Below, one piece after another: positions 1 through 64,000 of a DNA stretch of 64,000 nucleotides (position 1 is the stretch's first letter; each line of letters begins with the position of its first letter). Both the position numbers and the translations under genes were made by a program. Under the pieces are notes generated by a model. It worked only from the letters and a program-made list of their open reading frames with translations. It had not been told where the DNA came from and ran no database searches. The DNA comes from an uncultured Planctomycetia bacterium (GTDB lineage: Bacteria; Omnitrophota; Gorgyraeia; 1-14-0-20-64-10): positions 333,888 through 397,887 of the forward strand of contig CAYJVR010000001.1 in NCBI GenBank assembly GCA_964373715.1, written 5' to 3'.

Positions 1-451
1 TCCCGAGCGCGGCGATCTTACTCCAGAGCGGAGCGTCGTTGTAGTCCCAGGAGCTGAGCTTGTACGCCTCGAGCCCGAGTTTCTCCGCCCAGAGGATGCC
101 GGTCGGCGAATTCACGGTGGAGAAGAGGATCACCCCTTTCTTGTCGGCGTAGATTTTGATCTCCTGCCACTGCTCGAAGCTGAACCGGAGCCGGCTGAGC
201 ATCTTGTACATGTTCTCGGACTTGGGGCCGTCCACCGTCTCGTAATTGTAGACGACCGTCTTGTCACTCATGATCTCGTCCGGGAACCAGAAGATCAGTT
301 TGATCGCGTCGGCCCCCGCTTCCCGGACCGCGTCAATCAGCTCCTTCGTGATCGTCATGTCGTAGTTGCAGGTGACGCCGCATTCGGCCATCACGAACAG
401 GGGCCTTTCCTCCCCGATCACCCTGTCCCGTATCGTGATCTGGGGCCTCAT
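1..451 (-). CDS. N-acetylneuraminate/pseudaminate synthase family (NeuB/PseI-like), N-terminal part; C-terminus runs off the window
   Basis: The reverse-strand translation from the ATG at 451..449 reads MRPQITIRDRVIGEERPLFVMAECGVTCNYDMTITKELIDAVREAGADAIKLIFW..., a typical NeuB N-terminal TIM-barrel core. The ATG overlaps the stop of the upstream gene (ATGA). Confidence 0.7.
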   Translation of the reverse strand, partial: MRPQITIRDRVIGEERPLFVMAECGVTCNYDMTITKELIDAVREAGADAIKLIFWFPDEIMSDKTVVYNYETVDGPKSENMYKMLSRLRFSFEQWQEIKIYADKKGVILFSTVNSPTGILWAEKLGLEAYKLSSWDYNDAPLWSKIAALG

Positions 452-2163
452 CGTTTCTTCTCCACACTTACGGGGACAGGGTCGTACTGCACGAGGAAAT
501 CCCCGACCGCCAGGTACGGCAGCTGGCTGGCCTCGAACGCCCTCAGAGCGTCCTCCGCGGTGCAGACGATCGGCTCCTCGTGCATGTTGTAGCTGGTGTT
601 GATCACGGAGGCCCTGCCGGTCAGTTCGCGGTACTCGGTCAGTATCCGGTGGAATTCCGGGTTATCTTCCCGGGAGACCACCTGCGGTCTCGCGGTCCCG
701 TCAATGTGGATGGCGGCCGGAGCCTCCTGCATCATCAGCAGGGTGCAGGCGAACGTGGTGGTCATGTGGTGGGCCGGCAGTCTCGCTTTGGAGTAGCCGA
801 TGTACCGTTCTTCCGCGTGTTCAGCCAGCGTCGCAGGCGCGAAGGGCATGAACTCAGAGCGGTTGAGCCTCTTGTTCAGCCAGTCGTTAATCCCCGGCTC
901 CGTTGCCTGGCACAGGATGCTCCGGTTCCCCAGCGCGCGGGGGCCGAACTCCATTTTCCCGTCGAACCGGGCGACGATTTCCCCGTCGGCCAGGAGTTGC
1001 GCGATTTTCTGCTCGATCCGGTCCGGCATGTATTTGTATCGGAACCCGCCGCGCGCCAGAAGCCGTGAGATTTCCGCTTCGGTCTCCTCCGGTCCGAGGT
1101 AGAGGGTGGTGAGCGGGTCCGGCCTTGTCCCGGTTTTTTCAACGTGCGCAAGCCAGGCGGCCCCCACCGCGAGGCCGCCGTCCCCCATGTTAGGGAAAAC
1201 GAACAGCTCCCGGACGTTGGGAAGCTCACAGAGACGCTGGTTCAGCTTCACGTTGGCGAAGATGCCTCCGGCGACGGCGAGCTTCCCTCCGAACTCCCCG
1301 AGGTCGGCCGCCAGCGCGCAGACCACCTCTTCCAGCGTCTTCTGCGCGGAGGAAGCGATGTCCTCCCGGCTGAATTCCCGAACGAATGCTTTCAGCTCCG
1401 GGTTCTCGAACCTGGGCACGTACATCCCGTTTTCCATCCGGGAAACGAACCGTTTCTCTTGAGGGTCGTAATCCACCATTGCCCGGATGTTCGGATAGGA
1501 TTTCGGGTTCCGCACATGGGCCGCGAGACCGAGCACCTTCCCTTCGTGCCGGTGCGGCATGAATCCGAGGGATTTTGTGATGCTGCCGTAGAAATAGCCG
1601 AGCGAATCAATCGTGCTGGACCGGTTGATGAAGTTCATCTTTCCGCGCGAGCATTCCCAGAGAGAGGAGGATCCGTCCTCCCCCCACCCGTCTGCGGTCA
1701 GTACCATGCACTCCGCCCAGCCTGAGCCGTAATAGGCGGATGCCGCGTGCGATTCGTGGTGGCCGAAGACCATCACCGGCCTGCCGAGGGATCGGATCTC
1801 CTCCAGGTATTTCGGGGTCCGGGTGCCGAGCACCATCCGCTCATGTTCGAGCCTTGATCGCAGATGGCCTATCTGCATCTGCTTCTTTTCGGGGGAGAGG
1901 GAGGAGTTCAGGATCGCCTCCTCCGCTTCCTGGAACGGTTTCGGGTCCGGGGACTCCGGCGCTGCCCCGTGCGTGGCCACCAGGTCAATCTGGTCGAGCG
2001 TCAGGCCGGCCATCTCCAGCACCTTCCGGATAGAGGCCTGCGGGACCCCGTTCCAGAGCTTCACCCGGTTGAGCCGTTCTTCGCTTACCGCGCAGAGCAG
2101 TTTGCCGTTGGCGATGATGCAGGCCGACGCGTCGGCCAGAAAAGAGATCCCGAGAATTTTCAT
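448..2163 (-). CDS. NodU/CmcH-family O-carbamoyltransferase
   Basis: 571 aa. The N-terminus MKILGISFLADASACII...GKLLCAVSEERLNRVK and the overall architecture match the NodU/CmcH (HypF-like) carbamoyltransferase family. Confidence 0.75.
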   Translation of the reverse strand: MKILGISFLADASACIIANGKLLCAVSEERLNRVKLWNGVPQASIRKVLEMAGLTLDQIDLVATHGAAPESPDPKPFQEAEEAILNSSLSPEKKQMQIGHLRSRLEHERMVLGTRTPKYLEEIRSLGRPVMVFGHHESHAASAYYGSGWAECMVLTADGWGEDGSSSLWECSRGKMNFINRSSTIDSLGYFYGSITKSLGFMPHRHEGKVLGLAAHVRNPKSYPNIRAMVDYDPQEKRFVSRMENGMYVPRFENPELKAFVREFSREDIASSAQKTLEEVVCALAADLGEFGGKLAVAGGIFANVKLNQRLCELPNVRELFVFPNMGDGGLAVGAAWLAHVEKTGTRPDPLTTLYLGPEETEAEISRLLARGGFRYKYMPDRIEQKIAQLLADGEIVARFDGKMEFGPRALGNRSILCQATEPGINDWLNKRLNRSEFMPFAPATLAEHAEERYIGYSKARLPAHHMTTTFACTLLMMQEAPAAIHIDGTARPQVVSREDNPEFHRILTEYRELTGRASVINTSYNMHEEPIVCTAEDALRAFEASQLPYLAVGDFLVQYDPVPVSVEKKR

Positions 2164-3083
2164 GGTATTTCCACCGTTTGCCTCAGCGCGTGGAACGCGC
2201 GGAGTCCATCAATGAGGTTGGGTAGCGGCCGGCACAGGACCCTCTGCGCTTTGGCGACCGACAAGGTGACGTTGAGCGGCCGCTTGACCTTAAGTTTGGC
2301 GGCGTGGTTCTCCACCGGTACCACCAGGTTTTCCGGGTAGCCGAACAGGGAGGCCAGCTGCCTGGCGAATTCGTACTTTGAGCAGCCCTCCGATCCGGCC
2401 AGGTGCAGCACGCCGGCGGAATCCCCTTCCGCCACGTCGAGCAGAAGCTGCGCCAGGTGGTTCGAGGAGATCGGTGAAAAAAAGAGGTCCACGAATCCTT
2501 TAAAGGGTTTCCCCTCTTGGAGAGAGTTAAGGATCCACTCCGCGAGGCTGTTGTTGTCGGGCAGAATATTCCACCCGTAAAAGGCGGTCCGGATGATCGA
2601 AGCGTCCGGGCGGCTCTTTAGGATAGCTCTTTCTGCTTCGAGTTTTGTCCTGCCGTACATGTGCAGAGGTGCCGTTGGGTCCCCTTCGCAGTAATTTCCC
2701 TTTTTTCCATCGAATACGGAGTCGGTCGAGATGAAGATGAAGCGGCACCTCCGGCCGGCGAGCGCCTTGAGCAGATGGACTGTGCTTCCAACGTTGACGG
2801 CGGCGGCCGCCTCAGGTTCGGATTCGCAGCGGTCAACCGAGGTGATCGCCGCCGCGTGAATCAGGATGTCGGGCCGGAACGTTTCGATCAGCGAGAAGAC
2901 GGCGGCGGGATCCGACACGTCGGCCGCCAGCGTGTCGCACGGTACGGAGGCCTTTTCCGGGTGCCTGGCCACTCCGAGCGTCAGGTGCTCTCTCAAGGAG
3001 GCTTCACGCGCCAGCGCGCTGCCCAGCAAACCGGTGATGCCGGTGACGAGGAGTTTTTTACGGTGCGGAGCCGTGACGCTCAT
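2160..3083 (-). CDS. NAD(P)-dependent sugar reductase, RmlD substrate-binding type (dTDP-4-dehydrorhamnose reductase-like)
   Basis: 307 aa. Carries the N-terminal Rossmann motif LLVTGITGLLGSAL, the YGRTK catalytic motif and an RmlD-like C-terminal half. It overlaps the neighbouring gene by 4 nt. Confidence 0.6.
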   Translation of the reverse strand: MSVTAPHRKKLLVTGITGLLGSALAREASLREHLTLGVARHPEKASVPCDTLAADVSDPAAVFSLIETFRPDILIHAAAITSVDRCESEPEAAAAVNVGSTVHLLKALAGRRCRFIFISTDSVFDGKKGNYCEGDPTAPLHMYGRTKLEAERAILKSRPDASIIRTAFYGWNILPDNNSLAEWILNSLQEGKPFKGFVDLFFSPISSNHLAQLLLDVAEGDSAGVLHLAGSEGCSKYEFARQLASLFGYPENLVVPVENHAAKLKVKRPLNVTLSVAKAQRVLCRPLPNLIDGLRAFHALRQTVEIP

Positions 3084-4114
3084 CCTGTTCTCGCCTCCTG
3101 CTCGGGCTTAAGAAAGGGGGCCAGCCGGACGGACAACCGTTCCGTGCCCCGTCCGTCCACGAGCCGCCGGCCGGCCGATCCGAGTGCGGCCCGTTCCCAG
3201 GAGTTTTTGGAGAGGCGGAGGATCGTTTCGTTCAACCGGCCGGTAAAATCTTCGGCGTCCGGTTTGCCCAGATTGATGAGACAGCCCGCTTCTTCCAGTC
3301 CCTGGAGATTCACGGACTGGTTTTCCGCCATCAGGAGGCCTATGGCCGGGGTGGCTGTGGCCGCCAGTTCATAGCAGGTCTGGCCTCCCGCGCTGATGGC
3401 CAGATCGGCCGCCAGCATAAGAGAGCGCAGATTTTCCGGGTCGGTATAAAGGGAGACCCTTTCGGGCGGAATATTTCCGGTGAAAGGGTTTTCCCCGAGA
3501 GGGCCTGAGATGAGGTCAATCCGGATTTCTGGAAAAGCGCGGAGAACTCCTCCGGCCAGCCGGGAAGCTAGCGCACTCCCGTTGCCTCCTCCGGTCATCA
3601 GCAGAAGACGGCGTACGGGGCCGGAAGGTTCCCGCCGGTCCGGCGCGGCGGCGAACACGGCTCTGAGCAGTATAAAGTCGGGGCCGAGCAGGAAAAGGGT
3701 GTCCGGCTTTCCTCTATACGTGAGTTTCTGGGCTCCGGCGGATCCGTTGGAGACCATTTCCACCGGAAAGAGGCCTCTTTCCCCGGTGTCATCCAGGCAG
3801 AGAGTGGGCGTTCGGCGTGAGAGTTGGCTCATCCGGTCGGAGCCGATTTCCGGGTCGTCGAGAATGCAGAGAGAGGTTTCCGGTCCCGCGTTCAGCAGCT
3901 GGATTGTCGCCTCCAGTCCGAGAGAATCAGGTTCTGTTTCTGATTCAAACCCGGCTTTCCTGAGAATGGCGGAGGCTTCGGCGCCGAAGACGGCGAACCG
4001 GACAACCGTTCCCTTCCCTCTGAGGTGGTCGGCCAGCGTCCAGCACCGGCGCAGATGCCCGAAACCGACAGCCGGACTTCCGGCTGTCCGGATCACAACG
4101 GCCGGCCCTTTCAT
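3080..4114 (-). CDS. PseG-like UDP-sugar hydrolase (GT28 C-terminal-domain family; pseudaminic acid pathway)
   Basis: 344 aa. VVIRTAGSPAVGFGHLRRCWTLADHL matches the PseG/SpsG signature (GxGHxxRC) and the fold is two-domain GT-B-like. Confidence 0.55.
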   Translation of the reverse strand: MKGPAVVIRTAGSPAVGFGHLRRCWTLADHLRGKGTVVRFAVFGAEASAILRKAGFESETEPDSLGLEATIQLLNAGPETSLCILDDPEIGSDRMSQLSRRTPTLCLDDTGERGLFPVEMVSNGSAGAQKLTYRGKPDTLFLLGPDFILLRAVFAAAPDRREPSGPVRRLLLMTGGGNGSALASRLAGGVLRAFPEIRIDLISGPLGENPFTGNIPPERVSLYTDPENLRSLMLAADLAISAGGQTCYELAATATPAIGLLMAENQSVNLQGLEEAGCLINLGKPDAEDFTGRLNETILRLSKNSWERAALGSAGRRLVDGRGTERLSVRLAPFLKPEQEARTG

Positions 4115-4764
4115 GAGAGGGCCCTCTGTCCGGTTGTTTCGGCGAAATCGGGAAGAACCGCCCGGATGTGGGCTCCGTTCTGTTCGATCACGAGGATTTT
4201 TTCCTTGGGGATTTCGAATTCCCGCAGGCGATTATGGAGTGTTTCCCAGTCCTTGTGGAGAGAGCTGATGATGCCGCAGTCGAAAGAGAGGCCGTTTAGT
4301 TTTTCCATCGGGATTACCGGCAGTCCCAGAAAAGTTTCTCCAGCGGCGGCGTCATCCACGAGGCAAATAAGCTGGAGGCCCGCTTCTTTCACGGAGAGGT
4401 AGGTGATTTCAGCCAGTTCCCCCCGTCCGAAAAAGAGGATATTTTTCCCGCCCTTTTGCGCCACTTTCCCGAGCGTTTCTTTCAGTATCTGGCGCACCGA
4501 CCGGTAGAGATGGAGCGAGTATTCCAGATATTCGTGGGTAAGCCGGGTTTTTTCCGCAACCCCCTTCGGAGTCAAGAGATAGTGAATACGGTTTTTTTGG
4601 GCGTTGACAATCTTCAGATACCCCTTATTAACGCACCGGCGGATCATGAGGTTGGTCAAACCGAGAGCCACCCCCATTTTTTTGGAGAGGTGTCTCTGCG
4701 TGGGGGAAGAGTCGTTCGTCAGCTCTTCCAGGACTTTCAGCTCGCGGTAAGATTCGGTTTTCAT
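4111..4764 (-). CDS. Transcriptional regulator: N-terminal winged HTH plus C-terminal Rossmann-like ligand-binding domain (Rex-like/NeuD-N-like)
   Basis: 217 aa. The N-terminal half is wHTH-like (…LSKKMGVALGLTNLMIRRCVNKGYLKI…HYLLTPKGV…). The C-terminal half reads NILFFGRGELAEI…LICLVDD…GLPVIPMEKL, which resembles the Rex NAD-binding domain or the PglD/NeuD N-domain but has a degenerate GxGxxA motif. Confidence 0.5.
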   Translation of the reverse strand: MKTESYRELKVLEELTNDSSPTQRHLSKKMGVALGLTNLMIRRCVNKGYLKIVNAQKNRIHYLLTPKGVAEKTRLTHEYLEYSLHLYRSVRQILKETLGKVAQKGGKNILFFGRGELAEITYLSVKEAGLQLICLVDDAAAGETFLGLPVIPMEKLNGLSFDCGIISSLHKDWETLHNRLREFEIPKEKILVIEQNGAHIRAVLPDFAETTGQRALS

Positions 4765-4808
4765 TCGAAAGGGCTGATTTTTGGGTAAAAGGACGGCACC
4801 TCTATCAT

Positions 4809-4823
4809 GTTCATTTCATGAAC
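4809..4823. promoter_or_regulatory. Perfect 6-bp inverted repeat GTTCAT-TTC-ATGAAC in the 94-bp spacer upstream of the wHTH regulator gene; candidate operator
   Basis: Read directly: gttcatttcatgaac at 4809-4823. It lies in an AT-richer spacer between the regulator start at 4764 and the 3' end of the GT2 pseudogene at 4859. Confidence 0.35.
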
Positions 4824-4858
4824 GTACAATGTCTGCCGCCCGGTGTCAAGGATGAAAA

Positions 4859-5373
4859 TTATCGGAAAAAGCGCTGAAGCCAGTCTTTGAAGGCGTAATT
4901 GAGGATGGCAAATCCGTAACGGACCGAGGGCACTTTCGAACTGGCGTTCGGGTTATAGTAAGTGCCCGCCGGGACCTCCACGATTTTCAGTCCCGCCCGG
5001 TGGCAGGCCACGATGAACTCGGTGTCAAACAGGTACCAATTTCCGATCTGCTCGAAGGGAACCTTTTTCAGAGCCTCTTTGGAGATTGCGCGGAATCCGC
5101 TGTGGAAATCCATAAAGTTCATCCCAAGCAGGAGGTTCTGGATTGATGAAGGTTTTTTTGCGCCCCGCCGTACCCTTTGTTCTGGGCATGGCGGAGCAGA
5201 ATCGTGCGAGGGAGGGAGGTAACGATCTCCGTGGTATTGTCAGAACTGCCGTCATCCAGTACTGCGATTTCATCCACCGGAGGGCACGGGATCTGCGAAA
5301 GAACCTCCCGGATGGTCCGGGAGGCGTTATACGCGGGGATGAGGGCCAGAACCTTCGGCGGTCCGTTCGGCAC
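4859..5373 (-). pseudogene. Decayed GT2 (DPM1-like polyprenyl-phosphate sugar synthase) paralogue, frameshifted and internally deleted
   Basis: Two adjacent ORFs in different frames. 5119..5373 encodes the GT2 N-terminus VLALIPAYNASRTIREV…VLDDGSSDNT…NKGYGGAQK. 4859..5122 encodes the GT2 C-terminus …FHSGFRAISKEAL…. Both align to the intact GT2 at 10527..11318. About 60 aa, including the DxD region, are missing between GYGG and SGFR. Confidence 0.65.
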
Positions 5374-5769
5374 TTAAGGGTCGGAGAATGTGTCCGGGTC
5401 CCGGGGGTCGAATGCTTCGGACACGTAGGCCACGACAAAAGACTCCTCCGGTCCCAGGGTTGTGAACGTATGCGAGGTTCCGGGAGGGACGAAGATCTTC
5501 TGAGCCGAGGTGTTTCCGTCAATGAGATATTCCTCTGTTTGTCCGGAGGAGAGGTCCTTGAGGATTATTTTGACCTTTCCCTTGAGCACGCAGAACCACT
5601 CCGATTTTCTCTTGTGGTAATGATGTCCTCGGACAGTGCCCGGTCTGGAATGGAATCCGTAGACGAGCCCTTTCGGCAGTTCCCGGCAGAAGATCTCCGT
5701 GAGCCAGCCGCGTTCGTCTGTTTTTCGTTCGATAGGCGAGAGTTTTTCGTTTGCCGGTGCCGGCGGCAT
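5374..5769 (-). CDS. Small cupin, WxcM/FdtA-like sugar 3,4-ketoisomerase family
   Basis: The probable start is M at 5769..5767 (MPPAPANEKLSPIERKTDERGWLTEIF…GTVRGHHYHK…FCVLKGK), which overlaps the PseB-like stop by 1 nt. The longer ORF-track form would overlap the upstream gene by 100 nt. Confidence 0.5.
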   Translation of the reverse strand: MPPAPANEKLSPIERKTDERGWLTEIFCRELPKGLVYGFHSRPGTVRGHHYHKRKSEWFCVLKGKVKIILKDLSSGQTEEYLIDGNTSAQKIFVPPGTSHTFTTLGPEESFVVAYVSEAFDPRDPDTFSDP

Positions 5770-6884
5770 CAGCTCAGCCCAAGCCACCGGTTTGCCGAAT
5801 AGATGTGCCGCAGCTGATCTTTGCTGAGCCGGCTGAGATACGGAGACGACGTGCGATCGGCATCGAGCCATCCCTCGGCCCGAAGCAGATGGGTGAAGTC
5901 GTCCGAGGAGAATCGCTTCGCGTTCTCAGAAGAGTACTCATCCGGTATGCCGCACCGATAGCTCTTGTACCGGGCGAGCAGCTTCGGGATCTCGACGAGC
6001 GGTAGGATAACGAAGAACTCTCCGATGTCAATCGAGCGTGTGGCTTCGTTCCGGGAGATGAGGAGCTCGTGGAGCTTCTCACCGGGCCGGATTCCGATCT
6101 TTTTTATCTCGATGGGTTTGCCCGGATTCAGATTTCGGCTCATCAGTTTCGCCAGATCCGATATCCGGATCGACTTCATTTTCAGGACGGCCGTTTCCCC
6201 TCCCAGGGCGATTGATTCCGCCTGAATGAGGGAGGCGATCGCCATACGCAGCGGGATGAAAAAGCGGGTCATCTCGGGGTCCGTGATGGTAATCTCTCCG
6301 AGCCGGAGGATTTGCTCCCTGAAGAGGGGGATGACGCTCCCGCTTGTCCCGATGACGTTGCCCGCCCTGTAGCAGGAAAACACGGTCGGCGCCAGGTTGT
6401 TCGCCGCCACAATCAGTTTTTCCGCGGCTAGCTTTGTGACGCCGTAAAGGTTCAGCGGGTCCACCCCTTTATCGCTGGAGACGTAGATGACCTTGTCCAC
6501 GCGGCAGCGGATGGTGGCGTTGATGACGTTCTGTGTTCCCGCGACGTTGGTCATCACCGTTTCCCAGGGGTTTTCCTCGCAGACGGGAACGTGTTTCAGC
6601 GCGGCGAGGTGAAAAACAAGATTTACTCCGCTCATTGCCAGGTCCAGCCGGGTATGGTCCCGCACATCTCCGATGATATAGCGCAGTGCCGGATGGTTTT
6701 CAAACCGGCGCTTCGATATCACCTGCTGGGTTTCGCCACGGCTGTAGATCCGGATTTCGGCCGGCCGGTGAGGAAGGATCTGGGAAACCAGCTCGGTGCC
6801 CCATGAGCCGGTTCCGCCGGTGATCAGGATGGTTTTTCCCCTGTACCTGGAGAGGGGCCGGTTTCCGTTTCTAGAATGTCTCAT
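5769..6884 (-). CDS. UDP-GlcNAc 4,6-dehydratase, PseB/FlaA1/CapD family
   Basis: 371 aa. Motifs TILITGGTGSWGTEL…LYGVTKLAAEKL match the polysaccharide biosynthesis protein CapD/PseB family. Confidence 0.65.
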   Translation of the reverse strand: MRHSRNGNRPLSRYRGKTILITGGTGSWGTELVSQILPHRPAEIRIYSRGETQQVISKRRFENHPALRYIIGDVRDHTRLDLAMSGVNLVFHLAALKHVPVCEENPWETVMTNVAGTQNVINATIRCRVDKVIYVSSDKGVDPLNLYGVTKLAAEKLIVAANNLAPTVFSCYRAGNVIGTSGSVIPLFREQILRLGEITITDPEMTRFFIPLRMAIASLIQAESIALGGETAVLKMKSIRISDLAKLMSRNLNPGKPIEIKKIGIRPGEKLHELLISRNEATRSIDIGEFFVILPLVEIPKLLARYKSYRCGIPDEYSSENAKRFSSDDFTHLLRAEGWLDADRTSSPYLSRLSKDQLRHIYSANRWLGLS

Positions 6885-6890
6885 GGTTTT

Positions 6891-8213
6891 TCAGAATATC
6901 ATCTTGCTTGGTTTTTCGCAACCCGTTATAAATCCATTAGTTGAAGCGATCAGGACGATCAGCGGAACAAAAAGCTGAAGCCGTAATCGGAAAAGAGTAC
7001 CTAGGTTCGGAACAGCCACGGAGAGAGGGATTGCGATAAGGAGAATGAAGAAAAACAGATAGAGGTTATTCACTCCCCTTTTCTGGAACAGGGCGGCGCC
7101 GCATTTGGCCATGGCCGGAATGAACAGAATCATCAGGAACGCTTCCATTCCTGCAAGAAGCTGAAGCGATTTTGCGGAGTTTTTTCCGGTCCATTCCCAG
7201 GGGAATGGTGCGAAGAAGAGCAGTGTTAAACCGCGGGGGGCGTATGAAATCAGATCGGCCAAGTTTTTGATCCGGATTCCTGGATCCATGGTGGTTGCGC
7301 CGGATTGGTAGAGGATCCCTTCCCTCAGTAATCCCAGATAGCCGGGCAGTTCTCTGATCATCGTTTTTGGCGAGGAGGGATTAAGGTAGCCGAGCATCTC
7401 TTTTGAAGAGAAAAAGATGCCGATCCAGACAGGCAGGCAGACGGCGAGAAAAAGCGGCGCGAACCGGGAGAGTTTGTTCCCGGGCCGGCCGCAAAAACGG
7501 CGGATGGCCGTGACCATGAACAGAAAGCCCGTTGCGGCGGCAAACCCGGCCCCTATATAACCTCGCATGATGGACAAGAGAAAAACGGACAGGGAGACCG
7601 CCGCGAGAGACAGTATCGTTCCTACGCGCTTCGCATCGGCCCTTTCCCAGTACCGGAATATAAAGTGGAAGGCGGCTAATATGAGAAACAGCAGGAAGGA
7701 TTCTTTCAGCAGTTGGGTTGACCAGAGTACAAGGGAGGGCCAGAAGAGTATCAGGGCTGTTCCCCTCCGAGCGGAGCGGATATCGTCCGTGGACCTCCGG
7801 ATGATAAGGAAAACAAGAATTGCGGTACAGCTCAGATACCAGGAGTTGAGGAGGGAAACGCACAGAGGTTTCGCTCCCAGAACCAGGTAGAGGATTGCCG
7901 TGTAGATGACGAACGGCCATTCCGGACCGAGCGAAGGCAGGCTGTTCCCGGCTCTCCAGGCCTGCGCTACCTGCCCGCCGTATAGGTCGTAGACTTTTGA
8001 ATCCCAGGCGAAGTTCCAGAATCCTCCGCCCAACTGGTATCTTTCGAGGAACGGCAGTCCTCTGAGGGAGACTTCGAAAAGGAAGAAAGTTCCCAGAATC
8101 CTGAGAAAATAAGCGGCTAAGATGAGGTTTCGGGTGAAGCGGTCAACTCCTGCTTTCCGGCATAAATACAGGCTCAGCAGGAAGCCGAGAGCCGCCAGGA
8201 GGATCTGCATCAA
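6891..8213 (-). CDS. Polytopic integral membrane protein (about 12 TM) of uncertain type; could be an O-antigen polymerase/ligase or a Gtr-type flippase/GT-C partner
   Basis: 440 aa and strongly hydrophobic, with an ~80-aa hydrophilic loop before the last three helices. I recognise no signature. Confidence 0.3.
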   Translation of the reverse strand: MMQILLAALGFLLSLYLCRKAGVDRFTRNLILAAYFLRILGTFFLFEVSLRGLPFLERYQLGGGFWNFAWDSKVYDLYGGQVAQAWRAGNSLPSLGPEWPFVIYTAILYLVLGAKPLCVSLLNSWYLSCTAILVFLIIRRSTDDIRSARRGTALILFWPSLVLWSTQLLKESFLLFLILAAFHFIFRYWERADAKRVGTILSLAAVSLSVFLLSIMRGYIGAGFAAATGFLFMVTAIRRFCGRPGNKLSRFAPLFLAVCLPVWIGIFFSSKEMLGYLNPSSPKTMIRELPGYLGLLREGILYQSGATTMDPGIRIKNLADLISYAPRGLTLLFFAPFPWEWTGKNSAKSLQLLAGMEAFLMILFIPAMAKCGAALFQKRGVNNLYLFFFILLIAIPLSVAVPNLGTLFRLRLQLFVPLIVLIASTNGFITGCEKPSKMIF

Positions 8214-9523
8214 ACCCGGGAGATTTCCGCCCGGAGCGATTTCCGCGCCTTTTCTGGGACTCTGGAGGGAGGGGTCTTTTCTGCGGTTCCGCGGAACAGT
8301 TTGGAAAGAAACCAGGAGGAATAAACGATTAGTAGTGTGTCAATCAGAGGGATTCGCCAGCGAATCTCCGTGTTGAAGATCATGCCGGTGATCAGCGTAA
8401 TCAGCAGAAGCGTGAGAGCCGCGAAGACGGCGTCCGGCCGGCGCTGAGAAAGCCGTCGGAGCAATCCCCAGAACCCGAACAAAAACAGCGGCACGCTGGC
8501 CAACCCGGAGACGAGAACCTCTTTGGGTCCGTAAGCCATCGGATGGACCCAGGGCCGCCAGAAGATGCGGAACCGCTCCGTCATCATCCAGAGGCTCCTC
8601 CGCGGATCTTTTTTAAAGTTCGCGGCGCCGCGCTGAAAGTAAAAGCGGTCACGCGAGGCCGGACCCAAGCGCCCGATCTCCGATTCGAAAGCGGGCAGTT
8701 CCTCCATCCAGAGGTTCTCCTGGATTTTCTTGAATTCTTCCGGGGTTCCGGCGCGGAACAGGCGCGCGCTTGTGTCCGAGTTCCCGATCCAGAAATTGAG
8801 GCCCGAGCCGTCCAGAATCAGCGAGAATTCGTTCCAGCGCCGGTGCGCCCACAGAGAGATCGGCGAGATCACAAGGGAGCCGACAGCCGCCGTTAACACC
8901 GCCGCCGCGAGCCCTTTTTTTAGGTTATTTTGGAACGCAAGCAGGATTGCCAGCATCGCGCCCGGCAGGGTCAACAGGATGGTTCCCTTGATCAGCGCCG
9001 CGCACCCGAAAGCAGCGCCCGCCAGCAGTGCCGAATACAGGTTTTTTAGATCTAAAAGCCGGAACAAGAAGAAGTAGTTCAATAGGACGAAAAATGTAAA
9101 AAAGGTTTCCGGCGCGATGGTCGCGCAGTGGTAGATCAGGAACGGGTGGCATGCGAACAGCCCCAGCGCGATCAGTCCGGCCGGCACGCCACCGATCGTC
9201 ATGCCGATGCCGAAAAGGAGCCAGCCCGCCGCAGTCGCGGCCGCGCTCTGGACCACCCGTACGGCGGTGAAATTTTCAATCCCGAAGATCTTGTAGAGGC
9301 CGCCGAGCAGAAACGGGTAGCCCGGCGCCCGGTAGACGATCATAGGCTCCATCTCCGGCGGGTAGAACCCCCGCCCCTGCGCGACGGCGGTAGCGACCCG
9401 GGAATAATCGTACCCGTCGGCGTAGAAATAATCGCCCGCCGGAATCTGGAGCATGAAGACGATCCGGAGGATGAAGCCGAGCGCCAACAAACCGAACAGG
9501 GCCTGCTTCTGCCTCGGGCTCAT
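8210..9523 (-). CDS. GT-C fold glycosyltransferase, ArnT/PMT (GT83/GT39) family
   Basis: 437 aa. The N-terminal DYFYADGYDY…RAPGYPFLLGGLYKIFG matches the PMT_2/ArnT signature (DE…RxPGYP), followed by multiple TM helices. Confidence 0.6.
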   Translation of the reverse strand: MSPRQKQALFGLLALGFILRIVFMLQIPAGDYFYADGYDYSRVATAVAQGRGFYPPEMEPMIVYRAPGYPFLLGGLYKIFGIENFTAVRVVQSAAATAAGWLLFGIGMTIGGVPAGLIALGLFACHPFLIYHCATIAPETFFTFFVLLNYFFLFRLLDLKNLYSALLAGAAFGCAALIKGTILLTLPGAMLAILLAFQNNLKKGLAAAVLTAAVGSLVISPISLWAHRRWNEFSLILDGSGLNFWIGNSDTSARLFRAGTPEEFKKIQENLWMEELPAFESEIGRLGPASRDRFYFQRGAANFKKDPRRSLWMMTERFRIFWRPWVHPMAYGPKEVLVSGLASVPLFLFGFWGLLRRLSQRRPDAVFAALTLLLITLITGMIFNTEIRWRIPLIDTLLIVYSSWFLSKLFRGTAEKTPPSRVPEKARKSLRAEISRV

Positions 9524-10530
9524 CGGGCGGCCACGGCCAGCTTGGGGCCGTTTTCAAGCGGCTGATCCGGCCGCTTGCTCAGCTGAATCCCCATCGTATC
9601 CCCTTTTCTGCAAGCCGCCGCTAGCAAAGTGAACAAGGTTACCGGAACCGCCAGCAGCGCACCGGTACAGGCTTCCAGCAGCAAGAGGTATTTAGGAAGC
9701 GGTTTGCCCTGCCCCTGGCTCGAGAGTGCCCGGAAGAATGCGTGGTCATCCCGGAAAATGGCGCTTAAAAGGCTGAATAGCACCGTCGCGGGGCTGTATT
9801 CAACCGAGAAAAACCGGATCTGTTCGATTTTCAAACCCGCTTTTTCCGCCAGCAGTTCCAGCGAAGCCGGCGTGAAATGGAACCGGTGCCTCGGCAAATC
9901 GTAGGCCAGCCAGTCGGTTTTGAGCCAGCGGGCTGAAAGGGATCCCGCGTTCGGCAACTCGACGGTGATCAGCCCGCCCGGCGCCAGCACGCGGCGGGCT
10001 TCCTTCAATTGTTTCAGCGGGTCCGCGAGGTGCTCAACGACGTGAACTATCGAGATGAAGTCAAAGAAGCCGTCTGGGTAGCCGGCTTGGAGCAGATCCC
10101 CGTGGAAGACGTTTTTCAGGCCGAGCTGTTCCCGAGCGAACCGGGCCGCGGAGAGAGAGACCTGGGTGCCGTAGACTGGATGCCCGAGCTGCTGGAGCCG
10201 CTGGAGCGTGTAGCCCCGGCCGCAGCCGATGTCCAGCACCCGGCCGTTTCCGGCCTTGCCCCGGAGAGTCCGGTGGATCCGAGCGGCGCGCCGGTTCCGG
10301 AAAAACCGCATGAATCGCTCTGCGAGACTGAGCTGGAACCGGTCGGCGTTCCCTTCGGAATAGTAATCCTCGTAGAGGGCCGCCAGCTCTTTTTCGGAGA
10401 GAACGGGTGTCGTGGAAATCAGGCCGCACCCTCCGCAGCGCAGCAGCGTGTAGGGCCCGCGGCGGAGATGGACCTCCTGTCCGGACGCAGTCTCGCAGAG
10501 GGAGCACTCTGCCCTCACATAAAGGCTCAT
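9520..10530 (-). CDS. Class I SAM-dependent methyltransferase with N-terminal Cys4 zinc ribbon
   Basis: 336 aa. CSLCE…CGGCG zinc ribbon, then [10 protein letters not shown] (motif I) and …[11 protein letters not shown]. Confidence 0.65.
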
Positions 10531-11318
10531 AGCGCTTTCTTCGATACCGTCGATGGGAGCAGCGAGAGCGTTCTGCCGCTCTCCTCGAAAATGGGATACC
10601 TGCGGATTCCCGCCCGATGGAGCAGGAACTTGGCCGTTGTGTCCAGGACGCCGATGCCGTATTGGATGCTCCGCGGAAGGTTGATCGAGGAGGCTTCCCC
10701 GAAATAAAGCGTTGGGCAGGTGATTTCCGCGATTTCGTAACCGAAATAGACCAGTTGGACGAGCATCTCGTTGTCGAACACGAAATCATCCGAGTTTTCT
10801 TCCAGAGGCAGTTCCAGCAGAACCTTCCGGGAGAACGCCCGGTAGCCCGTATGGTATTCGGAAAGCTTCCGGCCGAAGCAGAGGTTCTGTGCCAGGGTCA
10901 GCACGCGGTTCGCGGCGTACTTGTGCAGGGGCATCCCTCCCGCGAGGGCTCCCTTTCCGAGCACCCGGGAGCCGAGGACCGCCTCGTAAACCCCGTAGGC
11001 GATCATGGAGGCCATCGCCTGGGTCAGCTTCGGGGTGTACTGGTAGTCGGGGTGGACCATGACCACGATGTCGGCGTCATGCTCCAGCGCCGTCCGGTAG
11101 CAGGTTTTCTGGTTTCCGCCGTAGCCCCGGTTTTCCGGATGGATCACCGTTTTGATCCCCAGCTCGCGCGCCACCTGGGCGGTGTTGTCCCGGCTGGCGT
11201 CGTCCACGAGAATGACTTCGTCAACCACGTCGAGAGGGATCTCGTCGTAGGTTTTCCGGATGGTCCGCTCCGCGTTGTAGGCCGGCATGACGACGACAAT
11301 TTTCTTTCCGTTGATCAT
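10527..11318 (-). CDS. GT2 glycosyltransferase, DPM1-like polyprenyl-phosphate sugar synthase
   Basis: 263 aa. [14 protein letters not shown]…[12 protein letters not shown]…NRGYGGNQK…[12 protein letters not shown]. This is the intact paralogue of the pseudogene at 4859..5373. Confidence 0.7.
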
Positions 11319-12646
11319 GTTTTTAGCGTCCCGGAAACTCGGCTTTTGAAAAATGCCTCGACTGTTTCCAACACATACCCGATCATCTCCTCTGTCAGTC
11401 CGGGATACACCCCGATGAAGAAAGTGTCCCGCATGATTTTATCAGCCTGCTCCAAGGTTCCGGCCGTCCGGTGAGGAATACTTTGAAAGGCCGGCTGGCG
11501 CAGCAGATTTCCGCCGAAAACCGACCGGGTTTCGATCTTTGCGTTCTCCAGGTGAGTCACCAGTTCTCCCCGCGAGGAGTCTTCCTTGACTGTCAGCGCG
11601 AAACCGAACCAGCAAGGGTTTGCCCTTGGGTCCCGTGTTGGCAGGATAAGAAATTCCTCGAACGGTTTGAGCCCCTCGTAGAGGAGGCCGAAATTCCGCC
11701 GCCTCTTGGCGACGAAGTCCTCCAGCCGGTCGAGCTGGGCCAGGCCGACCGCCGCCTGCAGGTCGGTCGGTTTGAAATTATAACCGATGTGGGAGTAGAT
11801 GTATTTGTGGTCGTAGCCTTTCGGAAGCCCGCCCAGTTCCCAGTCGAACCGTTTGCCGCAGGTGTTCGACTCTCCCGGCACGCACCAGCAGTCCCGTCCC
11901 CAGTCACGAATCGACCGGGCCGGTTTAGAAAGGGCTGTTTTGTTGACGACAAGCCCCCCTCCTTCCCCCATGGTGATCTGATGGGCCGGATAGAAGCTCA
12001 GCGTGGCCAGCTCGCCGAATGTTCCCAGTTTTTTCCCCTGAAAGGTTCCCCCCAGCGCGTCGCAGCAATCTTCAATAAGGTAAAGGTTATGCCGTCTGAC
12101 GATTTCCGTGATCGCGTCCATGTCGCAGGGCACTCCCAGGGTGTGCGCGATCATGATCGCTCTCGTTTTCGGGGAGACCGCCCGCTCGATGAGCTTCGGG
12201 TTGATGTTGTAGGTGCCGATCTCGGCGTCCACGAAGACCGGCACGAGGCCGCAATGGACGATCGGGGCCAATGTTGTCGGGAAGCCGACCGCGCAGGTGA
12301 TGACTTCATCGCCCGCTTTAAGGGGGTTCTGTATCTGTGGAGACATGAGGGTCATGACCGCCAGCAGGTTCGCCGTGGAGCCGGAATTGACGCAGAGAAA
12401 GTCCCTCGCTCCGAAACTGTCCCTCATACGTTTCTCGAATTTATCCCCGTAAGGCCCAAGCGTCAGCCAGAAGTCCAGCGCGCTGTCCACCAGGTTGGTC
12501 ATTTCTTCCGGACCGAACACTCTGCCGGCATAGTGGACCTTGCTCTGGCCGGGCGTAAACTCTTTTGGGCCGTGGACGAGCCGGTAATAGTCCGCAACCT
12601 TCTCGAGGATTTCCTCCTTCAGTTTTTTAGGATCAGCTGTTGGCAT
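11315..12646 (-). CDS. ddhC: CDP-6-deoxy-D-xylo-4-hexulose-3-dehydrase (E1), DegT family, PMP/[2Fe-2S]
   Basis: Near-colinear with RfbH/DdhC: …[10 protein letters not shown]…[11 protein letters not shown]…[14 protein letters not shown]…[20 protein letters not shown]…. The Cys-X57-C-X-C-X7-C ligand pattern is retained. Start placed at MPTADPKK, because the 62-codon upstream extension is Arg-rich and overlaps the neighbouring gene. Confidence 0.8.
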
Positions 12647-13583
12647 AGCGGTTTCTGAACCATGCGACAGTTTTTTCAATCCCCTGCTCCAGCGAAACGG
12701 CCGGCTGCCAGCCGAGGAGTTCCCTTGCGCGGGTGACATCGGCCTCGACGCGCCAAATCTCATTCTCCCGGTCGGGAATCGCGCCGAATGCCGGCTCGAT
12801 ACCGGGGAAATGGCTTGTGACCGCCGAAACAAGCTCTTTCAGCGCGATCGGCCTGCCCGAAGCGATGTTCATGACGGCCGGCATCCTGATCGGGGCTTCG
12901 GCGGCCTTCAGGTACGCCTCCACAACATCGTCTACAAACAGGTAATCCCGTACCTGCCGGCAGGTCGTCAGCCTCGGGGATTCGTTTTTCATACAGGAGC
13001 GGATCACCGTTGGAACGAACTTATAATCCCCCTCCCCCGGCCCATAGACTGAAAAGGGCCGCAGGATCACGACCGGGAGCTTGTCCTGGGAGGCCATCTT
13101 CAGAGCGATCGTGGTAGCGGTCGCTTTCGATGTGCCGTAGACTCCAACCGGCTCGAGAGTCTCCTCCTCTTTCATCGGATGGTCTTTTGCCCCGTACTCC
13201 GCCCATGTTCCGGTGGCGACAATTCTGCGGCAGAGGGTTGCCTTCAGGCCTTCCAGCAGGTGTACCGTTCCCCGAACGTTGATATCCACGGCCAGCCCCA
13301 GCTCATGTTCATCGTAATTGACACCGTAAGCCGCCAGGTGGAAGACGGTGTCCGGCGAGGCTTCGGCGCAGGCTGCGCGCACTTCCTCCAGGTTCCGGAT
13401 GTCAACGGTCTTCAGCCGGATGCGCTGTTGCGCCTCATCCAGCCGCCATAGCCGGTCGGAAGAGGCGGACCAGGCATGCACATCGGCCCCGAGCCCCGCA
13501 AGCTGTTTTGCCAGATGAGATCCGATGAATCCTGTCGCTCCGGTGACAAGAACCTTGCGCTCTTTCCAGTAGGCCGTGTTCAT
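12633..13583 (-). CDS. NAD-dependent epimerase/dehydratase (SDR); candidate CDP-3,6-dideoxyhexose synthase (RfbS/RfbJ-like)
   Basis: 316 aa. VLVTGATGFIGSHL…YGTSK catalytic motif. Its position between ddhC and the RmlC-like gene supports the call. Confidence 0.55.
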   Translation of the reverse strand: MNTAYWKERKVLVTGATGFIGSHLAKQLAGLGADVHAWSASSDRLWRLDEAQQRIRLKTVDIRNLEEVRAACAEASPDTVFHLAAYGVNYDEHELGLAVDINVRGTVHLLEGLKATLCRRIVATGTWAEYGAKDHPMKEEETLEPVGVYGTSKATATTIALKMASQDKLPVVILRPFSVYGPGEGDYKFVPTVIRSCMKNESPRLTTCRQVRDYLFVDDVVEAYLKAAEAPIRMPAVMNIASGRPIALKELVSAVTSHFPGIEPAFGAIPDRENEIWRVEADVTRARELLGWQPAVSLEQGIEKTVAWFRNRYANS

Positions 13584-13620
13584 GGGATATGTCCGGGAAA
13601 CCGGCGAAGCACTTCCTCCG

Positions 13621-14070
13621 TTAGCGGTTCTTTAAGCTCCAGACGTAAGGGATTTTGTCGGAATGGGGGTCAAGCCTCTGCATTTCGGCCGGATCGTGCG
13701 GAATCGTGGCGCAGTTCGCGACAATCGCAGGCGATGCGCCGATCCCTTTAAAACCGTTCCAGACCAGCGGGGGCACCTTGACCAGCGCATAGTTGGAGTC
13801 ACCGATAAAAATCTCCTGGACGGCGCCGAACGTCCGGGAGCCCTGCCGGTCGTCGTAAAGCACAAGTTTGATCAATCCGCTGACGACCGCGTAGTTCAGC
13901 GTCATTGTGGAGTGCAGGTGCCAGCCCTTGACCACGCCCGGGTAGACCGTTGAAAAATAAATCTCGCCGAATTTTTCAAAATGGGGGTCGCTGTTCTTGA
14001 GCATGTGCATGATTTTCCCCCGCTCGTCCGGGATTTGGTTCAGCGGGTGGATCAGCACCCCGTCAATCAT
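13621..14070 (-). CDS. Small RmlC-like cupin (NDP-4-keto-6-deoxyhexose 3,5-epimerase family)
   Basis: 149 aa. …[13 protein letters not shown]…[20 protein letters not shown]… is typical of the short dTDP-4-dehydrorhamnose 3,5-epimerase-like fold. Confidence 0.55.
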
Positions 14071-15079
14071 TGTTTGTCCCCGCCCTGAAGAAATCCTGGT
14101 ACCAGCGGATCGTGCGTGTCAGGCCTTCCTCGGTGCTGAAGACAGGATTCCAGCCGAGCTTTTTCTTCGCCTTGCTCGCGTCCAGGTACTGGTGCGGGAT
14201 CTCGTTTGAGATCTGGTTGAGGACGACCGGCTGAAGGTCTTCTCTCCTCATGAGCTTGAGTATCTGCAGCGTGATTTGTGAAACCGACATCGGCTGTTCG
14301 TAGCTGAAGTTCACCGCCTCCCCCGCAAGCGACGGGTCTTCGATCAGCCTCTGCGCGAGCCGCAGGTAGGCGGTGGCGCCGTCCTCCACGTAGAAGTAGT
14401 CGCGGGTCATCTTGCCGTCGGAGCGGATCACCGGCTTCTCGTTGCGGATCACGGACCGAATCGTGCCCGGGATGATCCGGTTCCAGTTCAGGTCTCCCCC
14501 GCCGTACAGGTTGCCGCAGCGGGCGATCGCCACAGGTGTGCCGTACGATTTAGCGTAGGTCTGCGCGATCAGGTCGGCGCAGGATTTGCTGACGTCATAG
14601 GGGTGCCGGCCGACGAGAGGGGCCTCCTCCCGGTACGGCAGTTCGGCCTGCGTCCCGTATGCCTTGTCCGAGGAGGCCAGAACGATCCCCCTCACCGTCG
14701 GGGCCCGGCGCGCCGCTTCCAGAACGGTCCATGTGCCGCGGATGTTGGTGTCGAGCGTGGAGAGGGGGTTCCGGTTCGCGATCGTGACGATCGTCTGTGC
14801 GGCCAGGTGGAAGACCGCGTTGATCTCATATTCGCCGAGAACCCGCTCCATCAGCTCCTGGTCGGTGATCTCCCCGCGGACGACCCGGACCTGCTCGATG
14901 AGGCCTGACCGGCAGAGCTCCGACTGGGGGACCCAGTCCCGCATCAGCACGACCACATCGGCGCCGGCCTTCCGGAGGGTTCCGGTCAGCCAGCTTCCCT
15001 GCAGGCCGCTGGCTCCGGTAACAAGCACCGGCCTGTCCCGCCAGAACGCCGCGTCTGTCTTCAGTTCCAGATTTTCCAT
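14063..15079 (-). CDS. ddhB: CDP-glucose 4,6-dehydratase
   Basis: 338 aa. [20 protein letters not shown]… aligns with the RfbG N-terminus. SDR extended family. Confidence 0.75.
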
Positions 15080-15888
15080 GGGGCCTTTCCGCTGTTCCAG
15101 AGGTCGTTCAGCAGTTTGAATTCTCGGTAGGTGTCCATCGGCTGCCAGAACCCGGCATGCGGGTAGACGGCTAGCTGTTTGTCCTTCGCCAGCCGCTGGA
15201 GCGGTTCCTGCTCAAGCACGAGGCTGTCCCGACCGTCGAAATATTTCTCAAGGAATTTCCGGTGGAACACGAAGAACCCGCCGTTGATCATCCCTTCGGT
15301 CACCTGGGGTTTCTCATTGAACTGGACTGCCTTATTTTCGGCATCCACTTCCAGTTCACCGAACCGGCCGGGAGGACGGACGCCGGTCACCGTTCCGATC
15401 TTTCCGTGCTTCCGGTGGAACTCCAGCAGTTTTGTGAGATTGATGTCCCCGAGGCCGTCTCCGTAGGTCAGGCAGAAAAGATCTCCGGTCAGGTATTTCC
15501 CCGCTCGGAACACCCTGGCCCCTGTTTGCGCCGCGAGCCCGGTTTCCGCGAGCGTGACCTTCCAATCCTCCCCGTTTCCGTGGTGGTTCGCGTGGTACTC
15601 TACCTGCTGTGAATTCCCCAAACGGACCGTGAAATCGGCCTGGTAAGCCTGGTAGTTCAGGAAGAAGTCTTTGATAATGTGGCCCTTGTAGCCAAGGCAG
15701 AGGATGAAATTACGAAACCCGTGCGCTCCATAGAGCTTCATGATATGCCACAGGATGGGATGCCCGCCGATCTCCAGCATCGGTTTCGGCCTAAACTCGG
15801 TCTCCTCGTGCAGGCGGCTTCCCAGCCCGCCGCAGAGGATCATGACGGGTGGCCTCCCTTCCTCTATATTCGGTCTTTTTGTTCCCAT
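15061..15888 (-). CDS. ddhA: Glucose-1-phosphate cytidylyltransferase
   Basis: 275 aa. [10 protein letters not shown]…[19 protein letters not shown]…YGDGL…GFWQPMDT…GKAPWKIW is near-colinear with RfbF. Confidence 0.85.
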
Positions 15889-15895
15889 CTCAGTC

Positions 15896-17023
15896 TCATT
15901 TTACCACGAGGGAAAGTTCCCTGGATAGGTTCCGTAGCGGAAGAAGGTCGAGAAAAACCTCCGCCAGTGTTTCCCTGCCGTATCTCTGGGCCGTCCGGGT
16001 GCTGTTTTGCGCTAAGGATTTCCGCAGATCTTCCTGAAGGCAAACGGTCCGGATTGCTTCGGCGAGCGCTGCCGGCTGGGCGGCCGGGACCAAAAGGCAG
16101 TTGATCCCCTTCTGCGCGTATTCGGAGACTCCGCCGCAGGCTGTTGTGACGACTACGCACCCGCAGGCCATCGCCTCCAGCGGCGGCAGAGGAAACCCTT
16201 CCATCAGCGATGAGAGAACGAAAATATCGCAGCGGCGGTAGAAAGCGGCCATTTGCTCCTCCGATGTGGCATGAACAGCCTCGGATTCAATTCCCTTGGG
16301 CAGAGGGACTTCTCCGGCAACAGGAGAGGCAACGAGAATGGTGAGATCCCGGCGGAGGTCGGGCAGCTGTTCAAGTGCTTTCAAGAAATCACCGTAGCCT
16401 TTTGTCCCCCCCTTCCGGCCGATTGTTCCGATTGTTAGTTTTCCGGATCTCTTTTGTCGTTGAGCGGGGGTGAATACCTGCAGGTTCAATGCCGGCGGAT
16501 AGACGACGCGCGCGTCCGGCCGGCCGATCTTTTCCTTCACCCAGCCGGAAACGCAGAAGATTTGCACCGGCAGCCGGTAGCTGAATGTCGCCAGCCGGTA
16601 ACGGAAGAACCGGCTGACCGGCCCCGCTTCAGCCAGCCTGCCGTGGCTGCCGGCCTCGTACGCCTGGAGATACCAGAAAATTTCCGGTTTTCGTTTCTGA
16701 AACCGGCTCGAGAGCCAGGTGCACCAGGCGGTCAGGTAATAGTTCGGCAAGACCAGCTCCGTCTCCCGTGCGCTGATCACGCAGAGCTTGAGGTAATAAA
16801 AGAGCTGGCGCACCGTTTTCGGCAGGAACCGGGGACCGCAGGAGATTATCCGGACCGAAACCCCGGGCTCAATCGGGAACGGGCATTCGGCCCCGTAATC
16901 GGGCGCGAGGAACAGCACGGTTGATCCCCGGCGCGCTATTGCGTTGGCCAGCAGGACGAGGACCTTCACCCCGCCGGAGATGTGAAACGACCCCACCGGT
17001 ATTGTGATGCGGGAGGTTGTCAT
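15896..17023 (-). CDS. GT4 (GT-B) glycosyltransferase
   Basis: Start taken at MTTSRITIPVGSFHISGG…. C-terminal EGFPLPPLEAMACGCVVVTT is the GT4 signature. The upstream 98-codon extension in the ORF track is Arg/Pro-rich and overlaps the next gene. Confidence 0.7.
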   Translation of the reverse strand: MTTSRITIPVGSFHISGGVKVLVLLANAIARRGSTVLFLAPDYGAECPFPIEPGVSVRIISCGPRFLPKTVRQLFYYLKLCVISARETELVLPNYYLTAWCTWLSSRFQKRKPEIFWYLQAYEAGSHGRLAEAGPVSRFFRYRLATFSYRLPVQIFCVSGWVKEKIGRPDARVVYPPALNLQVFTPAQRQKRSGKLTIGTIGRKGGTKGYGDFLKALEQLPDLRRDLTILVASPVAGEVPLPKGIESEAVHATSEEQMAAFYRRCDIFVLSSLMEGFPLPPLEAMACGCVVVTTACGGVSEYAQKGINCLLVPAAQPAALAEAIRTVCLQEDLRKSLAQNSTRTAQRYGRETLAEVFLDLLPLRNLSRELSLVVK

Positions 17024-17961
17024 CCCTGCCCCTTCAGCGACCAGGCCCACCGCCGCAGGCGCCTGCTCGTTTTGCCGCCTAAAAGGGAGCCCCCTCCGAC
17101 TCTCCAGAACTGGGAATCCTGCACAATCGCCGGCGTTGTGCCGAACGCCTTCTTGAGGTAGCGCCGGGCGGAGATGGAATCGCCGCACAGGTTGGCGCTG
17201 TAGGCCACCGTCACGTATCCCCTGGCCTGGGCGTAGCTCTTCAGCGGTCGGAGTTTTTCCGAAATGGAGCTGTCCGAGAAGAGCTGTTCGAGAACCTGGA
17301 GCCTCTCTTTCGCCCATCCCTCAGGGTCCGACGAGGTCTTCGATCCAGTCCAAAGCCGGAACCGGGCCAGGGGCGGCCCCTCCACCCGGCCAAAAACAAC
17401 ACCCTTTGCTGCGGCCCGAAGCCAGAGGTCGTAGTCGAGGCAGTACCTGAGCGAGAGGTCCAGCATGCCAATTTTCTCCAGGGCCTGCCGCCGTATGAAG
17501 ACGGTCGGCTGCGGGATGAAATTTTCAAGCAGGAGGCGCTTGAGGCTGAACTCCGGCGGAGAATAGGTCCTCTCCTCCGGCTGGCCCGTGAAGAAGGAGT
17601 TGCACGGTCCATAAACGATGCCGGTTTCCGGATATTTTTCGAAATAGGCGGCGGCCGCGGCGATTGCGCCAGGTTTGTATTGGTCATCCGCGTTAAGATA
17701 GGCCAGGATATCGCCGGAAGATTTCTGCCAGCCCCTGTTGATCGCGTCGGCTTGGCCCTTGTCTTTTTCACTGACCCATGAGGCCAGCCGGTCCGAATGC
17801 CTTTTCAATATATCGATGCTGATGTCGGAGGATCCTCCGTCCAGCACGTGGTACTGCACGCGGGGATAGGACTGGTTCAATACGGAAAGGACCGTTTCTT
17901 CCAGGAATTGCGCCTGGTTATAAGAGGGGGTGACCACAGAGACAAGGGGCCGTGGGATCAC
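17020..17961 (-). CDS. GT2 glycosyltransferase
   Basis: …PLVSVVTPSYNQAQFLEETVLSVLNQSY…LDGGSSD… is the classic GT2 N-terminus. Start proposed at the GTG at 17961..17959, which forms a GTGA overlap with the upstream GT4 stop. The ATG-started ORF would overlap that gene by about 90 nt. Confidence 0.65.
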   Translation of the reverse strand: MIPRPLVSVVTPSYNQAQFLEETVLSVLNQSYPRVQYHVLDGGSSDISIDILKRHSDRLASWVSEKDKGQADAINRGWQKSSGDILAYLNADDQYKPGAIAAAAAYFEKYPETGIVYGPCNSFFTGQPEERTYSPPEFSLKRLLLENFIPQPTVFIRRQALEKIGMLDLSLRYCLDYDLWLRAAAKGVVFGRVEGPPLARFRLWTGSKTSSDPEGWAKERLQVLEQLFSDSSISEKLRPLKSYAQARGYVTVAYSANLCGDSISARRYLKKAFGTTPAIVQDSQFWRVGGGSLLGGKTSRRLRRWAWSLKGQG

Positions 17962-19190
17962 GATCGGACAAGCTCTCTGTATAGCTTCTCGAACCGGCCG
18001 GTCTGGAGCCCTTCGCTGTATTCCCGTTCGCAGACCTCCCGGCATCTGAGTCCCATCCGTGTCCGCAGAGGGTCGTCCTCCAGCAGCAGCAGTATCCCTT
18101 TCGCCAGGTCCTCCGTGCTGCCCGGTGAAGCGGCGTACCCCGTTTCCATCTGGCGGACCGCTTCCGGGACCCCTCCGACTGCGAAGGAGACAACCGGCGT
18201 CCCGCAAGCCATGCTTTCCAGTATCCCGTTGGGCAAGTTATCCGCGAGCGTGGGGAGCACGAAGAGGTCGGCGGCCGAATAGGCGAGCGCCAGCGCGGCG
18301 TCGTTCGAGATGTTCCCAAAACACTTTACCTCGACCGGTGTTTCCGGCCGGAACGATTCCGCCCCTTCCCCCACGATGAAAAGGACCGTCTCTTTCAACG
18401 CCGGCACGATCATCGCCAGCGCTTCCTTCAGGTGTCCCGCCCCTTTCCGTTTGGACTGGATCGAGGGGGCGCTGAAGAGAATGACTTTCCGTCCGGGATC
18501 TATACCGAACTTTTTTTTCGCCTCGGGTTTCGCGGTTGGTGTGAAAACCTCGATGTCCAGGCCGTTCGGGATGAAGCGCAGATCAAACCCTCCGAGCAGA
18601 GGGCTTTGCTTTGCCAGTCCGGCGAGCCATTTCGAAGGACAGACGATCGTCAGCCTTGAACGACCGTAGATCTGTTTTTTTGTGTTCCACAGCAGGCGCG
18701 TGGTGTCCCGGGACAGCGAAGGATACTCCTCGGGGTGCGGGCAGCTGCCGCAGCCGGTCTTCCAGCGCTCACATTCGTAGGAGTATGAGCAGTGTCCGGT
18801 AAACGCCCACATGTCCGAGAGCCTCCAGACGACCGGTTTGCTGCGACTTAACGGCACAAGGGTTTTGTGGCTGAAATAGCCGCCGTGGGTGTTGAAGACC
18901 TGAATCAAATCGGCTTCCCTGACCCAGCGCATGCCGGGTATGAAGAGGGATGAGGGGTAGAAAAGGTAATGGAACCCGGCCCGATCAAAGAGAGAACCGG
19001 TGAACTGGTCGATCCGGCTTAAGCGCCCGCCGAGAACGCGCACATCCGGGTCGTCCAACGATTTGTGGCCGACCAGCATGCGGGAATCCACGCCGATTTT
19101 CTTCAGGCCCTTGTGCAGGCGGTAGGCCGCCCTCCCGGAACCGCCGGCATTGTCCCATGTGCTGATGTGGAGAACGCGCAGAGGTTTCAA
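17958..19190 (-). CDS. GT4 (GT-B) glycosyltransferase
   Basis: 410 aa. N-terminal MKPLRVLHISTWDNAGG and C-terminal …ADLFVLPTLADNLPNGILESMACGTPVVSFAVGG. Confidence 0.7.
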   Translation of the reverse strand: MKPLRVLHISTWDNAGGSGRAAYRLHKGLKKIGVDSRMLVGHKSLDDPDVRVLGGRLSRIDQFTGSLFDRAGFHYLFYPSSLFIPGMRWVREADLIQVFNTHGGYFSHKTLVPLSRSKPVVWRLSDMWAFTGHCSYSYECERWKTGCGSCPHPEEYPSLSRDTTRLLWNTKKQIYGRSRLTIVCPSKWLAGLAKQSPLLGGFDLRFIPNGLDIEVFTPTAKPEAKKKFGIDPGRKVILFSAPSIQSKRKGAGHLKEALAMIVPALKETVLFIVGEGAESFRPETPVEVKCFGNISNDAALALAYSAADLFVLPTLADNLPNGILESMACGTPVVSFAVGGVPEAVRQMETGYAASPGSTEDLAKGILLLLEDDPLRTRMGLRCREVCEREYSEGLQTGRFEKLYRELVRS

Positions 19191-19196
19191 CGGCAG

Positions 19197-20489
19197 TCAA
19201 GTTTTCGGGGCCAGCTCGGAACCGGCTGGCTGCCAGTCCCAGGAATGGGGCACGGCCACGCTTCCCCATGAGTTTCCGGATGGGAGAACCAAGAGACCGC
19301 TGGAGCCGTCGTCAATCACCGAGAACTGACCCGCTCTAGAAATCTGATCGGCAACCCCCTCCAGGCCCCGGTCTGTTTTCAGCGCGGCGGTAACCCAGTA
19401 CTTGCCGGGCAATAGAGGCAAGCTTTTGACGCGGCAGACAATCTGCCCTTTTGGCGCGATGTCTCGGAACGATCTAAGCTGGGACATCGCTGTTGTGCAG
19501 GAAAACACGTTGACGCCGCTGATATCCGTTATGCCAATCATCGCGATCAAGTGGGGGATCGAAACGTTTTCTCGGGCTTTATAACCGATGATGAACTCCG
19601 CTTGGTTACATGACCTGAGAAGCCCCGCTTCACCCCCCGGACCGGCCGCTTCAAAACTTGTCACGCGGACGTCTCCCGCTCCGATACGATCCTTCCGATC
19701 GGCCAGACAGCAGGCGCCGGGCATCATCTGTTCTTCGGCGTATTGTGTGTAAGCTTGTATGACCTCGTCCGGTTTCCCGATCGTGTGGATTCTGCCGCTT
19801 TGGAGCATCATTGCTTTGGAGCAGAACGATCGTACGGCGCTCATATTATGGCTGACGAAAAGGACCGTTCGGCCGCCCGAAGCGACTTCATCCATCTTAT
19901 TCAAACATTTTTCCTGGAACGCCATGTCTCCTACGGCAAGCACCTCGTCAATCAGGAAAATCTCCGGTTCCAAGTGCGCGGCGATTGCAAACGCCAGGCG
20001 GACCTGCATGCCGCTCGAGTAGCGCTTCATCGGAGTATCGATGAACATGCTGACGCCTGAAAAATCTACAATCTCATCGAACTTTCTGTTGATCTCGCGG
20101 CGGTTCATTCCCAAGATAGCGCCGGAAAGGTAAACATTGTCCCTGCCTGAGAGCTCGGGATGAAAACCTGTGCCGACCTCCAAAAGAGAGCCGACGCGGC
20201 CTCGGATAGAAACTTGCCCCTCGGTCGGCTCGGTGATTCTGGAAAGGATCTTCAGAAGTGTGGATTTTCCGGTGCCGTTTGTGCCGATGATACCCAGCAC
20301 CTCCCCCTTCTTCACATCGAACGTCACATCTCTCAGTGCCCAAATTCTCTGATCCACCGATTTGCCATTCCTCCGAAAGAATCCTGTCACGCCTTCGGAA
20401 ACGGTATCCCGGAGTGACTTGTACCTTTCCCGCGAGCCTATCCGGTATTGTTTGCCGAGCCCTTCGGATCGAATGACGATATCGCTCAT
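19197..20489 (-). CDS. wzt: Polysaccharide ABC exporter ATP-binding protein (Wzt/TagH family) with ~180-aa C-terminal extension (putative carbohydrate-binding domain)
   Basis: Start at MSDIVIRSEGLGKQY. Walker A GTNGTGKST, signature YSSGMQVRLAFA, Walker B/D-loop LIDEVLAVGD. The roughly 180 residues after the NBD are non-ABC, like the O-antigen-terminus-binding domain of Wzt. Confidence 0.75.
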   Translation of the reverse strand: MSDIVIRSEGLGKQYRIGSRERYKSLRDTVSEGVTGFFRRNGKSVDQRIWALRDVTFDVKKGEVLGIIGTNGTGKSTLLKILSRITEPTEGQVSIRGRVGSLLEVGTGFHPELSGRDNVYLSGAILGMNRREINRKFDEIVDFSGVSMFIDTPMKRYSSGMQVRLAFAIAAHLEPEIFLIDEVLAVGDMAFQEKCLNKMDEVASGGRTVLFVSHNMSAVRSFCSKAMMLQSGRIHTIGKPDEVIQAYTQYAEEQMMPGACCLADRKDRIGAGDVRVTSFEAAGPGGEAGLLRSCNQAEFIIGYKARENVSIPHLIAMIGITDISGVNVFSCTTAMSQLRSFRDIAPKGQIVCRVKSLPLLPGKYWVTAALKTDRGLEGVADQISRAGQFSVIDDGSSGLLVLPSGNSWGSVAVPHSWDWQPAGSELAPKT

Positions 20490-22228
20490 CGAGGCCCTCC
20501 GCCTGCAGAAAGCGATACAGAGGAGATCGCAGCGTCTTCGGCCAAACGGCAACGGGTTTCCGGCTCACTGCAGAGATAATCGGGCTCTGCGGACGATGCA
20601 GCCCACTCGGAAAAGGCGTTGAGATCCTCGGCCTTTAAGAGCTGATCGAAAGAGGTCAAGCACAGCTTGAAGTCGTGGGCGAGGGGGTTTCCGTCCAACG
20701 CGCGATAAAGGAGCTCGAAACTACGGAAACGCCAGGGGCGTACTTTAAAGAGCGTGTAAGCATGCCGCCTGGCCAAATCAATCTGCTCAGGCGTCATGGG
20801 GGGTATCCTGTCAATGGATCTGACCTTTGACAGATAGTCCTCCTGAGAGGCCGAATCAAACGTGAAACCGAGGCCTGCGTACCTGCCGGTGCCGGCCGTC
20901 AAGACAGGGATCCCGTGACACGGCATCTCGATGCCGATGGTCCCTCGGACGGTCAGACAGTAATCGGCTAATGAAAAAAGCGAATAGGTAGAGATTTTCG
21001 TCTCGGGCATCATGAGCTTGATGTGCCCGGGGAGTTTTCCGAAACGGGACCGAATCGCGGTGATATCGCTGACTTCCCCTGTCTTTCCTATCAATTTCAG
21101 CTTCCAGACATAGTCTGGGTGAATCTTGACTATCCAGTTGACCCGGGGATTGTCGGAGGCGGCCCGTACGGTCTCCAGGAGCCACTCTTCATAGCTGTCG
21201 AAAAGGCTTTCTCCGAAAAAGAAGGTGGCGTCCCAGAGCACATGGGAAAAGATGACCGCAGTTTTCTTGCCGCGGTCCAAACCGAGATCCGATGCAACCT
21301 CGCCGGGATCTTGGATCACCTTGTCATTCGTCGTGTATTTTCTGTCGAACCAGGTGCCGGACGCGTAGCGGTTTTTCAAATCATCTAAAATATCTTCGTT
21401 CCGCCCGGCAGGCCATGGGGCGGAACGGATGGCGTTCCATGTTTTCGGCGACACGGAAAACGGATGCAGGCTTTTCGTGTCTCTTGAATACCGCTTGAGT
21501 ATAAACGCTCCCTTGGATTGCGCTCCCACCCATTGAAGCGTGTCCACTCCCCTGGCAAGCGCACTATCGAAAATTTCCCCGTAGGGGGTATAGCCCCGCT
21601 CGTTGACTAAGACTTTTTGAGGATGAATGCGGTCGAACAGCTTTTCAGCCGCCAGCACCGCTTGAAGCGATTTAGGGAGCCATTCCGCCAGAAACGCAAC
21701 GACGGCTGGATTTTTCAGATTGACGGAGCCCACGAGCATGTTCCTGGTCAGCGTCGAGAGCAGGTGGCGGCCGACCTCCGAGCCTCTGTAAGACAGATGC
21801 ATGAGCGTTTTGAAATCCAGCGGTTCGCTGAGAATCCGGGCTGCATCTTGCGCAGCTTGCCGCGAGATGGCGCCGTCTACCAGATCCTCCATGAAGATAA
21901 ACCGGCGGATGCCGAATGAGCGGAAATACTGCGGCGCGTACCGGCAGGCCCTGTACGTCAAAATCACGGGCGAAAATCCCTTCAATTGCAGGGATTTTGC
22001 GAGCAACCCTTCGATCTTGTTCTGCTGTGGAAAATCAGCAAGGCTGACGACAAGCACGCTGCCGTCTTTTTCCATGGAAACGTCTGGGCCGAGGACAGCT
22101 CGGTGCCTGTAGCTGAACGACCAGCAGTCCGACTGCAATCTCCAAGCCTGATTGAACCGGCGGGGATCCCTCACAGCCTCCGTCAATTTTCTAGCAAGAC
22201 TCCGGTTTTTGAAATAGGATGTTTTCAT
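20486..22228 (-). CDS. KpsS/KpsC-like Capsule_synth-domain protein (retaining beta-Kdo-transferase-like glycosyltransferase family)
   Basis: 580 aa. The C-terminal half …WIVKIHPDYVWKLK…LADYCLTVRGTIGIEMPCHGIPVLTAGTGRYAG follows the KpsS pattern (…VIKHHP…AKAVVTINSTAGISALIHNKPLKVMGNALY). Assigned from recalled family motifs only. Confidence 0.45.
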   Translation of the reverse strand: MKTSYFKNRSLARKLTEAVRDPRRFNQAWRLQSDCWSFSYRHRAVLGPDVSMEKDGSVLVVSLADFPQQNKIEGLLAKSLQLKGFSPVILTYRACRYAPQYFRSFGIRRFIFMEDLVDGAISRQAAQDAARILSEPLDFKTLMHLSYRGSEVGRHLLSTLTRNMLVGSVNLKNPAVVAFLAEWLPKSLQAVLAAEKLFDRIHPQKVLVNERGYTPYGEIFDSALARGVDTLQWVGAQSKGAFILKRYSRDTKSLHPFSVSPKTWNAIRSAPWPAGRNEDILDDLKNRYASGTWFDRKYTTNDKVIQDPGEVASDLGLDRGKKTAVIFSHVLWDATFFFGESLFDSYEEWLLETVRAASDNPRVNWIVKIHPDYVWKLKLIGKTGEVSDITAIRSRFGKLPGHIKLMMPETKISTYSLFSLADYCLTVRGTIGIEMPCHGIPVLTAGTGRYAGLGFTFDSASQEDYLSKVRSIDRIPPMTPEQIDLARRHAYTLFKVRPWRFRSFELLYRALDGNPLAHDFKLCLTSFDQLLKAEDLNAFSEWAASSAEPDYLCSEPETRCRLAEDAAISSVSLSAGGGPR

Positions 22229-22905
22229 CTTTTTTCTAGGAGCGCCTCGGCGATCTTAAGGTCGGCCATCGAATCAATATCCACAGATTCGAGCGGCTCC
22301 ATGATGAGAGGAACACACCTGGATCCATACAGCCCTTTTTCTTCTAAAACCAACCGCCAGACGGCGAGGACGGCAGGGCCGTTGCGCGCATACCGGGCCG
22401 GTTTATCCTGCCGCTGGAGTGCCGTTCTCTTGCCCGGAAGCGGCAGAAGCCGTCCGTTCTTGATCTCCATTTGGCAAGGTGCTAGGAACTGGTGCGGAAC
22501 CGGGATGACGCTTACCACGGAGTCGGCCTTGCTGTCGATCAGCAGTCGGACAGCCGAATCAATGTGGCTTGCCTTCCTCAGAGGTGACGTGGGCTGGAGC
22601 AGCACCACAACGTCAGGTCGTGCGCTGGAAACGGCCTTCACTGCGTGCCGGAGTACGGCCAGCATAGGCGTGCCATCTGCGGCCAGCTTCGCGGGGCGCA
22701 GGAACGGGACCTCCACGCCGTGCCGCTGAGCGCAGGAGGCGATCTCCTTGCTGTCCGTGCTGACGATAACACGGGTAAGGCTTTTGGCAGAAAGCGCCTG
22801 TTCGCATGTGTGAACCAGAAGGGGTTTACCCGCCAATGGAATGAGATTCTTGTTCGGAATTCCCTTCGATCCGCCGCGAGCCGGGATGACGCCCAGGACC
22901 TTCAT
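22225..22905 (-). CDS. CMP-nonulosonic acid synthetase (NeuA/PseF/LegF acylneuraminate cytidylyltransferase family)
   Basis: Start at MKVLGVIPARGGSKGIPNKNL. IPARGGSKGIP-NKN is the NeuA/PseF signature, in contrast to KdsB IPARxxSxRLPGK. Confidence 0.75.
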   Translation of the reverse strand: MKVLGVIPARGGSKGIPNKNLIPLAGKPLLVHTCEQALSAKSLTRVIVSTDSKEIASCAQRHGVEVPFLRPAKLAADGTPMLAVLRHAVKAVSSARPDVVVLLQPTSPLRKASHIDSAVRLLIDSKADSVVSVIPVPHQFLAPCQMEIKNGRLLPLPGKRTALQRQDKPARYARNGPAVLAVWRLVLEEKGLYGSRCVPLIMEPLESVDIDSMADLKIAEALLEKR

Positions 22906-24014
22906 TGTTTTCTCCGGGACTTGCTCATGAGGATGTCCAGGAGGTAGTTCCGCCCTCGGCTGCCAACAAGGGCTAAACCAAGCGTTGTTGCCCCTAGGAT
23001 CCACTTCCTCCGTTTCAGATAAGGCAACGCCAGCTCCGCCAGCCCTTTTTCCCTCTGGTAAGGATCGGAGAGGAGCGCGGAACCAAGCGCTCGATGGAAA
23101 CAGCGATCTGCTTCCGGCCGGTTCCCGAGCTTGCGGTAAGCCTCCGCGGCCATGAAGAAAAGGCGGTGTCTATTCCCCCGGTTGCTGGCGCTGAGCAATT
23201 CTGCCGTCACTTCATTGAGGATCTTATCCGCCTCCTCCGGCTCGCCGCACTCCATGGCCTGCCGGATCCGTACCGCGGGGCCAACATCCTCTCTCGGGAA
23301 CCTGCCGTCGATGGGAGGATGGTCCAGTGTTGGAGGCAGAGCAAAAAATACGGCATTGGAACGGATATTCCTCCGCTCCGCGAAGTTTTTGCGGGCTGAG
23401 ACAACCGCCGGGTTTGCTTCAGCCGAACCAACGAGGGAAATATCCAACCTCTGCTGCGCAGCCCATGCGAGAAACTCTCTGGCTTCCGATGAAGCCTCTT
23501 GTTCATCGACAAAGGAGATGTCCTGAAGGAACACATGGCCGTTGATTCGGGGAAACAGCTTCTCGATGTACCATTGAGCGAAGAAATCCTCGTGACAGCT
23601 GTCCAGCAGGACAAAGTTCACCCTGCCGGGCACCTGCTCCGTCGTATGGCGAGCGTCGCCTAAATGCAGAACCAAGCGATTTTGATCCCATTCCCTGCAT
23701 TGGTTTCCGCGGATGACCAACTCTGAGGATTTGCAACCGATTCGCTTTTTGAGCTCAAAAGAATGGAGAGTTCCCGTCCCGTTGGCTGTCAGAGCGGCCA
23801 AGATATAATTTGTTGACCAACCGGTATCCGGAGAGATCTCAAAAACCACCTTGGGCTGCGATTCCCTTAAGGTCAGGTAAAGGATCTCTCCTTCCACGTC
23901 CCCAAAGGTGGTGTTGTAGCCGCGTTTCCGCATGGCATGATATTGCTCGCGAAGCTTTCTAGAAAGCGACAGCAGCTCTGGAGCGTATTTTCGGTAAAGG
24001 CTCTCTACCTGCAT
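22902..24014 (-). CDS. Class I SAM-dependent methyltransferase (TylF/O-MT family 3-like) with TPR-like C-terminal extension and a C-terminal hydrophobic helix
   Basis: 370 aa. Motif I VVFEISPDTGWST, then TLHSFEL and FVLLDS. The C-terminus …AEAYRKLGNRPEADRCFHRAL… is TPR-like and ends in the hydrophobic segment WILGATTLGLALVGS. Confidence 0.5.
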   Translation of the reverse strand: MQVESLYRKYAPELLSLSRKLREQYHAMRKRGYNTTFGDVEGEILYLTLRESQPKVVFEISPDTGWSTNYILAALTANGTGTLHSFELKKRIGCKSSELVIRGNQCREWDQNRLVLHLGDARHTTEQVPGRVNFVLLDSCHEDFFAQWYIEKLFPRINGHVFLQDISFVDEQEASSEAREFLAWAAQQRLDISLVGSAEANPAVVSARKNFAERRNIRSNAVFFALPPTLDHPPIDGRFPREDVGPAVRIRQAMECGEPEEADKILNEVTAELLSASNRGNRHRLFFMAAEAYRKLGNRPEADRCFHRALGSALLSDPYQREKGLAELALPYLKRRKWILGATTLGLALVGSRGRNYLLDILMSKSRRKQ

Positions 24015-25165
24015 CAGTAATTGATCTTTTTTTGAATAACCGGGTTAGAGGTGGCTAAAATTTCGGAGATCTGTATACCCGCCCGTCCGTCCCCGTAAAT
24101 CGGCTCGGAGGCTCGCCGACGGTTGCGTATCTGCGCTTGAATGGCAGCGGTGATCTCGTCCTGGCTGTATCCGACGTCTATGACGTTCGAACCGCGCTGC
24201 CGCCCTTGCTGGCGTGTTCCGATATTGACCGCCGGAAGACCCAAGAAAGCTCCCTCCCGAATTGCGGCGCTTGAGTTTCCTACAATACAGCTGGTCTTTG
24301 TCATTAATTTGATGTACGTTTCGAACGGTATGTGTTTGAAGAAGTGCATTTTCGAAGCGTTTTGGTGCTCCCGAAATTTTCGGATCCCCTGAGCCACATG
24401 CTCGGAGCCGGCGTCCGCGTTGGGCCAGAGAATGATGGCAGGATAGCCGCACTGGGAGACGGCAGAAAGGGTCTCCGTGATATGCTGCTCCCCTTTCCCG
24501 TACTCGGTGGTCACGGGGTGCTGGGAGACGATGACGAACGGTTCCTCCAAATTGAATTTTTCGCCGACCCCTTCGTGGAACAGTTCTGCACTCAAAACGT
24601 CAATACTTTGCTTCTGTATCTCGGCAACCAGGTCGATTCTGGGGCAGCCTACCATGTGGACCGTCTCAGGCCTCTCCCCCATCCGGATAATCCGCTCGGC
24701 GGCCTCCGAGCAGGCGGGAAAATGGATATGGGCAAATTTGGTGACGGCATGCCGGATTGACTCGTCGATCGTCCCGGAGATTTCCCCTCCCATGGTGTGC
24801 GCTAAGGGGATGTTCATGTACGCGGCCGCCAGCGTTGTCGCCATCGTCTCAAAGCGGTCCCCAACAGTGAGCACAATGTCAGGCTTTAACTGCTCGAAGA
24901 CGGTCGGCAGTTCCAGCAGACCCAGGCCGGTCGATTTTGCCATCGTGGTCGGGGTTTCCCCCTCGACCAGCATGTGGACCCGGGCGGCCGGCTTAAAACC
25001 GTCTTTCTCGATCAGATTGACCACCGATCCGTAACGGTCCAGCAGCGCGGAGGCGCAGACCACCACCTGCAGTTGAAGGTCGGAACGGGCCTGGATCGCG
25101 CGCATCGCGCTCTTGATGCTGCTGTAATTCGCACGGGAGCCGACGACCACCGTAATCTTACGCAT
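24014..25165 (-). CDS. UDP-N-acetylglucosamine 2-epimerase (hydrolysing), NeuC/LegG-like
   Basis: Start at MRKITVVVGSRANYSSIKS. …HTMGGEISGTIDESIRHAVTKFAHIHFP…GNSSAAIREG… resembles the NeuC family. The upstream 46 codons of the ORF track are a Cys/Arg-rich artefact. Confidence 0.7.
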   Translation of the reverse strand: MRKITVVVGSRANYSSIKSAMRAIQARSDLQLQVVVCASALLDRYGSVVNLIEKDGFKPAARVHMLVEGETPTTMAKSTGLGLLELPTVFEQLKPDIVLTVGDRFETMATTLAAAYMNIPLAHTMGGEISGTIDESIRHAVTKFAHIHFPACSEAAERIIRMGERPETVHMVGCPRIDLVAEIQKQSIDVLSAELFHEGVGEKFNLEEPFVIVSQHPVTTEYGKGEQHITETLSAVSQCGYPAIILWPNADAGSEHVAQGIRKFREHQNASKMHFFKHIPFETYIKLMTKTSCIVGNSSAAIREGAFLGLPAVNIGTRQQGRQRGSNVIDVGYSQDEITAAIQAQIRNRRRASEPIYGDGRAGIQISEILATSNPVIQKKINY

Positions 25166-26198
25166 GCCGGCGCTCCTTTGTTTTGTGCAAGCCGCTGTGT
25201 TTCCCGTTCCGCAGGTCTTTCCAACGCAGCAGCGTATCGGCCTTGATCGTCCGCCCCGATTTTCTGCCGAGAACCAGAGGCAGTTCCGCTGCAGGAATTC
25301 CACTGCCGGGCTTCTTCACATCGAGCATCTCGGCAGTCAGCGTCGTCCCTTCTGCGACATTGACTCGCGTCACCAAAGACTTCTGAAATATCTGCTTCAT
25401 CGCGCGGTACCGGCCGATCTTGTTCTTGTCGACCGGAGACCCTAGCATCGTCTCAATCGCGCGGATGCCCCTGATCATCTCGGCGAATTCGGCCGGCTCG
25501 AGCGAATGCTTCGCATCGCTGCCGTACATTTTCCGGCTCAGCGTAAAGTGCTTCTCAATCGTTTCGGCGCCCAGCATTGCGGCGGCAAACGCCGCGTAGT
25601 TCGTCAGCGTATGGTCCGAGAGGCCGACCGGCAACCTGTAGCGCTCACGCATCTCCTGCAAAACGTTGAGCCCAACTCTTTCGTAGGGGCACGGGTACTC
25701 GGAGGTGCATTGGAGCACAGTGATCCGTTTCGTGCGCCGCCGGAGTGTTTCCACTGCCTGGTCCAGCTCGGCCCAGGAGTTCATGCCGGAGGAGAGCAGA
25801 ATCGGTTTGCGGGTCGCAACGATCCGCTTGAGCAGAGGAATGTTCGTGACCTCGCCGGAAGGAATCTTGTACCGTTTGACCCCCAACTGCTCGAGCAGCA
25901 CGACCGCTTTCAGCGAGAACGGAGAGCAGAGAAACTCCACGCCTAGCCTTTCGCAGAACGATTTCAAGGTGCGCCATTCGTCCAGAGTAAAGGCGGTTCG
26001 ACGGAAATAGTCGTAGCGGGATTCCTGGGTGAAGTAAGGGGGATTCGGAGCGTTGCGCAGCGTTTCTGCCTCTGCGATGTGCATCTGGAATTTGACCGCA
26101 TCGGCCCCGCAATCGGCAGCCGCCTCAATCAACCGCTGCGCGTTCCCGAAGGATCCGTCGTGAACCGATCCTATCTCGGCAATAACGAAGATTTTCAC
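25158..26198 (-). CDS. Nonulosonic acid synthase (NeuB/LegI/PseI family) with C-terminal SAF domain, second paralogue
   Basis: …KIFVIAEIGSVHDGSFGNAQRLIEAAADCGADAVKFQ…LSSGMNSWAELDQAVE…, then the SAF domain …LVTRVNVAEGTTLTAEMLDVKKPGSGI. Start proposed at the GTG at 26198 (VKIFVIAEIG). The ATG-started track ORF overlaps the upstream gene by 240 nt. Confidence 0.75.
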   Translation of the reverse strand: MKIFVIAEIGSVHDGSFGNAQRLIEAAADCGADAVKFQMHIAEAETLRNAPNPPYFTQESRYDYFRRTAFTLDEWRTLKSFCERLGVEFLCSPFSLKAVVLLEQLGVKRYKIPSGEVTNIPLLKRIVATRKPILLSSGMNSWAELDQAVETLRRRTKRITVLQCTSEYPCPYERVGLNVLQEMRERYRLPVGLSDHTLTNYAAFAAAMLGAETIEKHFTLSRKMYGSDAKHSLEPAEFAEMIRGIRAIETMLGSPVDKNKIGRYRAMKQIFQKSLVTRVNVAEGTTLTAEMLDVKKPGSGIPAAELPLVLGRKSGRTIKADTLLRWKDLRNGKHSGLHKTKERRHA

Positions 26199-26218
26199 CG
26201 TATTGTCGACATTCAGGC

Positions 26219-27502
26219 TCAGGCCTCCCGGTTTAGAACCAGGCGGGGTTTTGGAAGAGGAACGATGAAATCTCCCTTGAACCCCTGTTTCTTTAAATTC
26301 CGGCATAGTTCGGGTGCAATGTGCCAAGAGAGCAGTAACACGTATGGCGGCTGGTCCTGATAAAGCGTTGATTCTTCGAGCACCGGAATCTTCGTGCCCG
26401 GCATGTATTTGTCGAGCTTTTTCGACCCCTTGACCTCCATCACATATTTGACAAGGCAATCATCGAGGCCGACGTAGCTTACCAGCGTGCTCGCCCGCGA
26501 AGGGGCCCCGATCCCGTAGATCAAGGCCCCGCCCCTCTTGAGCCCGTTTAAAAGCTCGTACAGCTCCAGTTTCGAGTTCGAGACCCGGTTCCGGAAGCTC
26601 TCGATCCAGGAGTCACTGTTCAGTCCCGCGACGATTTCTTCGCGCAGGATCGTTTCCACCGAGCCTTCCACCTTGTATTTCGGCGACTTCGAGGCGTAAA
26701 CCCGGATGGATCCGCCGTGGGTCGGGATCTTCTTCACGTGGAAGATCCTGAAACCCCGCGATTCGAGCAGGTATTTCAGGCTTGTCACTGAGTAGTAGCG
26801 CAGGTGCTCGTGGTAGATCGTGTCGTACTGAAGCGTTTCAACCAGGTCCTTCAAGTAATGGGATTCCGAAATAAAAACCCCCTCGTCGCCGGCCAGCACC
26901 TCGATGTTGTCCATCAGTTCGTTGACCCGGTGGATGTGGGCGAAAACGTTGGTTGCCGTGATGATCTTCGGCTGGCCGAACTTCGACTTCACGGCATCAA
27001 CAGCCGCCTTGTTGAAGAAGGTCATTAGCGTCGGTATTCCGCGTTCCTCCGCCATTTTCGCGGTGAGAGAGGGCTCGATGCCGGCAGTCTTGTGGCCTCC
27101 CTGTTTGAAATTGCTCAACAGGGTCCCGTCATTCGAGCCGATGTCCACCGCGAGGTCCTGCGGTCCCAGCCCGACCCTCTGCTGCACCTCCCGGTAGAGA
27201 TCGGCGAAATTCTCCCTCAATATCCGTGTGGTACCGCTGGTGTAGGGGTATTCCGGTGGAAAGAGAATCTCCGGATCCACCGCGTAGCCGAGCTGAACCA
27301 GGTGGCATTTCGGGCAGTAAAGCATCTCGGCCGGGAACCAGGGTTCCTGGTCCGGAATCTGCCCGACAGGAAGCATCCTGTTCACCGGAGGCAGATAACC
27401 GAGAAAGAGCACCGATTTCAGCTCCAGACTCGAACAGACCTGGCACCTTTCGATCGGGCCGTACCGCAGTTCAACACTCTTTTGTTCGGCCGCCGTTTTC
27501 AT
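26219..27502 (-). CDS. NDP-sugar C-methyltransferase-like protein (TylC3/NovU-like; N-terminal zinc ribbon, MT domain, C-MT C-terminal domain)
   Basis: 427 aa. CQVCSS…CPKCH zinc ribbon, then DLAVDIGSNDGTLL (motif I). The length and C-terminal domain are typical of sugar 3-C-methyltransferases. Confidence 0.5.
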   Translation of the reverse strand: MKTAAEQKSVELRYGPIERCQVCSSLELKSVLFLGYLPPVNRMLPVGQIPDQEPWFPAEMLYCPKCHLVQLGYAVDPEILFPPEYPYTSGTTRILRENFADLYREVQQRVGLGPQDLAVDIGSNDGTLLSNFKQGGHKTAGIEPSLTAKMAEERGIPTLMTFFNKAAVDAVKSKFGQPKIITATNVFAHIHRVNELMDNIEVLAGDEGVFISESHYLKDLVETLQYDTIYHEHLRYYSVTSLKYLLESRGFRIFHVKKIPTHGGSIRVYASKSPKYKVEGSVETILREEIVAGLNSDSWIESFRNRVSNSKLELYELLNGLKRGGALIYGIGAPSRASTLVSYVGLDDCLVKYVMEVKGSKKLDKYMPGTKIPVLEESTLYQDQPPYVLLLSWHIAPELCRNLKKQGFKGDFIVPLPKPRLVLNREA

Positions 27503-27503
27503 C

Positions 27504-28514
27504 TTAAGCGCTCCTCAGTCCCGTGCTGATCTTCGTGTCCTGCTGCTGCCAGGCCTGCTTTGAATACCATTCGACGGTCCTCCTTAGCCCTTCATCAAAA
27601 GAGATTTTGGGTTGGAATCCCAGTTTTTGCAGTTTTCGCGTGTCGGGACAGCGGCGCGGCGTCCCTCCGGCGGCCTCTTTACAGGGAACGAGCCGGACGG
27701 CGCCCCCAAGGCACCGAGCGATCCGCTGGGCGACCTCGCTGATCGGAACCATCTCCATCGTTCCGATATGGTAGATGTTCATGTGTTCCCCTTTTTCGAA
27801 CAAAGTCATGAGCGCGTCGGTGAAGTCATCGGCGTAGATGAACGCGCGCATCTCGCCGCCGGAACCCTGGATCGGCAGCGGGATTTCGCCTGCCGGCGAG
27901 GAGGCCTTCATCTGGAGTATCCGGGCCGTCAACTGAGGGATCACGTGCTCCCAACCCATCGCCGGTCCGTAAACGTTGTGCGGCCGGAATATGATCGCCC
28001 GTTCCATTTCCTTTCCGCCGCCGTGGATCGTTAGCAGTTCCCCGAGGATTTTGCTGCCCCCGTAGGAATAGCGGGGGTTAAACGGGTCCGGCACACGCAA
28101 AGTCTCCGTCTCATCGGTCGGGACCCGTTCGGGGGTCTGGTACGCCTCCGAACTCGAGGCGAAGAAGAACTCCTTTACGCCGCTCTTGACGCAATTTTCC
28201 AGCACCGTCATAGTCCCTTTGACGCCGATTTCCAGCACCGTGCCCGGCTTCTCATAAAAGTGCCGGGTGCCGTTGACCGCCGCCAGATGGAAGACGGTCT
28301 CGGTCCCCTGCACTGCTTTCCGGACCGCGTCGTTGTCCCGGATGTCTCCTCTGACGATCTCCACCCCGGCGGCGGTTTCCCCGAGCCGGTCTGCCGACCC
28401 GCGCGAGGCGTCGTCAAGAACCTTGACGGCATGCCCCTGCTTCTGCAGCGCTTTTACCAGCGAGGCCCCCAGGAATCCGAGGCCGCCGGTGACGAGAATC
28501 CTTTTCGCTTTCAC
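27504..28514 (-). CDS. NAD-dependent epimerase/dehydratase (SDR), substrate unassigned
   Basis: 336 aa. ILVTGGLGFLGASL… and the YGGSK catalytic motif. Confidence 0.6.
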   Translation of the reverse strand: MKAKRILVTGGLGFLGASLVKALQKQGHAVKVLDDASRGSADRLGETAAGVEIVRGDIRDNDAVRKAVQGTETVFHLAAVNGTRHFYEKPGTVLEIGVKGTMTVLENCVKSGVKEFFFASSSEAYQTPERVPTDETETLRVPDPFNPRYSYGGSKILGELLTIHGGGKEMERAIIFRPHNVYGPAMGWEHVIPQLTARILQMKASSPAGEIPLPIQGSGGEMRAFIYADDFTDALMTLFEKGEHMNIYHIGTMEMVPISEVAQRIARCLGGAVRLVPCKEAAGGTPRRCPDTRKLQKLGFQPKISFDEGLRRTVEWYSKQAWQQQDTKISTGLRSA

Positions 28515-29068
28515 AGCTTTAATTTTCCCTTCATCACCGCCAGAGCGACGATTCCCATATGGGGCGCGTGGTTGAATTTCCCGGAGGTAATCAGTTTTTT
28601 AAGCTCCCGGGGGCTGCATAAAACTATTTCGATCCCCGGCTCGATCTTCCGTCCCTCGGGCCGGTGCGGCAGAGCCTTCGGGGCGAAATAGCACCAGAGC
28701 ATGTTTTCCAGCCTGCCGGAATCGGGATGCAGTTGGGCCAGAAACTCCATCCGCCCCTTCGAAGAGAATCCTGTCTCTTCCCAGAGTTCCCGCTCCATCG
28801 CCGCGCGCGGCGTTTCCCCCGCCTCCACGCAGCCGCTGGGCAGCTCGTAGGTGTATTTTTCCAGTACGGGCCGGAACTGCTTGACCAGCACCACGTACCC
28901 CTCTTTCGTCAGCGCGAGTGCCGAACAGTACTCGAGCGACTTCACTGAAAAGTAGGTTTCCGACCCTTTCTTCCAGGGGTAGATGACCTCTTTCTCCATC
29001 ACCTTGAACCAGGGAGATGAATAAGAGACCTTTTTGCGGACAATCTTCGGGTGTTTCGCGGAGCTCAT
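28511..29068 (-). CDS. NUDIX hydrolase
   Basis: 185 aa. Nudix box GCVEAGETPRAAMERELWEETG. Confidence 0.75.
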   Translation of the reverse strand: MSSAKHPKIVRKKVSYSSPWFKVMEKEVIYPWKKGSETYFSVKSLEYCSALALTKEGYVVLVKQFRPVLEKYTYELPSGCVEAGETPRAAMERELWEETGFSSKGRMEFLAQLHPDSGRLENMLWCYFAPKALPHRPEGRKIEPGIEIVLCSPRELKKLITSGKFNHAPHMGIVALAVMKGKLKL

Positions 29069-30168
29069 TTATGCACGGTTTCCGCTTTTTTACCATGGAC
29101 GGCGGCCGTTTTCTTGGCGGAAGCGGACGAGACCCTCCCTCGCTTCTTGAGGCGTTGCCAGCCAACCCATCGCCGCAGGGATCTCGCCGGGTGCAGATAA
29201 CTCTCGAGGCGCAGCGCTAATCCCGCCAGCAGATTGAATAGGCGTGTCTTAGACCCTCCCCGCCAGTTCTTCAAAAGCCTGAACAGTTCGTTTTCGCCGA
29301 TGCCCGACCTGTGTTTCAGGATGAACAGCGCCTCGTCGAGGTAATTCTTTTCGATCAGCACGATTGCCTGCGCTATCGCCCTGTGCCCGGAGGTGTTCCT
29401 GTTGACGTAGATCGCGTCGCAGGAGAGGGTCTGGCCGTAGCGGTCGGGCCAGCCGACGGCAGGGCCTACGCTGAACGGGTACTCCCTCTCTTTGTAGCCG
29501 ACCTGCGCCTGGACGGTTTCAAATTTCAGCAGGTCGAAGCCGAAGCTCCTTAAAAGCAGGTCCACATGGGAAAAGAGCTTCTGGTTCTTCCTGAACGGGA
29601 TGAAACAGACCTCCACCTTGATGACCGAGGTGTCGGCCAACAGGTCCCCCGCCCCTTCGAGTACCTCATACTCCATCCCCTCGACGTCAATCTTGAGGAA
29701 GTCCATGCGGGTGAGGCCGTTTTCCTTTGCGAACGACCCCAACGTCTTCACCTCAACCGGCGCCACTTTCTTGACCTGGAAGATCTCGTCGCCGAAGTTG
29801 GGGTGGTAGCGCCGCCCCTTCCAGATGATCTCACGCAGTCTTTCAATATCGGGTTCGATCAGGCCGACTGCCCCGGGTCCGTTGGTGATGTAGATTTTTT
29901 GAGTTCCGTTGATGTTTCCGACCGCGTAGGGAGAGTAGTGGGTTTCCGAGTATTTCGGAGCGGGGACTCCAAGCCAGGATACATCGGTATCTCCGTTTTT
30001 AAGCTTTTCGTACTCCTCCGGGTTCGGCTCGAACCCGTAGGCCTTCACGTACGGCGCGACCGCGGCCAACCCGAACATTCCGTTGCGGGCCCCCACATCC
30101 ACGTAGATCAGAGGCTCGCTTAAAGAGTTGAGAAGCTTTCGGCAGTGCGGGAGAAAGAGTCGGATCAT
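29065..30168 (-). CDS. FkbM-family SAM-dependent methyltransferase
   Basis: 367 aa. …YVDVGARNG… and FLKIDVEGMEYEVLEGAGDLL is the FkbM-domain signature. Confidence 0.65.
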   Translation of the reverse strand: MIRLFLPHCRKLLNSLSEPLIYVDVGARNGMFGLAAVAPYVKAYGFEPNPEEYEKLKNGDTDVSWLGVPAPKYSETHYSPYAVGNINGTQKIYITNGPGAVGLIEPDIERLREIIWKGRRYHPNFGDEIFQVKKVAPVEVKTLGSFAKENGLTRMDFLKIDVEGMEYEVLEGAGDLLADTSVIKVEVCFIPFRKNQKLFSHVDLLLRSFGFDLLKFETVQAQVGYKEREYPFSVGPAVGWPDRYGQTLSCDAIYVNRNTSGHRAIAQAIVLIEKNYLDEALFILKHRSGIGENELFRLLKNWRGGSKTRLFNLLAGLALRLESYLHPARSLRRWVGWQRLKKRGRVSSASAKKTAAVHGKKAETVHK

Positions 30169-30177
30169 CGTCTTGGT

Positions 30178-31326
30178 TTAACCTTTCGTTCGGAAAAACT
30201 CCTTGACGGTCCCCGTCACCCGGAGCAGATCCTCTTTTGTGAGTGAAATGGAAGAGGGCAGCCACAGCCCTTTCTTGGAAACTCGGAGTGCGTTCGGAAA
30301 CCGTTTTGCGTCCGCCCGGTAAGGGGGCAAAGTGTGTATCGGGAACCAGAACTTCCTCGTCTGGATCCCCTTCTTGAGCAGGAACTCCGCTAGTTCATCC
30401 CTCTTGTCGCAGAGGCAGTCAATCCATTGGGGCTGGTGTCCGGCCTTCAGATCGAACGGCACCAGATTGATGCCCTTGACGCCGTCGAGCTCCTCCCGGT
30501 ACCACTGGGTGAGCCGCTTCAGGTGCAGCAGGCGGTCCGGCAGTTTACCCAGCTGGGCCAGCCCGACCGCGGATTGCAGGTTCGTCAGCTTGAAATTATA
30601 GCCGACGACCGGATGCTGGTCCGCCCCTCCCGTCCCGGTATTCAGGCGGCCGTGGTCTTTCAGCTCTTTGACCCGATTGCGCGTTTTTTCATCGTTCGTC
30701 AAAACCGCGCCACCCTGCCCCGTCGTGATCAGTTTTGAAGAGGCAAACGAGAGAGCCCCGGCGTGGCCGATCGTCCCGAGAGATTTGCCGTGCCATGTTG
30801 CCCCCAGCGTTTCAGCGGCATCCTCAACGACCATGAGATTCTTTTTCTTCGCCAGAGAGAGGATCGTCTCCATATCGGCTGCCCGGCCGTTTACGTGGAC
30901 CGGTACAATCGCTTTGGTACGCAGGGTGATCGCCTTTGTCACCTGGTCAGGCTCAAGGCTGAAGTTTTCCGGGCAGACATCCACGAGAACAGGTTTAGCC
31001 CCGGCCAGTTTTACGGCGTTGGCTGTGGCGACAAAGGTGATGTCTGGGATAATGACCTCGTCGCCCGGCCTTATCCCGCATGCGGCCAGCGACAGGAAGA
31101 TGCCGGCTGTTCCGCTGGTGACGCCAACCGCGTGGGCGGCCCCGCAGAACCGGGCCAGCCGGCGCTCAAACTCCTCGGTCACTTCGCCGTCGTTGAGATA
31201 GTTACTTTCCAGCACCTTGAGAACCAGCCGCTGTTCCTCCGCTCCGAGAGAAGGCTCCCACCAGGGGATGAACTTTTCGGCCTGTTTCAACGTTGTGGCG
31301 GAGGATGCCTTCATTTTTTCAATCAC
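30178..31326 (-). CDS. DegT/DnrJ/EryC1/StrS-family PLP-dependent sugar aminotransferase
   Basis: 382 aa. …GVTSGTAGIFLSL…ALSFASSKLITTGQGGAV…. Confidence 0.7.
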   Translation of the reverse strand: MIEKMKASSATTLKQAEKFIPWWEPSLGAEEQRLVLKVLESNYLNDGEVTEEFERRLARFCGAAHAVGVTSGTAGIFLSLAACGIRPGDEVIIPDITFVATANAVKLAGAKPVLVDVCPENFSLEPDQVTKAITLRTKAIVPVHVNGRAADMETILSLAKKKNLMVVEDAAETLGATWHGKSLGTIGHAGALSFASSKLITTGQGGAVLTNDEKTRNRVKELKDHGRLNTGTGGADQHPVVGYNFKLTNLQSAVGLAQLGKLPDRLLHLKRLTQWYREELDGVKGINLVPFDLKAGHQPQWIDCLCDKRDELAEFLLKKGIQTRKFWFPIHTLPPYRADAKRFPNALRVSKKGLWLPSSISLTKEDLLRVTGTVKEFFRTKG

Positions 31327-32578
31327 CCTTCGTCGGCACGGTCATGGCCGGCTTGTTTTTTCTCGTGTTGTTGTTTGAGGAGGAGACCTCCTGTTTGTTC
31401 GCCGTTGTCATCCCCCAGATGTCCACAAAGTGGACATTCTGCGGGATTTTCAGGCTCCGGTAAGCGTCATGCGGCGCCCCCAGGATCACGATCCGGCAAG
31501 ATTTGAACAGCTCCTCTGGAGAAACGAAAGAGGGGTCCTTGATCAGCGCATCCGAGCAGAGCACCTTTGTTCCGTAGAAAAACAGCAGCTTTTTCAGTTT
31601 GTAAGCGAGTGAATCCCTGGCGTCATCTATGTTGGCTTTGAAGGCCATTCCGAGTATTCCGACCGTTTCTTTGGAAAGATCGAACGATTTCTTCAGTTCC
31701 TCAACGATGAACTGCGGCAGCCCTTCGTTGATCAGCATGGCTGCTTGCCCGAGCTGGAAATTCCGGTTGGTCATGCTGGAGAGCTGCAGCGTGTCTTTGA
31801 GAAGGCACGGTCCCGCGGTGAAACCGGGCAGAGGGAGGTCCTTTCCCCTCTCATAACCGCCAGTCATCGCTTCATGGATTCTGAAGAAATCCACCCCCTT
31901 TTGAACCGCCATCATGTAGAACTGATTGGCGATCGCGAAGTGGATGTAGCGCCAAGCGTTCAAGTAAAGCTTTGCCAGTTCCGCCTCCTCAACTTCCAGC
32001 TCCATGATCTGGCACCCGAGTTTTTTGAAGATCTGCGCGGCGAATTCGACCGCCTCTGCTGAAAATCCGGAGATGATCTGCGGGAGTTTTGTCAGCTCTT
32101 GAATCGCGTAGCCCTGGGAAATTCGCTCCGGGCAGTTAGACAGGTGGATTTTTGCGGGCAAAGAATCCAATATCCGCTTAAATTCCCTGCTCATACCCGG
32201 ACAGACGGTGCTGCGAATAATCAGGTGGTGGCCGTTCCTCAGGTGCGGAGAGATTTGCTTGACGACATCGAAAAGCGGGCCGGTTCTCGGGTTCTGGTAC
32301 TCGTCTACCGGCGTTCCGATGGTCACGACGATACCGTTTGAATTTTGCATCTCGGAGAGGCTGTCGGCGACGAAAAGGGTCTTATTCAAGACCTTCTTCA
32401 AGATAGGGTCGGCTCCGTACTCGATGAACGGCATCCGGCCTGCCCGGACGAGCTTGAGCCTTTCGGGATGGATATCGTACAGCTTGACCCGGATCCCCGC
32501 GTCAGCCAGCATGATTCCCAGAGGGAGGCCGACATGTCCGCACCCGCCGAGGATGAATATCTCCATCGTGTTTGTCAT
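31319..32578 (-). CDS. Nucleotide-sugar 6-dehydrogenase (UDP-glucose/GDP-mannose dehydrogenase family), divergent member
   Basis: 419 aa. N-terminal Rossmann fold IFILGGCGHVGLPLG. Central and C-terminal domains are of UDPG_MGDP_dh type. Confidence 0.55.
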   Translation of the reverse strand: MTNTMEIFILGGCGHVGLPLGIMLADAGIRVKLYDIHPERLKLVRAGRMPFIEYGADPILKKVLNKTLFVADSLSEMQNSNGIVVTIGTPVDEYQNPRTGPLFDVVKQISPHLRNGHHLIIRSTVCPGMSREFKRILDSLPAKIHLSNCPERISQGYAIQELTKLPQIISGFSAEAVEFAAQIFKKLGCQIMELEVEEAELAKLYLNAWRYIHFAIANQFYMMAVQKGVDFFRIHEAMTGGYERGKDLPLPGFTAGPCLLKDTLQLSSMTNRNFQLGQAAMLINEGLPQFIVEELKKSFDLSKETVGILGMAFKANIDDARDSLAYKLKKLLFFYGTKVLCSDALIKDPSFVSPEELFKSCRIVILGAPHDAYRSLKIPQNVHFVDIWGMTTANKQEVSSSNNNTRKNKPAMTVPTKGD

Positions 32579-32597
32579 GAGAGTGTCATATCTGTTT

Positions 32598-33149
32598 TTA
32601 TGGGTTGAATTCCGCTGTCAAGGCCGATTGTTTCATTTTGTTTTTGAATTGTTCCAATTGTTTCATCACGCTCTGCTTGTCTCGCCGAGTTATAAGACGG
32701 ATTGGGATTCCCGCGTAAACGGACCACGGCTCGAACGGGTATTCCGGGGGCACAAAGCTCAATGCTCCGATCGTCGTTCCCTCTGGGATATTGTTCTTTG
32801 GCATGATCACCGAATTGCTTCCGACCGCGGTGAAATCGACCATCGTGACATCTCCGGTAATAACATGCTCTTTGATCTCTTCCGCCCCGGGCGGTGGAAT
32901 AAAAATGAGGCCTTTCACGAAATCATCGCTGGTGCACCAGATCTTGACCCCGGCGGAAAGGCTGCAGAAGCTCCCCATCGTGAAGAGGCGGTCCTTCCCT
33001 CCGGCGATCGAGCAGCCGTTGGCGACGTGCGAGTAGTCGCCTATCTTGACTTTGGTCGAGAAATAGCAGAAATCGTCCACGATAGACCATTCGCCCACCT
33101 CAAAAGACTCCGGATGGCGGACCCGTATCTGCTTCGAAATGATTTTCAT
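32598..33149 (-). CDS. Hexapeptide-repeat (left-handed beta-helix) acetyltransferase, PglD/LegH/WbpD-like
   Basis: Start at MKIISKQIRV…. The repeats …KIGDYSHVANGCSIAGG… and …GDVTMVDFTAVGSNSVIMP… are LbH-type. The track's 64-codon N-terminal extension is a low-complexity artefact. Confidence 0.6.
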   Translation of the reverse strand: MKIISKQIRVRHPESFEVGEWSIVDDFCYFSTKVKIGDYSHVANGCSIAGGKDRLFTMGSFCSLSAGVKIWCTSDDFVKGLIFIPPPGAEEIKEHVITGDVTMVDFTAVGSNSVIMPKNNIPEGTTIGALSFVPPEYPFEPWSVYAGIPIRLITRRDKQSVMKQLEQFKNKMKQSALTAEFNP

Positions 33150-34483
33150 TGAGGCTGGTAACTCCTTTCCTTTTCCGGAGCGGGTGTTGGCGCCGGCAGC
33201 GGGCTGCCGGCGCAGCGCTGCAGCTCTTTCAATAACTTTGAGACGACCGCCGCAGGAGTAAAAATCTCTTCGTATGTCCTCCGTCCCCCTTCCCCTATCC
33301 GTTTTCTTAAATGAGGATCGTATAGGGCCTTTGTGACCCAATCAGATATCTCCTCCGGGGTGCCGCCCAGCAGAGTGTTACGCTCATGCCTGATTTCCGG
33401 CATGTAGCGGGTGTTGACCGTGTGGGCGACAACGCATGCGCCCAGCGACCAGGCGTGCAGGAATCTCGTGTGAACCCCCTTGTAGAAGCCGGTGTTGTTC
33501 GCAATCAGGAAAAGATGGGATGACCGGATCTCCTTATCAATGTCAGGAACCCATCCACGCCACTTCACCTCATCCCCCTGAAGCGATTTGGCCACGGAGG
33601 AGTAGGGCTGTCCGCGGCCGCAGATGTGCAGTTCAAAGTTTCCCGCGCCGAGTTTTTTGCGCAGCAGCGGTAGTATTTGAGTGCCGAGAGCATGCAAGCC
33701 GAACGTGTTTCCGGTGGAAAAAGGCCGTCCCACGCTGGCGAGAATCTTGAACGGCCGCCCCTTTTCCGATTCAGGGCTGGTTCCCCAGCGTCCCCGCGCG
33801 GTGTCCGGCCACATGTTCGGGATGTAGAGAGAATTTGCGTGGCCCATCTGCCGGTAGAACTCCGCATGAAACGCAGAAAGATTGCTGATCGCCCGGCAAT
33901 CTCTCATGAACCGCAGGTGGAAATTCAGCCGTTTTTTGTTTTCCCATCGATGAGCGGCCAACCGGATCTTCTCGGCAACTGACCGGCACGGGATATCAAA
34001 AAGCTCGGGGTTCTTAAACCTGGCTTCTCCGGCCGCGTGGTCGGGCATACCGTAATAGACGAACTTTGGGACAGACCGGATTTGGAACGAAGCGGCCAAT
34101 CCCTCCGGGTTCCAAAAGACAAAAAGGATATCTGCTCCGACCGATTTGACGCGGCACTCCAGCTCGTCTTTAAGGCATATCTCGGGATAAAGATCCTCCG
34201 GCTGGGTCAACACATATTTTTTGAGGCGGCGCATCAATCCTTTCCGTTTCGGATCGGTTGAGGCAGCAGGCAACAAAAGCGGCAGGACCTCCACCCCGCT
34301 ATTTGTCAAACGTTCTAGCTGTTTCTGGTCGGCTGCGGACTCCGAAGCGCGGTCGCGGAGAATCCTTTGATAAACGACAACATGGCCCTGCCGCATCATC
34401 TCCTGAATCGTCGCATTCAAGACGATGTGCGACGCCTGCCTTTCCGGATCCGGAATCGTTGAGCTGATCAGGAAGATGCGCAT
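33146..34483 (-). CDS. GT-B glycosyltransferase (GT1/GT4-like C-terminal domain)
   Basis: Start at [15 protein letters not shown]…. The C-terminus …HICGRGQPYSSV…GWVPDIDKEIRSSHLFLIANNTGFYKGVHTRFLHAWSLGACVV… resembles a Glycos_transf_1 domain. Confidence 0.5.
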   Translation of the reverse strand: MRIFLISSTIPDPERQASHIVLNATIQEMMRQGHVVVYQRILRDRASESAADQKQLERLTNSGVEVLPLLLPAASTDPKRKGLMRRLKKYVLTQPEDLYPEICLKDELECRVKSVGADILFVFWNPEGLAASFQIRSVPKFVYYGMPDHAAGEARFKNPELFDIPCRSVAEKIRLAAHRWENKKRLNFHLRFMRDCRAISNLSAFHAEFYRQMGHANSLYIPNMWPDTARGRWGTSPESEKGRPFKILASVGRPFSTGNTFGLHALGTQILPLLRKKLGAGNFELHICGRGQPYSSVAKSLQGDEVKWRGWVPDIDKEIRSSHLFLIANNTGFYKGVHTRFLHAWSLGACVVAHTVNTRYMPEIRHERNTLLGGTPEEISDWVTKALYDPHLRKRIGEGGRRTYEEIFTPAAVVSKLLKELQRCAGSPLPAPTPAPEKERSYQPQ

Positions 34484-35328
34484 CAGATTGTATCGGCGAA
34501 TGTTTTTTCCATGCGGCGGAAATAGTAAACACCGCTGACGAGCAGCACAGCCACGACCGCCATGGAAACCCCTAGTATCGGTCCCGGGCCGGCCTTTTTC
34601 CCCAAAAGCGCCCATCGGAAACCTTCCACAACACCGGCCATTGGGTTCATACCGTATAAGGCGCGCCATTTTTCAGGAACAAGACTGCTCGAATAGGTCA
34701 CAGGGGTGATGAAGAACCAGAATTGCGTGAGAAACGGGATTGTATACCGGACATCCCGGAACTGAACGTTCAGTGCCGAAAGCCATAACCCGACTGAGAG
34801 CGCGGTCGCCAGAGTGAGCATAATGAAGAAAGGCAGCGTCACAATCGCAGCGGTTGGGACGATGCCGTAAAAGGCCATCATCGCCAGCAGGATCACAAAG
34901 GCGATCGCGAAATCAATCACCCCCGCGAGAACCGCGGCCATCGGCACGATCAGCCGAGGGAAATAGACCTTCGTGATCAGATGCTGGTTCGCAACGAGGC
35001 TGTTGCCCGATTCGGTTAAAGCATGCGCGAACAGCTGCCATGGCAGCAGCGCGCAGAAGGCGAATACCGGATACGGGATCCCATCGGAGGGAATCCCGGC
35101 AAGCTTCCCGAAGAAAACGCTGAAGACCACCATCGTCAGGAACGGTTGGAGGATAGCCCAGGTTGCGCCCAGAACGGTCTGTTTATAGCGGACCTTGACA
35201 TCGCGCCAGACGAGAAAGAGCAGCAGTTCTCTCGCTTCCCATATCTCTTTCAGACGCAGCGGCACCCATCCTGTGGAAGGCCGGATCACCAGCGTGGGGG
35301 TGGATTCCGCGGGGGCGGCCTGGGTCAT
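34483..35328 (-). CDS. wzm: ABC-2 type polysaccharide exporter permease
   Basis: 281 aa with 6 TM helices. …[29 protein letters not shown]… matches the ABC2_membrane (KpsM/Wzm/TagG) signature. Confidence 0.75.
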
Positions 35329-36356
35329 GACTCGTCTCCATCCAGCAGCAGCTCGACCGGCCGGTCTTCCGGGAAACTCTTCGCGTGTTTTTCCCTCTCC
35401 GCCAGGTCGAGGTCATGCTTTGCCATGATCTTCACAAGCTCTTTAAACCGCACCTTTGGTTTCCAGCCCAGTTTCCGTTCGGCTTTTGAAGCGTCTCCGA
35501 TCAGCAGGTCCACCTCGGTCGGCCGCAGATACCTGGGGTCCGTTTTGACATGTTCCCGCCAATCAAGGCCGAGCAGGCTGAAAGTTTCTTCAACAAACTC
35601 CTCAACGGAATGCGTTTCACCGGTGGCGATCACATAATCGTCCGGCGTGCTTTGCTGCAGCATCCGCCACATCGCCTCGACGTATTCCGGTGCATAGCCC
35701 CAGTCCCTTTTGGCGTCCAGGTTCCCGAGGGTGAGGGTCTCCTGTAGGCCAAGCTTGATCCGGGTGGCCGCCCGCGTTATTTTCCGGGTCACGAAAGTTT
35801 CGCCCCTGCGCTCCGATTCGTGGTTAAAAAGAATGCCGTTGCACGCGAACAAACCGTAAGCCTCCCGGTATATCCGCGCGGTATAGTAGGCCAGCATCTT
35901 CGCGTTTGCATACGGGCTGACAGGGTTGAACGGGGTGGTTTCTTTCTGCGGGGTTTCAAGCACTCTCCCGAACTGCTCGCTGGAGGAGGCCTGGTAAAAT
36001 TTCGGTTTTATGCCGACATCCCGGATCGCCTCAAGCAACCGCAGGGTGCCGACGCCGACTATCTCGGTCGTGTATTCGGCGATTTCAAAGCTTGTCCTCA
36101 CATGGCTCTGCGCGCCGAGGTTGTAGATCTCGTCCGGCTGGATTTTTTTCAGCAGTTGGTTCAGAGAGGAGCCGTCATTGAGGTCCCCGTAATGGAGCTT
36201 CAGACGAGGGTCCGCGTAGATGTGGTCTATGCGGCCGGTGTTGAACGAGCTGGATCGCCGGATGATCCCGTGAACCTCGTAGCCCTTGCCGATCAGCAAT
36301 TCCGCCAGATAGGAGCCGTCCTGTCCCGTGATGCCGGTGATCAGCACTTTCTTCAT
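35325..36356 (-). CDS. gmd: GDP-mannose 4,6-dehydratase
   Basis: 343 aa. [21 protein letters not shown]…[10 protein letters not shown]…SPYANAKM… is near-colinear with Gmd. Confidence 0.85.
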
Positions 36357-37297
36357 TTCGCAGCCGCCAGAATTCTTTGCTGGAACCAGGAAAGGGTCTG
36401 CCGGAGGCCGTCCTGCAAAGAGACGCGCGGTTCCCAGCCCAGCAGTTTCTTCGCGAGCGTGATATCCGGCCTGCGCCGTTCGGGGTCATCCACCGGCCTG
36501 GGAACGTAAGTGATCAGGCTCTTGCTGTTGGCGAGCCGGACGATCTCTTCGGCGATCTGCTTCATCGTCATCTCCTGCGGGTTGCCGATATTCACCGGCT
36601 CGTGGGGGCCTTTTTCCAGCAGCCGGATTAACCCTTCGATCAAGTCAGAAACAAAGCAAAACGAGCGGGTCTGGGACCCGTCACCATGGATCGTGATCGG
36701 CTCGTTCCGGATTGCCTGGCTCATGAACGCGGGAACTACTCTGCCGTCAGCGAGAGCCATTCTCGGCCCGTAGGTGTTGAAAATCCTGGCAATCCGGATC
36801 TCCACCGCGTGCATCCGGTAATAGGCCATGGCGAGGGCCTCGGCGAACCGTTTCGATTCATCGTAAGCTCCCCGAATTCCTATCGTGTTGACGTGCCCCC
36901 AGTAGTTTTCGGTCTGAGGGTGAACCTGCGGGTCGCCGTACACTTCGCTCGTCGAAGCCAGAAGATAGCGGCATTTCTTGTCCTTCGCCAGACCCAACGT
37001 GTTGTGGGAACCAAGCGCTCCGGATTTAAGGGTTTGAATCGGGTATTTCGTGTAGTAAACAGGAGAAGCCACCGAAGCCAGATGAAACACCGCGTCGAGA
37101 TTTCCGTCAACAGAGATGTATTTTGAAGCGTCAGACTCGAGAAGCTGAAAATGAGGATTTTTGAAAAACGGCTCGATATTTTCCCTTTTTCCGGTGAGGA
37201 AATTGTCCAGGCAGATGACAGAGTGCCCCTCTGAAAGCAGCCGTTCGCATAGATGTGATCCGAGGAAACCGGCCCCGCCGGTAACAAGAACTTTCAT
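36353..37297 (-). CDS. UDP-glucuronate decarboxylase (UDP-xylose synthase)
   Basis: Start at [21 protein letters not shown]…[10 protein letters not shown]…. The UXS/ArnA C-terminal-domain-like pattern is strong. GAGGG lies upstream of the ATG. Confidence 0.75.
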
Positions 37298-37377
37298 TTC
37301 AAACGATAACCCTCTGTTGGCGAATGAGATGTAGATTTTTATTTTATCATGCGGAGAACCAACTGAAAAGGCTATTT

Positions 37378-37392
37378 CCCTCTGGAAGAGGG
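37378..37392 (-). terminator. Short GC hairpin (CCCTCT-GGA-AGAGGG) 3 nt after the DegT stop, followed by an AT-rich stretch; weak candidate terminator or internal promoter region
   Basis: A 6-bp stem with a 3-nt loop. The downstream transcript has only a short U-run (aaauagccuuuucag). The spacer 37298-37395 is the most AT-rich segment of the cluster. Confidence 0.2.
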
Positions 37393-37395
37393 GGG

Positions 37396-38520
37396 TCAGC
37401 AGTCCCGGAGCGCGCGGCAAATACGCTGCTGTTGGGCCCTAGTCATCTCCGGATAAAGAGGAACTGAAAAGACTTCCCGTGAGGCTTTTTCGGTTTCAGG
37501 CAGGCGCAGAAAGCGGTTTGCCTTCCGGTGGAGCGGCTGATGGTGGACCGGTATCGAGTAATAGACCTGGGTGGTAATGCCCGCCTTCAAAAGTTTCCGC
37601 TGGACCGCCTCTCTGTCGTCGGAGCGCAAGACGTAAAGATGAAACGCGTGTTTCGCCCCCGGTTTCTCCGTTGGAGGTGTCAACCCCGGAAGACCGGAAA
37701 CGGCTCTTGAGAAGGCCTTCCCTATCCCCCTTCGCCGGGAAACCCACCCCCTGAGCTTCCGCAGTTTCACCCGGAGTATGGACGCCTGCAGTTCGTCCAG
37801 GCGGCTGTTTCTGCCCAATTCCGCCTGGAATTCCCTGCCGTGTCTTCCGTGGACCCGTAAAAGCCTGAGTCGGTCGGCGAGCCGGGCCGACTGCACCGTG
37901 ACGATGCCGCCGTCTCCGCATCCGCCGAGATTCTTCGTCGGGAAAAAACTGAAGCACCCGGCGTCCCCGAACGAACCGATCGGTTTCCCTTTCCACGCGG
38001 CGCCGGCCGATTGGGCGGCATCTTCAATAACGAAGAGCCCGTGTTTCTTCGCTATACGCATGATGCCGTCCATGTCGCAGGGATGCCCGTAAAGATGGAC
38101 CGGGATAACCGCCTTGAGCTTCTTTCTCTGCGCAGGCGGCAGCGCGGTTATCCGGGTGCTGAGATCTTTAGGGTCCATCGTGTAGGTCGCTGGGTCAATA
38201 TCCACAAACAGAGGTTTCGCGCCGACATGGAGGATCGCGTCGGCGGTGGCGATGAAGGTGAACGACACGGTGGCGACAATATCCCCCGGTTTTATCCCGA
38301 CCGCTTTCAGGGCGAGCTCCAGAGCGTCCGTCCCGGAAGCCACGCCGACCGCATGCGCGGCGCCGCAGAAACGGGCGAATTCCTTTTCAAACCGGGCGAC
38401 TTCGGGGCCGAGGATGTAGCTGCCGCTCAAGAGGATCCGGCGGACCGCCCTTTCCAATTCGGGCTGTAGTTTCCGAACTTGGCGGGTCAGGTCAAAGAGG
38501 GGAATTAACGGCCGGCCCAC
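37396..38520 (-). CDS. DegT-family PLP-dependent sugar aminotransferase
   Basis: 374 aa. …GVASGTDALELAL…CFSFFPTKNLGGCGDGGIV… carries the canonical Lys motif. Confidence 0.75.
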   Translation of the reverse strand: MGRPLIPLFDLTRQVRKLQPELERAVRRILLSGSYILGPEVARFEKEFARFCGAAHAVGVASGTDALELALKAVGIKPGDIVATVSFTFIATADAILHVGAKPLFVDIDPATYTMDPKDLSTRITALPPAQRKKLKAVIPVHLYGHPCDMDGIMRIAKKHGLFVIEDAAQSAGAAWKGKPIGSFGDAGCFSFFPTKNLGGCGDGGIVTVQSARLADRLRLLRVHGRHGREFQAELGRNSRLDELQASILRVKLRKLRGWVSRRRGIGKAFSRAVSGLPGLTPPTEKPGAKHAFHLYVLRSDDREAVQRKLLKAGITTQVYYSIPVHHQPLHRKANRFLRLPETEKASREVFSVPLYPEMTRAQQQRICRALRDC

Positions 38521-39452
38521 GCTTCGGGGTGGTTTTGGAACCAGCGGATGGTTTTTACCAGCCCCTCTTTAAAGGGGATAGTGACCTCGAAACCGAGCAG
38601 CCTCTTTGCTTTGCGGGTATCCCCACGCGTGTGGCGGACATCCCCCTGGCGGGTAGGGGTGTGAATCGGCTTGATCTTCGACCCGAGGTCCTTCCGGATC
38701 AACTCGGCCAGTTCGGCCACCGAATAGTTGATCGCCGATGCGACGTTGAAGGAGTCTCCCGCCGCTTTACTGGCAGTGGCCGCTTTCAGGTTCGCGTTGA
38801 CCACGTTTCCGATGTAGGTGAAGTCCCTCGTCTGCCCGCCGTCTCCGTGGATCGGAGGAGGGATCCCCTTGAGGTAGCAGACGATAAATTTTGGGATGAC
38901 AACCGCGTATTCGCTTTCGAGCGACTGCCGCGGGCCAAAAACATTGAAATACCTCAAGCCGACCGTTTCGAGGCCGTAAAGGCGGGTGAACATCTTGCCG
39001 TAGATTTCATCCGCCAATTTAGTCGCCGCATAGGGGGACAGCGGCACGGTGAGCTTGTCTTCCCTCTGGGGCATCGGGCAGTCGCCGTACACGGAGCTGG
39101 AGGAGGCGTAGACGACCCGCTTCACTTTCGCCTCGTGGGCTAATTGGAAAAGCTGCAGCACGGCCGTGACGTTCACATCGTTGAATTCGAGGGGGTTCTC
39201 CACCGATTTCGGCACCGACCGGAGCGCGGCCTGGTGGAAAACGAGGTTCATCCCCTTAAGCGCCCGGCGCACGGTTTTGGCGTCACGGATATCCCCGCGG
39301 ATAAAGTCAACCTTCTTCGCGATCGGGTCCAGGTTCCGCAAGAAACCGGTGTACAGGTTATCGAGGATCCGGACCTTGTAGCCCCGTTTGACGAGGGCTT
39401 CGGCCAGATGGGAACCGATAAAACCGGCTCCGCCGGTGACTAATGCTCGCAT
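38505..39452 (-). CDS. UDP-GlcNAc/UDP-Glc 4-epimerase, WbpP/TviC-like SDR
   Basis: 315 aa. [16 protein letters not shown]…YAATK…. It lies directly downstream of a WbpA/TviB-like dehydrogenase. Confidence 0.65.
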   Translation of the reverse strand: MRALVTGGAGFIGSHLAEALVKRGYKVRILDNLYTGFLRNLDPIAKKVDFIRGDIRDAKTVRRALKGMNLVFHQAALRSVPKSVENPLEFNDVNVTAVLQLFQLAHEAKVKRVVYASSSSVYGDCPMPQREDKLTVPLSPYAATKLADEIYGKMFTRLYGLETVGLRYFNVFGPRQSLESEYAVVIPKFIVCYLKGIPPPIHGDGGQTRDFTYIGNVVNANLKAATASKAAGDSFNVASAINYSVAELAELIRKDLGSKIKPIHTPTRQGDVRHTRGDTRKAKRLLGFEVTIPFKEGLVKTIRWFQNHPEAWAGR

Positions 39453-39464
39453 AAAAGCAGTCCT

Positions 39465-40784
39465 TTAAAGGGTAACAATACGGTTTGACCGAACGCGCGC
39501 TTTGGCGAAAACATTCCGCGTGTCCAAAACCAGGCGAGAGCCGCGCTCAATGAATTTGTAGTTCAGCTGATCGTGATCGGTGACGACGACCACGCAGTCG
39601 GCCTGCGCGAGGGTCGCTGTGCTCAGCGGGACCGATTTCAGCGAGAAGGTTTCTTCGCGCAGCGCCGGGACGAAAGGATCGTGATACTGGACTTTCGCCC
39701 CCTTGGTCCGGAGAAGATGGATGATTTCAAGCGCCGGGGATTCCCGCATGTCACCGACGTTCCTCTTGTAGGCGACACCGATAACGAGTATCCGGGCTCC
39801 CTTAACGGCTTTTCCCTTGTCATTTAACGCTTCGCCGACCCTCTGGACGACGTAAGGGGGCATCGACGCGTTGATTTGCGACGCGAGCTCGATAAAACGG
39901 GGATCAAACCCGTGCAGCTTCGCCTTCCAGGAAAGGTACAGCGGATCAATCGGTATGCAGTGTCCTCCGAGGCCGGGTCCGGGGTAGAACGGCATAAAAC
40001 CGAAAGGTTTCGATTTCGCCGCCTCGATGACTTCCCAGACGTTTACCCCCAGAGGGTCGCACATGAGCGCCAGCTCATTGACGAGCCCGATGTTGACCGA
40101 ACGGAAGGTGTTCTCAAGGAGCTTGACCATTTCGGCCACCTTTGTCGAAGAGACCGGAACGATGGTCCGGATCACCTGGCCGTACATCAGCGCGATCGCT
40201 TCGCAGCACGCAGGCGTGATTCCGCTGACCACTTTGGGGATCGTTGTCGTCGTGTAGATCTGGTTGCCCGGATCAATCCGTTCCGGGGAAAACCCGAGGA
40301 AGAAATCTTTCCCCGCCTTTAAGCCGGTGGCTTCAAGCATCGGGAGGACAAGCTCATTTGTCGTGCCCGGATAGGTCGTGGATTCCAGAACGATGATTTG
40401 GGGGCGGTGGAGGTATTTGACCAGCGACTCGACCGTGGCGACGATGTAGGAGATGTCCGGGTCTTTTGTTTTGCGCAGGGGAGTCGGGACGCAAATCATC
40501 ATCCCGTCAATGTCGCGCAGGGCCTCGAATTTGGTGGTTGCTTTTAAACGCCCCTCTTTAACGAGGGACCGGATTTCCTCCTCCAGGACGTCCGGGATAT
40601 AGGAGATTCCCCTGTTGAGGGCTTTGACCCGCTCTTCAGAAACGTCAATGCCGGTCACATGGAAACCGACCTTGGCGTATTCGACAGCCAGAGGGAGGCC
40701 CACATAGCCTAAGCCGATAACCCCAATTCTGGCTTTATGTTCCTTCAGTTTCTGGACGAGAGTGTTCGGGAGTTTGTTTTTCAT
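39465..40784 (-). CDS. UDP-N-acetyl-D-hexosamine 6-dehydrogenase (WbpA/TviB/WecC-like)
   Basis: 439 aa. IGVIGLGYVGLPLAVE…GGHCIP… and a catalytic Cys. UDPG_MGDP_dh family. Confidence 0.7.
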   Translation of the reverse strand: MKNKLPNTLVQKLKEHKARIGVIGLGYVGLPLAVEYAKVGFHVTGIDVSEERVKALNRGISYIPDVLEEEIRSLVKEGRLKATTKFEALRDIDGMMICVPTPLRKTKDPDISYIVATVESLVKYLHRPQIIVLESTTYPGTTNELVLPMLEATGLKAGKDFFLGFSPERIDPGNQIYTTTTIPKVVSGITPACCEAIALMYGQVIRTIVPVSSTKVAEMVKLLENTFRSVNIGLVNELALMCDPLGVNVWEVIEAAKSKPFGFMPFYPGPGLGGHCIPIDPLYLSWKAKLHGFDPRFIELASQINASMPPYVVQRVGEALNDKGKAVKGARILVIGVAYKRNVGDMRESPALEIIHLLRTKGAKVQYHDPFVPALREETFSLKSVPLSTATLAQADCVVVVTDHDQLNYKFIERGSRLVLDTRNVFAKARVRSNRIVTL

Positions 40785-40841
40785 GGTTAAACTTTTAGTA
40801 TAACGATCTAAAAGGGGTAAATCAAGGGTGGGTGAAAATTT

Positions 40842-41765
40842 TCAATCCGAAACCAGGACCTGCAGGAAATCCTGAAGCGCCTCTTTCCAGCCGCGCATCC
40901 TGAAACCGGTGGTCTTTTCAAAAAGGCCGACGCTGAGCGTCGTGTCGGCCGGACGTTTCGCCGGGCGGTTCAAGAGGGGCCAGCTTGTTTTTTCAATCAG
41001 GGATTCGTCGGCGCCGAGCATCCTGGCGATTTCCCGGGCCACCTGGAGGCGGGAGGCCCCGCCGGAATTAGCCAGGTGGAGAATCCTCGGGAGCCGTCCC
41101 TTCAGGACCGCCTCCCTGTCCCCGTTAAATATCTCCAGCAGCCGGACCATCCCTCCAGCCACGTCGGCCGTGTAGGAAGGGGAGTTTATCTGGTCGGTGA
41201 CGACCTTGACCGGCGTTCCGTTGCGGAAGCCGTTGACTGCGCCGCTGACAAAATTAGCCCGCCCCGCCCCGAAAAGGCCGCTGACCCGGACCACGATCGA
41301 ATTCGCGGTGCTCGAAAGGGCAAACTGTTCCCCCTCCAGTTTGGACTGTCCGTAGGCGTTGATCGGGTTGGTCGGATCGTCTTCGGTGTACGGTTTTCCG
41401 GCGGCGCCGTCAAAAACATAATCGGTGCCCACCGCGACGAAAAACGCCCCGGCCGCGGCGCAGGCGGACCCAACACTGTGAACCGCGTGCCCGTTGATCT
41501 TGCGGGCCATCGCGGGATCTTTCTCGCAGGCGTCCACGTCGCTGGCGGCGGCCGTAAGGATCACAGTGTCCGGTTTGTGGCGTTCGATCCCCCGGCGGAC
41601 CGCGTCCGCGTCGGTCATGTCCAGGGCTTCAAGAAGCAGATGGGCCGGATCCCGGTTCCCTTCCGGGATCCGGCGCGCCCACCCGACCAACTGGCCCGCG
41701 CCGCTCAGCTGTTTGCAGAGATCCTGGCCGAGCAGACCGGTGGCGCCGATGACGAGCGTTTTCAT
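40842..41765 (-). CDS. rmlD: dTDP-4-dehydrorhamnose reductase
   Basis: 307 aa. MKTLVIGATGLLGQDL…YGQSKLEGE…. RmlD_sub_bind pattern. Adjacent to rmlB and rmlA. Confidence 0.75.
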   Translation of the reverse strand: MKTLVIGATGLLGQDLCKQLSGAGQLVGWARRIPEGNRDPAHLLLEALDMTDADAVRRGIERHKPDTVILTAAASDVDACEKDPAMARKINGHAVHSVGSACAAAGAFFVAVGTDYVFDGAAGKPYTEDDPTNPINAYGQSKLEGEQFALSSTANSIVVRVSGLFGAGRANFVSGAVNGFRNGTPVKVVTDQINSPSYTADVAGGMVRLLEIFNGDREAVLKGRLPRILHLANSGGASRLQVAREIARMLGADESLIEKTSWPLLNRPAKRPADTTLSVGLFEKTTGFRMRGWKEALQDFLQVLVSD

Positions 41766-41768
41766 GGG

Positions 41769-42749
41769 TTAGGTGCGGGAGGTGATAACGCGGGCTTTCA
41801 GAGGCTGCCACCAGGCGGTGCTTTTTTTGTACCACTGGATGGTTTCCTCAAGGGACTGGTCGAAGCGTTTTTTGGGCGCCCACCCGAGCGAACGGAGTTT
41901 GGCGGAGTTGACGGCATAGCGCCGGTCGTGCCCGAGCCGGTCGGTGACGTGCCTGACTAGCGTCGGAGGCCTGCCGGTCATCTTCAGGATCGTCGCGATG
42001 ACGTCCATGTTTTCCCGGTATTCGCCCGAACCGGCGTTATAAGTCTCGCCGATTGTCCCCCGTTCCGCCGCCAACAGGATGGCTTCGCAGAAATCCTCCA
42101 CGTGGATCCACTCGCGCACGTATTTCCCGTCGCCGTAAACCGGCAGGGGCTCATTGGCCATCGCATTGGTGATCATCAAAGGGATGAATTTTTCAGGGAA
42201 CTGATAAGGCCCGAAGTTGTTGGTCCCCCGGACGATTACCGCCGGCAGGCCGTAGGTGACATGGTGCGCCCTGACGAAGTGCTCCGCCGAGGCTTTGCTC
42301 GCGGCATAAGGGCTGTTAGGAGACATGGGGTCCCCTTCCTTGGCCGCTCCTTCGGCGAGAGAGCCGTAAACCTCGTCTGTTGAAATATGCACGAACCGCT
42401 TCACGCCGCAGGCGTGCGCCGCTTCGAGGAGAGTCTGTGTCCCGGTGATGTTCGTTCTCAGGAAGTCGGCGGCATCGAGGATCGAACGGTCCACGTGGCT
42501 TTCGGCCGCGAAATGGACGAGCAGGTCGCACCCTTGCATCGCCGAAGCGGCCGCTTTCGGATCGCTAATATCGGCCTGGATGAAAGAATACCGGTTGTCC
42601 CCCTCAATATCTTTCAAATTCTCTTTGTTGCCCGCGTACGTGAGTTTGTCGAAGTTGACAAGTTGAGCGGCCGGCGCCTTGCTGAGGAAAAGCCGTATGA
42701 AGTTTGAGCCGATAAAGCCGCAGCCCCCGGTGACCAGGACCCGTTTCAT
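41769..42749 (-). CDS. rmlB: dTDP-glucose 4,6-dehydratase
   Basis: 326 aa. MKRVLVTGGCGFIGSNF…HFAAESHVDRS…SPYAASKA… is near-colinear with RmlB. Confidence 0.85.
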   Translation of the reverse strand: MKRVLVTGGCGFIGSNFIRLFLSKAPAAQLVNFDKLTYAGNKENLKDIEGDNRYSFIQADISDPKAAASAMQGCDLLVHFAAESHVDRSILDAADFLRTNITGTQTLLEAAHACGVKRFVHISTDEVYGSLAEGAAKEGDPMSPNSPYAASKASAEHFVRAHHVTYGLPAVIVRGTNNFGPYQFPEKFIPLMITNAMANEPLPVYGDGKYVREWIHVEDFCEAILLAAERGTIGETYNAGSGEYRENMDVIATILKMTGRPPTLVRHVTDRLGHDRRYAVNSAKLRSLGWAPKKRFDQSLEETIQWYKKSTAWWQPLKARVITSRT

Positions 42750-43474
42750 TTTTTTGTCCTCCGGCCGCGGGCAACAAGGTTGCTCGCGTTCAAAAGGGAT
42801 TCAAATGTCCCGCAGTCGGACCACCATCCGTTGAGAACGGCGCAGATCATCTGGCCCTTTTTGATGTAGGCGTTGTTCACGTCGGTGATTTCCAGCTCTC
42901 CCCGTCCCGAGGGTTTCAAGGTTTTGATGATATCGAATACCTGGGGGTCGTACATGTAGATTCCGGTGACGATGTAGTCGGACTTTGGTTTTTTCGGTTT
43001 CTCCTCTATCGCGAGGACTTTCCCATTTTTAAAGACGGCCACCCCGAACCGTTCTGGATCGGACACCTTTTTAATCAGGATACGGGCCCCCTCCGGCTGC
43101 TTCCCGAAGGCGTCCACATGCGTTTTAATGGAGCCTTGAATGATATTGTCGCCGAGTATAACGACCACTTTGTCCCGGTCGGCGAAATGTTCGGTCAGCC
43201 CCAAAGCCTCGGCGATCCCCCCTTCCCCCTTCTGGTAGGTGTAGTTCACGTGCTTCAAGCCGAAACCGGAGCCGTTCCCGAGAAGCCTCAGGAAATCGCC
43301 GGCATTGCTGCCTCCCGTGACGATCAGAATATCCCGGATGCCGGCATCCACGAGCGTTTGCAGAGGATAGTAAATCATCGGTTTATCGTAGATAGGCAGA
43401 AGGTGCTTGTTCGTGATGTGGGTCAACGGCCTCAGGCGGGAGCCTAATCCGCCGGCAAGAATAATCCCTTTCAT
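42746..43474 (-). CDS. rmlA: Glucose-1-phosphate thymidylyltransferase, short form
   Basis: 242 aa. MKGIILAGGLGSRLRPLT…KHLLPIYDKPMIYYPL…. Confidence 0.8.
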   Translation of the reverse strand: MKGIILAGGLGSRLRPLTHITNKHLLPIYDKPMIYYPLQTLVDAGIRDILIVTGGSNAGDFLRLLGNGSGFGLKHVNYTYQKGEGGIAEALGLTEHFADRDKVVVILGDNIIQGSIKTHVDAFGKQPEGARILIKKVSDPERFGVAVFKNGKVLAIEEKPKKPKSDYIVTGIYMYDPQVFDIIKTLKPSGRGELEITDVNNAYIKKGQMICAVLNGWWSDCGTFESLLNASNLVARGRRTKK

Positions 43475-43498
43475 TTCGCTACTCCTTTAGTATCCTTT

Positions 43499-44806
43499 TC
43501 AATCCTCTTGGGACCCGGACCGCCCCACGCCCGTGTAGCGGAATCCGGTTTTTTGAATAACACGAGGGTCGTACATGTTCCGGCCGTCGATCAATACCGG
43601 CTGGCGCATCAGTTTCTTCAGGCGCTGAAAATGAAGGCTTTCGTATTCTTTCCATTCGGTCATCAGGATAAGGCAGTCGGCCCCTTTCGCCAGTTCATAG
43701 GGATCTTTGCAGAACTGGACGCCCTTTAAGAGCTTCCTTGCTTCAGGGACGGCGACAGGATCGTGGGCTTTAACATGTGCCCCCTCTTTCAGCAGTGCCG
43801 CAATGATATCCAGCGCCGGCGCGAAGCGGAGGTCATCAGTATTGGGCTTAAACGAAAGCCCCAAAACCCCTATAGTTTTTCCTTTCAAGTTCCACAATTG
43901 TTTCTCGACTTTCTTGACGATGTTCCTTCTCTGTTCCTCATTGATCTGTTTCACTGATTTCAGGAGATCGAAATCATAGCCTATTTTTTCCGCAATACGG
44001 ATAAAGGCCTCGACATCTTTCGGAAAACAGAACCCGCCGAAACCGGCCCCCGCGCTGAGGAATGCCGGACCGATCCGGGGGTCCAGCCCCATTCCCTTCG
44101 AGATCTGCTCGACGTCGGCGCCGACCTTTTCGGCGATGCAAGCGATGGCATTGATGAAGGATATCTTTGTCGCCAAAAAAGCGTTGGAAGCGTGTTTGAT
44201 CAGTTCGGCGCTGGGGATGTCGGTGACCAGCAGAGGGGATTTAAACGGCTTATAGAGGCCGGTGATGAGTTTCTTCGCCCGTTCCGATTCGACCCCTACC
44301 ACAATACGGTCCGGGTGAAGGAAGTCCTGGACCGCCGTTCCCTCCCGAAGAAACTCAGGGTTTGAGGCGACGTCAAACGGGACCTTTTTCGGGACGGACA
44401 GAGCAAGCGTCTTTTTGAGCCATTTACCCGTCTCCACTGGGACGGTGGATTTTTCCACGACCAGGCGGTAGGAGGTCATCGAGCGGGCGATCTCCCTCGC
44501 CACCTGCTCCACCGCGGTGAGGTCGGCGTCCCCTGTCGACAGCGGAGGGGTTCCGACCGCGATGAAAATGATCTCCCCCTTGCGGACCCCTTCGGCAATC
44601 GTGACCGCGAAGCGGAGGCGCTTGTTCGCGAGATTCCTGACGACCAGCTCTTTCAAGCCGGGCTCGTAGAAGGGCATCTTCTTTTTCAGCAGGCCGGAAA
44701 TCCTGCTCTTGTCCCGATCCACGCAGATCACCTGGTGGCCGAGCTCAGCGAAGCAGGCGGCCGTTACCAGGCCAACGTGTCCCGCCCCTATAATGCAAAT
44801 CTCCAT
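43499..44806 (-). CDS. ugd: UDP-glucose 6-dehydrogenase
   Basis: Start at MEICIIGAGHVGLVTAACFAELGH…. …GGFCFPKDV… has the catalytic Cys. GGAGGAGG lies 8 nt upstream of the ATG. Confidence 0.8.
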   Translation of the reverse strand: MEICIIGAGHVGLVTAACFAELGHQVICVDRDKSRISGLLKKKMPFYEPGLKELVVRNLANKRLRFAVTIAEGVRKGEIIFIAVGTPPLSTGDADLTAVEQVAREIARSMTSYRLVVEKSTVPVETGKWLKKTLALSVPKKVPFDVASNPEFLREGTAVQDFLHPDRIVVGVESERAKKLITGLYKPFKSPLLVTDIPSAELIKHASNAFLATKISFINAIACIAEKVGADVEQISKGMGLDPRIGPAFLSAGAGFGGFCFPKDVEAFIRIAEKIGYDFDLLKSVKQINEEQRRNIVKKVEKQLWNLKGKTIGVLGLSFKPNTDDLRFAPALDIIAALLKEGAHVKAHDPVAVPEARKLLKGVQFCKDPYELAKGADCLILMTEWKEYESLHFQRLKKLMRQPVLIDGRNMYDPRVIQKTGFRYTGVGRSGSQED

Positions 44807-44833
44807 GGAATCGGCCTCCTCCGCAGGGGAAAA

Positions 44834-44839
44834 ATTATA
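44834..44839 (-). promoter_or_regulatory. Extended -10 promoter element (TGcTATAAT) in the 40-bp lptD-ugd spacer; candidate promoter driving the glycan super-cluster
   Basis: The minus-strand reading is …cgTGcTATAATttttcccctgcGGAGGAGGccgattccATG. The -10 hexamer is perfect and has a TGn extension, with a strong SD before ugd. The -35 is poor. Confidence 0.4.
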
Positions 44840-44846
44840 GCACGAT

Positions 44847-47183
44847 TTACCGCAGGGTCCGCGTGCCCTTTGGCCGGCGGTAATGCCGTTGAAAATCAAG
44901 CGGCAGGTCAGGGAAGTCCTTGAGCCGGAAAAGAAGCATCACGGCGCGCCCTTCGCCTCGGGCGTAGTTAAAAACCAGCTCCGCCGTCCATTCATGAAGA
45001 TCTCTTCTTAAGCGGTATGAGAAATCGGGTGACTCATAGATCCTTTTTACGATTCTCGTGTTTCCGTTGGATGAGACTTCAGTCACAAAGCGTTTGACGT
45101 CAAACCCCTGATAGATCCCCACGCGCCATTTCGGATCAAGGTCGAACTCCGTTTCAACAACCAGCTGGGCGCTCGTGTTGCGCTGATAGCGCCAGCCCAA
45201 GCCCACTCCCCACGGAACCCCACGGAACCCCGATTCGTCCCGATTGTACTCGTGTTTGCCTATACTGCCTTCCAGTATCCGGCTCTCCGTGTCCGTTTTC
45301 CGGCGCGCGGCGGCAAGGATGTCGGCATTGATCGTTTCAAACCTGCTGAGATGCGGGTTGAACACCGCGTCCGATTCGAAATAAAGCCAGGGATAAGGTT
45401 TCGTCTCGAGATCGAGCAAAAAATTGCCGATCTCGCCGCCGCGGCCGTTGGGCCCTTCGATATCGTACGTGACGCCTGTCAGAAACCGGACGAGGTCAAC
45501 CGCTTGCCACGTCCCTTCGAACATGCGTTTGGTCTGCAGTTTGTGTTCGATGGATGTGGTGACGGTGTTCGATTTTGTCAGACCGTCGCCTCCCCCAAAG
45601 AGCCGTTCCTTCGGAACGGTGGGATGCCCCTGGTATTTATAGTTCACCGTCGGGTTGATGATGTGGCGTATCCGGTTGATGCCGAGCCCCCAGCGGTCGG
45701 TCTGGATGTCGTAGATTTTGAAAACGCGGGTGCTCAAGTCAAAACCAGCCGCGCCGGCTTGCCTGAAAAGATTGTCTGTGCCCGCCGCGCTTCTGGTAAA
45801 TATGGTCTCCTGGAACTGGACGAAGGGCCTTGTGTTGAGCCAGCCGAACAGCTTCGTGATGTAGAACAGCTCCTGAAGCGTCCCTATCTTTATTTGAGAA
45901 TCGCTGAGCCCTGCTAATTTGGAGGAGACGTTCGTATGCGAGTAGTTCCAGCCGGACTGGTAGTACCAGCCGGGATGTGAGACGCTTGTCGAATCGGCAG
46001 TCCGTTCATTCCGTAGGGCGCGTTCCTCTTTGCTGAGGCCCAGCACCGGAAGCCAGGTGAGCGGCAAGGGACTGACCTGCAGATTCAGCTGGGGCCATTG
46101 CTGGGTCACGGTCTGGAACGTGTTGACCCTCTGCGTATAAAGGAAGGTCAACCCGTACCAGGGCGTGGAGCGGATGATCTGGAAGTAGGTTTGAGGGGTC
46201 TGGTCGGCCCCGAATTCCATCGGAAAGAAATCCTTCACGACCGTCGCGTCTTTCATTTGGTGGATCTCGAGAGTCGCTTTGGTGGTTCTGTCTATATCCC
46301 AAAGGTGCCTGAGCTGCAGCCTTTCCCTGTACCGTCTTTTAACGAATTCGCCCTCCTCCGCCCTGTAGTACACGACGTCATCCTCATCGGCGAAATAGGA
46401 CCGGATAATGCCGTCTCCCCCTTCCGGGAGGTGGTATTTCAGGTCGGTGCCCCCAGCCACCCCGCGCCGCTCCCTCGTGTCGAAGTAGATCTTGCCCTGG
46501 AGGTCCTCATTAACGTAGGCCCGCCATGAGGTCAGCAGGAAAATGCCCCAATCGTCGCTTTTACCGGGAGTGAGGGTGACTCGGGGTCTTTTGTCATCCA
46601 GCAGATGTGTATAGGAAGGAAGGTACATGACGGGAATTTCGCCGAGGTACATGACCACGTTCTTTAAAACAACCCTGTCGTCCAGATAAACGGTAATCTC
46701 CCTGGACTGCATCCTCGAGTGGGGGTTCTCGAAATCGCAGGTCGACAGGTATCCTCCATGGGAAAGATACTCCGTCGCCGCCACCTTCTGTGCCCTGTCG
46801 CCGGTTGAGCGGAACGGGCCGGTTTCGACTTCGGCGTTTAAGATGGTCCCCTTTTTAGTCTCAAAGTTATAGAGGATCTCGCTGCCTTTGAGGAGACTTC
46901 CCCGTTGAAGCACGCTGACGTTCCCGATGAGGTAGGCATCCTTCGTCTCCATGTAAATCGTCGCCTCATCGCAGCGGAGTTTTATGTCATTGTGGGTGGC
47001 GACCACGTTGCCGGAGGCGATGATTTTCTGAAGCTGGTCGAAGTACTCGACCTTATCCCCGCGCACCTGGATTGGTTCGTCGGCGGAGAAAACCAACGAA
47101 GGGTACAGGGTGAAGAGCGCGACAACAAAAAGAAAAGACCAAACTAGCTGCAATAGGCTCACCCTGCACCTTGGATTTTTCAC
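44847..47183 (-). CDS. lptD: LPS-assembly outer-membrane protein LptD (OstA)
   Basis: 778 aa. Signal peptide, then an OstA/LptA-like N-domain (…VRGDKVEYFDQ…IIASGNVVATHNDIKLRCDEATIY…) and a long beta-barrel region ending in an aromatic residue. Confidence 0.8.
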   Translation of the reverse strand: MKNPRCRVSLLQLVWSFLFVVALFTLYPSLVFSADEPIQVRGDKVEYFDQLQKIIASGNVVATHNDIKLRCDEATIYMETKDAYLIGNVSVLQRGSLLKGSEILYNFETKKGTILNAEVETGPFRSTGDRAQKVAATEYLSHGGYLSTCDFENPHSRMQSREITVYLDDRVVLKNVVMYLGEIPVMYLPSYTHLLDDKRPRVTLTPGKSDDWGIFLLTSWRAYVNEDLQGKIYFDTRERRGVAGGTDLKYHLPEGGDGIIRSYFADEDDVVYYRAEEGEFVKRRYRERLQLRHLWDIDRTTKATLEIHQMKDATVVKDFFPMEFGADQTPQTYFQIIRSTPWYGLTFLYTQRVNTFQTVTQQWPQLNLQVSPLPLTWLPVLGLSKEERALRNERTADSTSVSHPGWYYQSGWNYSHTNVSSKLAGLSDSQIKIGTLQELFYITKLFGWLNTRPFVQFQETIFTRSAAGTDNLFRQAGAAGFDLSTRVFKIYDIQTDRWGLGINRIRHIINPTVNYKYQGHPTVPKERLFGGGDGLTKSNTVTTSIEHKLQTKRMFEGTWQAVDLVRFLTGVTYDIEGPNGRGGEIGNFLLDLETKPYPWLYFESDAVFNPHLSRFETINADILAAARRKTDTESRILEGSIGKHEYNRDESGFRGVPWGVGLGWRYQRNTSAQLVVETEFDLDPKWRVGIYQGFDVKRFVTEVSSNGNTRIVKRIYESPDFSYRLRRDLHEWTAELVFNYARGEGRAVMLLFRLKDFPDLPLDFQRHYRRPKGTRTLR

Positions 47184-48142
47184 CGGTGATGATGAACCAG
47201 CAGCGCCGCGCCGATGAGACCGGCGGATGAGCCCAATTCGGCCGGAACGATCGGAACATCCCTTGACCCGCGCATCGCCCGTTTCCGGAATGTGTCCCGG
47301 ATCGGTTCAAAAAGCAGGTCTCCGGCGTTCGAGATGCCCCCGCCGATCACGATCTTCTCGGGGTTAAGCAGATTGACGACCGAGGCAAGCATCACGCCGA
47401 TATGTCCGCCCGCCTGCTTCCAGGCGTCAAGCGCCAGCGTGTCACCCATCCTGGCGGCCCGGTCAATGACCTCCGGCGTCAGTTTTTCCAGCCGACCGTT
47501 TAAAAGAGCGGTGATCTTGCCCCGCTTCTTTTTTTCGAGCCGTTTAAGAACCCAGTCAACAATCTCGCTGTTGCCGACATATCTCTCGAGGCAAGCCCTT
47601 CCCCCGCAGGGGCAGGAGGGCCCCGTTTCATTTAAAGGCATGTGGCCGATCTCCCCGGCGGAGCCGGACATTCCCCGGTAGAGCCGACCGTCCAACACGA
47701 GTCCTCCGCCGACGCCGGTTCCCAACGTCAGGCATACGAGGTTAGAAACCCCCCGGCCCGCTCCGTAAACCCACTCAGCCAGCGCCATCACGTTGACATC
47801 GTTTTCCACCTGGACTTCAACGTGGAGTCTTTTTTTCAGGAGATCCCTAAGCGGAACATCTTTCCATCCGGGGATATTGACGCAGCTGCGGACGACGCCT
47901 GAGGGAAAGCGGACCAGGCCGGGTATTCCGACGCCGACCCCCTCGATCCGCGCCTTGGATCTCCGGACGAGCAGGTGAACGGCATCAACAATTCCGTCCT
48001 GGAGTTCTTTCGGGCTCATAAAGGCGGCAGTGGAGAGCTTTTCTCGGACAAGAACCCGTTTCCCACGGACCAAACCGAGCTTTATGAATGTGCCACCGAT
48101 ATCCACACCGACGGCGATCTTCTTTAAATATTGGGCAGTCAT
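47180..48142 (-). CDS. ROK-family sugar kinase (glucokinase-like)
   Basis: 320 aa. IAVGVDIGGTFIKLGLV. ROK signature with a Cys cluster …CPCGGRACLE…. Confidence 0.75.
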   Translation of the reverse strand: MTAQYLKKIAVGVDIGGTFIKLGLVRGKRVLVREKLSTAAFMSPKELQDGIVDAVHLLVRRSKARIEGVGVGIPGLVRFPSGVVRSCVNIPGWKDVPLRDLLKKRLHVEVQVENDVNVMALAEWVYGAGRGVSNLVCLTLGTGVGGGLVLDGRLYRGMSGSAGEIGHMPLNETGPSCPCGGRACLERYVGNSEIVDWVLKRLEKKKRGKITALLNGRLEKLTPEVIDRAARMGDTLALDAWKQAGGHIGVMLASVVNLLNPEKIVIGGGISNAGDLLFEPIRDTFRKRAMRGSRDVPIVPAELGSSAGLIGAALLVHHHR

Positions 48143-49329
48143 GTTGTTGAAATCACTCTGTTTCGGCCGCTCCGCTTGGCGCGGTACATGGCCTGATCGG
48201 CCCCCTCCACCAACTGTTCCGCGCTGGCGGCCTCTTTCGAAAGGATGTTAACCCCCACCGAAACCGTGATTTGTATTCTCTCATCGTAAGCCTGAATGAG
48301 CGTCTGTTCAATCGTTTGTCGAATGCGCTCCGCGATTTGGGTCCCGAGCTCACGGTTTGCTTCGGGGAGCACGACCGCGAATTCCTCCCCGCCGTACCTA
48401 CCAACGAGGTCTATTTCGCGGACCGATTTTTGGATCAGGCGAGATACTTCTCTCAACACGACGTCCCCCACGAGATGCCCTAGAGTATCATTGATCCGCT
48501 TGAAATGGTCAATATCCACCATGAGAAAAACGAGCCCGCTGTGCCGCCGGGAAGCCCGTTTCACCTCCTCATCAAGCCTTTCCTTGAAGTAGCGCCTCAC
48601 GAGCAGGCCGGTCAGCCCGTCATGGATCGCCGACTCTTGGACCTGCTTGTAAAGAGAAACACGCTGAAGACCGAGCGCCAATTGGCTGATCACGATGCCC
48701 CATCGCTCTTGCGCTCCGTGCTTTAATGCCGATGCCGGCGTTTGTCTGATCAGGTCGTTCATCGAGACGCCGCCCTGCTCGAGCATCGCGCGCAAAGATT
48801 CCAGGTATCGGATTTTCTCCGTTTCTTCGATATGATCAAGCCATGTTGAAATCGCCTCTTCGGTGATCTGAACAGCCTGATCGACGCTCAGAGTAGAGAG
48901 GAACCTTTTTGAAAGTCCGTAAAGCTCGATGAGTCTTTGGATCTCCTCTTCCCTTTTCCGGATGGAACCGCGCAGCGCATCCGTGTTCGCGCATGTTTGA
49001 CTGAGGAGTTTTCGGAAGGCCTCTCTTTTCAGTTCCGTATCCCGGTACCGTTCGGCAAATCGGCTGTTCTTGTCCCAGAGAATAATTGGAAGCAGCCCGA
49101 AAAGAGCCCAGGGGCCGACCAGCCTGGCCGGCGGACAACCCAGCCCAACCAGTGCGACGCATGCGGCGGATCCGGCCGCCGCGAAAAGAAAGGAGGTTCT
49201 CGGGTTCCAGTGAAAACCGGCCGCGAGCGCACAAAGAGACAACCCGCTCATCCAGGGCAGAGCGTCCGCCGGGCTTGCGAAAGCCCCCGCGAGCAGCGCC
49301 AGCGATCCTAAAATAAGGAATCCATTCAT
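48139..49329 (-). CDS. Membrane-anchored diguanylate cyclase (GGDEF)
   Basis: N-terminal TM helices, then …DGLTGLLVRRYF…VDIDHFKRINDTLGHLVGD…RYGGEEFAVVL…. Start taken at MNGFLILGS. Confidence 0.75.
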   Translation of the reverse strand: MNGFLILGSLALLAGAFASPADALPWMSGLSLCALAAGFHWNPRTSFLFAAAGSAACVALVGLGCPPARLVGPWALFGLLPIILWDKNSRFAERYRDTELKREAFRKLLSQTCANTDALRGSIRKREEEIQRLIELYGLSKRFLSTLSVDQAVQITEEAISTWLDHIEETEKIRYLESLRAMLEQGGVSMNDLIRQTPASALKHGAQERWGIVISQLALGLQRVSLYKQVQESAIHDGLTGLLVRRYFKERLDEEVKRASRRHSGLVFLMVDIDHFKRINDTLGHLVGDVVLREVSRLIQKSVREIDLVGRYGGEEFAVVLPEANRELGTQIAERIRQTIEQTLIQAYDERIQITVSVGVNILSKEAASAEQLVEGADQAMYRAKRSGRNRVISTT

Positions 49330-49330
49330 G

Positions 49331-50821
49331 TCAGGATAAACAGACCCTGTTTCTGCCTGCTTCCTTCGCTTTGTACAGCCGGTCGTCGGCGGTTTGCAGC
49401 AGGGCATCCTTCACCTGGCCGTCCTGCGGAAAAACCGCCGCCCCGATTGAGACGGTGACGCCGGTCATCGAACGGCGCAGCTCCACCTTTGCGGATTCGA
49501 TCTGTCTCCGGTATTCTTCGGCCCGCTGCTGGGCTTCGGCCTGGTCCGCGCCGGGAATCAGCCAGGCGAGCTCTTCCCCGCCGAACCGGGCTGTCACCTC
49601 GCCCGGCCGGCGGGATTGAACCAACAGGAGGCTCAGGTATTTCAGCAGTTTGTCTCCGGCCGAATGCCCGAAATTATCGTTATAGTTTTTAAAGTGATCG
49701 ATATCAATCAAAAGGACCGCCAGCGGCTTGCCCACTTCTTTCGCCCGGGCGATCTCCTCGTCCAGCCGTTTTTCAAAGTGCCTGCGGACTGAAAGTTTTG
49801 TTAAATCATCCGTGACGGCCAGCTCCGCCATCTGGCTGTAAAGACGGCTGTTTTCAATTCCGAGGGCTGCCAGGTCGCCTATGATATGCACCAGCCGGAG
49901 ATCATCCGTTGTGAAGCTTCCAGACTGGTCCGATTCGGCCCGGAGCACGCCGATCAGCCGGGTTTCGGTCATCAGCGGAACCGCGATCAAGGAGCCTAAA
50001 GGACGTTCCGCGCGGTCGAGTGAAATCTCGGGGAACCTAAAATCTTTGGAGGGTTCCTCAACGAGAAGGGGCTGCGCTTGGCGCATAACCCATTGATCGA
50101 AAATATCCCCAGTTTTCGCTTTAACGGAGACGGAACCGACGCGCCTTGAAACCGATTTGAGTTCGAGAGAGAGGTTCTTGGGATCCACCAAGTAGAGGAG
50201 CACGATACTCGCTTTTTCGACAATGTCACCCGTCACGACCGTCACCTGGTGGATCAGCTCTCCCAGCGGCAGGCTCGCGCTGAACGTGTTGGCGACCTGG
50301 CGCAGCTGCTGGTAAATCGCCAGCCTTTCCCTCAAGCCGCTTTCCCCTTCCGTCAGCCGCTTAAAATCCTCTTGAGATGTGTTGATTTCAGCCTCGAGCC
50401 GTTCCGTCTCCACCTCGCTGCTTCGGACAACCCCTTCCCATTGGGTGATCCCGTGATGGGTCACGAACCCGAACACGACGAATTCCGGCACAAGCCAAAA
50501 AAGGGTGACCTGCCGTGAAGCGAGAGCAACGAGCCCGACAATGATTACCGACCACGCGGTCGTCAGGATGCCCCACAGGGGGCCGCGCGAAAACCATGTC
50601 CAGAGAATCAGCGGGAAAAGAAGGTGCGAAAGGAGCGCTAAATTGGCGCCGGAAGCCGGGGAACTCGGGGATCCTATTGGGGAAACCCAAACGAGAAAAG
50701 AACTCAGAGCAGCGAGAAGGAGCCAACCTTCGATTTTCCAGGCGAACCTGCCCGCGGGAAAACCGCTAAACGACAGCCGCCTCCGAGTCTGGGTCAAAAA
50801 AGTGCACCTTTGACATATCAA
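49331..50821 (-). CDS. Membrane-anchored GAF-GGDEF diguanylate cyclase
   Basis: N-terminal TM region, central GAF-like region, then …DDLTKLSVRRHF…IDIDHFKNYNDNFGHSAGD…RFGGEELAWLI…. The track start overlaps the MalK-like gene by 55 nt, so the true start is probably internal. Confidence 0.7.
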   Translation of the reverse strand: MICQRCTFLTQTRRRLSFSGFPAGRFAWKIEGWLLLAALSSFLVWVSPIGSPSSPASGANLALLSHLLFPLILWTWFSRGPLWGILTTAWSVIIVGLVALASRQVTLFWLVPEFVVFGFVTHHGITQWEGVVRSSEVETERLEAEINTSQEDFKRLTEGESGLRERLAIYQQLRQVANTFSASLPLGELIHQVTVVTGDIVEKASIVLLYLVDPKNLSLELKSVSRRVGSVSVKAKTGDIFDQWVMRQAQPLLVEEPSKDFRFPEISLDRAERPLGSLIAVPLMTETRLIGVLRAESDQSGSFTTDDLRLVHIIGDLAALGIENSRLYSQMAELAVTDDLTKLSVRRHFEKRLDEEIARAKEVGKPLAVLLIDIDHFKNYNDNFGHSAGDKLLKYLSLLLVQSRRPGEVTARFGGEELAWLIPGADQAEAQQRAEEYRRQIESAKVELRRSMTGVTVSIGAAVFPQDGQVKDALLQTADDRLYKAKEAGRNRVCLS

Positions 50822-51872
50822 AGACGAGGTCCATATCCTGATTCACCTTAGGGCGCTCGTGGCCGCCCACGCGCGCGGTGACGTTATGCGACCCTAATAA
50901 GAGATGGAGATAAACCTCGGAACCCATCGGTTCGACGACATCGACGGTGGCAGTAACCGTATTTTCGGGAGGCGCGTACTGGACAAATAGTTTGTCGTAG
51001 ATGTTTTCCGGGCGGATCCCGAGCAGTATCTGTTTGCTGTCGTAAGAAGAGATTTTGCCGAACATCTCATCCACCACCTTCACGCGCACGGCCCCCTCGT
51101 CAAAGTAGAATCGCCCGTTGCGCTTGATGATCCGACCGGAGATGAAGTTCATCGGCGGCGAGCCGACAAACCCGGCCACAAATTTGTTGACCGGGTGATC
51201 GTAGATGTTCGCCGGATCCGCCACCTGCTGGATAACCCCCTGGTGCATGACAGCGATCCGGTTGCCCAGAGTCATCGCTTCGGTCTGGTCGTGCGTAACA
51301 TAAAGCATCGTGGACTGGAGCTTCAAGTGCAGCTTGTTCAGCTCGGTCCTCATCTGGACGCGCATCTTAGCGTCCAGGTTGGATAGGGGCTCGTCAAAGA
51401 GGAAAACAACCGGCTTGCGCACGATCGCCCTTCCGAGGGCGACCCTTTGGCGTTCCCCGCCGGAGAGTTCTCGCGGCTTCCGGTTAACCAGCTTGGAGAT
51501 CCCCAAAATATCGGCTGCTTCCTTCACGCGGTTGGTGATCTCCCACTTCGGGTAGCCCCTTAACGTCAGGCCGAAAGCCATGTTTTCAAAGGCCGTCATG
51601 TGGGGATACAAGGCGTACGTCTGGAAAACCATCGAGATGTCCCTGTCTTTCGAGGGAACATCGTTCACCATCCGGTCCCCGATGTAGATTTTTCCGGAGG
51701 TGATCTCCTCCAGGCCGGCGACCATCCTTAAAGTGGTGGATTTGCCGCATCCCGATGGGCCGACCAGCGCGACAAATTCCTTCGCCTCGACGTCCAGGCT
51801 GACCCGGTCCACCGCCACAACATCGCCGGGCGGGTAAACCTTGCTGATCTCTTGAATGGATACCTGAGCCAT
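50766..51872 (-). CDS. ABC transporter ATP-binding protein, MalK/UgpC/MsiK type (carbohydrate importer ATPase), orphan
   Basis: 368 aa. GPSGCGKST, LSGGERQRVALGRA, FLFDEPLSNLD, plus a C-terminal regulatory/TOBE-like domain. No permease or SBP lies nearby. Confidence 0.75.
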   Translation of the reverse strand: MAQVSIQEISKVYPPGDVVAVDRVSLDVEAKEFVALVGPSGCGKSTTLRMVAGLEEITSGKIYIGDRMVNDVPSKDRDISMVFQTYALYPHMTAFENMAFGLTLRGYPKWEITNRVKEAADILGISKLVNRKPRELSGGERQRVALGRAIVRKPVVFLFDEPLSNLDAKMRVQMRTELNKLHLKLQSTMLYVTHDQTEAMTLGNRIAVMHQGVIQQVADPANIYDHPVNKFVAGFVGSPPMNFISGRIIKRNGRFYFDEGAVRVKVVDEMFGKISSYDSKQILLGIRPENIYDKLFVQYAPPENTVTATVDVVEPMGSEVYLHLLLGSHNVTARVGGHERPKVNQDMDLVFDMSKVHFFDPDSEAAVV

Positions 51873-51882
51873 AGACCCTCTA

Positions 51883-52731
51883 TTATACGTGCCCGTTGAT
51901 GTAATCCAAGAAGAGACTGAGGGTTTCCTTCAGCTGCTTGCGGTGCACAACCTTGTCTATCTGGCCGTGCTCCAGCAGGAACTCCGATTTCTGGAACCCT
52001 TCAGGCAATCTTTGCCGGATGGTTTGCTCAATGACGCGGGGTCCCGTGAACCCGATCAGCGCTCTCGGCTCCGCAATGATCAGATCTCCCAGGCTCGCGA
52101 AGCTGGCCATAACGCCGGCCATCGTCGGGTTCGTGAGCACGGAGATAAACGGAAGTCCCGCCGCGTTATGCTCGGCCAACGCAACCGCAGTTTTCGACAT
52201 CTGCATGAGGGAGAACATCCCCTCGTACATTCGGGCGCCGCCGCCGGACCCCGACACGATAATCAGGGGCATCCTCCCCCGGATGGAGCGCTCAATCGCC
52301 CGGGTGATCTTTTCGCCGACCACCGAACCCATCGACCCCATGATGAACCGGGCATCGGTGACTACAATCGACACCCTTTTCCTGTTGAGTTTTCCTTCGC
52401 CGCCGATCGCCGCTTCCGGAAGCTTCGTCGCCACCTGGTCCAGCTGGAGCTTTTCCTTATAAGACTTAGGCCCCTTAAACTCCAGCGGATCGCCGGAGCG
52501 CAACTGGCTGTCGAATTCCTGGAAGGTCCCGTTGTCGATTATTTGCTGGATACGCTCCTGCGCCGTGAGCGTGAAATGGTAGTCGCACTTGGGGCAGACT
52601 TTGAGGTTTTCCTCAAGCGTTTTGTTGTAGATGATCTCCCCGCACTCCTCGCATTTCGTCCAGAGTCCCTCGGGAATTTCCACCTTCCTTTTGACCTTGA
52701 CGTTCGTGTATTTCGGTCCGAAGAGCGGCAT
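51883..52731 (-). CDS. accD: Acetyl-CoA carboxylase carboxyltransferase beta subunit
   Basis: Start at MPLFGPKYTNVKV…. Zinc ribbon CEECGEIIY…CPKCDYH, then the CoA carboxyltransferase domain. The track's 83-codon N-extension is an artefact that overlaps the DUF1015 gene. Confidence 0.85.
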   Translation of the reverse strand: MPLFGPKYTNVKVKRKVEIPEGLWTKCEECGEIIYNKTLEENLKVCPKCDYHFTLTAQERIQQIIDNGTFQEFDSQLRSGDPLEFKGPKSYKEKLQLDQVATKLPEAAIGGEGKLNRKRVSIVVTDARFIMGSMGSVVGEKITRAIERSIRGRMPLIIVSGSGGGARMYEGMFSLMQMSKTAVALAEHNAAGLPFISVLTNPTMAGVMASFASLGDLIIAEPRALIGFTGPRVIEQTIRQRLPEGFQKSEFLLEHGQIDKVVHRKQLKETLSLFLDYINGHV

Positions 52732-53972
52732 TAAGACCTCCCGAATGTGTATTCCACCAGCCCGGCCAGCGGTTTCGGATAAAAGTAGGTGGTTTTCCTC
52801 GGCATGCGGACGGTGCTGCGGGCGCGCCCGAGCACATCCTCCAGCCGGGGCGGCTGCATCATGAAGAGGGCCCTGGCATTCCTCGATTTCAGCTCTTGGA
52901 TCCCTTCCCGGATGTCCTGCGTATAGGAAATTTCCGGGGACTTCCCCATCCACTGGGGAATGATCTCCTGGTGGAGCCATTCGACATCCAGTTCATAGGG
53001 GACTTTCGCGCGGGGTTGGAGCAGGACCCAGGTGCCGTTGCCGGTGTAGAGACCCACCCCAAGCGCCTTCCGGTCGCGCAAAGACTTCAGCCGGGAAGCC
53101 ATATCGCCGGCACCCTTCAAGCGATGCACGAAAAAATGCCGGGCGGATTCCTGCATGAACCGCTTTAATTGGGCACCCGTCACGCCGCGCAGCATCCGGT
53201 GGGTCGGCAGGAGGCCCGGTTCCTCGCTGGAAGCGGCCGCCAGGTAAAACATCGCGTAGTTGTAGGGGGATTCGGGGGTGTAAGAGCGGTCTTTTTTGCG
53301 CCGGGAGTTCCGGTAATGGAGCACCGCCTCCAGCCGGTGATGGCCATCGGCAATCACGAGCTCCTTTGTTTTCAGCATCCCGGTCAGCTTCTTGATCCAG
53401 CCCGGGTCGCTGACTTGCCAGATCACATGAAGGACGCCGTTCACCCGAACCGAGGAGACCGGCTTGCTGGACCTGCAGGCGGCGGTGATAAACTTCTGGT
53501 ATGCACCGTTTGAGTCCGGTATCAGGCCGAAGATGGGGGAAAGCGGGGCTTTCAGCGCTTCCAGCAGATGGATCCGGTCGGTGATCGGCTTGGGGCGGGT
53601 ATGCTCGTGGCGGTAGATCTTTGAATCGAGCCGGACGAGCGCGATGACGCCCCATCGGCGGTGCCTCTTCCCTTCCAGCGTGTATTCCTCAACGTGGGGG
53701 TAGAAGCTCGGCTCGTTATCCTCCCGAAGTATCCCTTTGCGAAGCCACTCTTCAAATGTTTTCTTCGCCCGGGTGTAGCGGTTATTGCCCGCGCCGTCGG
53801 TCCGGTACTCTTTTCCGTAGACCACCCGGATGAAATTGTAGGGGTGAAGGCGGTAATAAGCGGCCTGTTCTTTGGGAGAGATGATGTCGTAGGGGGGGGT
53901 CACCACCTTCGACAAGGAACCCACACGCCGGAGGTTGTATCGAAGCCCTTTAAAGGGTGCGATGTATAGCAC
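52731..53972 (-). CDS. DUF1015-family conserved protein
   Basis: 413 aa. The …LVIADGHHRLEAVLHY… motif and the overall length match DUF1015. Confidence 0.6.
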   Translation of the reverse strand: MLYIAPFKGLRYNLRRVGSLSKVVTPPYDIISPKEQAAYYRLHPYNFIRVVYGKEYRTDGAGNNRYTRAKKTFEEWLRKGILREDNEPSFYPHVEEYTLEGKRHRRWGVIALVRLDSKIYRHEHTRPKPITDRIHLLEALKAPLSPIFGLIPDSNGAYQKFITAACRSSKPVSSVRVNGVLHVIWQVSDPGWIKKLTGMLKTKELVIADGHHRLEAVLHYRNSRRKKDRSYTPESPYNYAMFYLAAASSEEPGLLPTHRMLRGVTGAQLKRFMQESARHFFVHRLKGAGDMASRLKSLRDRKALGVGLYTGNGTWVLLQPRAKVPYELDVEWLHQEIIPQWMGKSPEISYTQDIREGIQELKSRNARALFMMQPPRLEDVLGRARSTVRMPRKTTYFYPKPLAGLVEYTFGRS

Positions 53973-54026
53973 GTAAGGTTAACGGTTATGAGTGAAAGAG
54001 GCTCACAAGAGGGTGCCGCGCGATGG

Positions 54027-54341
54027 TTATTTTCCGCAACCGCCCGGTTTCCCGGACGAACAGCCGCCGGCCGGGCTGGAAGCTGGGCTTGGGGCCGGGC
54101 TCGGAGCCGGAGATTTGGGGGCCGGTTTGGACTCCGCCGCCGCCTGTTTCTTGTAGCCCGATGAACGGTAATCGGTAACGTAAAAACCGGATCCTTTAAA
54201 CAGGAGGCCTCCGCCCGCGGAAATCAGCCTTTTCGCCGTCGCTTTGCACTTCGGGCAGGAGGTGTTCGGCTTCGCGGTGATCGGCTGGAATTTCTCGAAC
54301 TGGCGCTTGCACGACCGGCACTCGTATTCGTATGTTGGCAT
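54027..54341 (-). CDS. FmdB-family zinc-ribbon protein with Pro/Ser/Ala-rich, Cys-containing tail
   Basis: 104 aa. MPTYEYECRSCKRQFE…CPKCKA…. The tail is …PAPKSPAPSPAPSPASSPAGGCSSGKPGGCGK. Confidence 0.65.
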   Translation of the reverse strand: MPTYEYECRSCKRQFEKFQPITAKPNTSCPKCKATAKRLISAGGGLLFKGSGFYVTDYRSSGYKKQAAAESKPAPKSPAPSPAPSPASSPAGGCSSGKPGGCGK

Positions 54342-54373
54342 TTCTGTACCCTTTATAAAATGATAAACCGGAG

Positions 54374-55528
54374 TTACTTCTTGAACCAGCGCTTCACGCC
54401 GTCCCAGAACTTCTGTACTCCGGGGAAAGAAGCATTATCGCTTATTTGGTTAAACTCTTCAAGTAATCGCCTTTGGGCAGCCGTCAGTTTCGAGGGGACC
54501 TCCACATGTATCCGGATCAGCTGGTCGGCCCTCTGTCCCCCGCGCAGGGAGGGCAGACCCATCCCTTTAAGCCGGAGGGTTTCTCCGTGCTGTGTGCCGG
54601 GAGGGACCTTCACCGTAGCGGACCCGCTTAAGGTCGGCACCTTCAGTTCGTGTCCCAGAGCCGCCTGGACCATGCTGACCGGAACGTCGCAAACCAGATC
54701 CGATTCCTCCCGCTCGAAGAAGGGGTGCTGTTTCACCCGGATGTGCACGTAAAGATCGCCGCGCGACCCGCCGCGGGTCCCCGACTCCCCCTCATCGGCC
54801 AGTTTCAGCCGCATGCCGGTCGCCACACCCGGCGGGATTTTGACCGTGAGCTTCCGCTCTTGCGGGATCCGGCCCTCTCCGCGGCATGCGGGGCACTTTT
54901 CCTTTATCACGGAGCCTTGCCCCCGGCAGCGGAGGCAGGTGGTGGCCATCATGAAGAACCCTTGAGAGACCCTCATCTGTCCCGATCCCTTGCAGTCCGA
55001 GCAGACCTCACGGCTCGTCCCCGGTTTTGCCCCTTCCCCGTTACAGGTGCCGCACGCTTCCCGCCTGCGGAACGACAAGGGAACCTCTTTCCCGGTTAAA
55101 ACATCGGCCAGCTCGATCTCGATAACCGCTTCCAGGTCGCCGCCGTCTGTCCCTTCGCGACCCCCACTCCGCCGGGAACGGCCCCCGAGACCGAAAGATC
55201 CGAAGATCTCCTCGAGCCCGCCGAAGATGTCGGAAACATCCTCGTAATGGGTGAAGTCCTCCCAGTCAAAGTTGCCGGGATGGCGGAACGATCCTTCTAC
55301 CCCCTTGTGCCCGTACTGGTCGTAGGCGGCCTTCTTCTTCGCGTCGCTCAGGACCTCGTAGGCTTCGGAGATTTCCTTGAACTTTTCCTCCGATTCCTTC
55401 TTGTTCTCCGGGTTCCGGTCAGGGTGGTGCTTCATCGCCAGCCGCCTGAACGCCTGCTTGATCTCATCGGCGCTCGCCGTTTTGGCGACTCCCAGAACCT
55501 CGTAATAGTCTCTCTTAGTCACCGGCAT
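54374..55528 (-). CDS. dnaJ: Chaperone DnaJ (type I Hsp40)
   Basis: 384 aa. J-domain DYYEVLGV…HPDRN, G/F region, four CxxCxGxG zinc-finger repeats, C-terminal domains. Confidence 0.9.
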
Positions 55529-55635
55529 TGCTCGTTTTACTCGCAGTTGCGTGTTTCGAGTTTCACGTTACGAGTTGCGGGTTTCGAGTTACGGATCTTC
55601 AACTCGCAAACTGGAAAACTCGCCAACCCGAAAAC

Positions 55636-57576
55636 CTATTTCTTGTTATCATCCACCTTAAATTCGGCGTCAATCACGCTGTCATCCTTTTTCCCGTTCT
55701 TGCCGTTGGAGGTTTCTCGCCCCTCGTCCCCCGCCCCGTGCCCCATATCTCCCGTCCCCTGCCCCTCTCCCCCTGTCGCCTGCCCCGTGTTGCCCGCCCC
55801 TTTTGCAGCGGCGGCCTTGTAAACCTCTTCCGCCAGCTTGTGGGAGACGGTGGTCAGCTCCTCCATCGCCTTCTGGATCGCGGCGGTATCGGAACCTTTC
55901 AGCGCAGATTTCAGCGCGTTGAGCTTCTCCTCCACCTGCGTTTTTTCCTCGGCCGAGATTTTGTCCCCGTAATCTTTTAAGGAGCGTTCGGTAGAATAGG
56001 CGAGGGCATCGGCCTTGTTCTTAACCTCCACCTCTCCCCGCCGTTTCTCGTCCTCCTGGGCGAATTTCTCCGCCTCCCGGACCATCTTGTCAATCTCCCC
56101 CTTGTCCAGTTTCTGCGGGGCCGTGATCTTGACCGACTGCTCTTTGCCTGTCCCCCGGTCCTTGGCAGAGACATGGACGATGCCGTTGGCGTCAATGTCG
56201 AAGGTGACCTCCACCTGCGGCACGCCGCGCGCGGCCGGCGGGATGCCGACCAAATCAAAACGGCCGAGTTCGGTGTTGTCGTTTGACATCGCCCGCTCTC
56301 CCTGAAGCACCCGGATCGTCACGGCCGGCTGGTTGTCCTCCGCGGTCGAGAAGACCTGCGATTTCCTCGTCGGAATCGTGGTGTTCCGCTCGATCAGCTT
56401 GGTGAAAACCCCGCCGAGCGTTTCGATGCCCATGGAAAGAGGGGTGACGTCCAGCAGCTGGATGTCCTTGATCTCTCCCTTGAGCGCGGCCGCCTGGATC
56501 GCGGCCCCCATCGCGACGCACTCCATCGGGTCAATGCCGCGGACCACCTTTTTCGGGCCAACGTAATCTTCAACGAACTTCTGAACCATCGGCATCCGGG
56601 TGGGTCCGCCGACCAAGATCACCTTATCCACGCCGTCGGCTTTCAGCTTGGCATCGGAAAGGGCCTGCTCCAGCGGCTTGCGGCACCGTTCGACGATCGG
56701 GTTGATCAGCTCCTCCAGCTTCGCGCGGGTGATCGTCATCGTCAGGTGTTTCGGGCCGGAAGCGTCGGCCGTGATGAACGGCAGGTTGATGTCGGTCTGC
56801 AGCACGTTCGAGAGCTCGATCTTCGCTTTCTCGGCCGCTTCCCTGACCCGCTGATAGGCCATTCTGTCGTTGCGGATGTCGATGCCGGACTCCTTCTTGA
56901 ACTCGCCGGCGATGTGATCAATGATCGCGACATCCATGTCTGTTCCGCCCAACTGGGTATCGCCGTTCGTGGAAAGCACTTCAAACCCGGAGGTCTTCTC
57001 CTCCTTCACGTAGTACATCTCCATGATGGTGACGTCGAGCGTTCCTCCGCCCAGGTCGAACACGAGAATTTTCTGTTCCTGTTCCGCTTTATCGATGCCG
57101 TAGGCGAGGCAGGCCGCTGTGGGCTCGTTGATGATCCTGAGCACCTTCAGGCCGGCGATCTCTCCGGCGTCTTTCGTTGCCTGCCGCTGGTTGTCGTTGA
57201 AATAGGCCGGGACGGTAACGACCGCTTCAACCACCTGGTCATTTAAATAGGCTTCGGCGTCCTGCTTGATCTTCTGCAGGATGAACGCGGAGATCTGCTG
57301 GGGAGTGAACTCCTTGCCGTGGATCTTGTACTCGTGGTTCGTGCCCATCTTCCGTTTCGCCGCGAGGACCGTCCCCTCGGGGTTGATCGCCGCCTGGCGC
57401 CTGGCGGGCTCTCCCACCAGTTTCTGCCCGTCCTTCGTCAGCGCCACAATCGAAGGGAATGCCTTGCCTCCGACCGTCATCCCTTCCGCGGAAGGGATGA
57501 TCACCGGGCGCCCGCCTTCCACCACCGCGGCCGCCGAGTTTGATGTTCCGAGATCAATTCCTATTACCCTTGCCAT
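55636..57576 (-). CDS. dnaK: Chaperone DnaK (Hsp70)
   Basis: 646 aa. [10 protein letters not shown]…, DLGGGTLD and a C-terminal lid. Confidence 0.95.
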
Positions 57577-58155
57577 CTAAACACCCTCCTTAAAAGTTGT
57601 GCCTTCGGATGAATCCCCTCCGCCCTCCGGCTTGACCGCCACCTTCACGACGGCCGGCCTGAGCACGCGCCCGTTCATCAGGTACCCTGTGCGCATTTCA
57701 GCCAGTACGGTTGTCTCAGGCACCGATTCCGTCGCTTCATGGGCAACCGCTTCATGCTGTTCGGGATCAAAAAGTTTCCCGGCCGCTTCGATCCGCGTGA
57801 CGCCGTAAGATTTGAGGAAGCCCTCCAACCTTTTTGAGATCATCTCAACGCCGGCCATGTACACGTTCGCGTCCCTGTTTTCCGGCGCAGCCGACAGGGC
57901 CCTCTCAAAATCATCGTAAATGTCCAACAGCTGGATCAAAACCTCTTTATTCGCTATCTCCTGGAGCTCCGCTTCTTTCTTGAGCCACCGCTTCTTCGCG
58001 TTCTCGAAATCAGCCTGCAAGCGCAGCAGCTGGTTGCGCAGAGAATCGATCTCTTTCTGCTGGACCTCCGCCGGATCCACTTTCGGAGCCTCGGCCGGTT
58101 TCTGTGGTTCCCCTTCGGGCTTCATCTCTTTTTCCTGCTCCGATTCCGTCTGCAT
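57577..58155 (-). CDS. grpE: Nucleotide exchange factor GrpE
   Basis: 192 aa. Acidic N-terminus and coiled coil, then …LLDIYDDFERAL…GYLMNGRVLRPAVVKV. Confidence 0.85.
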   Translation of the reverse strand: MQTESEQEKEMKPEGEPQKPAEAPKVDPAEVQQKEIDSLRNQLLRLQADFENAKKRWLKKEAELQEIANKEVLIQLLDIYDDFERALSAAPENRDANVYMAGVEMISKRLEGFLKSYGVTRIEAAGKLFDPEQHEAVAHEATESVPETTVLAEMRTGYLMNGRVLRPAVVKVAVKPEGGGDSSEGTTFKEGV

Positions 58156-58161
58156 CTGAAT

Positions 58162-59211
58162 CTACTCCCTTTCCTGGAAAGCCCTCGTTACCGCCTGGGC
58201 CATCCGTCCCACCAAAGAGGTGACCTTCGGATAATTCATCCGGGTCGGCCCAAGCACGCCGATCGCCCCTGTGATTCCCCACCGAAAACGGTAAGGGGCG
58301 GCCGCGATGGTGCAGTCCTGCAAAGAGGTCCCCTTGTTCTCAAACCCGATATGGAGCTTCACATCCTCCGCGTTCAGGTCCCTTAAAAGAATCTGCACAA
58401 GCTCCTCCTTGCTTTCCAAAGCGGAGAGGAGGCGCCGGGTCCTCTCGATGTCCCGGAACTCGGGAGCCTGCAGGACGTTGCTCGCCCCCTCCAGTATCAG
58501 CGTGGCGTCCTCATGGAGGAATGGCCCCTGCTGTAGCAGCTCGACCGCGTGCCTCATCTTCTCGGCATCCGCGCCCGAGGCATTCGCTGCAAGCTCATTG
58601 AGGTAGGCCGATACGTTGGCCAGCGGCATCCCGCTGAGCTCCTTATTTAGGAAGGCCTCGAGCCCGCTCACATCCTCGGGCGTCATCGGCCGGTCGGTGG
58701 AGTAGTTCGCGTGCTTGACCATCCCTTCAGCGGTGATCAGCACCGCCACAATCTGCTTCTCCCCGATCGGGATCAGCTTCATGCTCAGGAAAGAGCCCTG
58801 CGCCAGATGGGGCACCAGCGCCACCGCCGCCCCCTGCGTCATTTCGGAAAGGGCGTGCGCCGCCTGCTCGAGCACGTCGAGCGGGTCCTCCGACTTCGCC
58901 CGGCCGAGGTTCTCCACCTGCTCCTCCTCGTCGGGATTCAGCCGCTTCCGCTGCATCAAGATGTCCACGTAATAGCGGTATCCCATGTCGGTCGGCACCC
59001 GCCCGGCGGAGGTGTGGGGATGCGTGATTAATCCCTGTGTCTCCAGCTCCGCCATCACGTTCCGAACGGTGGCTGGTGAGACGTCAAACTCATACTCCTC
59101 GCAAAGGAATTCCGAACCGATCGGAATCCCCTCCTCGGCGTACGAGAGGATGATCGCCTCGAGTATCCTGTGACTCCTTGATTTTGAAGGGTTTATAGCC
59201 ATATTGTCCAT
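58162..59211 (-). CDS. hrcA: Heat-inducible transcription repressor HrcA
   Basis: …RSHRILEAIILSYAEEGIPIGS… wHTH N-terminus. The track ORF starts at a GTG that lies inside the CIRCE operator. The true start is probably the ATG at 59211 or the ATG at 59202. Confidence 0.8.
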   Translation of the reverse strand: MDNMAINPSKSRSHRILEAIILSYAEEGIPIGSEFLCEEYEFDVSPATVRNVMAELETQGLITHPHTSAGRVPTDMGYRYYVDILMQRKRLNPDEEEQVENLGRAKSEDPLDVLEQAAHALSEMTQGAAVALVPHLAQGSFLSMKLIPIGEKQIVAVLITAEGMVKHANYSTDRPMTPEDVSGLEAFLNKELSGMPLANVSAYLNELAANASGADAEKMRHAVELLQQGPFLHEDATLILEGASNVLQAPEFRDIERTRRLLSALESKEELVQILLRDLNAEDVKLHIGFENKGTSLQDCTIAAAPYRFRWGITGAIGVLGPTRMNYPKVTSLVGRMAQAVTRAFQERE

Positions 59212-59213
59212 GC

Positions 59214-59240
59214 CTAGCACTCATCTAAATAGAGTGCTAA
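59214..59240. promoter_or_regulatory. CIRCE operator (HrcA binding site): cTAGCACTC-N9-GAGTGCTAA
   Basis: Read directly: ctagcactc atctaaata gagtgctaa. This matches TTAGCACTC-N9-GAGTGCTAA at 17 of 18 positions and sits immediately 5' of hrcA on the minus strand. Confidence 0.85.
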
Positions 59241-59248
59241 CAACCATA

Positions 59249-59276
59249 AGTCTATCATAGGAATGGGGTTTGTCAA
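59249..59276 (-). promoter_or_regulatory. Sigma70-like promoter (TTGACA-N16-TAGACT) just upstream of CIRCE; candidate PhrcA
   Basis: The minus-strand reading is …cctcTTGACAaaccccattcctatgaTAGACTtatggttgTTAGCACTC…. The -35 is perfect and the -10 matches 4 of 6. Confidence 0.45.
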
Positions 59277-59577
59277 GAGGAAACGCGGATTAAAGGTGTT
59301 AGCGAGTTGCCAGTTTATGGGTTGGCGGGTTAACTGCCAAACCGGCCAACTCCAATGACAGAAAAGAGCCGTCATTGCGAGCCGAGCAAGCGAGGCGCGG
59401 CAATCTCATGCAAAATTAACCCCGGGTTGCCCTGCGAGGAGATTTCTTCGTCGCTGAGGCTTCTCGCAATGACAGCACGGCTGAGATCATCGCAATGACA
59501 TGAGTGTTACCGGTTGACGAATTAGTGGGTTGACGGATTTTAACGGGCAAACCGGCCAACTCGCAAACTCGCGAACT

Positions 59578-60867
59578 TTAAACACGTATTAAACCGGCCT
59601 TCTGGAGCTGGCCGTAAAGCTGGTGCGGGAGCCGGGCTTTCAGGAGAACTCCGTCGGCCGTTTCTTCCCGGGAGAGGACACGGCCTTGGGTGTAGATATG
59701 TTTGAGCCAGCGGCCTTGAGCCGCAGCGACCAGGATTTCGGCGGGGCGCATCCGCGAAGAGAGGATTGCCGAGAGCCGGTCCAACAGGTGAGGGATCCCC
59801 TCCCCCGTCGCGGCCGAGAGGACGACTGCATCCGGATATTTCCGGCGCAGTGCCTCCCGGCTTTCCGCGCTGAGCTTGTCGACCTTGTTCAGAACGAGCA
59901 GCATCTGTTTCTCCTCCGCTTTCAGCATCCGGAGGACCTCGTGGACCGCCTCCTCCTGGCTCGTCATCATCGAATGGGAGGCGTCGAGGACGTGCAGAAG
60001 GAGCTGGCTCTGGGTGACCTCTTCCAGAGTGGCGGCGAACGACTCGACCAAGTGGTGCGGCAGTTTATGGATGAACCCGACCGTGTCGGAGAGAAGCATT
60101 GGCTGATGGTCCGGCAGGACCAGCCGCCTCGCAAGGGGATCGAGCGTCGAGAAGAGCCGGTTTTCCGTGTGGGTGCCGGCCTGCGTGAGGGTGTTCAGCA
60201 GGGTGGATTTACCGGCATTCGTGTAGCCGATAAGCGCCACCATGGGGATATGCTCCTCTTCCCGCTTTTGCCTGGCCACTTGGCGCCGGGCGTGGACCTG
60301 CTTCAGGTCATTCTTCAGGTGGGTGATCCTCTGCCGGATCCGCCGGCGGTCCATCTCCAGCTTCTGTTCGCCGGGGCCTCTCGTGCCGATGCCGCCGCCC
60401 AAGCGGGAGAGCTTCAGCACTCCTTTGCCGCCGAGCCGCGGGACCAGGTATTCGAGCTGGGCCAGCTCCACCTGCACCTTGCCCTCCGTGGAATGGGCCC
60501 GCTGGGCGAAGATGTCGAGAATCAGCTGGGTTCGGTCGATCACCTTCATGCCCAGCAGGTCTTCGAGGTTCTGCTGCTGGCTCGAGGTCAACTCCTCCCC
60601 GAAGAGCACGACGTCGGGCTGAAGTAGATGGCAGGCGTCGTGCAGCTCTAGGATCTTTCCCTTGCCGATCATCGTGCCGGGGATCGGCCGGTCAACCCGG
60701 ACCGAATAATCCCGCAGGATATGGAGGCCCGAGGAACGGATCAGCTCGAGAAATTCGGCCTGGGCATCTTCGATCGGCCACGGGTCCTTGTAAAGGTTCT
60801 TGCTGAAGTAGACGCCGATTGCGACCGCTTTCTCGATCGGATATCCGGTCATGTAGAACTTAGACAT
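59578..60867 (-). CDS. hflX: GTPase HflX
   Basis: 429 aa. HflX N-domain, then G-domain GYTNAGKSTLLN…DTVGF…LNKVD. Confidence 0.85.
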   Translation of the reverse strand: MSKFYMTGYPIEKAVAIGVYFSKNLYKDPWPIEDAQAEFLELIRSSGLHILRDYSVRVDRPIPGTMIGKGKILELHDACHLLQPDVVLFGEELTSSQQQNLEDLLGMKVIDRTQLILDIFAQRAHSTEGKVQVELAQLEYLVPRLGGKGVLKLSRLGGGIGTRGPGEQKLEMDRRRIRQRITHLKNDLKQVHARRQVARQKREEEHIPMVALIGYTNAGKSTLLNTLTQAGTHTENRLFSTLDPLARRLVLPDHQPMLLSDTVGFIHKLPHHLVESFAATLEEVTQSQLLLHVLDASHSMMTSQEEAVHEVLRMLKAEEKQMLLVLNKVDKLSAESREALRRKYPDAVVLSAATGEGIPHLLDRLSAILSSRMRPAEILVAAAQGRWLKHIYTQGRVLSREETADGVLLKARLPHQLYGQLQKAGLIRV

Positions 60868-61789
60868 GGGTGAGGAGCCCCGATTGTTCGGCGACCTGCC
60901 GGGCGATCTGTTCCGGCGAGAACTCGTCGGTCGAAAGCCACCGGACCCGCCCGTCCCGGCGGAACCAGGTCATCTGCCGCTTCGCGTAATGCCGGGTGTT
61001 CCTCTTGATCAGCGAGACCGTCTCCTCCTTGCCCCGCTCCCCGTTCAGGTGGGCGAACAGTTCCTTGTAGCCGAGAGCCTCACCGGCGGTCTTGCTCAAC
61101 GGGCCGGTCCGCAGTCTCTTCGCCTCGTCGAGCCACCCCTGCTCCATCCAGCTGTCCACTCTGGATTCGATCCGGCGGTAGAGGAGTTCCCGATTCCGGA
61201 AAAGGCCGAACAGATTCACAGACCAGCCGCTGTTTAACAGGCCGGAGGTTTCTCCATGCCATGAGGTGATCGGCCGTTTGCTCAACGAATGGACCTCGAG
61301 CGCCCGGACGATCCTCCGGGAATCGTTTGGATGGATCTTTTTGGCGGCGGCCGGATCCACCTTTTTCAGCAGAGCGCGCATGCTCTCCCAGCCCTGCGTT
61401 TCCCCCTGCCGGGTGAGTTTCTGCCTCAGCGCGTCATCCTGGGGAGGGGCCGGGCAGAGCCCGTCGAGCAAAGCTTTCAGGTAGAGGCCGGAACCGGCGA
61501 CAAGCAGCGGGGTCTTGCCACGGGCGGCGATTTCAGCCAGCAGAGGCACAACATCCGACACATAGCGGGCAACGCTGAACTCCTCGGAAGGCTCCGCCAG
61601 GTCAAGCCCGTGGTGCGGAACTTCGGCCCGGGTGGTTCGGTCCGGTTTCCCGGTGCCCAGGTCAATCCCCTTGTAGACCTGCATCGAATCGACGACGACG
61701 ATCTCGACCGGGATCCGGCGGGCGACGGCGAGAGCGACATCGCTTTTTCCGGTCCCGGTGGGACCGACAATCGCCAGCGCCCGGGTCAC
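60860..61789 (-). CDS. miaA: tRNA dimethylallyltransferase
   Basis: 309 aa. P-loop IVGPTGTGKSDVAL. MiaA family. Confidence 0.85.
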   Translation of the reverse strand: MTRALAIVGPTGTGKSDVALAVARRIPVEIVVVDSMQVYKGIDLGTGKPDRTTRAEVPHHGLDLAEPSEEFSVARYVSDVVPLLAEIAARGKTPLLVAGSGLYLKALLDGLCPAPPQDDALRQKLTRQGETQGWESMRALLKKVDPAAAKKIHPNDSRRIVRALEVHSLSKRPITSWHGETSGLLNSGWSVNLFGLFRNRELLYRRIESRVDSWMEQGWLDEAKRLRTGPLSKTAGEALGYKELFAHLNGERGKEETVSLIKRNTRHYAKRQMTWFRRDGRVRWLSTDEFSPEQIARQVAEQSGLLTHV

Positions 61790-61859
61790 CCCACCACCTC
61801 TTTCAAATTCGAAGAATTGGGCTGAAGCGGCGCAATGGCGCGCCTAAGAGGTGGTGGGG

Positions 61860-62591
61860 TCACGGCACCACTTTGCAGGGGAACCCGTCGGCCTTGAGCC
61901 GCTCGGCGAGAGCTTTCGCCTCTTCCTTCTTATCAAACCGGCCGGTCCGCACCCGGTAAAACCGCTTGCCCATGCTGTCGGTTTCGGTGACCGACGTGGG
62001 ATAACCTTTTCTTTCCAGCTCGGTTTTGACCTTCAGCGCGTTAGCCTCCGACGCGAACGCCCCGGCTTGCACCGAAAAGAAATCGTCTTCGGGGGTCTTC
62101 TCAGGGAGGAATTCTCTTCTGGGGGAACGAAGCGGTTCCTCTTTGGGTTCAAGCTCTTCAACGCGGGAACGGACATGGTCGGCCACAGTCCCGCTGGTCA
62201 TTTCAGGCGAGATTTGCCGGTAAAGCTCGAGGGCCCGCTCTTTCTGCCCGGATAAATAGAATGTATCTGCCAGAAGGAGGTTCGCTTCCGGTAGACGGGC
62301 GGACCGGGGATGTTTGGCTGCCAGTTTTTCAAAACTGGATTGGGCCAGGTCAAAATTTCTGGTCTTCAGGGCCGAGGCCCCCTGCAGGTAAAGAAGTTCG
62401 TCCGACCGGGGTTCGATCGGGGATTTCAACAGGCGGCGGGTGCCGGAGAGGACGGAGTCGTACCGCTCCTGCAGGAAGTCGGCCTGCAGTTTCGAAACAT
62501 CATCCGCCCGCGCCGGCCCGACGAAAACCATCAAGGCAAAGAATACAAACAGAAAAACATTTGCGGGTCCTGTCTTGGCAGAGCGACCCTT
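61860..62591 (-). CDS. Secreted/periplasmic TPR-like protein with C-terminal SPOR (peptidoglycan-binding) domain; start codon uncertain
   Basis: The C-terminus …FFSVQAGAFASEANALKVKTELERKGYPTSVTE…RFYRVRTGRFDKKEEAKALAERLKADGF is an SPOR domain. It is preceded by a signal-like VFLFVFFALMVFVGPARA segment. The first ~125 codons of the track ORF are Arg/Pro-rich junk. No ATG, GTG or TTG lies immediately upstream of the signal segment. Confidence 0.5.
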   Translation of the reverse strand, partial: KGRSAKTGPANVFLFVFFALMVFVGPARADDVSKLQADFLQERYDSVLSGTRRLLKSPIEPRSDELLYLQGASALKTRNFDLAQSSFEKLAAKHPRSARLPEANLLLADTFYLSGQKERALELYRQISPEMTSGTVADHVRSRVEELEPKEEPLRSPRREFLPEKTPEDDFFSVQAGAFASEANALKVKTELERKGYPTSVTETDSMGKRFYRVRTGRFDKKEEAKALAERLKADGFPCKVVP

Positions 62592-62952
62592 CGCCGTGCT
62601 CAGACAGTCCTCGACCCTTCTCTGAATGAAGTAAGAAGGGTCTGCGGAACTGCGCGCGGCTGCAGGGTCATCTCCGCCAAGCCACCCGCCCCCAAACCTT
62701 ACTTTCGAAACAAATGCCTGGTATTTGGCAGAACCCCCGGCCTCTCCCCCCACCCCTCGGCTCAAAAATCTTACGATTGTTGCGACCGGCAAGGGTATCG
62801 GCCAGCGCACCGTCAGAAGGCCGAGCGGGCATGGTGTCCGCCAGAGGCGGACGAGCGAGGCCGATGTCGGAGCGAGGAGCCCTCGCAGGGGGCGACGAGT
62901 GGTACGTCGGTTGATGCCCTTGGCGGGAGCTTTTGATTGATTGGTTTGGTTG

Positions 62953-64000
62953 TTAGATTTTTGTTCCGACAAAGCTTTGCCCCCTTATGGAGTCGATACG
63001 GACGCGGACGATCTCCCCCGCTTTCTCCCCGTTCGCCGGGAAGTACGCCTTTCGGTTGATGCGGGATCTGCCCATCCCCGGCTCTTCCACCAGCACTTCC
63101 ACCGTTTCGCCGATCCTCTTCTCCCCTTCTTCGCGGGAGATCCGCTCCTGCAGAGCGATGATCCTTTGGAGCCGGGCATCTTTCACATCCATCGGAACGT
63201 CGTCCTCCCATTTGGAGGCGGCCGCGAACGGTCTCGGCGAATAGTTGAACATGAAGGCTGAGTCAAACCGGGCCTTCTCCATCACCTCCACCGTCTTATC
63301 AAAATCGGCGTCAGTTTCGCCGGGGAAGCCCACAATGATGTCGGTGGTCACGGCGACGCCGGGCACCCGCGTCCTCAACCGGGCCAGCTTCTGCAGGTAG
63401 TCGTCGGCGGTATAGCCGCGGCGCATCCGCCTGAGCACTTCGTCCGACCCGGACTGGACCGGCAGATGGATGTGTTCGCAGACCTTTTCCAGTGAGCTCA
63501 TCGCGTCGAACAGCTCCTCCACCGCGTCCCACGGATGGGAGGTGATGAACCGGATCCGCTCGAGGCCGGGGATAGCGTTCACCTGGGCCAATAACTGCGA
63601 GAAGTTTGTCTTCCGCTCACCCTTCGCCTGGCCGAGCGGGTCTTCATTGAACCTCGTGCCGTAGGAGTTCACGTTCTGCCCCAACAGCATCACCTCTTTG
63701 AACCCCTCTCCGGCAAGTGTCGCCACCTCATCAACGATCTGCTCCGCCGGGCGGCTGACCTCCGGCCCCCGCGTGTATGGAATGATGCAGTAGGAACAGA
63801 CCTTGTCGCACCCTTCCATGATCGTCACGAAGGCGCTGACCGGGTTCGCGTGGTAGGAGATCGTCTTGAACTCAGCCCGCTTCTTCAGCTGGATCGCCAT
63901 GAGCGGTTTCATCGAAGCGGCCGAATCACAGCTTCCCTCTCCGTCGCCTGATGCGCGCCGTTTCTCGTAAACCCCTTCGAGCAGGTCCGGCACCTCATAC
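62953..64000 (-). CDS. miaB: Radical-SAM methylthiotransferase (MiaB family), C-terminal ~345 aa; N-terminus runs off the window
   Basis: …IMEGCDKVCSYCIIPYTRG… radical-SAM CxxxCxxC, a C-terminal TRAM domain, and miaA next door. The frame stays open to the window edge. Confidence 0.75.
   Translation of the reverse strand, partial: YEVPDLLEGVYEKRRASGDGEGSCDSAASMKPLMAIQLKKRAEFKTISYHANPVSAFVTIMEGCDKVCSYCIIPYTRGPEVSRPAEQIVDEVATLAGEGFKEVMLLGQNVNSYGTRFNEDPLGQAKGERKTNFSQLLAQVNAIPGLERIRFITSHPWDAVEELFDAMSSLEKVCEHIHLPVQSGSDEVLRRMRRGYTADDYLQKLARLRTRVPGVAVTTDIIVGFPGETDADFDKTVEVMEKARFDSAFMFNYSPRPFAAASKWEDDVPMDVKDARLQRIIALQERISREEGEKRIGETVEVLVEEPGMGRSRINRKAYFPANGEKAGEIVRVRIDSIRGQSFVGTKI

Follow-up and report, generated by a model that had tools for sequence, protein, structure and literature searches.

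Two predicted nonulosonic acid modules and an atypical NeuB homologue in a Wzm/Wzt O-antigen-type locus

We describe a locus with two nonulosonic acid (NulO) modules, A and B, and three NeuB-family proteins. The locus is of the ABC-transporter-dependent (Wzm/Wzt) O-antigen type and spans ~45 kb, with the NulO genes at its 3' end. It comes from an uncultured bacterium with a probable relationship to Omnitrophota. One of the three proteins, NeuB1, belongs to a branch of the family that, by sequence comparison, is widespread and previously unstudied and lacks both histidines that bind the metal in the characterised enzymes with which we compared it. With moderate confidence, we favor a model in which module A is a variant pseudaminic acid (Pse) pathway with the atypical NeuB1 embedded in it, and module B is self-contained. 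We examined which genes are present, the families and clades they belong to, their key residues, and their synteny, and from these we predict substrates, products, and roles for the carbamoyl- and methyltransferases. It is plausible that two or three nonulosonic acids are made.

The window is the whole 64,000-nucleotide stretch that we analysed (Table 1). A public contig (L001) matches positions 1-12163 of the window at 100% identity, with 0 mismatches, and adds 6.8 kb downstream. A first-pass annotation of the window described two synthases and a single CMP-transferase. This is correct inside the window, where a BLAST comparison of all the locus proteins to every window ORF gave two NeuB homologues and a single copy each of CMP-transferase and NeuC, but it is not correct for the locus: the window and the L001 extension together contain three synthase genes and two CMP-transferases. 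The second CMP-transferase (CMPt1) overlaps the 3' end of NeuB1, so the earlier argument for a hybrid pathway was an artefact of the window edge. The genes listed in that annotation are all present where it placed them, and the locus does carry genes of both the Pse-type and the Neu/Leg-type routes. Several unrelated deoxy-sugar pathways also lie within this large locus.

Table 1. Features of the locus; those within the window are all on the minus strand. Cutoffs are those of the named model.
Feature	Position	Strand	Evidence
Remainder of NeuB1, CTP_transf_3, GFO, GNAT, Aminotran_3, second NeuB (PseI), WbuX	beyond window start, on L001		
NeuB1, N-terminal 150 codons (remainder past window start)	1..451	-	PF03102 4e-17
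NodU/CmcH-type O-carbamoyltransferase	448..2163	-	PF16861 1e-55, PF02543 1e-32
RmlD-like SDR, putative nucleotide-sugar 4-ketoreductase	2160..3083	-	TIGR01214 189 bits (cutoff 224), PF04321 3e-57
Divergent PseG-family UDP-sugar hydrolase	3080..4114	-	TIGR03590 119 bits (cutoff 153.6)
Winged-helix, MarR_EPS-like putative regulator	4111..4764	-	TIGR04176 65.6 bits (cutoff 88), PF13412
GT2 glycosyltransferase pseudogene	4865..5367	-	internal deletion of ~80 codons and frameshift
Cupin, like the C-terminal domain of WbjC/WbcJ-type UDP-4-keto-6-deoxy-HexNAc reductases	5374..5769	-	
PseB-like UDP-GlcNAc 4,6-dehydratase	5769..6884	-	TIGR03589 309 bits (cutoff 407.8), FnlA 212 bits, PF02719 3e-90
Wzt ABC-transporter ATPase with Wzt_C glycan-binding domain	19197..20552	-	PF00005, PF14524
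580-aa GT-B protein, remotely KpsC/KpsS-like	20486..22228	-	PF05159 18.4 bits (cutoff 20)
CMP-NulO synthetase CMPt2 (CTP_transf_3)	22225..22905	-	PF02348 1e-28; PseF model 141.6 bits (cutoff 205.7)
Methyltransf_24-type methyltransferase with C-terminal helical extension	22902..24014	-	PF13578 7.5e-8
Hydrolysing UDP-HexNAc 2-epimerase, NeuC/LegG type	24014..25165	-	TIGR03568 406.6 bits (cutoff 235.9)
NeuB2, canonical NeuB/LegI-type synthase with SAF	25158..26198	-	TIGR03569 359.8 bits (cutoff 399.65), PseI 249 bits
TylC3-like NDP-hexose C-methyltransferase	26219..27502	-	PF08421, PF13489, PF08484
SDR (weakly dehydratase/LegB-like), NUDIX hydrolase, FkbM methyltransferase, LegC-family-like DegT aminotransferase	27504..31326	-	
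Wzm ABC-2 permease	34483..35328	-	PF01061

Module A runs from 6884 to 1 in the window and through the 6.8 kb beyond, and we propose that it encodes a variant Pse pathway comprising the PseB-like dehydratase, the PseG-family hydrolase, a PseH-like GNAT, a class-III aminotransferase, a PseF-like CMP-transferase (CMPt1, 183 bits against the PseF model), PseI, and WbuX. A canonical PseI is encoded ~4.7 kb past the window start (480 bits, against an NCBIfam cutoff of 340) and keeps all of the canonical residues that we checked (E25, K53, Q55, K129, S132, E134, S154, Y186, S213, H215, E234, H236, and D247). Downstream of it is the amidotransferase WbuX (352 bits, NCBIfam). The PseB-like and PseG-like proteins and both CMP-transferases are below the NCBIfam equivalog cutoffs. 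The dehydratase is of the Tyr type (motif SSDK...YGVTK in the translation), and its stop codon overlaps the start of the cupin gene (TGATG); the cupin matches positions 251-366 of NF047837 (6e-17) and PF14667 (3e-23). The PseG-like protein does keep the active-site histidine: its profile matches C. jejuni PseG (3hbm) at 7e-35, with His20 aligned to His17, the catalytic residue. An intact orthologue of the GT2 pseudogene, from related locus L005, aligns by tblastn via residues 3-77 in frame -1 and residues 157-251 in frame -3.

Module A lacks a DegT-type PseC, and its class-III aminotransferase apparently takes that place, as judged by a complementary distribution: the two types of aminotransferase are mutually exclusive among the NeuB1-related loci. 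Fusions of GNAT and aminotransferase domains occur among these loci as well. The predicted product of module A is of the Pse5Ac7Ac/Am type.

With its missing 3' end recovered from L001 (11713-12756), NeuB1 has 347 amino acids and consists of a TIM barrel and a SAF domain. It scores 200 bits against the NCBIfam model for NeuB and 177 bits against the model for PseI. Its predicted structure (pLDDT 92.5) is most similar to 1xuu and 8h2c (TM 0.82-0.84), followed by the folds of DAHP and KDO8P synthases. In our tree, NeuB1 lies in a separate clade (bootstrap 99/100), while PseI groups with C. jejuni PseI (98/100) and the NeuB2 family forms another clade (100/100). NeuB1 retains the residues aligned to E25, K53, K129, S132, S213, E234, and R314 of NmNeuB, which are catalytic or bind PEP and substrate, but not H215, H236, D247, E134, or Y186. 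When we aligned NeuB1 and 30 orthologues, H215 was replaced by a variable residue that is never histidine, and H236R, E134D, S154D, Y186H, and HHH at 246-248 were present throughout, with one or two exceptions. This signature was present in ~30 among the best 150 representatives at 50% identity. H215 and H236 are the metal (Mn2+) ligands of NmNeuB (PMC11339185). NeuB requires a divalent metal, and metal-independent KDO8P synthases exist (PMC12531865).

The first-pass annotation proposed that NeuB1 was the Pse-type synthase and that the second synthase was of the Leg/Neu type, with one CMP-transferase serving both or a hybrid pathway. The PseB-like and PseG-like genes are indeed neighbours of NeuB1 and co-oriented with it, NeuB1 scores almost equally against the NeuB and PseI models, and its orthologues are found in Pse operons. 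However, the canonical PseI and the second CMP-transferase are just past the window edge, NeuB1 is outside of the clade with C. jejuni PseI, and five of the residues compared above are missing, so we consider this proposal very improbable. In particular, the separate PseI and the clade placement argue that NeuB1 is not the pseudaminic acid synthase. The two copies in the window are distinct, as had been suggested: they are 25% identical, belong to different clades, and have different active-site residues.

The 32 related loci with NeuB1 are all from metagenome-assembled genomes and come from many phyla. Usually NeuB1 is within a canonical pseB-pseC-X-pseF-pseG-pseI operon, and the order PseB-PseC-NeuB1-CMPt-PseG-PseI recurs across phyla. 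In one of these loci (L017), PseB, PseC, PseG, and PseI are each above the equivalog cutoff. Most of the loci have two NeuB homologues and one CMP-transferase, which is odd if two NulOs are both activated. In two loci from CPR bacteria (L028 and L031), the flanking 10 kb on each side contain no NeuB homologue other than NeuB1.

NeuB1 could just as well have lost its synthase activity along with both metal ligands, and none of the members of its clade has been characterised. NeuB1 might be a NeuB-fold enzyme repurposed for another reaction, such as epimerisation, retro-aldol cleavage, or modification of Pse or of a keto-sugar intermediate, or it might pair with PseI without being catalytic itself; NeuB enzymes form domain-swapped dimers. 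Loss of synthase activity would fit with the fixed pattern of changes in both metal ligands and five further pocket residues, and with the canonical PseI and single CMP-transferase that almost always accompany NeuB1. On the other hand, the seven retained residues listed above, the 60-82% identity of close homologues across phyla, and the invariant polar residues in the pocket argue for catalysis; L028 and L031 have NeuB1 beside PseB and an aminotransferase; and NeuB1 is tightly coupled to a CMP-transferase, which points to a free ulosonate as the product of NeuB1. Overall, we think that a non-synthase role is rather unlikely.

Instead, we infer that NeuB1 still catalyses a PEP-dependent condensation, with a metal site that has been relocated or is dispensable, and that it would form a second, different ulosonate from a 6-deoxy-hexosamine derived from the Pse pathway. 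NeuB1 is translationally coupled to the CMP-transferase downstream and to the carbamoyltransferase upstream, whose TGA overlaps the ATG of NeuB1 (the ATGA coupling noted earlier can be read directly). In this locus, the substrate may be a 4-hydroxy sugar that is formed by the cupin and the RmlD-like reductase, and the carbamoyltransferase could O-carbamoylate the product. The carbamoyltransferase upstream of NeuB1 is conserved only in L005, L006, and L036, and the combination of reductase, cupin, and carbamoyltransferase is present in just 3 of the 32 related loci, so a 4-hydroxy substrate cannot explain the entire NeuB1 clade. Carbamoylated or methylated NulO derivatives, as first suggested from the window, seem a reasonable idea; in the literature we searched, no paper tied carbamoylation to nonulosonic or pseudaminic acids.

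For module B (26198-20486), we propose that NeuB2, NeuC, the methyltransferase, the CMP-transferase, and the KpsC-like transferase act as one unit, most likely yielding a methylated NulO of the sialic/legionaminic type. NeuB2 keeps all of the canonical NmNeuB residues that we checked, from E25 through D247, including H215 and H236. Its grouping with NmNeuB has support of only 49/100, in a tree that lacked a LegI reference sequence. The order NeuB-NeuC-methyltransferase-CMP-transferase-KpsC-like transferase is conserved around the NeuB2 family (L037 and L039 have a methyltransferase in the same slot), and this favors a self-contained NeuC-NeuB-CMP-transferase set. The gene for the GT-B protein is ATGA-coupled to CMPt2, its homologues are co-located with NeuB2-family genes, and 20 of 25 homologues match PF05159. 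Its predicted structure (pLDDT 86.6) is closest to KpsC (target-normalised TM 0.49-0.55), so it is a candidate CMP-ulosonic-acid transferase. The sugar might cap the polysaccharide as a terminal residue that is read by Wzt_C.

Alternatively, the product of module B might be of the legionaminic (5,7-diamino) and not of the neuraminic type, and be made with the SDR (27504-28514), the LegC-like aminotransferase (30178-31326), and a hexapeptide acyltransferase (32598-33341). Among NCBIfam models, the aminotransferase scores highest against the LegC family, at 293 bits, there is a weak match of the SDR to LegB (118 bits), and the hexapeptide-repeat transferase is nearby, with all of them co-oriented in one operon-like run. 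But all three scores are far under the cutoffs, and unrelated deoxy-sugar pathways of the locus could own these genes. Also, four related NeuB2 loci (L037, L038, L039, and L040) have NeuC, NeuB, and CMP-transferase without a dehydratase or an aminotransferase, and the 27504..31326 gene set is absent from all four. The link of these genes to NeuB2 is uncertain, and we lean against the legionaminic reading while giving it about one chance in three.

Campylobacter jejuni NCTC 11168 has three NeuB paralogues: NeuB1 (Neu5Ac), NeuB2/LegI, and NeuB3/PseI. Both systems have three NeuB-family synthases in one genome, with Pse-, Leg-, and Neu-type pathways and tailoring by amidotransferases and methyltransferases. 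To our knowledge, all three Campylobacter enzymes are canonical and metal-dependent, and in our alignments C. jejuni PseI keeps H215, H236, and D247, whereas one of the paralogues in this locus lacks them. Also, these genes are in a Wzm/Wzt O-antigen locus and not in a flagellin glycosylation island. Relative to the canonical PseB-PseC-PseH-PseG-PseI-PseF pathway, PseI is above its cutoff and PseB-, PseG-, PseH-, and PseF-like proteins are present, but in place of PseC there are a class-III aminotransferase that resembles glutamate-semialdehyde aminomutase and a GFO oxidoreductase, and NeuB1, the carbamoyltransferase, the RmlD-like reductase, and the cupin are extra.

We know of no metal-independent class of NeuB, PseI, or LegI. 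NeuB1 is in the same alpha-carboxyketose synthase superfamily as the KDO8P synthases, and KDO8P synthases, with a metal-independent class I and a metal-dependent class II, are a precedent for replacing metal ligands while keeping PEP-aldehyde condensation (PMC12531865). NeuB1 changes both histidine ligands and gains a new His/Asp cluster, so its metal site may be relocated rather than lost.

As in the WbjB/WbjC (CapE/CapF, FnlA/FnlB) route to UDP-6-deoxy-L-HexNAc, this locus has a PseB-family dehydratase, a cupin like the C-terminal domain of WbcJ/WbjC, and a separate SDR reductase. However, the dehydratase has the PseB-type Tyr, where CapE-type enzymes have Met; the reductase and the cupin are split into two proteins; and, where that route has a WecB-type 2-epimerase, this locus continues with a hydrolase of the PseG type and a NeuB homologue. 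Finally, the 580-aa protein resembles KpsC/KpsS and WbbB, the beta-Kdo transferases of ABC-transporter glycan systems, in that its fold is nearest to KpsC and its gene adjoins that of a CMP-ulosonate synthetase, within a locus that also encodes Wzm and a Wzt_C domain. It is only ~14-17% identical to KpsC and is under the Pfam threshold, and its predicted donor would be a CMP-nonulosonate instead of CMP-Kdo.

The most interesting element of this locus is NeuB1, which belongs to a conserved, uncharacterised clade of NeuB-family proteins whose metal-ligand histidines have been replaced. Its gene is cut by the window start, and the rest of it lies on L001, a 20.8-kb Logan public metagenome contig that we found via the carbamoyltransferase. 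The first 12,163 bases of L001 match window 1-12163 in reverse complement (0 mismatches), and the contig runs 6.8 kb past the window start and ends after WbuX. From the related loci L005 (the closest Omnitrophota relative) and L017 (a Syntrophobacterales MAG) only, we infer that HisH and HisF would follow downstream of WbuX.

One long run of minus-strand genes dominates the whole 64-kb window. Domain and NCBIfam searches of the window ORFs recovered every gene named in the first-pass annotation at its coordinates (see the table), and BLAST of the locus proteins against every window ORF found two NeuB homologues and a single CMP-transferase within the window, and no others. The two NeuB genes that the annotation listed are both present, but it missed a third (PseI) outside the window and did not recognise the clade of NeuB1. 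Its argument from there being only one CMP-transferase reflects an edge artefact, as a second one (CMPt1) overlaps NeuB1 on L001. Given the gene content of the L001 continuation, the number of synthases in the locus comes to three and that of CMP-transferases to two. Pathways are misassigned when NeuB copies are counted in a window that cuts the locus short.

In the public record of the identical contig, a plus-strand ORF of 218 aa is annotated antisense to the cupin gene. This ORF has no Pfam match, the cupin gene opposite it has clear Pfam and NCBIfam matches, and the call is probably a gene-calling error in high-GC sequence.

Features of the locus, by window coordinates or by position on the overlapping contig L001
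Feature	Location	Strand	Evidence or comment
NeuB1, N-terminal 150 residues	1-451	-	PF03102, 4e-17; NCBIfam NeuB 80 bits, PseI 53 bits
Carbamoyltransferase	448-2163	-	PF02543 + PF16861; TGA overlaps NeuB1 ATG as ATGA
PseG-like	3080-4114	-	TIGR03590, 119.1 bits (cutoff 153.55)
GT2 glycosyltransferase pseudogene	4865-5367	-	residues 78-156 deleted relative to the intact L005 orthologue
218-aa ORF call	5146-5802	+
Cupin	5374-5769	-	resembles C-terminal domain of WbcJ/WbjC-type UDP-2-acetamido-2,6-dideoxy-L-arabino-hex-4-ulose reductases
PseB-like	5769-6884	-	TIGR03589, 309 bits (cutoff 407.75); FnlA, 212 bits
Two polytopic membrane proteins	6891-9523	-	one PMT_2-like
Intact paralogue of GT2 pseudogene	10527-11318		39% identical
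CDP-3,6-dideoxyhexose set	11315-15888	-	glucose-1-phosphate cytidylyltransferase (RfbF), 335 bits; RfbH, 647 bits; CDP-glucose 4,6-dehydratase-like, 226 bits; small epimerase-like protein; SDR
Wzt with Wzt_C domain	19197-20552
580-aa ORF	20486-22228	-	ATGA-coupled to CMPt2
CMPt2, CTP_transf_3 cytidylyltransferase	22225-22905	-	PF02348; TIGR03584 (PseF), 141.6 bits (cutoff 205.7)
Further methyltransferase	22902-24014	-
NeuC-type hydrolysing 2-epimerase	24014-25165	-	407 bits, above its cutoff; overlaps NeuB2
NeuB2, NeuB + SAF	25158-26198	-	TIGR03569, 359.8 bits (cutoff 399.65)
TylC3-like C-methyltransferase	26219-27502	-
Wzm	34483-35328
778-aa ORF, ROK-family kinase/regulator, two GGDEF diguanylate cyclases (one with GAF domain)	44847-50821	-	directly upstream of the cluster; faint LptD_N match in the 778-aa ORF
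NeuB1, complete (347 aa)	L001		NeuB + SAF (PF03102, PF08666)
CMPt1, second CMP-transferase	L001, overlapping 3' neighbour of NeuB1		PF02348; TIGR03584 (PseF), 182.7 bits (cutoff 205.7)
GFO/IDH/MocA oxidoreductase	L001, after CMPt1
GNAT, PseH-like	L001, after GFO		57 bits
Class-III aminotransferase	L001, after GNAT		PRK06209-like, 400 bits
PseI, third NeuB homologue	L001 16436-17539		TIGR03586, 480.2 bits (cutoff 340.25)
WbuX N-acetyl-sugar amidotransferase	L001, after PseI		352 bits (cutoff 203)

We aligned NeuB1 with references taken from PDB matches (Neisseria meningitidis NeuB, 1xuu; Campylobacter jejuni PseI, 8h2c; and Bacillus subtilis SpsE, 1vli). In N. meningitidis numbering, NeuB1 keeps E25, K53, K129, S132, S213, E234, and R314 of the SAF domain, which we take to be catalytic or PEP/substrate-binding positions. 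These residues are retained throughout the clade with two single-locus exceptions (Trp at 314 in L033, and a truncated ORF in L034 that lacks position 25). Catalytic or PEP/substrate-binding roles have been described for E25, E134, E234, and R314 (PMC8208679). NeuB1 carries the changes Q55I, F112N, E134D, S154D, Y186H, H215R, and H236R, and P246-D247-I248 of N. meningitidis NeuB is replaced by His-His-His. His215 and His236 coordinate the essential metal in N. meningitidis NeuB (PMC11339185). NeuB1 has neither of them; all the other references in our comparison have both.

At position 215, members of the clade have R, K, A, S, T, E, D, N, P or V; at position 236, all but one of the 31 have Arg, and the exception, L028, has Lys. 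The pocket changes Q55I/M, E134D, S154D, Y186H, and D247H (within the HHH motif) are near-invariant. This signature holds in essentially all 30 orthologues from other genomes, including relatives that are only 41-44% identical; the exceptions are L028, with Lys236 and Leu-Asp-His at 246-248, and L023, with an ambiguous residue at 186.

NeuB1 is a member of the NeuB fold family that lacks the family's defining metal ligands and falls below both NCBIfam equivalog cutoffs (200.5 bits vs. 399.65 for NeuB and 176.7 bits vs. 340.25 for PseI). The NeuB TIM barrel is recognised on the window fragment, and the barrel and SAF domains are both found on full-length NeuB1 and its homologues. The AlphaFold model (pLDDT 92.5) has TM scores of 0.82-0.84 to N. 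meningitidis NeuB and C. jejuni PseI (1xuu, 2wqp, and 8h2c), and the next-best folds are DAHP and KDO8P synthases. In a bootstrapped NJ tree, the NeuB1 clade has 99/100 support.

By sequence, the three synthases of the locus are three different things. The PseI of L001 is bona fide: it scores above its equivalog cutoff, keeps all the canonical residues checked, and groups with C. jejuni PseI (98/100 in the NJ bootstrap). The NeuB gene at the window start had been read as the Pse synthase, but this was wrong, because NeuB1 lies outside the PseI clade. The NeuB2 family is a clade with 100/100 support; NeuB2 joins N. meningitidis NeuB at only 49/100, in an NJ tree that was built without a LegI reference. 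The names of homologues are no guide to the type of NeuB2, as they alternate between neuraminate synthase and legionaminate synthase. NeuB2 and PseI both keep E25, K53, Q55, K129, S132, E134, S154, Y186, S213, H215, E234, H236, and D247. H236 and D247 are kept in all of the partner PseI and NeuB2-family proteins, and H215 in all of them except the PseI of L023.

We came across other active-site variants in the NeuB family as well. Partner "PseI-like" proteins in Phycisphaerales and Syntrophobacteraceae loci (L032 12467-13435, L033 12721-13791, and L035 12416-13792) keep H215, and the full-length ones from L033 and L035 also keep H236 and D247, but these proteins have Tyr or Phe for the catalytic E134 and Thr for F112. 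Further variant types are represented by the proteins P0281, P0296, P0371, and P0395 and by P0270, P0325, and P0374. One variant type has H215/T236/E247 with D154, and another has Q215/R236/G247 with D25.

A search of 5.8 billion proteins with NeuB1 gave 864 matches. The best 120 of these are almost all of about 347 amino acids, are 59-82% identical, and bear generic names only. Among the best 150 representatives at 50% identity, about 30 have the NeuB1 signature, down to about 30% identity to the query, and the remainder are canonical H/H/D types. When we scanned one genome per GTDB species, we found 32 NeuB1-related loci, all of them in MAGs. The hosts are Omnitrophota (the closest, at 82%), Methylomirabilota/Rokubacteria, Nitrospiraceae, several deltaproteobacterial groups, Acidobacteriota, Ignavibacteriales, Planctomycetota, and CPR lineages. 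Cultured hosts, which we probed via 72,556 plasmids, gave no NeuB1-type gene there; the best matches were canonical PseI/RkpQ-type genes with about 31% identity. Within the searches made here, the NeuB1 core group occurs in MAGs only.

The clade is conserved, phylogenetically broad, and found inside otherwise canonical Pse operons: most of the loci have PseB, a DegT-type PseC, NeuB1, a CMP-transferase, PseG, and PseI, often followed by WbuX/HisH/HisF. In L017, for example, the equivalog cutoffs are exceeded by PseB (495 bits), PseC (474), PseI (490), and PseG (235), the last of which is fused to a formyltransferase; the CMP-transferase after NeuB1 is below its cutoff (172 bits vs. 206). Because these Pse operons are otherwise complete, NeuB1 is an accessory there, and it is typically paired with a single local CMP-transferase. 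The carbamoyltransferase, RmlD-like reductase, and divergent PseG upstream of NeuB1 are found only in L005, L006, L036, and the window. We considered a formyltransferase as the universal partner that would explain the second synthase, but it is present in only 6 loci. In one of these (L017 11769-13412), the formyltransferase domain is fused to PseG instead of a PseH acetyltransferase following, which would imply an N-formylated Pse; L007, L020, L030, L033, and L035 have stand-alone formyltransferase ORFs.

Our best mechanistic guess, towards which we lean slightly, is that NeuB1 is active, condenses PEP at a remodelled site, and so produces a second ulosonate. The main rival is that NeuB1, an accessory without the usual metal ligands, is a repurposed or non-catalytic NeuB-fold protein, which we consider rather unlikely. 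In two CPR loci (L028 and L031), no other NeuB homologue lies within 10 kb of NeuB1 in either direction, which mildly favours a real synthase. If NeuB1 is an active synthase, it is possible, although we are doubtful of so specific a proposal, that the clade is a new mechanistic class of nonulosonic acid (NulO) synthase, widespread in uncultured phyla including CPR and Omnitrophota, whose metal site has been relocated or lost and which, with its dedicated CMP-transferase, leads to an undescribed ulosonic acid. The changes H215X and H236R would then go with a new cluster of Asp136, Asp156, His187, and His246-248. The product might be a 7-hydroxy-9-deoxy NulO, a 7-amino NulO, or Pse epimerised at C4, and in this genome it would be O-carbamoylated.

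Other parts of the Pse-type module also diverge from the canonical pathway. The PseG-like protein alone had no match in the PDB (single-sequence phmmer), but a profile of eight sequences, including canonical PseGs, matches C. jejuni PseG (3hbm, 7e-35). In the N-terminal G-x-G-H motif, His20 is invariant in the alignment and aligns with His17 of 3hbm, which we take to be the catalytic residue, so the protein does not look like a generic GT28-domain protein that lacks the PseG active site, which the first-pass annotation had allowed for. The PseB-like protein has the motif SSDK...NLYGVTK (D-K...Y-x-x-x-K); the Tyr type is presumably typical of PseB, as opposed to the Met type in CapE.

The class-III aminotransferase resembles glutamate-semialdehyde aminomutase (L001 13456-16433 region) and is also found in L005, L006, L011, L013, L021, and L031. 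Among NeuB1 loci, this gene and DegT-type PseC are mutually exclusive. The GFO oxidoreductase is alongside the aminotransferase in five of the six loci, and the aminotransferase appears to be fused to GNAT in L011 and possibly in L013. We infer that the class-III aminotransferase and GNAT are probable non-orthologous replacements for PseC and PseH in this lineage.

Acting together, the cupin and the RmlD-like SDR could convert the PseB product by reduction into a 4-hydroxy-6-deoxy-L-HexNAc. A side branch might then run from the PseB-like enzyme through the cupin and reductase, the PseG-like hydrolase, NeuB1, and O-carbamoylation to CMPt1, with a 7-hydroxy-9-deoxy nonulosonate as its product. 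Since most NeuB1 loci have no such reductase, the side branch cannot account for what the clade does in general. In the literature we searched, we found nothing relevant on carbamoylated NulOs, aminomutase-like aminotransferases in Pse clusters, Pse in Omnitrophota, or PseI paralogues.

Near the PseB-like gene, the two remaining halves of the GT2 pseudogene are in different frames. The two membrane proteins are upstream of the PseB-like gene, and their counterparts in the closest Omnitrophota relative (L005 2863-5606) are downstream of GT2: gene order has been rearranged locally beside the pseudogene.

For NeuB2, we compared related loci from Desulfonatronum thioautotrophicum (L037), an Anaerolineae MAG (L038), a groundwater contig (L039, 75% identical), and L040. 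All four have NeuB together with NeuC and a CMP-transferase, and none has a dehydratase or an aminotransferase. L037 and L039 also have one or two methyltransferases, and in L039 a homologue of the 580-aa ORF is immediately after the CMP-transferase. The 580-aa protein has no Pfam match above threshold, but it scores 18.4 bits against KpsC/KpsS (PF05159, gathering cutoff 20), and 20 of 25 homologues match this family weakly. Its model (pLDDT 86.6) has a GT-B fold; KpsC beta-Kdo transferases give the highest target-normalised TM scores (0.49-0.55), with generic GT-B folds ranking alongside. This makes it a good candidate for a CMP-ulosonate (nonulosonate) transferase. Its family is large and unannotated (1316 matches) and shares contigs with NeuB2-family genes.

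Given the conserved gene sets of the NeuB2 loci and the putative transferase, the NeuB2 module therefore looks like a self-contained unit of NeuC, NeuB, methyltransferase, CMP-transferase, and glycosyltransferase. Upstream of it are an SDR, a NUDIX hydrolase, an FkbM methyltransferase, and a LegC-like aminotransferase, which may feed into it to give a Leg-type product or could just as well serve another sugar pathway. We slightly favour a Neu-type product over a Leg-type one. Either way, the gene content supports the central idea of the first-pass annotation, that the locus makes more than one NulO, one Pse-type and one Neu/Leg-type. We also note that L040 has a second set of genes (8475-13098; GFO, CTP_transf_3, a NeuB without SAF, a short-chain dehydrogenase, and a HAD/SIS protein), which suggests yet another type of ulosonic acid pathway.

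These genes are part of an ABC-transporter-dependent polysaccharide locus, and the polysaccharide is most likely an O-antigen. Besides Wzm and Wzt, the cluster has several GT1, GT2, and GT4 genes, Gmd (511 bits), Rml-type genes, three nucleotide-sugar dehydrogenases, and a complete-looking CDP-3,6-dideoxyhexose set, and its end adjoins a gene with a faint LptD_N match. The Wzt_C domain of ABC-transporter-dependent systems recognises a terminal cap, and a methylated NulO attached by the KpsC-like enzyme would be a plausible one, by analogy with terminal beta-Kdo.

NulOs decorate many microbial surfaces and influence how phages, immune systems, and lectins recognise them. What is known of NulO diversity in environmental bacteria comes mostly from mass spectrometry, and few of the genes have been assigned. 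Magnetospirillum gryphiswaldense has a C10 CMP-ulosonic acid that is unassigned (bioRxiv 10.64898/2026.04.20.719630); we considered a link to it via the C-methyltransferase or NeuB1, but this has no support, as the GTDB scan gave no Magnetospirillum locus. The generic labels "N-acetylneuraminate synthase" and "legionaminate synthase" are unjustified for NeuB1-type proteins. Multi-NulO loci are already known, for instance from Campylobacter, so the novelty here rests on the NeuB1 clade and on the non-orthologous replacements within the Pse pathway. If NeuB1 is active, then it would add a new mechanistic class to the alpha-carboxyketose synthase superfamily, one analogous to the metal-independent KDO8P synthases, and would probably also lead to a new sugar.

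Follow-up and report, generated by a model that had tools for sequence, protein, structure and literature searches.

A two-domain TIGR04176 relative and its conserved palindromic operator in front of a predicted nonulosonic-acid operon of Omnitrophota

A surface-glycan gene cluster of an uncultured Omnitrophota bacterium contains a regulator of two domains that is related to the TIGR04176 family. It is our reading, to which a probability of roughly 0.7 may be given, that this one-component protein acts as an autorepressor of a nonulosonic-acid operon and carries a sensor domain for a nucleotide metabolite. Beyond a handful of model bacteria, the regulation of surface-glycan and nonulosonic-acid synthesis is little understood, and for Omnitrophota and the other uncultured carriers there is no knowledge of it at all. 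A regulatory unit can now be defined, which consists of the protein, an operator of 15-17 bp found in at least seven phyla, and a promoter geometry. The whole stretch of DNA that was analysed, 64 kb in length, is termed the window, and its relevant features are as follows.

448 to 2163, minus strand: carbamoyltransferase (profile matches)
2160 to 3083, minus strand: RmlD-like reductase (profile matches)
3080 to 4114, minus strand: PseG-like UDP-sugar hydrolase or GT28-like protein, encoded next after the regulator and coupled to it in translation
4111 to 4764, minus strand: regulator gene, 217 aa (open reading frame with 436 homologues, the start agreeing with their MKxxSYRELKVLEEL)
4150 to 4455, minus strand: compact Rossmann-like domain, residues 104-205 (AF2 model of the domain alone with pLDDT 84.5, Foldseek, conservation)
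4456 to 4569, minus strand: single long helix, residues 66-103 (AF2 secondary structure; the TIGR04176 match reaches residue 96)
4570 to 4764, minus strand: MarR-type winged helix-turn-helix (wHTH), residues 1-65 (HTH_24, TIGR04176, Foldseek, alignment)
4765 to 4858, no strand: intergenic spacer of 94 bp with promoter and operator (GC comparison)
4809 to 4823, no strand: operator, the palindrome GTTCATTTCATGAAC (GTTCAT-TTC-ATGAAC), which fits the consensus a-Y-GTTCA-N5-TGAAC-R of the family
4821 to 4826, minus strand: putative -10 hexamer TACGTT, its GTT being the first three bases of the operator; the same TA(C/T)GTT junction occurs in relatives
4844 to 4849, minus strand: putative -35 hexamer TTGACA, lying upstream of both TACGTT (by 17 nt) and the operator (by 20 nt)

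The regulator starts with the ATG at 4764 and stops with the TGA at 4111-4113, which shares bases with the following start codon (ATGA). The product of this following gene matches the PseG model TIGR03590 with 119 bits, which is below the cut-off of 153, as well as Glyco_tran_28_C. Other neighbours in the window are a PseB-like dehydratase, DegT and glycosyltransferases. Past the window edge, the same DNA (extended as locus L001) carries NeuB, a CMP-sugar synthetase (CTP_transf_3), Gfo/Idh/MocA, GNAT and aminotransferase proteins, and a second NeuB. By their profile matches, the downstream genes are a nonulosonic-acid (pseudaminic/legionaminic-type) sugar operon. In 80 genome loci that were examined, the first two downstream same-strand open reading frames are likewise mostly nucleotide-sugar enzymes. 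It had been assumed in the earlier note that glycan loci rarely have a regulator of their own. For this lineage the premise is wrong: the very name of TIGR04176 refers to EPS, and 215 stretches of species-representative genomes contain relatives of the regulator.

That the protein joins a winged helix to a Rossmann-like domain, as proposed earlier, is borne out by domain matches, AF2 and Foldseek. In the AF2 model (pLDDT 83), the winged helix spans residues 3-64, one long helix spans 66-103, and an alpha/beta domain spans 108-203. The N-terminus matches Pfam HTH_24 with an E-value of 4.6e-7. Through Foldseek, the N-domain was matched to MarR chains, one of them in a complex of MarR with operator DNA (TMt 0.45-0.50). 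With the Pfam MarR model (PF01047), the regulator reaches 12.9 bits (E 0.11), below the 24.6-bit cut-off that several of its homologues pass (27.6-28.5 bits). The homologue alignment gives T22 Q23 R24, A33 L34 G35, N38, R43, K47 G48, R59 and Y62 as invariant, and phyla differ neither in the recognition helix (ALGLTN..R) nor in the operator half-site. When the N-domain alone was used as the query of the homologue search, an uninformative set of only 5 proteins was found, which are probably mostly truncated.

The family to which this domain leads is TIGR04176, the MarR family EPS-associated transcriptional regulators. The N-terminal 96 residues of the regulator align with positions 5-98 of the 105 in the model, and the match over residues 7-96 scores 65.6 bits (E 3.4e-18), below the curated 88-bit cut-off. 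Members of the family are single-domain proteins of about 105 aa, whereas the window regulator has 217 aa and an added Rossmann-like domain. Both are found in polysaccharide loci. The short members also lie directly behind GTTCA-N5-TGAAC, the operator of the two-domain proteins, although this common DNA target is a criterion derived in the present analysis and not a published one. As judged from sequence, the window regulator is a two-domain offshoot of TIGR04176. In the searchable literature, no experimental work on the short TIGR04176 proteins or the two-domain form and no published operator were found, nor was any characterisation of PF22674/C2185-like proteins, the operator motif, or MarR proteins with exosortase or PEP-CTERM. 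The comparative genomics described here assigns a DNA target to this annotated but uncharacterised family, apparently for the first time.

The long helix is also found in the short TIGR04176 proteins and may serve as a dimerisation and linker element. The same order of winged helix, long helix and effector domain is known from the TrmB-type sugar-sensing regulators. Homologues of the regulator match TrmB (PF01978) weakly (E 0.012-0.12), and TrmBL2 is among the fold matches. However, the sugar-binding C-domain of TrmB has a different fold, and there is no significant sequence relationship. The full-length Foldseek search also gave O-methyltransferases with a wHTH and a Rossmann domain (TM about 0.35, rmsd 12-14), a likeness at the level of architecture only. 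Such an identity was rejected because the C-domain is far too small and no methyltransferase family was matched.

The translation contains the peptides NILFFGRGELAEI, LICLVDD and GLPVIPMEKL that had been quoted earlier. Landmarks of the C-domain are G113-R-G-E116-L-A-E119, VDD (136-138), F145-L-G and D162. The glycine motif GRGELA, which was earlier considered degenerate, has not decayed. It reads G-x-G-x-x-A, and within the family G113, E116 and E119 never vary and at least 90% of sequences have G115 and A118. Conservation of F145 and D162 extends over phyla whose overall identity is 40%.

The Foldseek E-values for this domain are modest (best 2.5e-4, with TM 0.56-0.67). The fold search suggested in the earlier note brought up Rex, CoA-binding and Gfo/Idh/MocA chains. 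The top PDB match is 3wg9, the Rex-family repressor RSP (E 2.5e-4, TMq 0.56), and B. subtilis Rex (2vt2, ranks 9-15) follows lower down, along with the CoA-binding and Gfo/Idh/MocA domains. The best mutual TM-score is that of 3nkl (0.67/0.61), while the tightest superposition is obtained with 2g6t, or CAC2185 (E 3.2e-4, 88 columns, rmsd 2.0, TMq 0.66, 22% identity). CAC2185 of Clostridium acetobutylicum is a PF22674 protein of 306 aa and unknown function, in which the domain is N-terminal and no wHTH is present. For PF22674 (C2185-like_N), the regulator has a precomputed match with an E-value of at most 1e-5, but no match at E 10 to model version.2 in the local copy; in the local Pfam copy as a whole, the C-domain has no match even at E 10.

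The N-terminal domains of PglD/NeuD/PerB (PF17836) and CapD/PglF/WbpM (3nkl) share with the C-domain a common beta-alpha-beta pattern, hhhhGxGxxA ... hhDD ... G.PV, and are encoded in similar gene clusters. The profile matches to the PerB and CapD/PglF domains are marginal (E 0.23 for the PglD/NeuD-like N-domain of PerB; hhalign probability 47%). The regulator has neither the left-handed beta-helix acyltransferase of PglD nor the SDR catalytic domain of CapD; its C-domain is attached to a DNA-binding domain instead, and the protein ends after it. From the PglD/NeuD likeness pointed out earlier, the weak PerB match stays, but Pfam reports neither PF17836 nor a hexapeptide match for the regulator.

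It is unlikely, though worth weighing, that the C-domain is no sensor but an oligomerisation or scaffold module or an enzyme docking site, in which case the protein would, like the short TIGR04176 proteins, be an autorepressor that acts constitutively. As these short proteins use the same operator without a C-domain, the domain is dispensable for DNA recognition and could be structural. Moreover, its sequence-level matches to ligand-binding families are all marginal (E 0.09-1.1), none being significant, and to our knowledge the similar N-terminal domain of the CapD/PglF type (3nkl) has no established ligand. Nevertheless, the invariance of G113, E116 and E119 and the conservation of F145 and D162 exceed the needs of a scaffold and are centred where Rossmann folds bind nucleotides.

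Quite unlikely is a true Rex-type redox sensor, whose C-domain would bind NADH/NAD+ and tie glycan synthesis to the redox state. Rex, too, has an N-terminal winged helix and a C-terminal Rossmann-type domain, and is a repressor on a palindromic operator. Besides the fold matches, there is a weak profile match of the C-domain to Rex 5zz5 (E 0.086-0.16). With G-x-G-x-x-A and, beyond strand 2, an acidic residue (D137/D138), the sequence shows a classical dinucleotide-binding signature. However, the Rex N-domain model PF06971 was not matched by the regulator and 5 homologues at E up to 10. PF02629 is also unmatched by the regulator even at E 10, although tandem-repeat relatives of the C-domain match it at 8e-8. 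In contrast to Rex, the wHTH is of the TIGR04176 (MarR_EPS) type with a connecting helix of 38 residues, the glycine loop is GxGExAE, and the C-domain is shorter than that of Rex, its model being without the C-terminal swapped helix. The Rex operator consensus is TTGTGAA-N4-TTCACAA; the conserved operator of the regulator is unlike it, and no Rex box with up to 2 mismatches occurs in the 64 kb window. The genes around Rex belong to fermentation or respiration, whereas here they belong to glycan synthesis, and both this context and the domain fusions of relatives point to nucleotide-sugar chemistry. By these profile results the regulator is not a Rex family member, so that from the Rex-like C-domain of the earlier note the fold is kept and the family membership is not.

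The spacer upstream of the regulator is indeed AT-richer and holds a perfect inverted repeat, as had been noticed earlier. Its GC content is 0.457 against 0.581 for the window, which is among the lowest 2.6% of 94-bp windows. The gene array lies all on the minus strand, and among its 7 gaps that measure at least 60 bp this spacer has the highest AT content. The palindrome alone is compatible with chance, since some perfect palindrome with 6-bp arms arose in 295 of 2000 shuffles of the spacer (15%). Its significance comes solely from its conservation in other genomes. In 78 homologous loci (765 kb) from Omnitrophota, Planctomycetes, Desulfobacterales, Acidobacteriota, Nitrospirales and others, 88 perfect GTTCA-N5-TGAAC sites were counted, whereas composition predicts 0.54 and 59 control palindromes with permuted half-sites average 0.71. 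This is an enrichment of more than 100-fold. Within 300 nt upstream of the regulator open reading frame lie 62 of the 88 sites, and tandem sites are spaced 15 or 21-23 bp apart. Relatives in at least seven bacterial phyla keep the operator. Orthologues at 42-67% identity retain it even though the surrounding DNA has diverged.

The search was also run in reverse, with tandem operators alone as the query, and gave 120 metagenome loci. A regulator homologue was seen directly downstream and in the correct orientation in 80 of them (64 short, 15 with both domains), and all 7 short relatives that were tested reach TIGR04176 with 125-148 bits. The earlier idea that the palindrome is a plausible operator is supported by both searches. 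The other 40 tandem-site loci are heterogeneous, with partly phage- or plasmid-like neighbours and one sugar gene only. In the 64 kb window, the stretch 4809-4823 is the sole match with up to 1 mismatch. Further sites in front of other genes, for which a check had been suggested earlier, are thus absent from the window, and no regulon wider than the regulator's own operon was found in the window or in the 40 homologue-free loci.

The position of the operator relative to a -35 box is fixed as well. Of the 60 loci with a site, 31 have a TTGACA-like box that stops at a set distance short of the first half-site (exactly 15 nt in 25, about 20 nt in 6), as compared to 0-5 loci for any other single offset; the same TTGACA box at the same distance as in the window is seen in L008, L010, L011, L033 and L039. 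While the window has a single operator, many relatives have two. TACGTT is weak as a -10 hexamer, with 3 of 6 positions, and the proposed TTGACA-17-TACGTT promoter was not reported by a consensus promoter scan. Such a -10 is typical of activator-dependent promoters, and some MarR-family proteins are activators. An activator site, or a real promoter elsewhere, is still very unlikely, as in many phyla a near-perfect -35 box precedes, by a constant distance, an operator that overlaps the -10 and start region, and second operators follow the first on the side of the gene, a geometry typical of repression.

The operator has the pattern of a protein-binding DNA site rather than of an RNA hairpin, because its half-sites are invariant, its spacer varies freely and its flanks are Y/R-symmetric. 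A chance palindrome or a leader RNA hairpin, for which only the shuffling result would speak, is effectively refuted by the enrichment, the lack of compensatory changes and the ability of the operator alone to predict the regulator gene. Rfam reports nothing in the whole window at gathering thresholds.

In the autorepressor model that we favour, two copies of the regulator would probably pair via the long helix 66-103, and their paired winged helices would read both half-sites of the consensus, the centres of which are 10 bp, or one helix turn, apart. Judging from the geometry, protein bound at 4809-4823 would block RNA polymerase, since the first three bases of the operator belong to the putative -10 hexamer and the operator extends over the likely start of transcription. 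The repression would fall on the regulator's own transcript, which would continue by the start/stop overlap into the nonulosonic-acid operon. No terminator was found between the operon and the upstream co-directional genes, and therefore read-through may bypass the operator.

The C-domain would be the sensor of this autorepressor. A nucleotide-containing metabolite may bind to it and shift the affinity for DNA in one direction or the other. Behind this proposal are the strictly conserved G-x-G-E-x-A-E loop and the acidic residue that ends strand 2. A nucleotide-sugar or a nucleotide would fit the context best, while NAD(P)(H) or a CoA compound would also be possible. A narrower and much more tentative version makes the domain a sensor dedicated to a nucleotide-sugar or to an activated nonulosonate, for example a UDP-/CMP-linked intermediate or end product. 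If so, the proteins would be nucleotide-sugar-responsive repressors of an undescribed class, through which surface-glycan synthesis would be under direct feedback control in many mostly uncultured phyla, and a-Y-GTTCA-N5-TGAAC-R would be one universal operator common to the whole TIGR04176 family. The domain would then be a compact new sensor module, useful for studies of glycan feedback and as a biosensor part. The weak profile matches to the N-terminal domains of PerB and CapD/PglF connect the C-domain with nucleotide-sugar chemistry. In some relatives a nucleotidyltransferase is fused on, which makes a nucleotide or nucleotide-sugar ligand plausible. Three-domain fusions of this kind, in which the wHTH and the Rossmann-like domain are followed by NTP_transferase, were found in P0132, P0126, L051 and L055, and with a sensing C-domain they would be enzyme-regulators.

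The regulator, a 217-aa protein that does contain the peptides quoted in the earlier note, is encoded in a gene array lying wholly on the minus strand. Nearly all genes of this array belong to nucleotide-sugar or glycan synthesis and only seven gaps reach 60 bp or more; the whole window (1-64000) forms a single, very long glycan supercluster read in one direction. Rfam, at gathering thresholds, returned nothing in window 1-64000. The features at the regulator's end are as follows.

4111..4764, minus strand: regulator ORF, 217 aa
4809-4823: operator, GTTCATTTCATGAAC, the sole such site in the 64 kb
4821-4826: putative -10 hexamer TACGTT, weak; its last three bases begin the operator
4844-4849: putative -35 box TTGACA, perfect, followed by a 17-nt spacer

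The stop codon (TGA) of the regulator shares bases with the ATG of the neighbouring PseG-like gene (ATGA at 4111-4114), after which come genes for an RmlD-like reductase and a carbamoyltransferase. Past the window edge, the same DNA in a public assembly (L001) shows the operon extended by NeuB, a CMP-sugar synthetase, a Gfo/Idh/MocA oxidoreductase, a GNAT protein, an aminotransferase and a further NeuB. The operon encodes a pathway for nonulosonic acids of pseudaminic/legionaminic type. Its two NeuB-type nonulosonate synthase genes (L001:13579-14622 and 18302-19405) suggest either that a step is duplicated or that two related nonulosonic acids are produced.

It is proposed that a dimer of the regulator would bind the operator and block the promoter of its own operon, while the Rossmann-like C-domain would sense a nucleotide-containing metabolite. 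The probability of this mechanism as a whole is put at about 0.7. The part concerning DNA binding and the operator is well supported and very probably right, while the sensor part stands at about even odds.

The proposed joining of a winged helix-turn-helix (wHTH) to a Rossmann-like domain was borne out by AF2 models and fold searches. In the full-length model (pLDDT 83), a winged helix (3-64) and a single 38-residue helix (66-103) precede an alpha/beta domain of five to six strands (108-203). The N-domain matches Pfam HTH_24 and, in the full-length fold search, MarR chains; the same search gave a loose match (TM about 0.35) to O-methyltransferases with a winged helix and a Rossmann fold. The regulator is homologous to TIGR04176 (MarR_EPS, 'MarR family EPS-associated transcriptional regulator'), whose model the N-domain covers at 94 of 105 positions, but it differs in not being single-domain and in scoring 65.6 bits, under the 88-bit cut-off. 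Across 42 homologues at 38-93% identity, the invariant residues of the wHTH are A33, L34, G35, N38 and R43 in the recognition helix, T22-Q23-R24, and R59 and Y62 in the wing.

The C-domain was modelled separately (pLDDT 84.5) and searched against the PDB. Its best matches were the Rex-family repressor RSP (3wg9, E 2.5e-4) and CAC2185 (2g6t, rmsd 2.0 over 88 columns), followed by B. subtilis Rex, the NAD(P) domains of Gfo/Idh/MocA proteins and the CoA-binding domain of succinyl-CoA synthetase. With 3nkl, the N-terminal domain of a CapD/PglF-type enzyme, TM was 0.67/0.61. A true NADH-sensing analogue of Rex would agree with this fold and, in outline, with the logic of a winged helix plus Rossmann sensor repressing at a palindrome. 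To that extent, the earlier description of the protein as Rex-like stands; however, neither Pfam domain of Rex (PF06971, PF02629) matches the sequence of the regulator even at E 10, and its operator differs, which makes such an analogue improbable.

Matches of the C-domain at the sequence level are marginal (Rex, E 0.09-0.16; PerB N-domain, E 0.23-0.4; 2g6t, E 1.1; hhalign against a CapD-like N-terminus, probability 47%). The local Pfam copy (PF22674 model version.2) gave it no match even at E 10, whereas the precomputed annotation of the regulator carries PF22674 (C2185-like_N, model version.3) at E at most 1e-5; this looks like a discrepancy between model versions. A ligand-free scaffold is a rival reading of the domain and rather unlikely. 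Three observations speak for the sensor: conservation of the Gly-rich loop, the family to which the fold belongs, and ORFs in which the domain is fused to a sugar nucleotidyltransferase. The loop had been taken for a degenerate glycine motif (GRGELA), but it is a conserved G-x-G-E-x-A-E rather than a decayed one, since G113, E116 and E119, together with F145, are invariant in the 42 homologues, and at least 90% of them retain G115, A118 and D162. The regulator family offers a candidate domain for sensing a nucleotide or nucleotide-sugar.

Read in the direction of the regulator gene, the window gives TTGACA-ccgggcggcagacattg-TACGTTCATGAAATGAAC. TTGACA stands at an equal distance from the operator in five homologous loci (L008, L010, L011, L033 and L039). 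In a set of 60 loci, the end of a TTGACA-like hexamer falls exactly 15 nt before the first half-site in 25 and about 20 nt before it in 6; any other offset occurs in 0-5. At both distances the -10 and start region is overlapped by the operator, a placement typical of repression. Activation instead of repression is a rival reading and unlikely. The window promoter is itself predicted, from conservation; a consensus promoter scan of the window did not call TTGACA/TACGTT because the -10 matches at only 3 of 6 positions.

The spacer holding the operator (4765-4858, 94 bp) is the most AT-rich gap of the window (GC 0.457 vs 0.581). Between it and a cupin gene, window 4859-5373 contains an 87-aa ORF (4859-5122) with no family match and 251 bp in which no clean ORF is seen; the remains of a gene, or a small gene that went unrecognised, may lie here.

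Taken alone, the window palindrome is unremarkable, as a perfect 6-bp-arm palindrome arises in 295 of 2000 shuffled spacers, but comparison changes that. In orthologues at 67%, 57% and about 42-51% identity, the corresponding position holds GTTCATAAAATGAAC, GTTCATGCAGTGAAC and GTTCAGTCGATGAAC, and the sites persist while the DNA around them has diverged. Chance is dismissed by the 88 perfect GTTCA-N5-TGAAC sites in 78 loci (765 kb); from base composition 0.54 would be expected, and the mean over 59 control palindromes made by permuting the half-sites is 0.71 (maximum 5). The sites lie at most 300 nt upstream of a regulator ORF in 62 cases, across 45 loci; most others are slightly further upstream or seemingly within ORFs whose called starts are over-extended. 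The flank consensus is a-Y-GTTCA-N5-TGAAC-R, the central five bases vary freely, and tandem sites are spaced 15 or 21-23 bp. As the half-sites are invariant, with no compensatory change, the operator is read as a protein-binding DNA site rather than an RNA hairpin. A deeply conserved operator and promoter geometry is thereby described for an uncharacterised regulator family; the searchable literature yielded nothing on TIGR04176 function, PF22674 or the operator motif.

In six Desulfobacterales loci (L083, L085, L053, L057, L061 and L067), the regulator starts 350-1100 nt downstream of promoter and operator. The stretches concerned in two of these loci are:

L083:5494-6000; the ORFs in the interval are all short (48 aa or less) and none shares the strand of the regulator, so that it may be a long leader
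L085, about 5422-6000

In a reverse test, metagenome contigs were scanned for GTTCAN5TGAAC-N6-8-GTTCAN5TGAAC alone, giving at least 120 loci. Among the 120 listed, 80 have a regulator homologue directly downstream in the correct orientation, usually at 12-40 nt, and the earlier proposal of an operator is borne out from this side also. Among these listed matches, 64 of the 80 homologues are of about 100 aa, the N-terminal part only, and 15 have both domains. Examples of the short TIGR04176 proteins are:

L089:242-559
L166:8512-8808
L094:325-651

Because the short homologues tested are bona fide TIGR04176 members (7 of 7, 125-148 bits), the whole family appears to share the operator. The regulator is, on this comparison, a putative two-domain offshoot of TIGR04176 that has retained its DNA specificity. 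The other 40 of the 120 listed loci, including L090, L101, L117, L134 and L147, have no MarR_EPS homologue nearby. Their neighbours are heterogeneous (DnaB, ParA/MipZ-like ATPases, endonuclease VII, phage proteins), with one UDP-glucose dehydrogenase as the sugar gene, and several have two tandem pairs; a similar repeat may serve an unrelated system of mobile elements there. At the tandem-operator loci, no wider regulon was demonstrable beyond the regulator's own operon.

The full-length regulator has 436 homologues in a set of 5.8 billion proteins, the nearest named ones from Candidatus Omnitrophota. With a profile of the C-domain, the search reaches 1319 cluster representatives at E up to 1e-3 and 367 at 1e-10; most have a length of 190-235 aa and carry the domain at about residues 100-197. 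It had been held that glycan loci rarely carry their own regulator; this is contradicted by the 215 stretches of species-representative genomes that encode a relative. The best 80 of the 215 are spread over Omnitrophota, Planctomycetes, Desulfobacterales, Acidobacteriota/Vicinamibacterales, Nitrospirales, Methylomirabilota, Rokubacteria and Acidimicrobiia. Downstream of the relatives, the first two ORFs on the same strand encode mainly nucleotide-sugar enzymes: SDR epimerases/dehydratases (23/115), DegT aminotransferases, UDP-glucose/GDP-mannose dehydrogenases, nucleotidyltransferases, transaldolase-like proteins, Gfo/Idh/MocA oxidoreductases and glycosyltransferases. This variety places the relatives in glycan clusters generally, not in nonulosonic-acid loci alone.

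Four ORFs join the wHTH and C-domain to NTP_transferase (sugar-phosphate nucleotidyltransferase, PF00483) and are possible enzyme-regulator fusions:

L051:5971-7404, single ORF
L055:4077-5534, single ORF
P0132, single ORF, like the two preceding within 477-486 aa
P0126, 301 aa, same domain order, appears truncated

Three further proteins, P0135 (879 aa), P0174 (395 aa) and P0192 (423 aa), contain 3-4 tandem copies of the Rossmann-like domain, P0135 with an additional N-terminal GT2 domain; they weakly match GFO_IDH_MocA, CoA_binding, PglD_N and C2185-like_N. In several Omnitrophota loci, a membrane-anchored protein of about 245-280 aa, belonging to no Pfam family, lies directly downstream of the regulator, with the conserved stretch TKQGVNFQV...PEGWPV(I/V)DDH(I/V)...H(I/V)IIRGHG:

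L004:8761-9498 (= L011 6659-7495)
L010:6633-7373
L013:1883-2716
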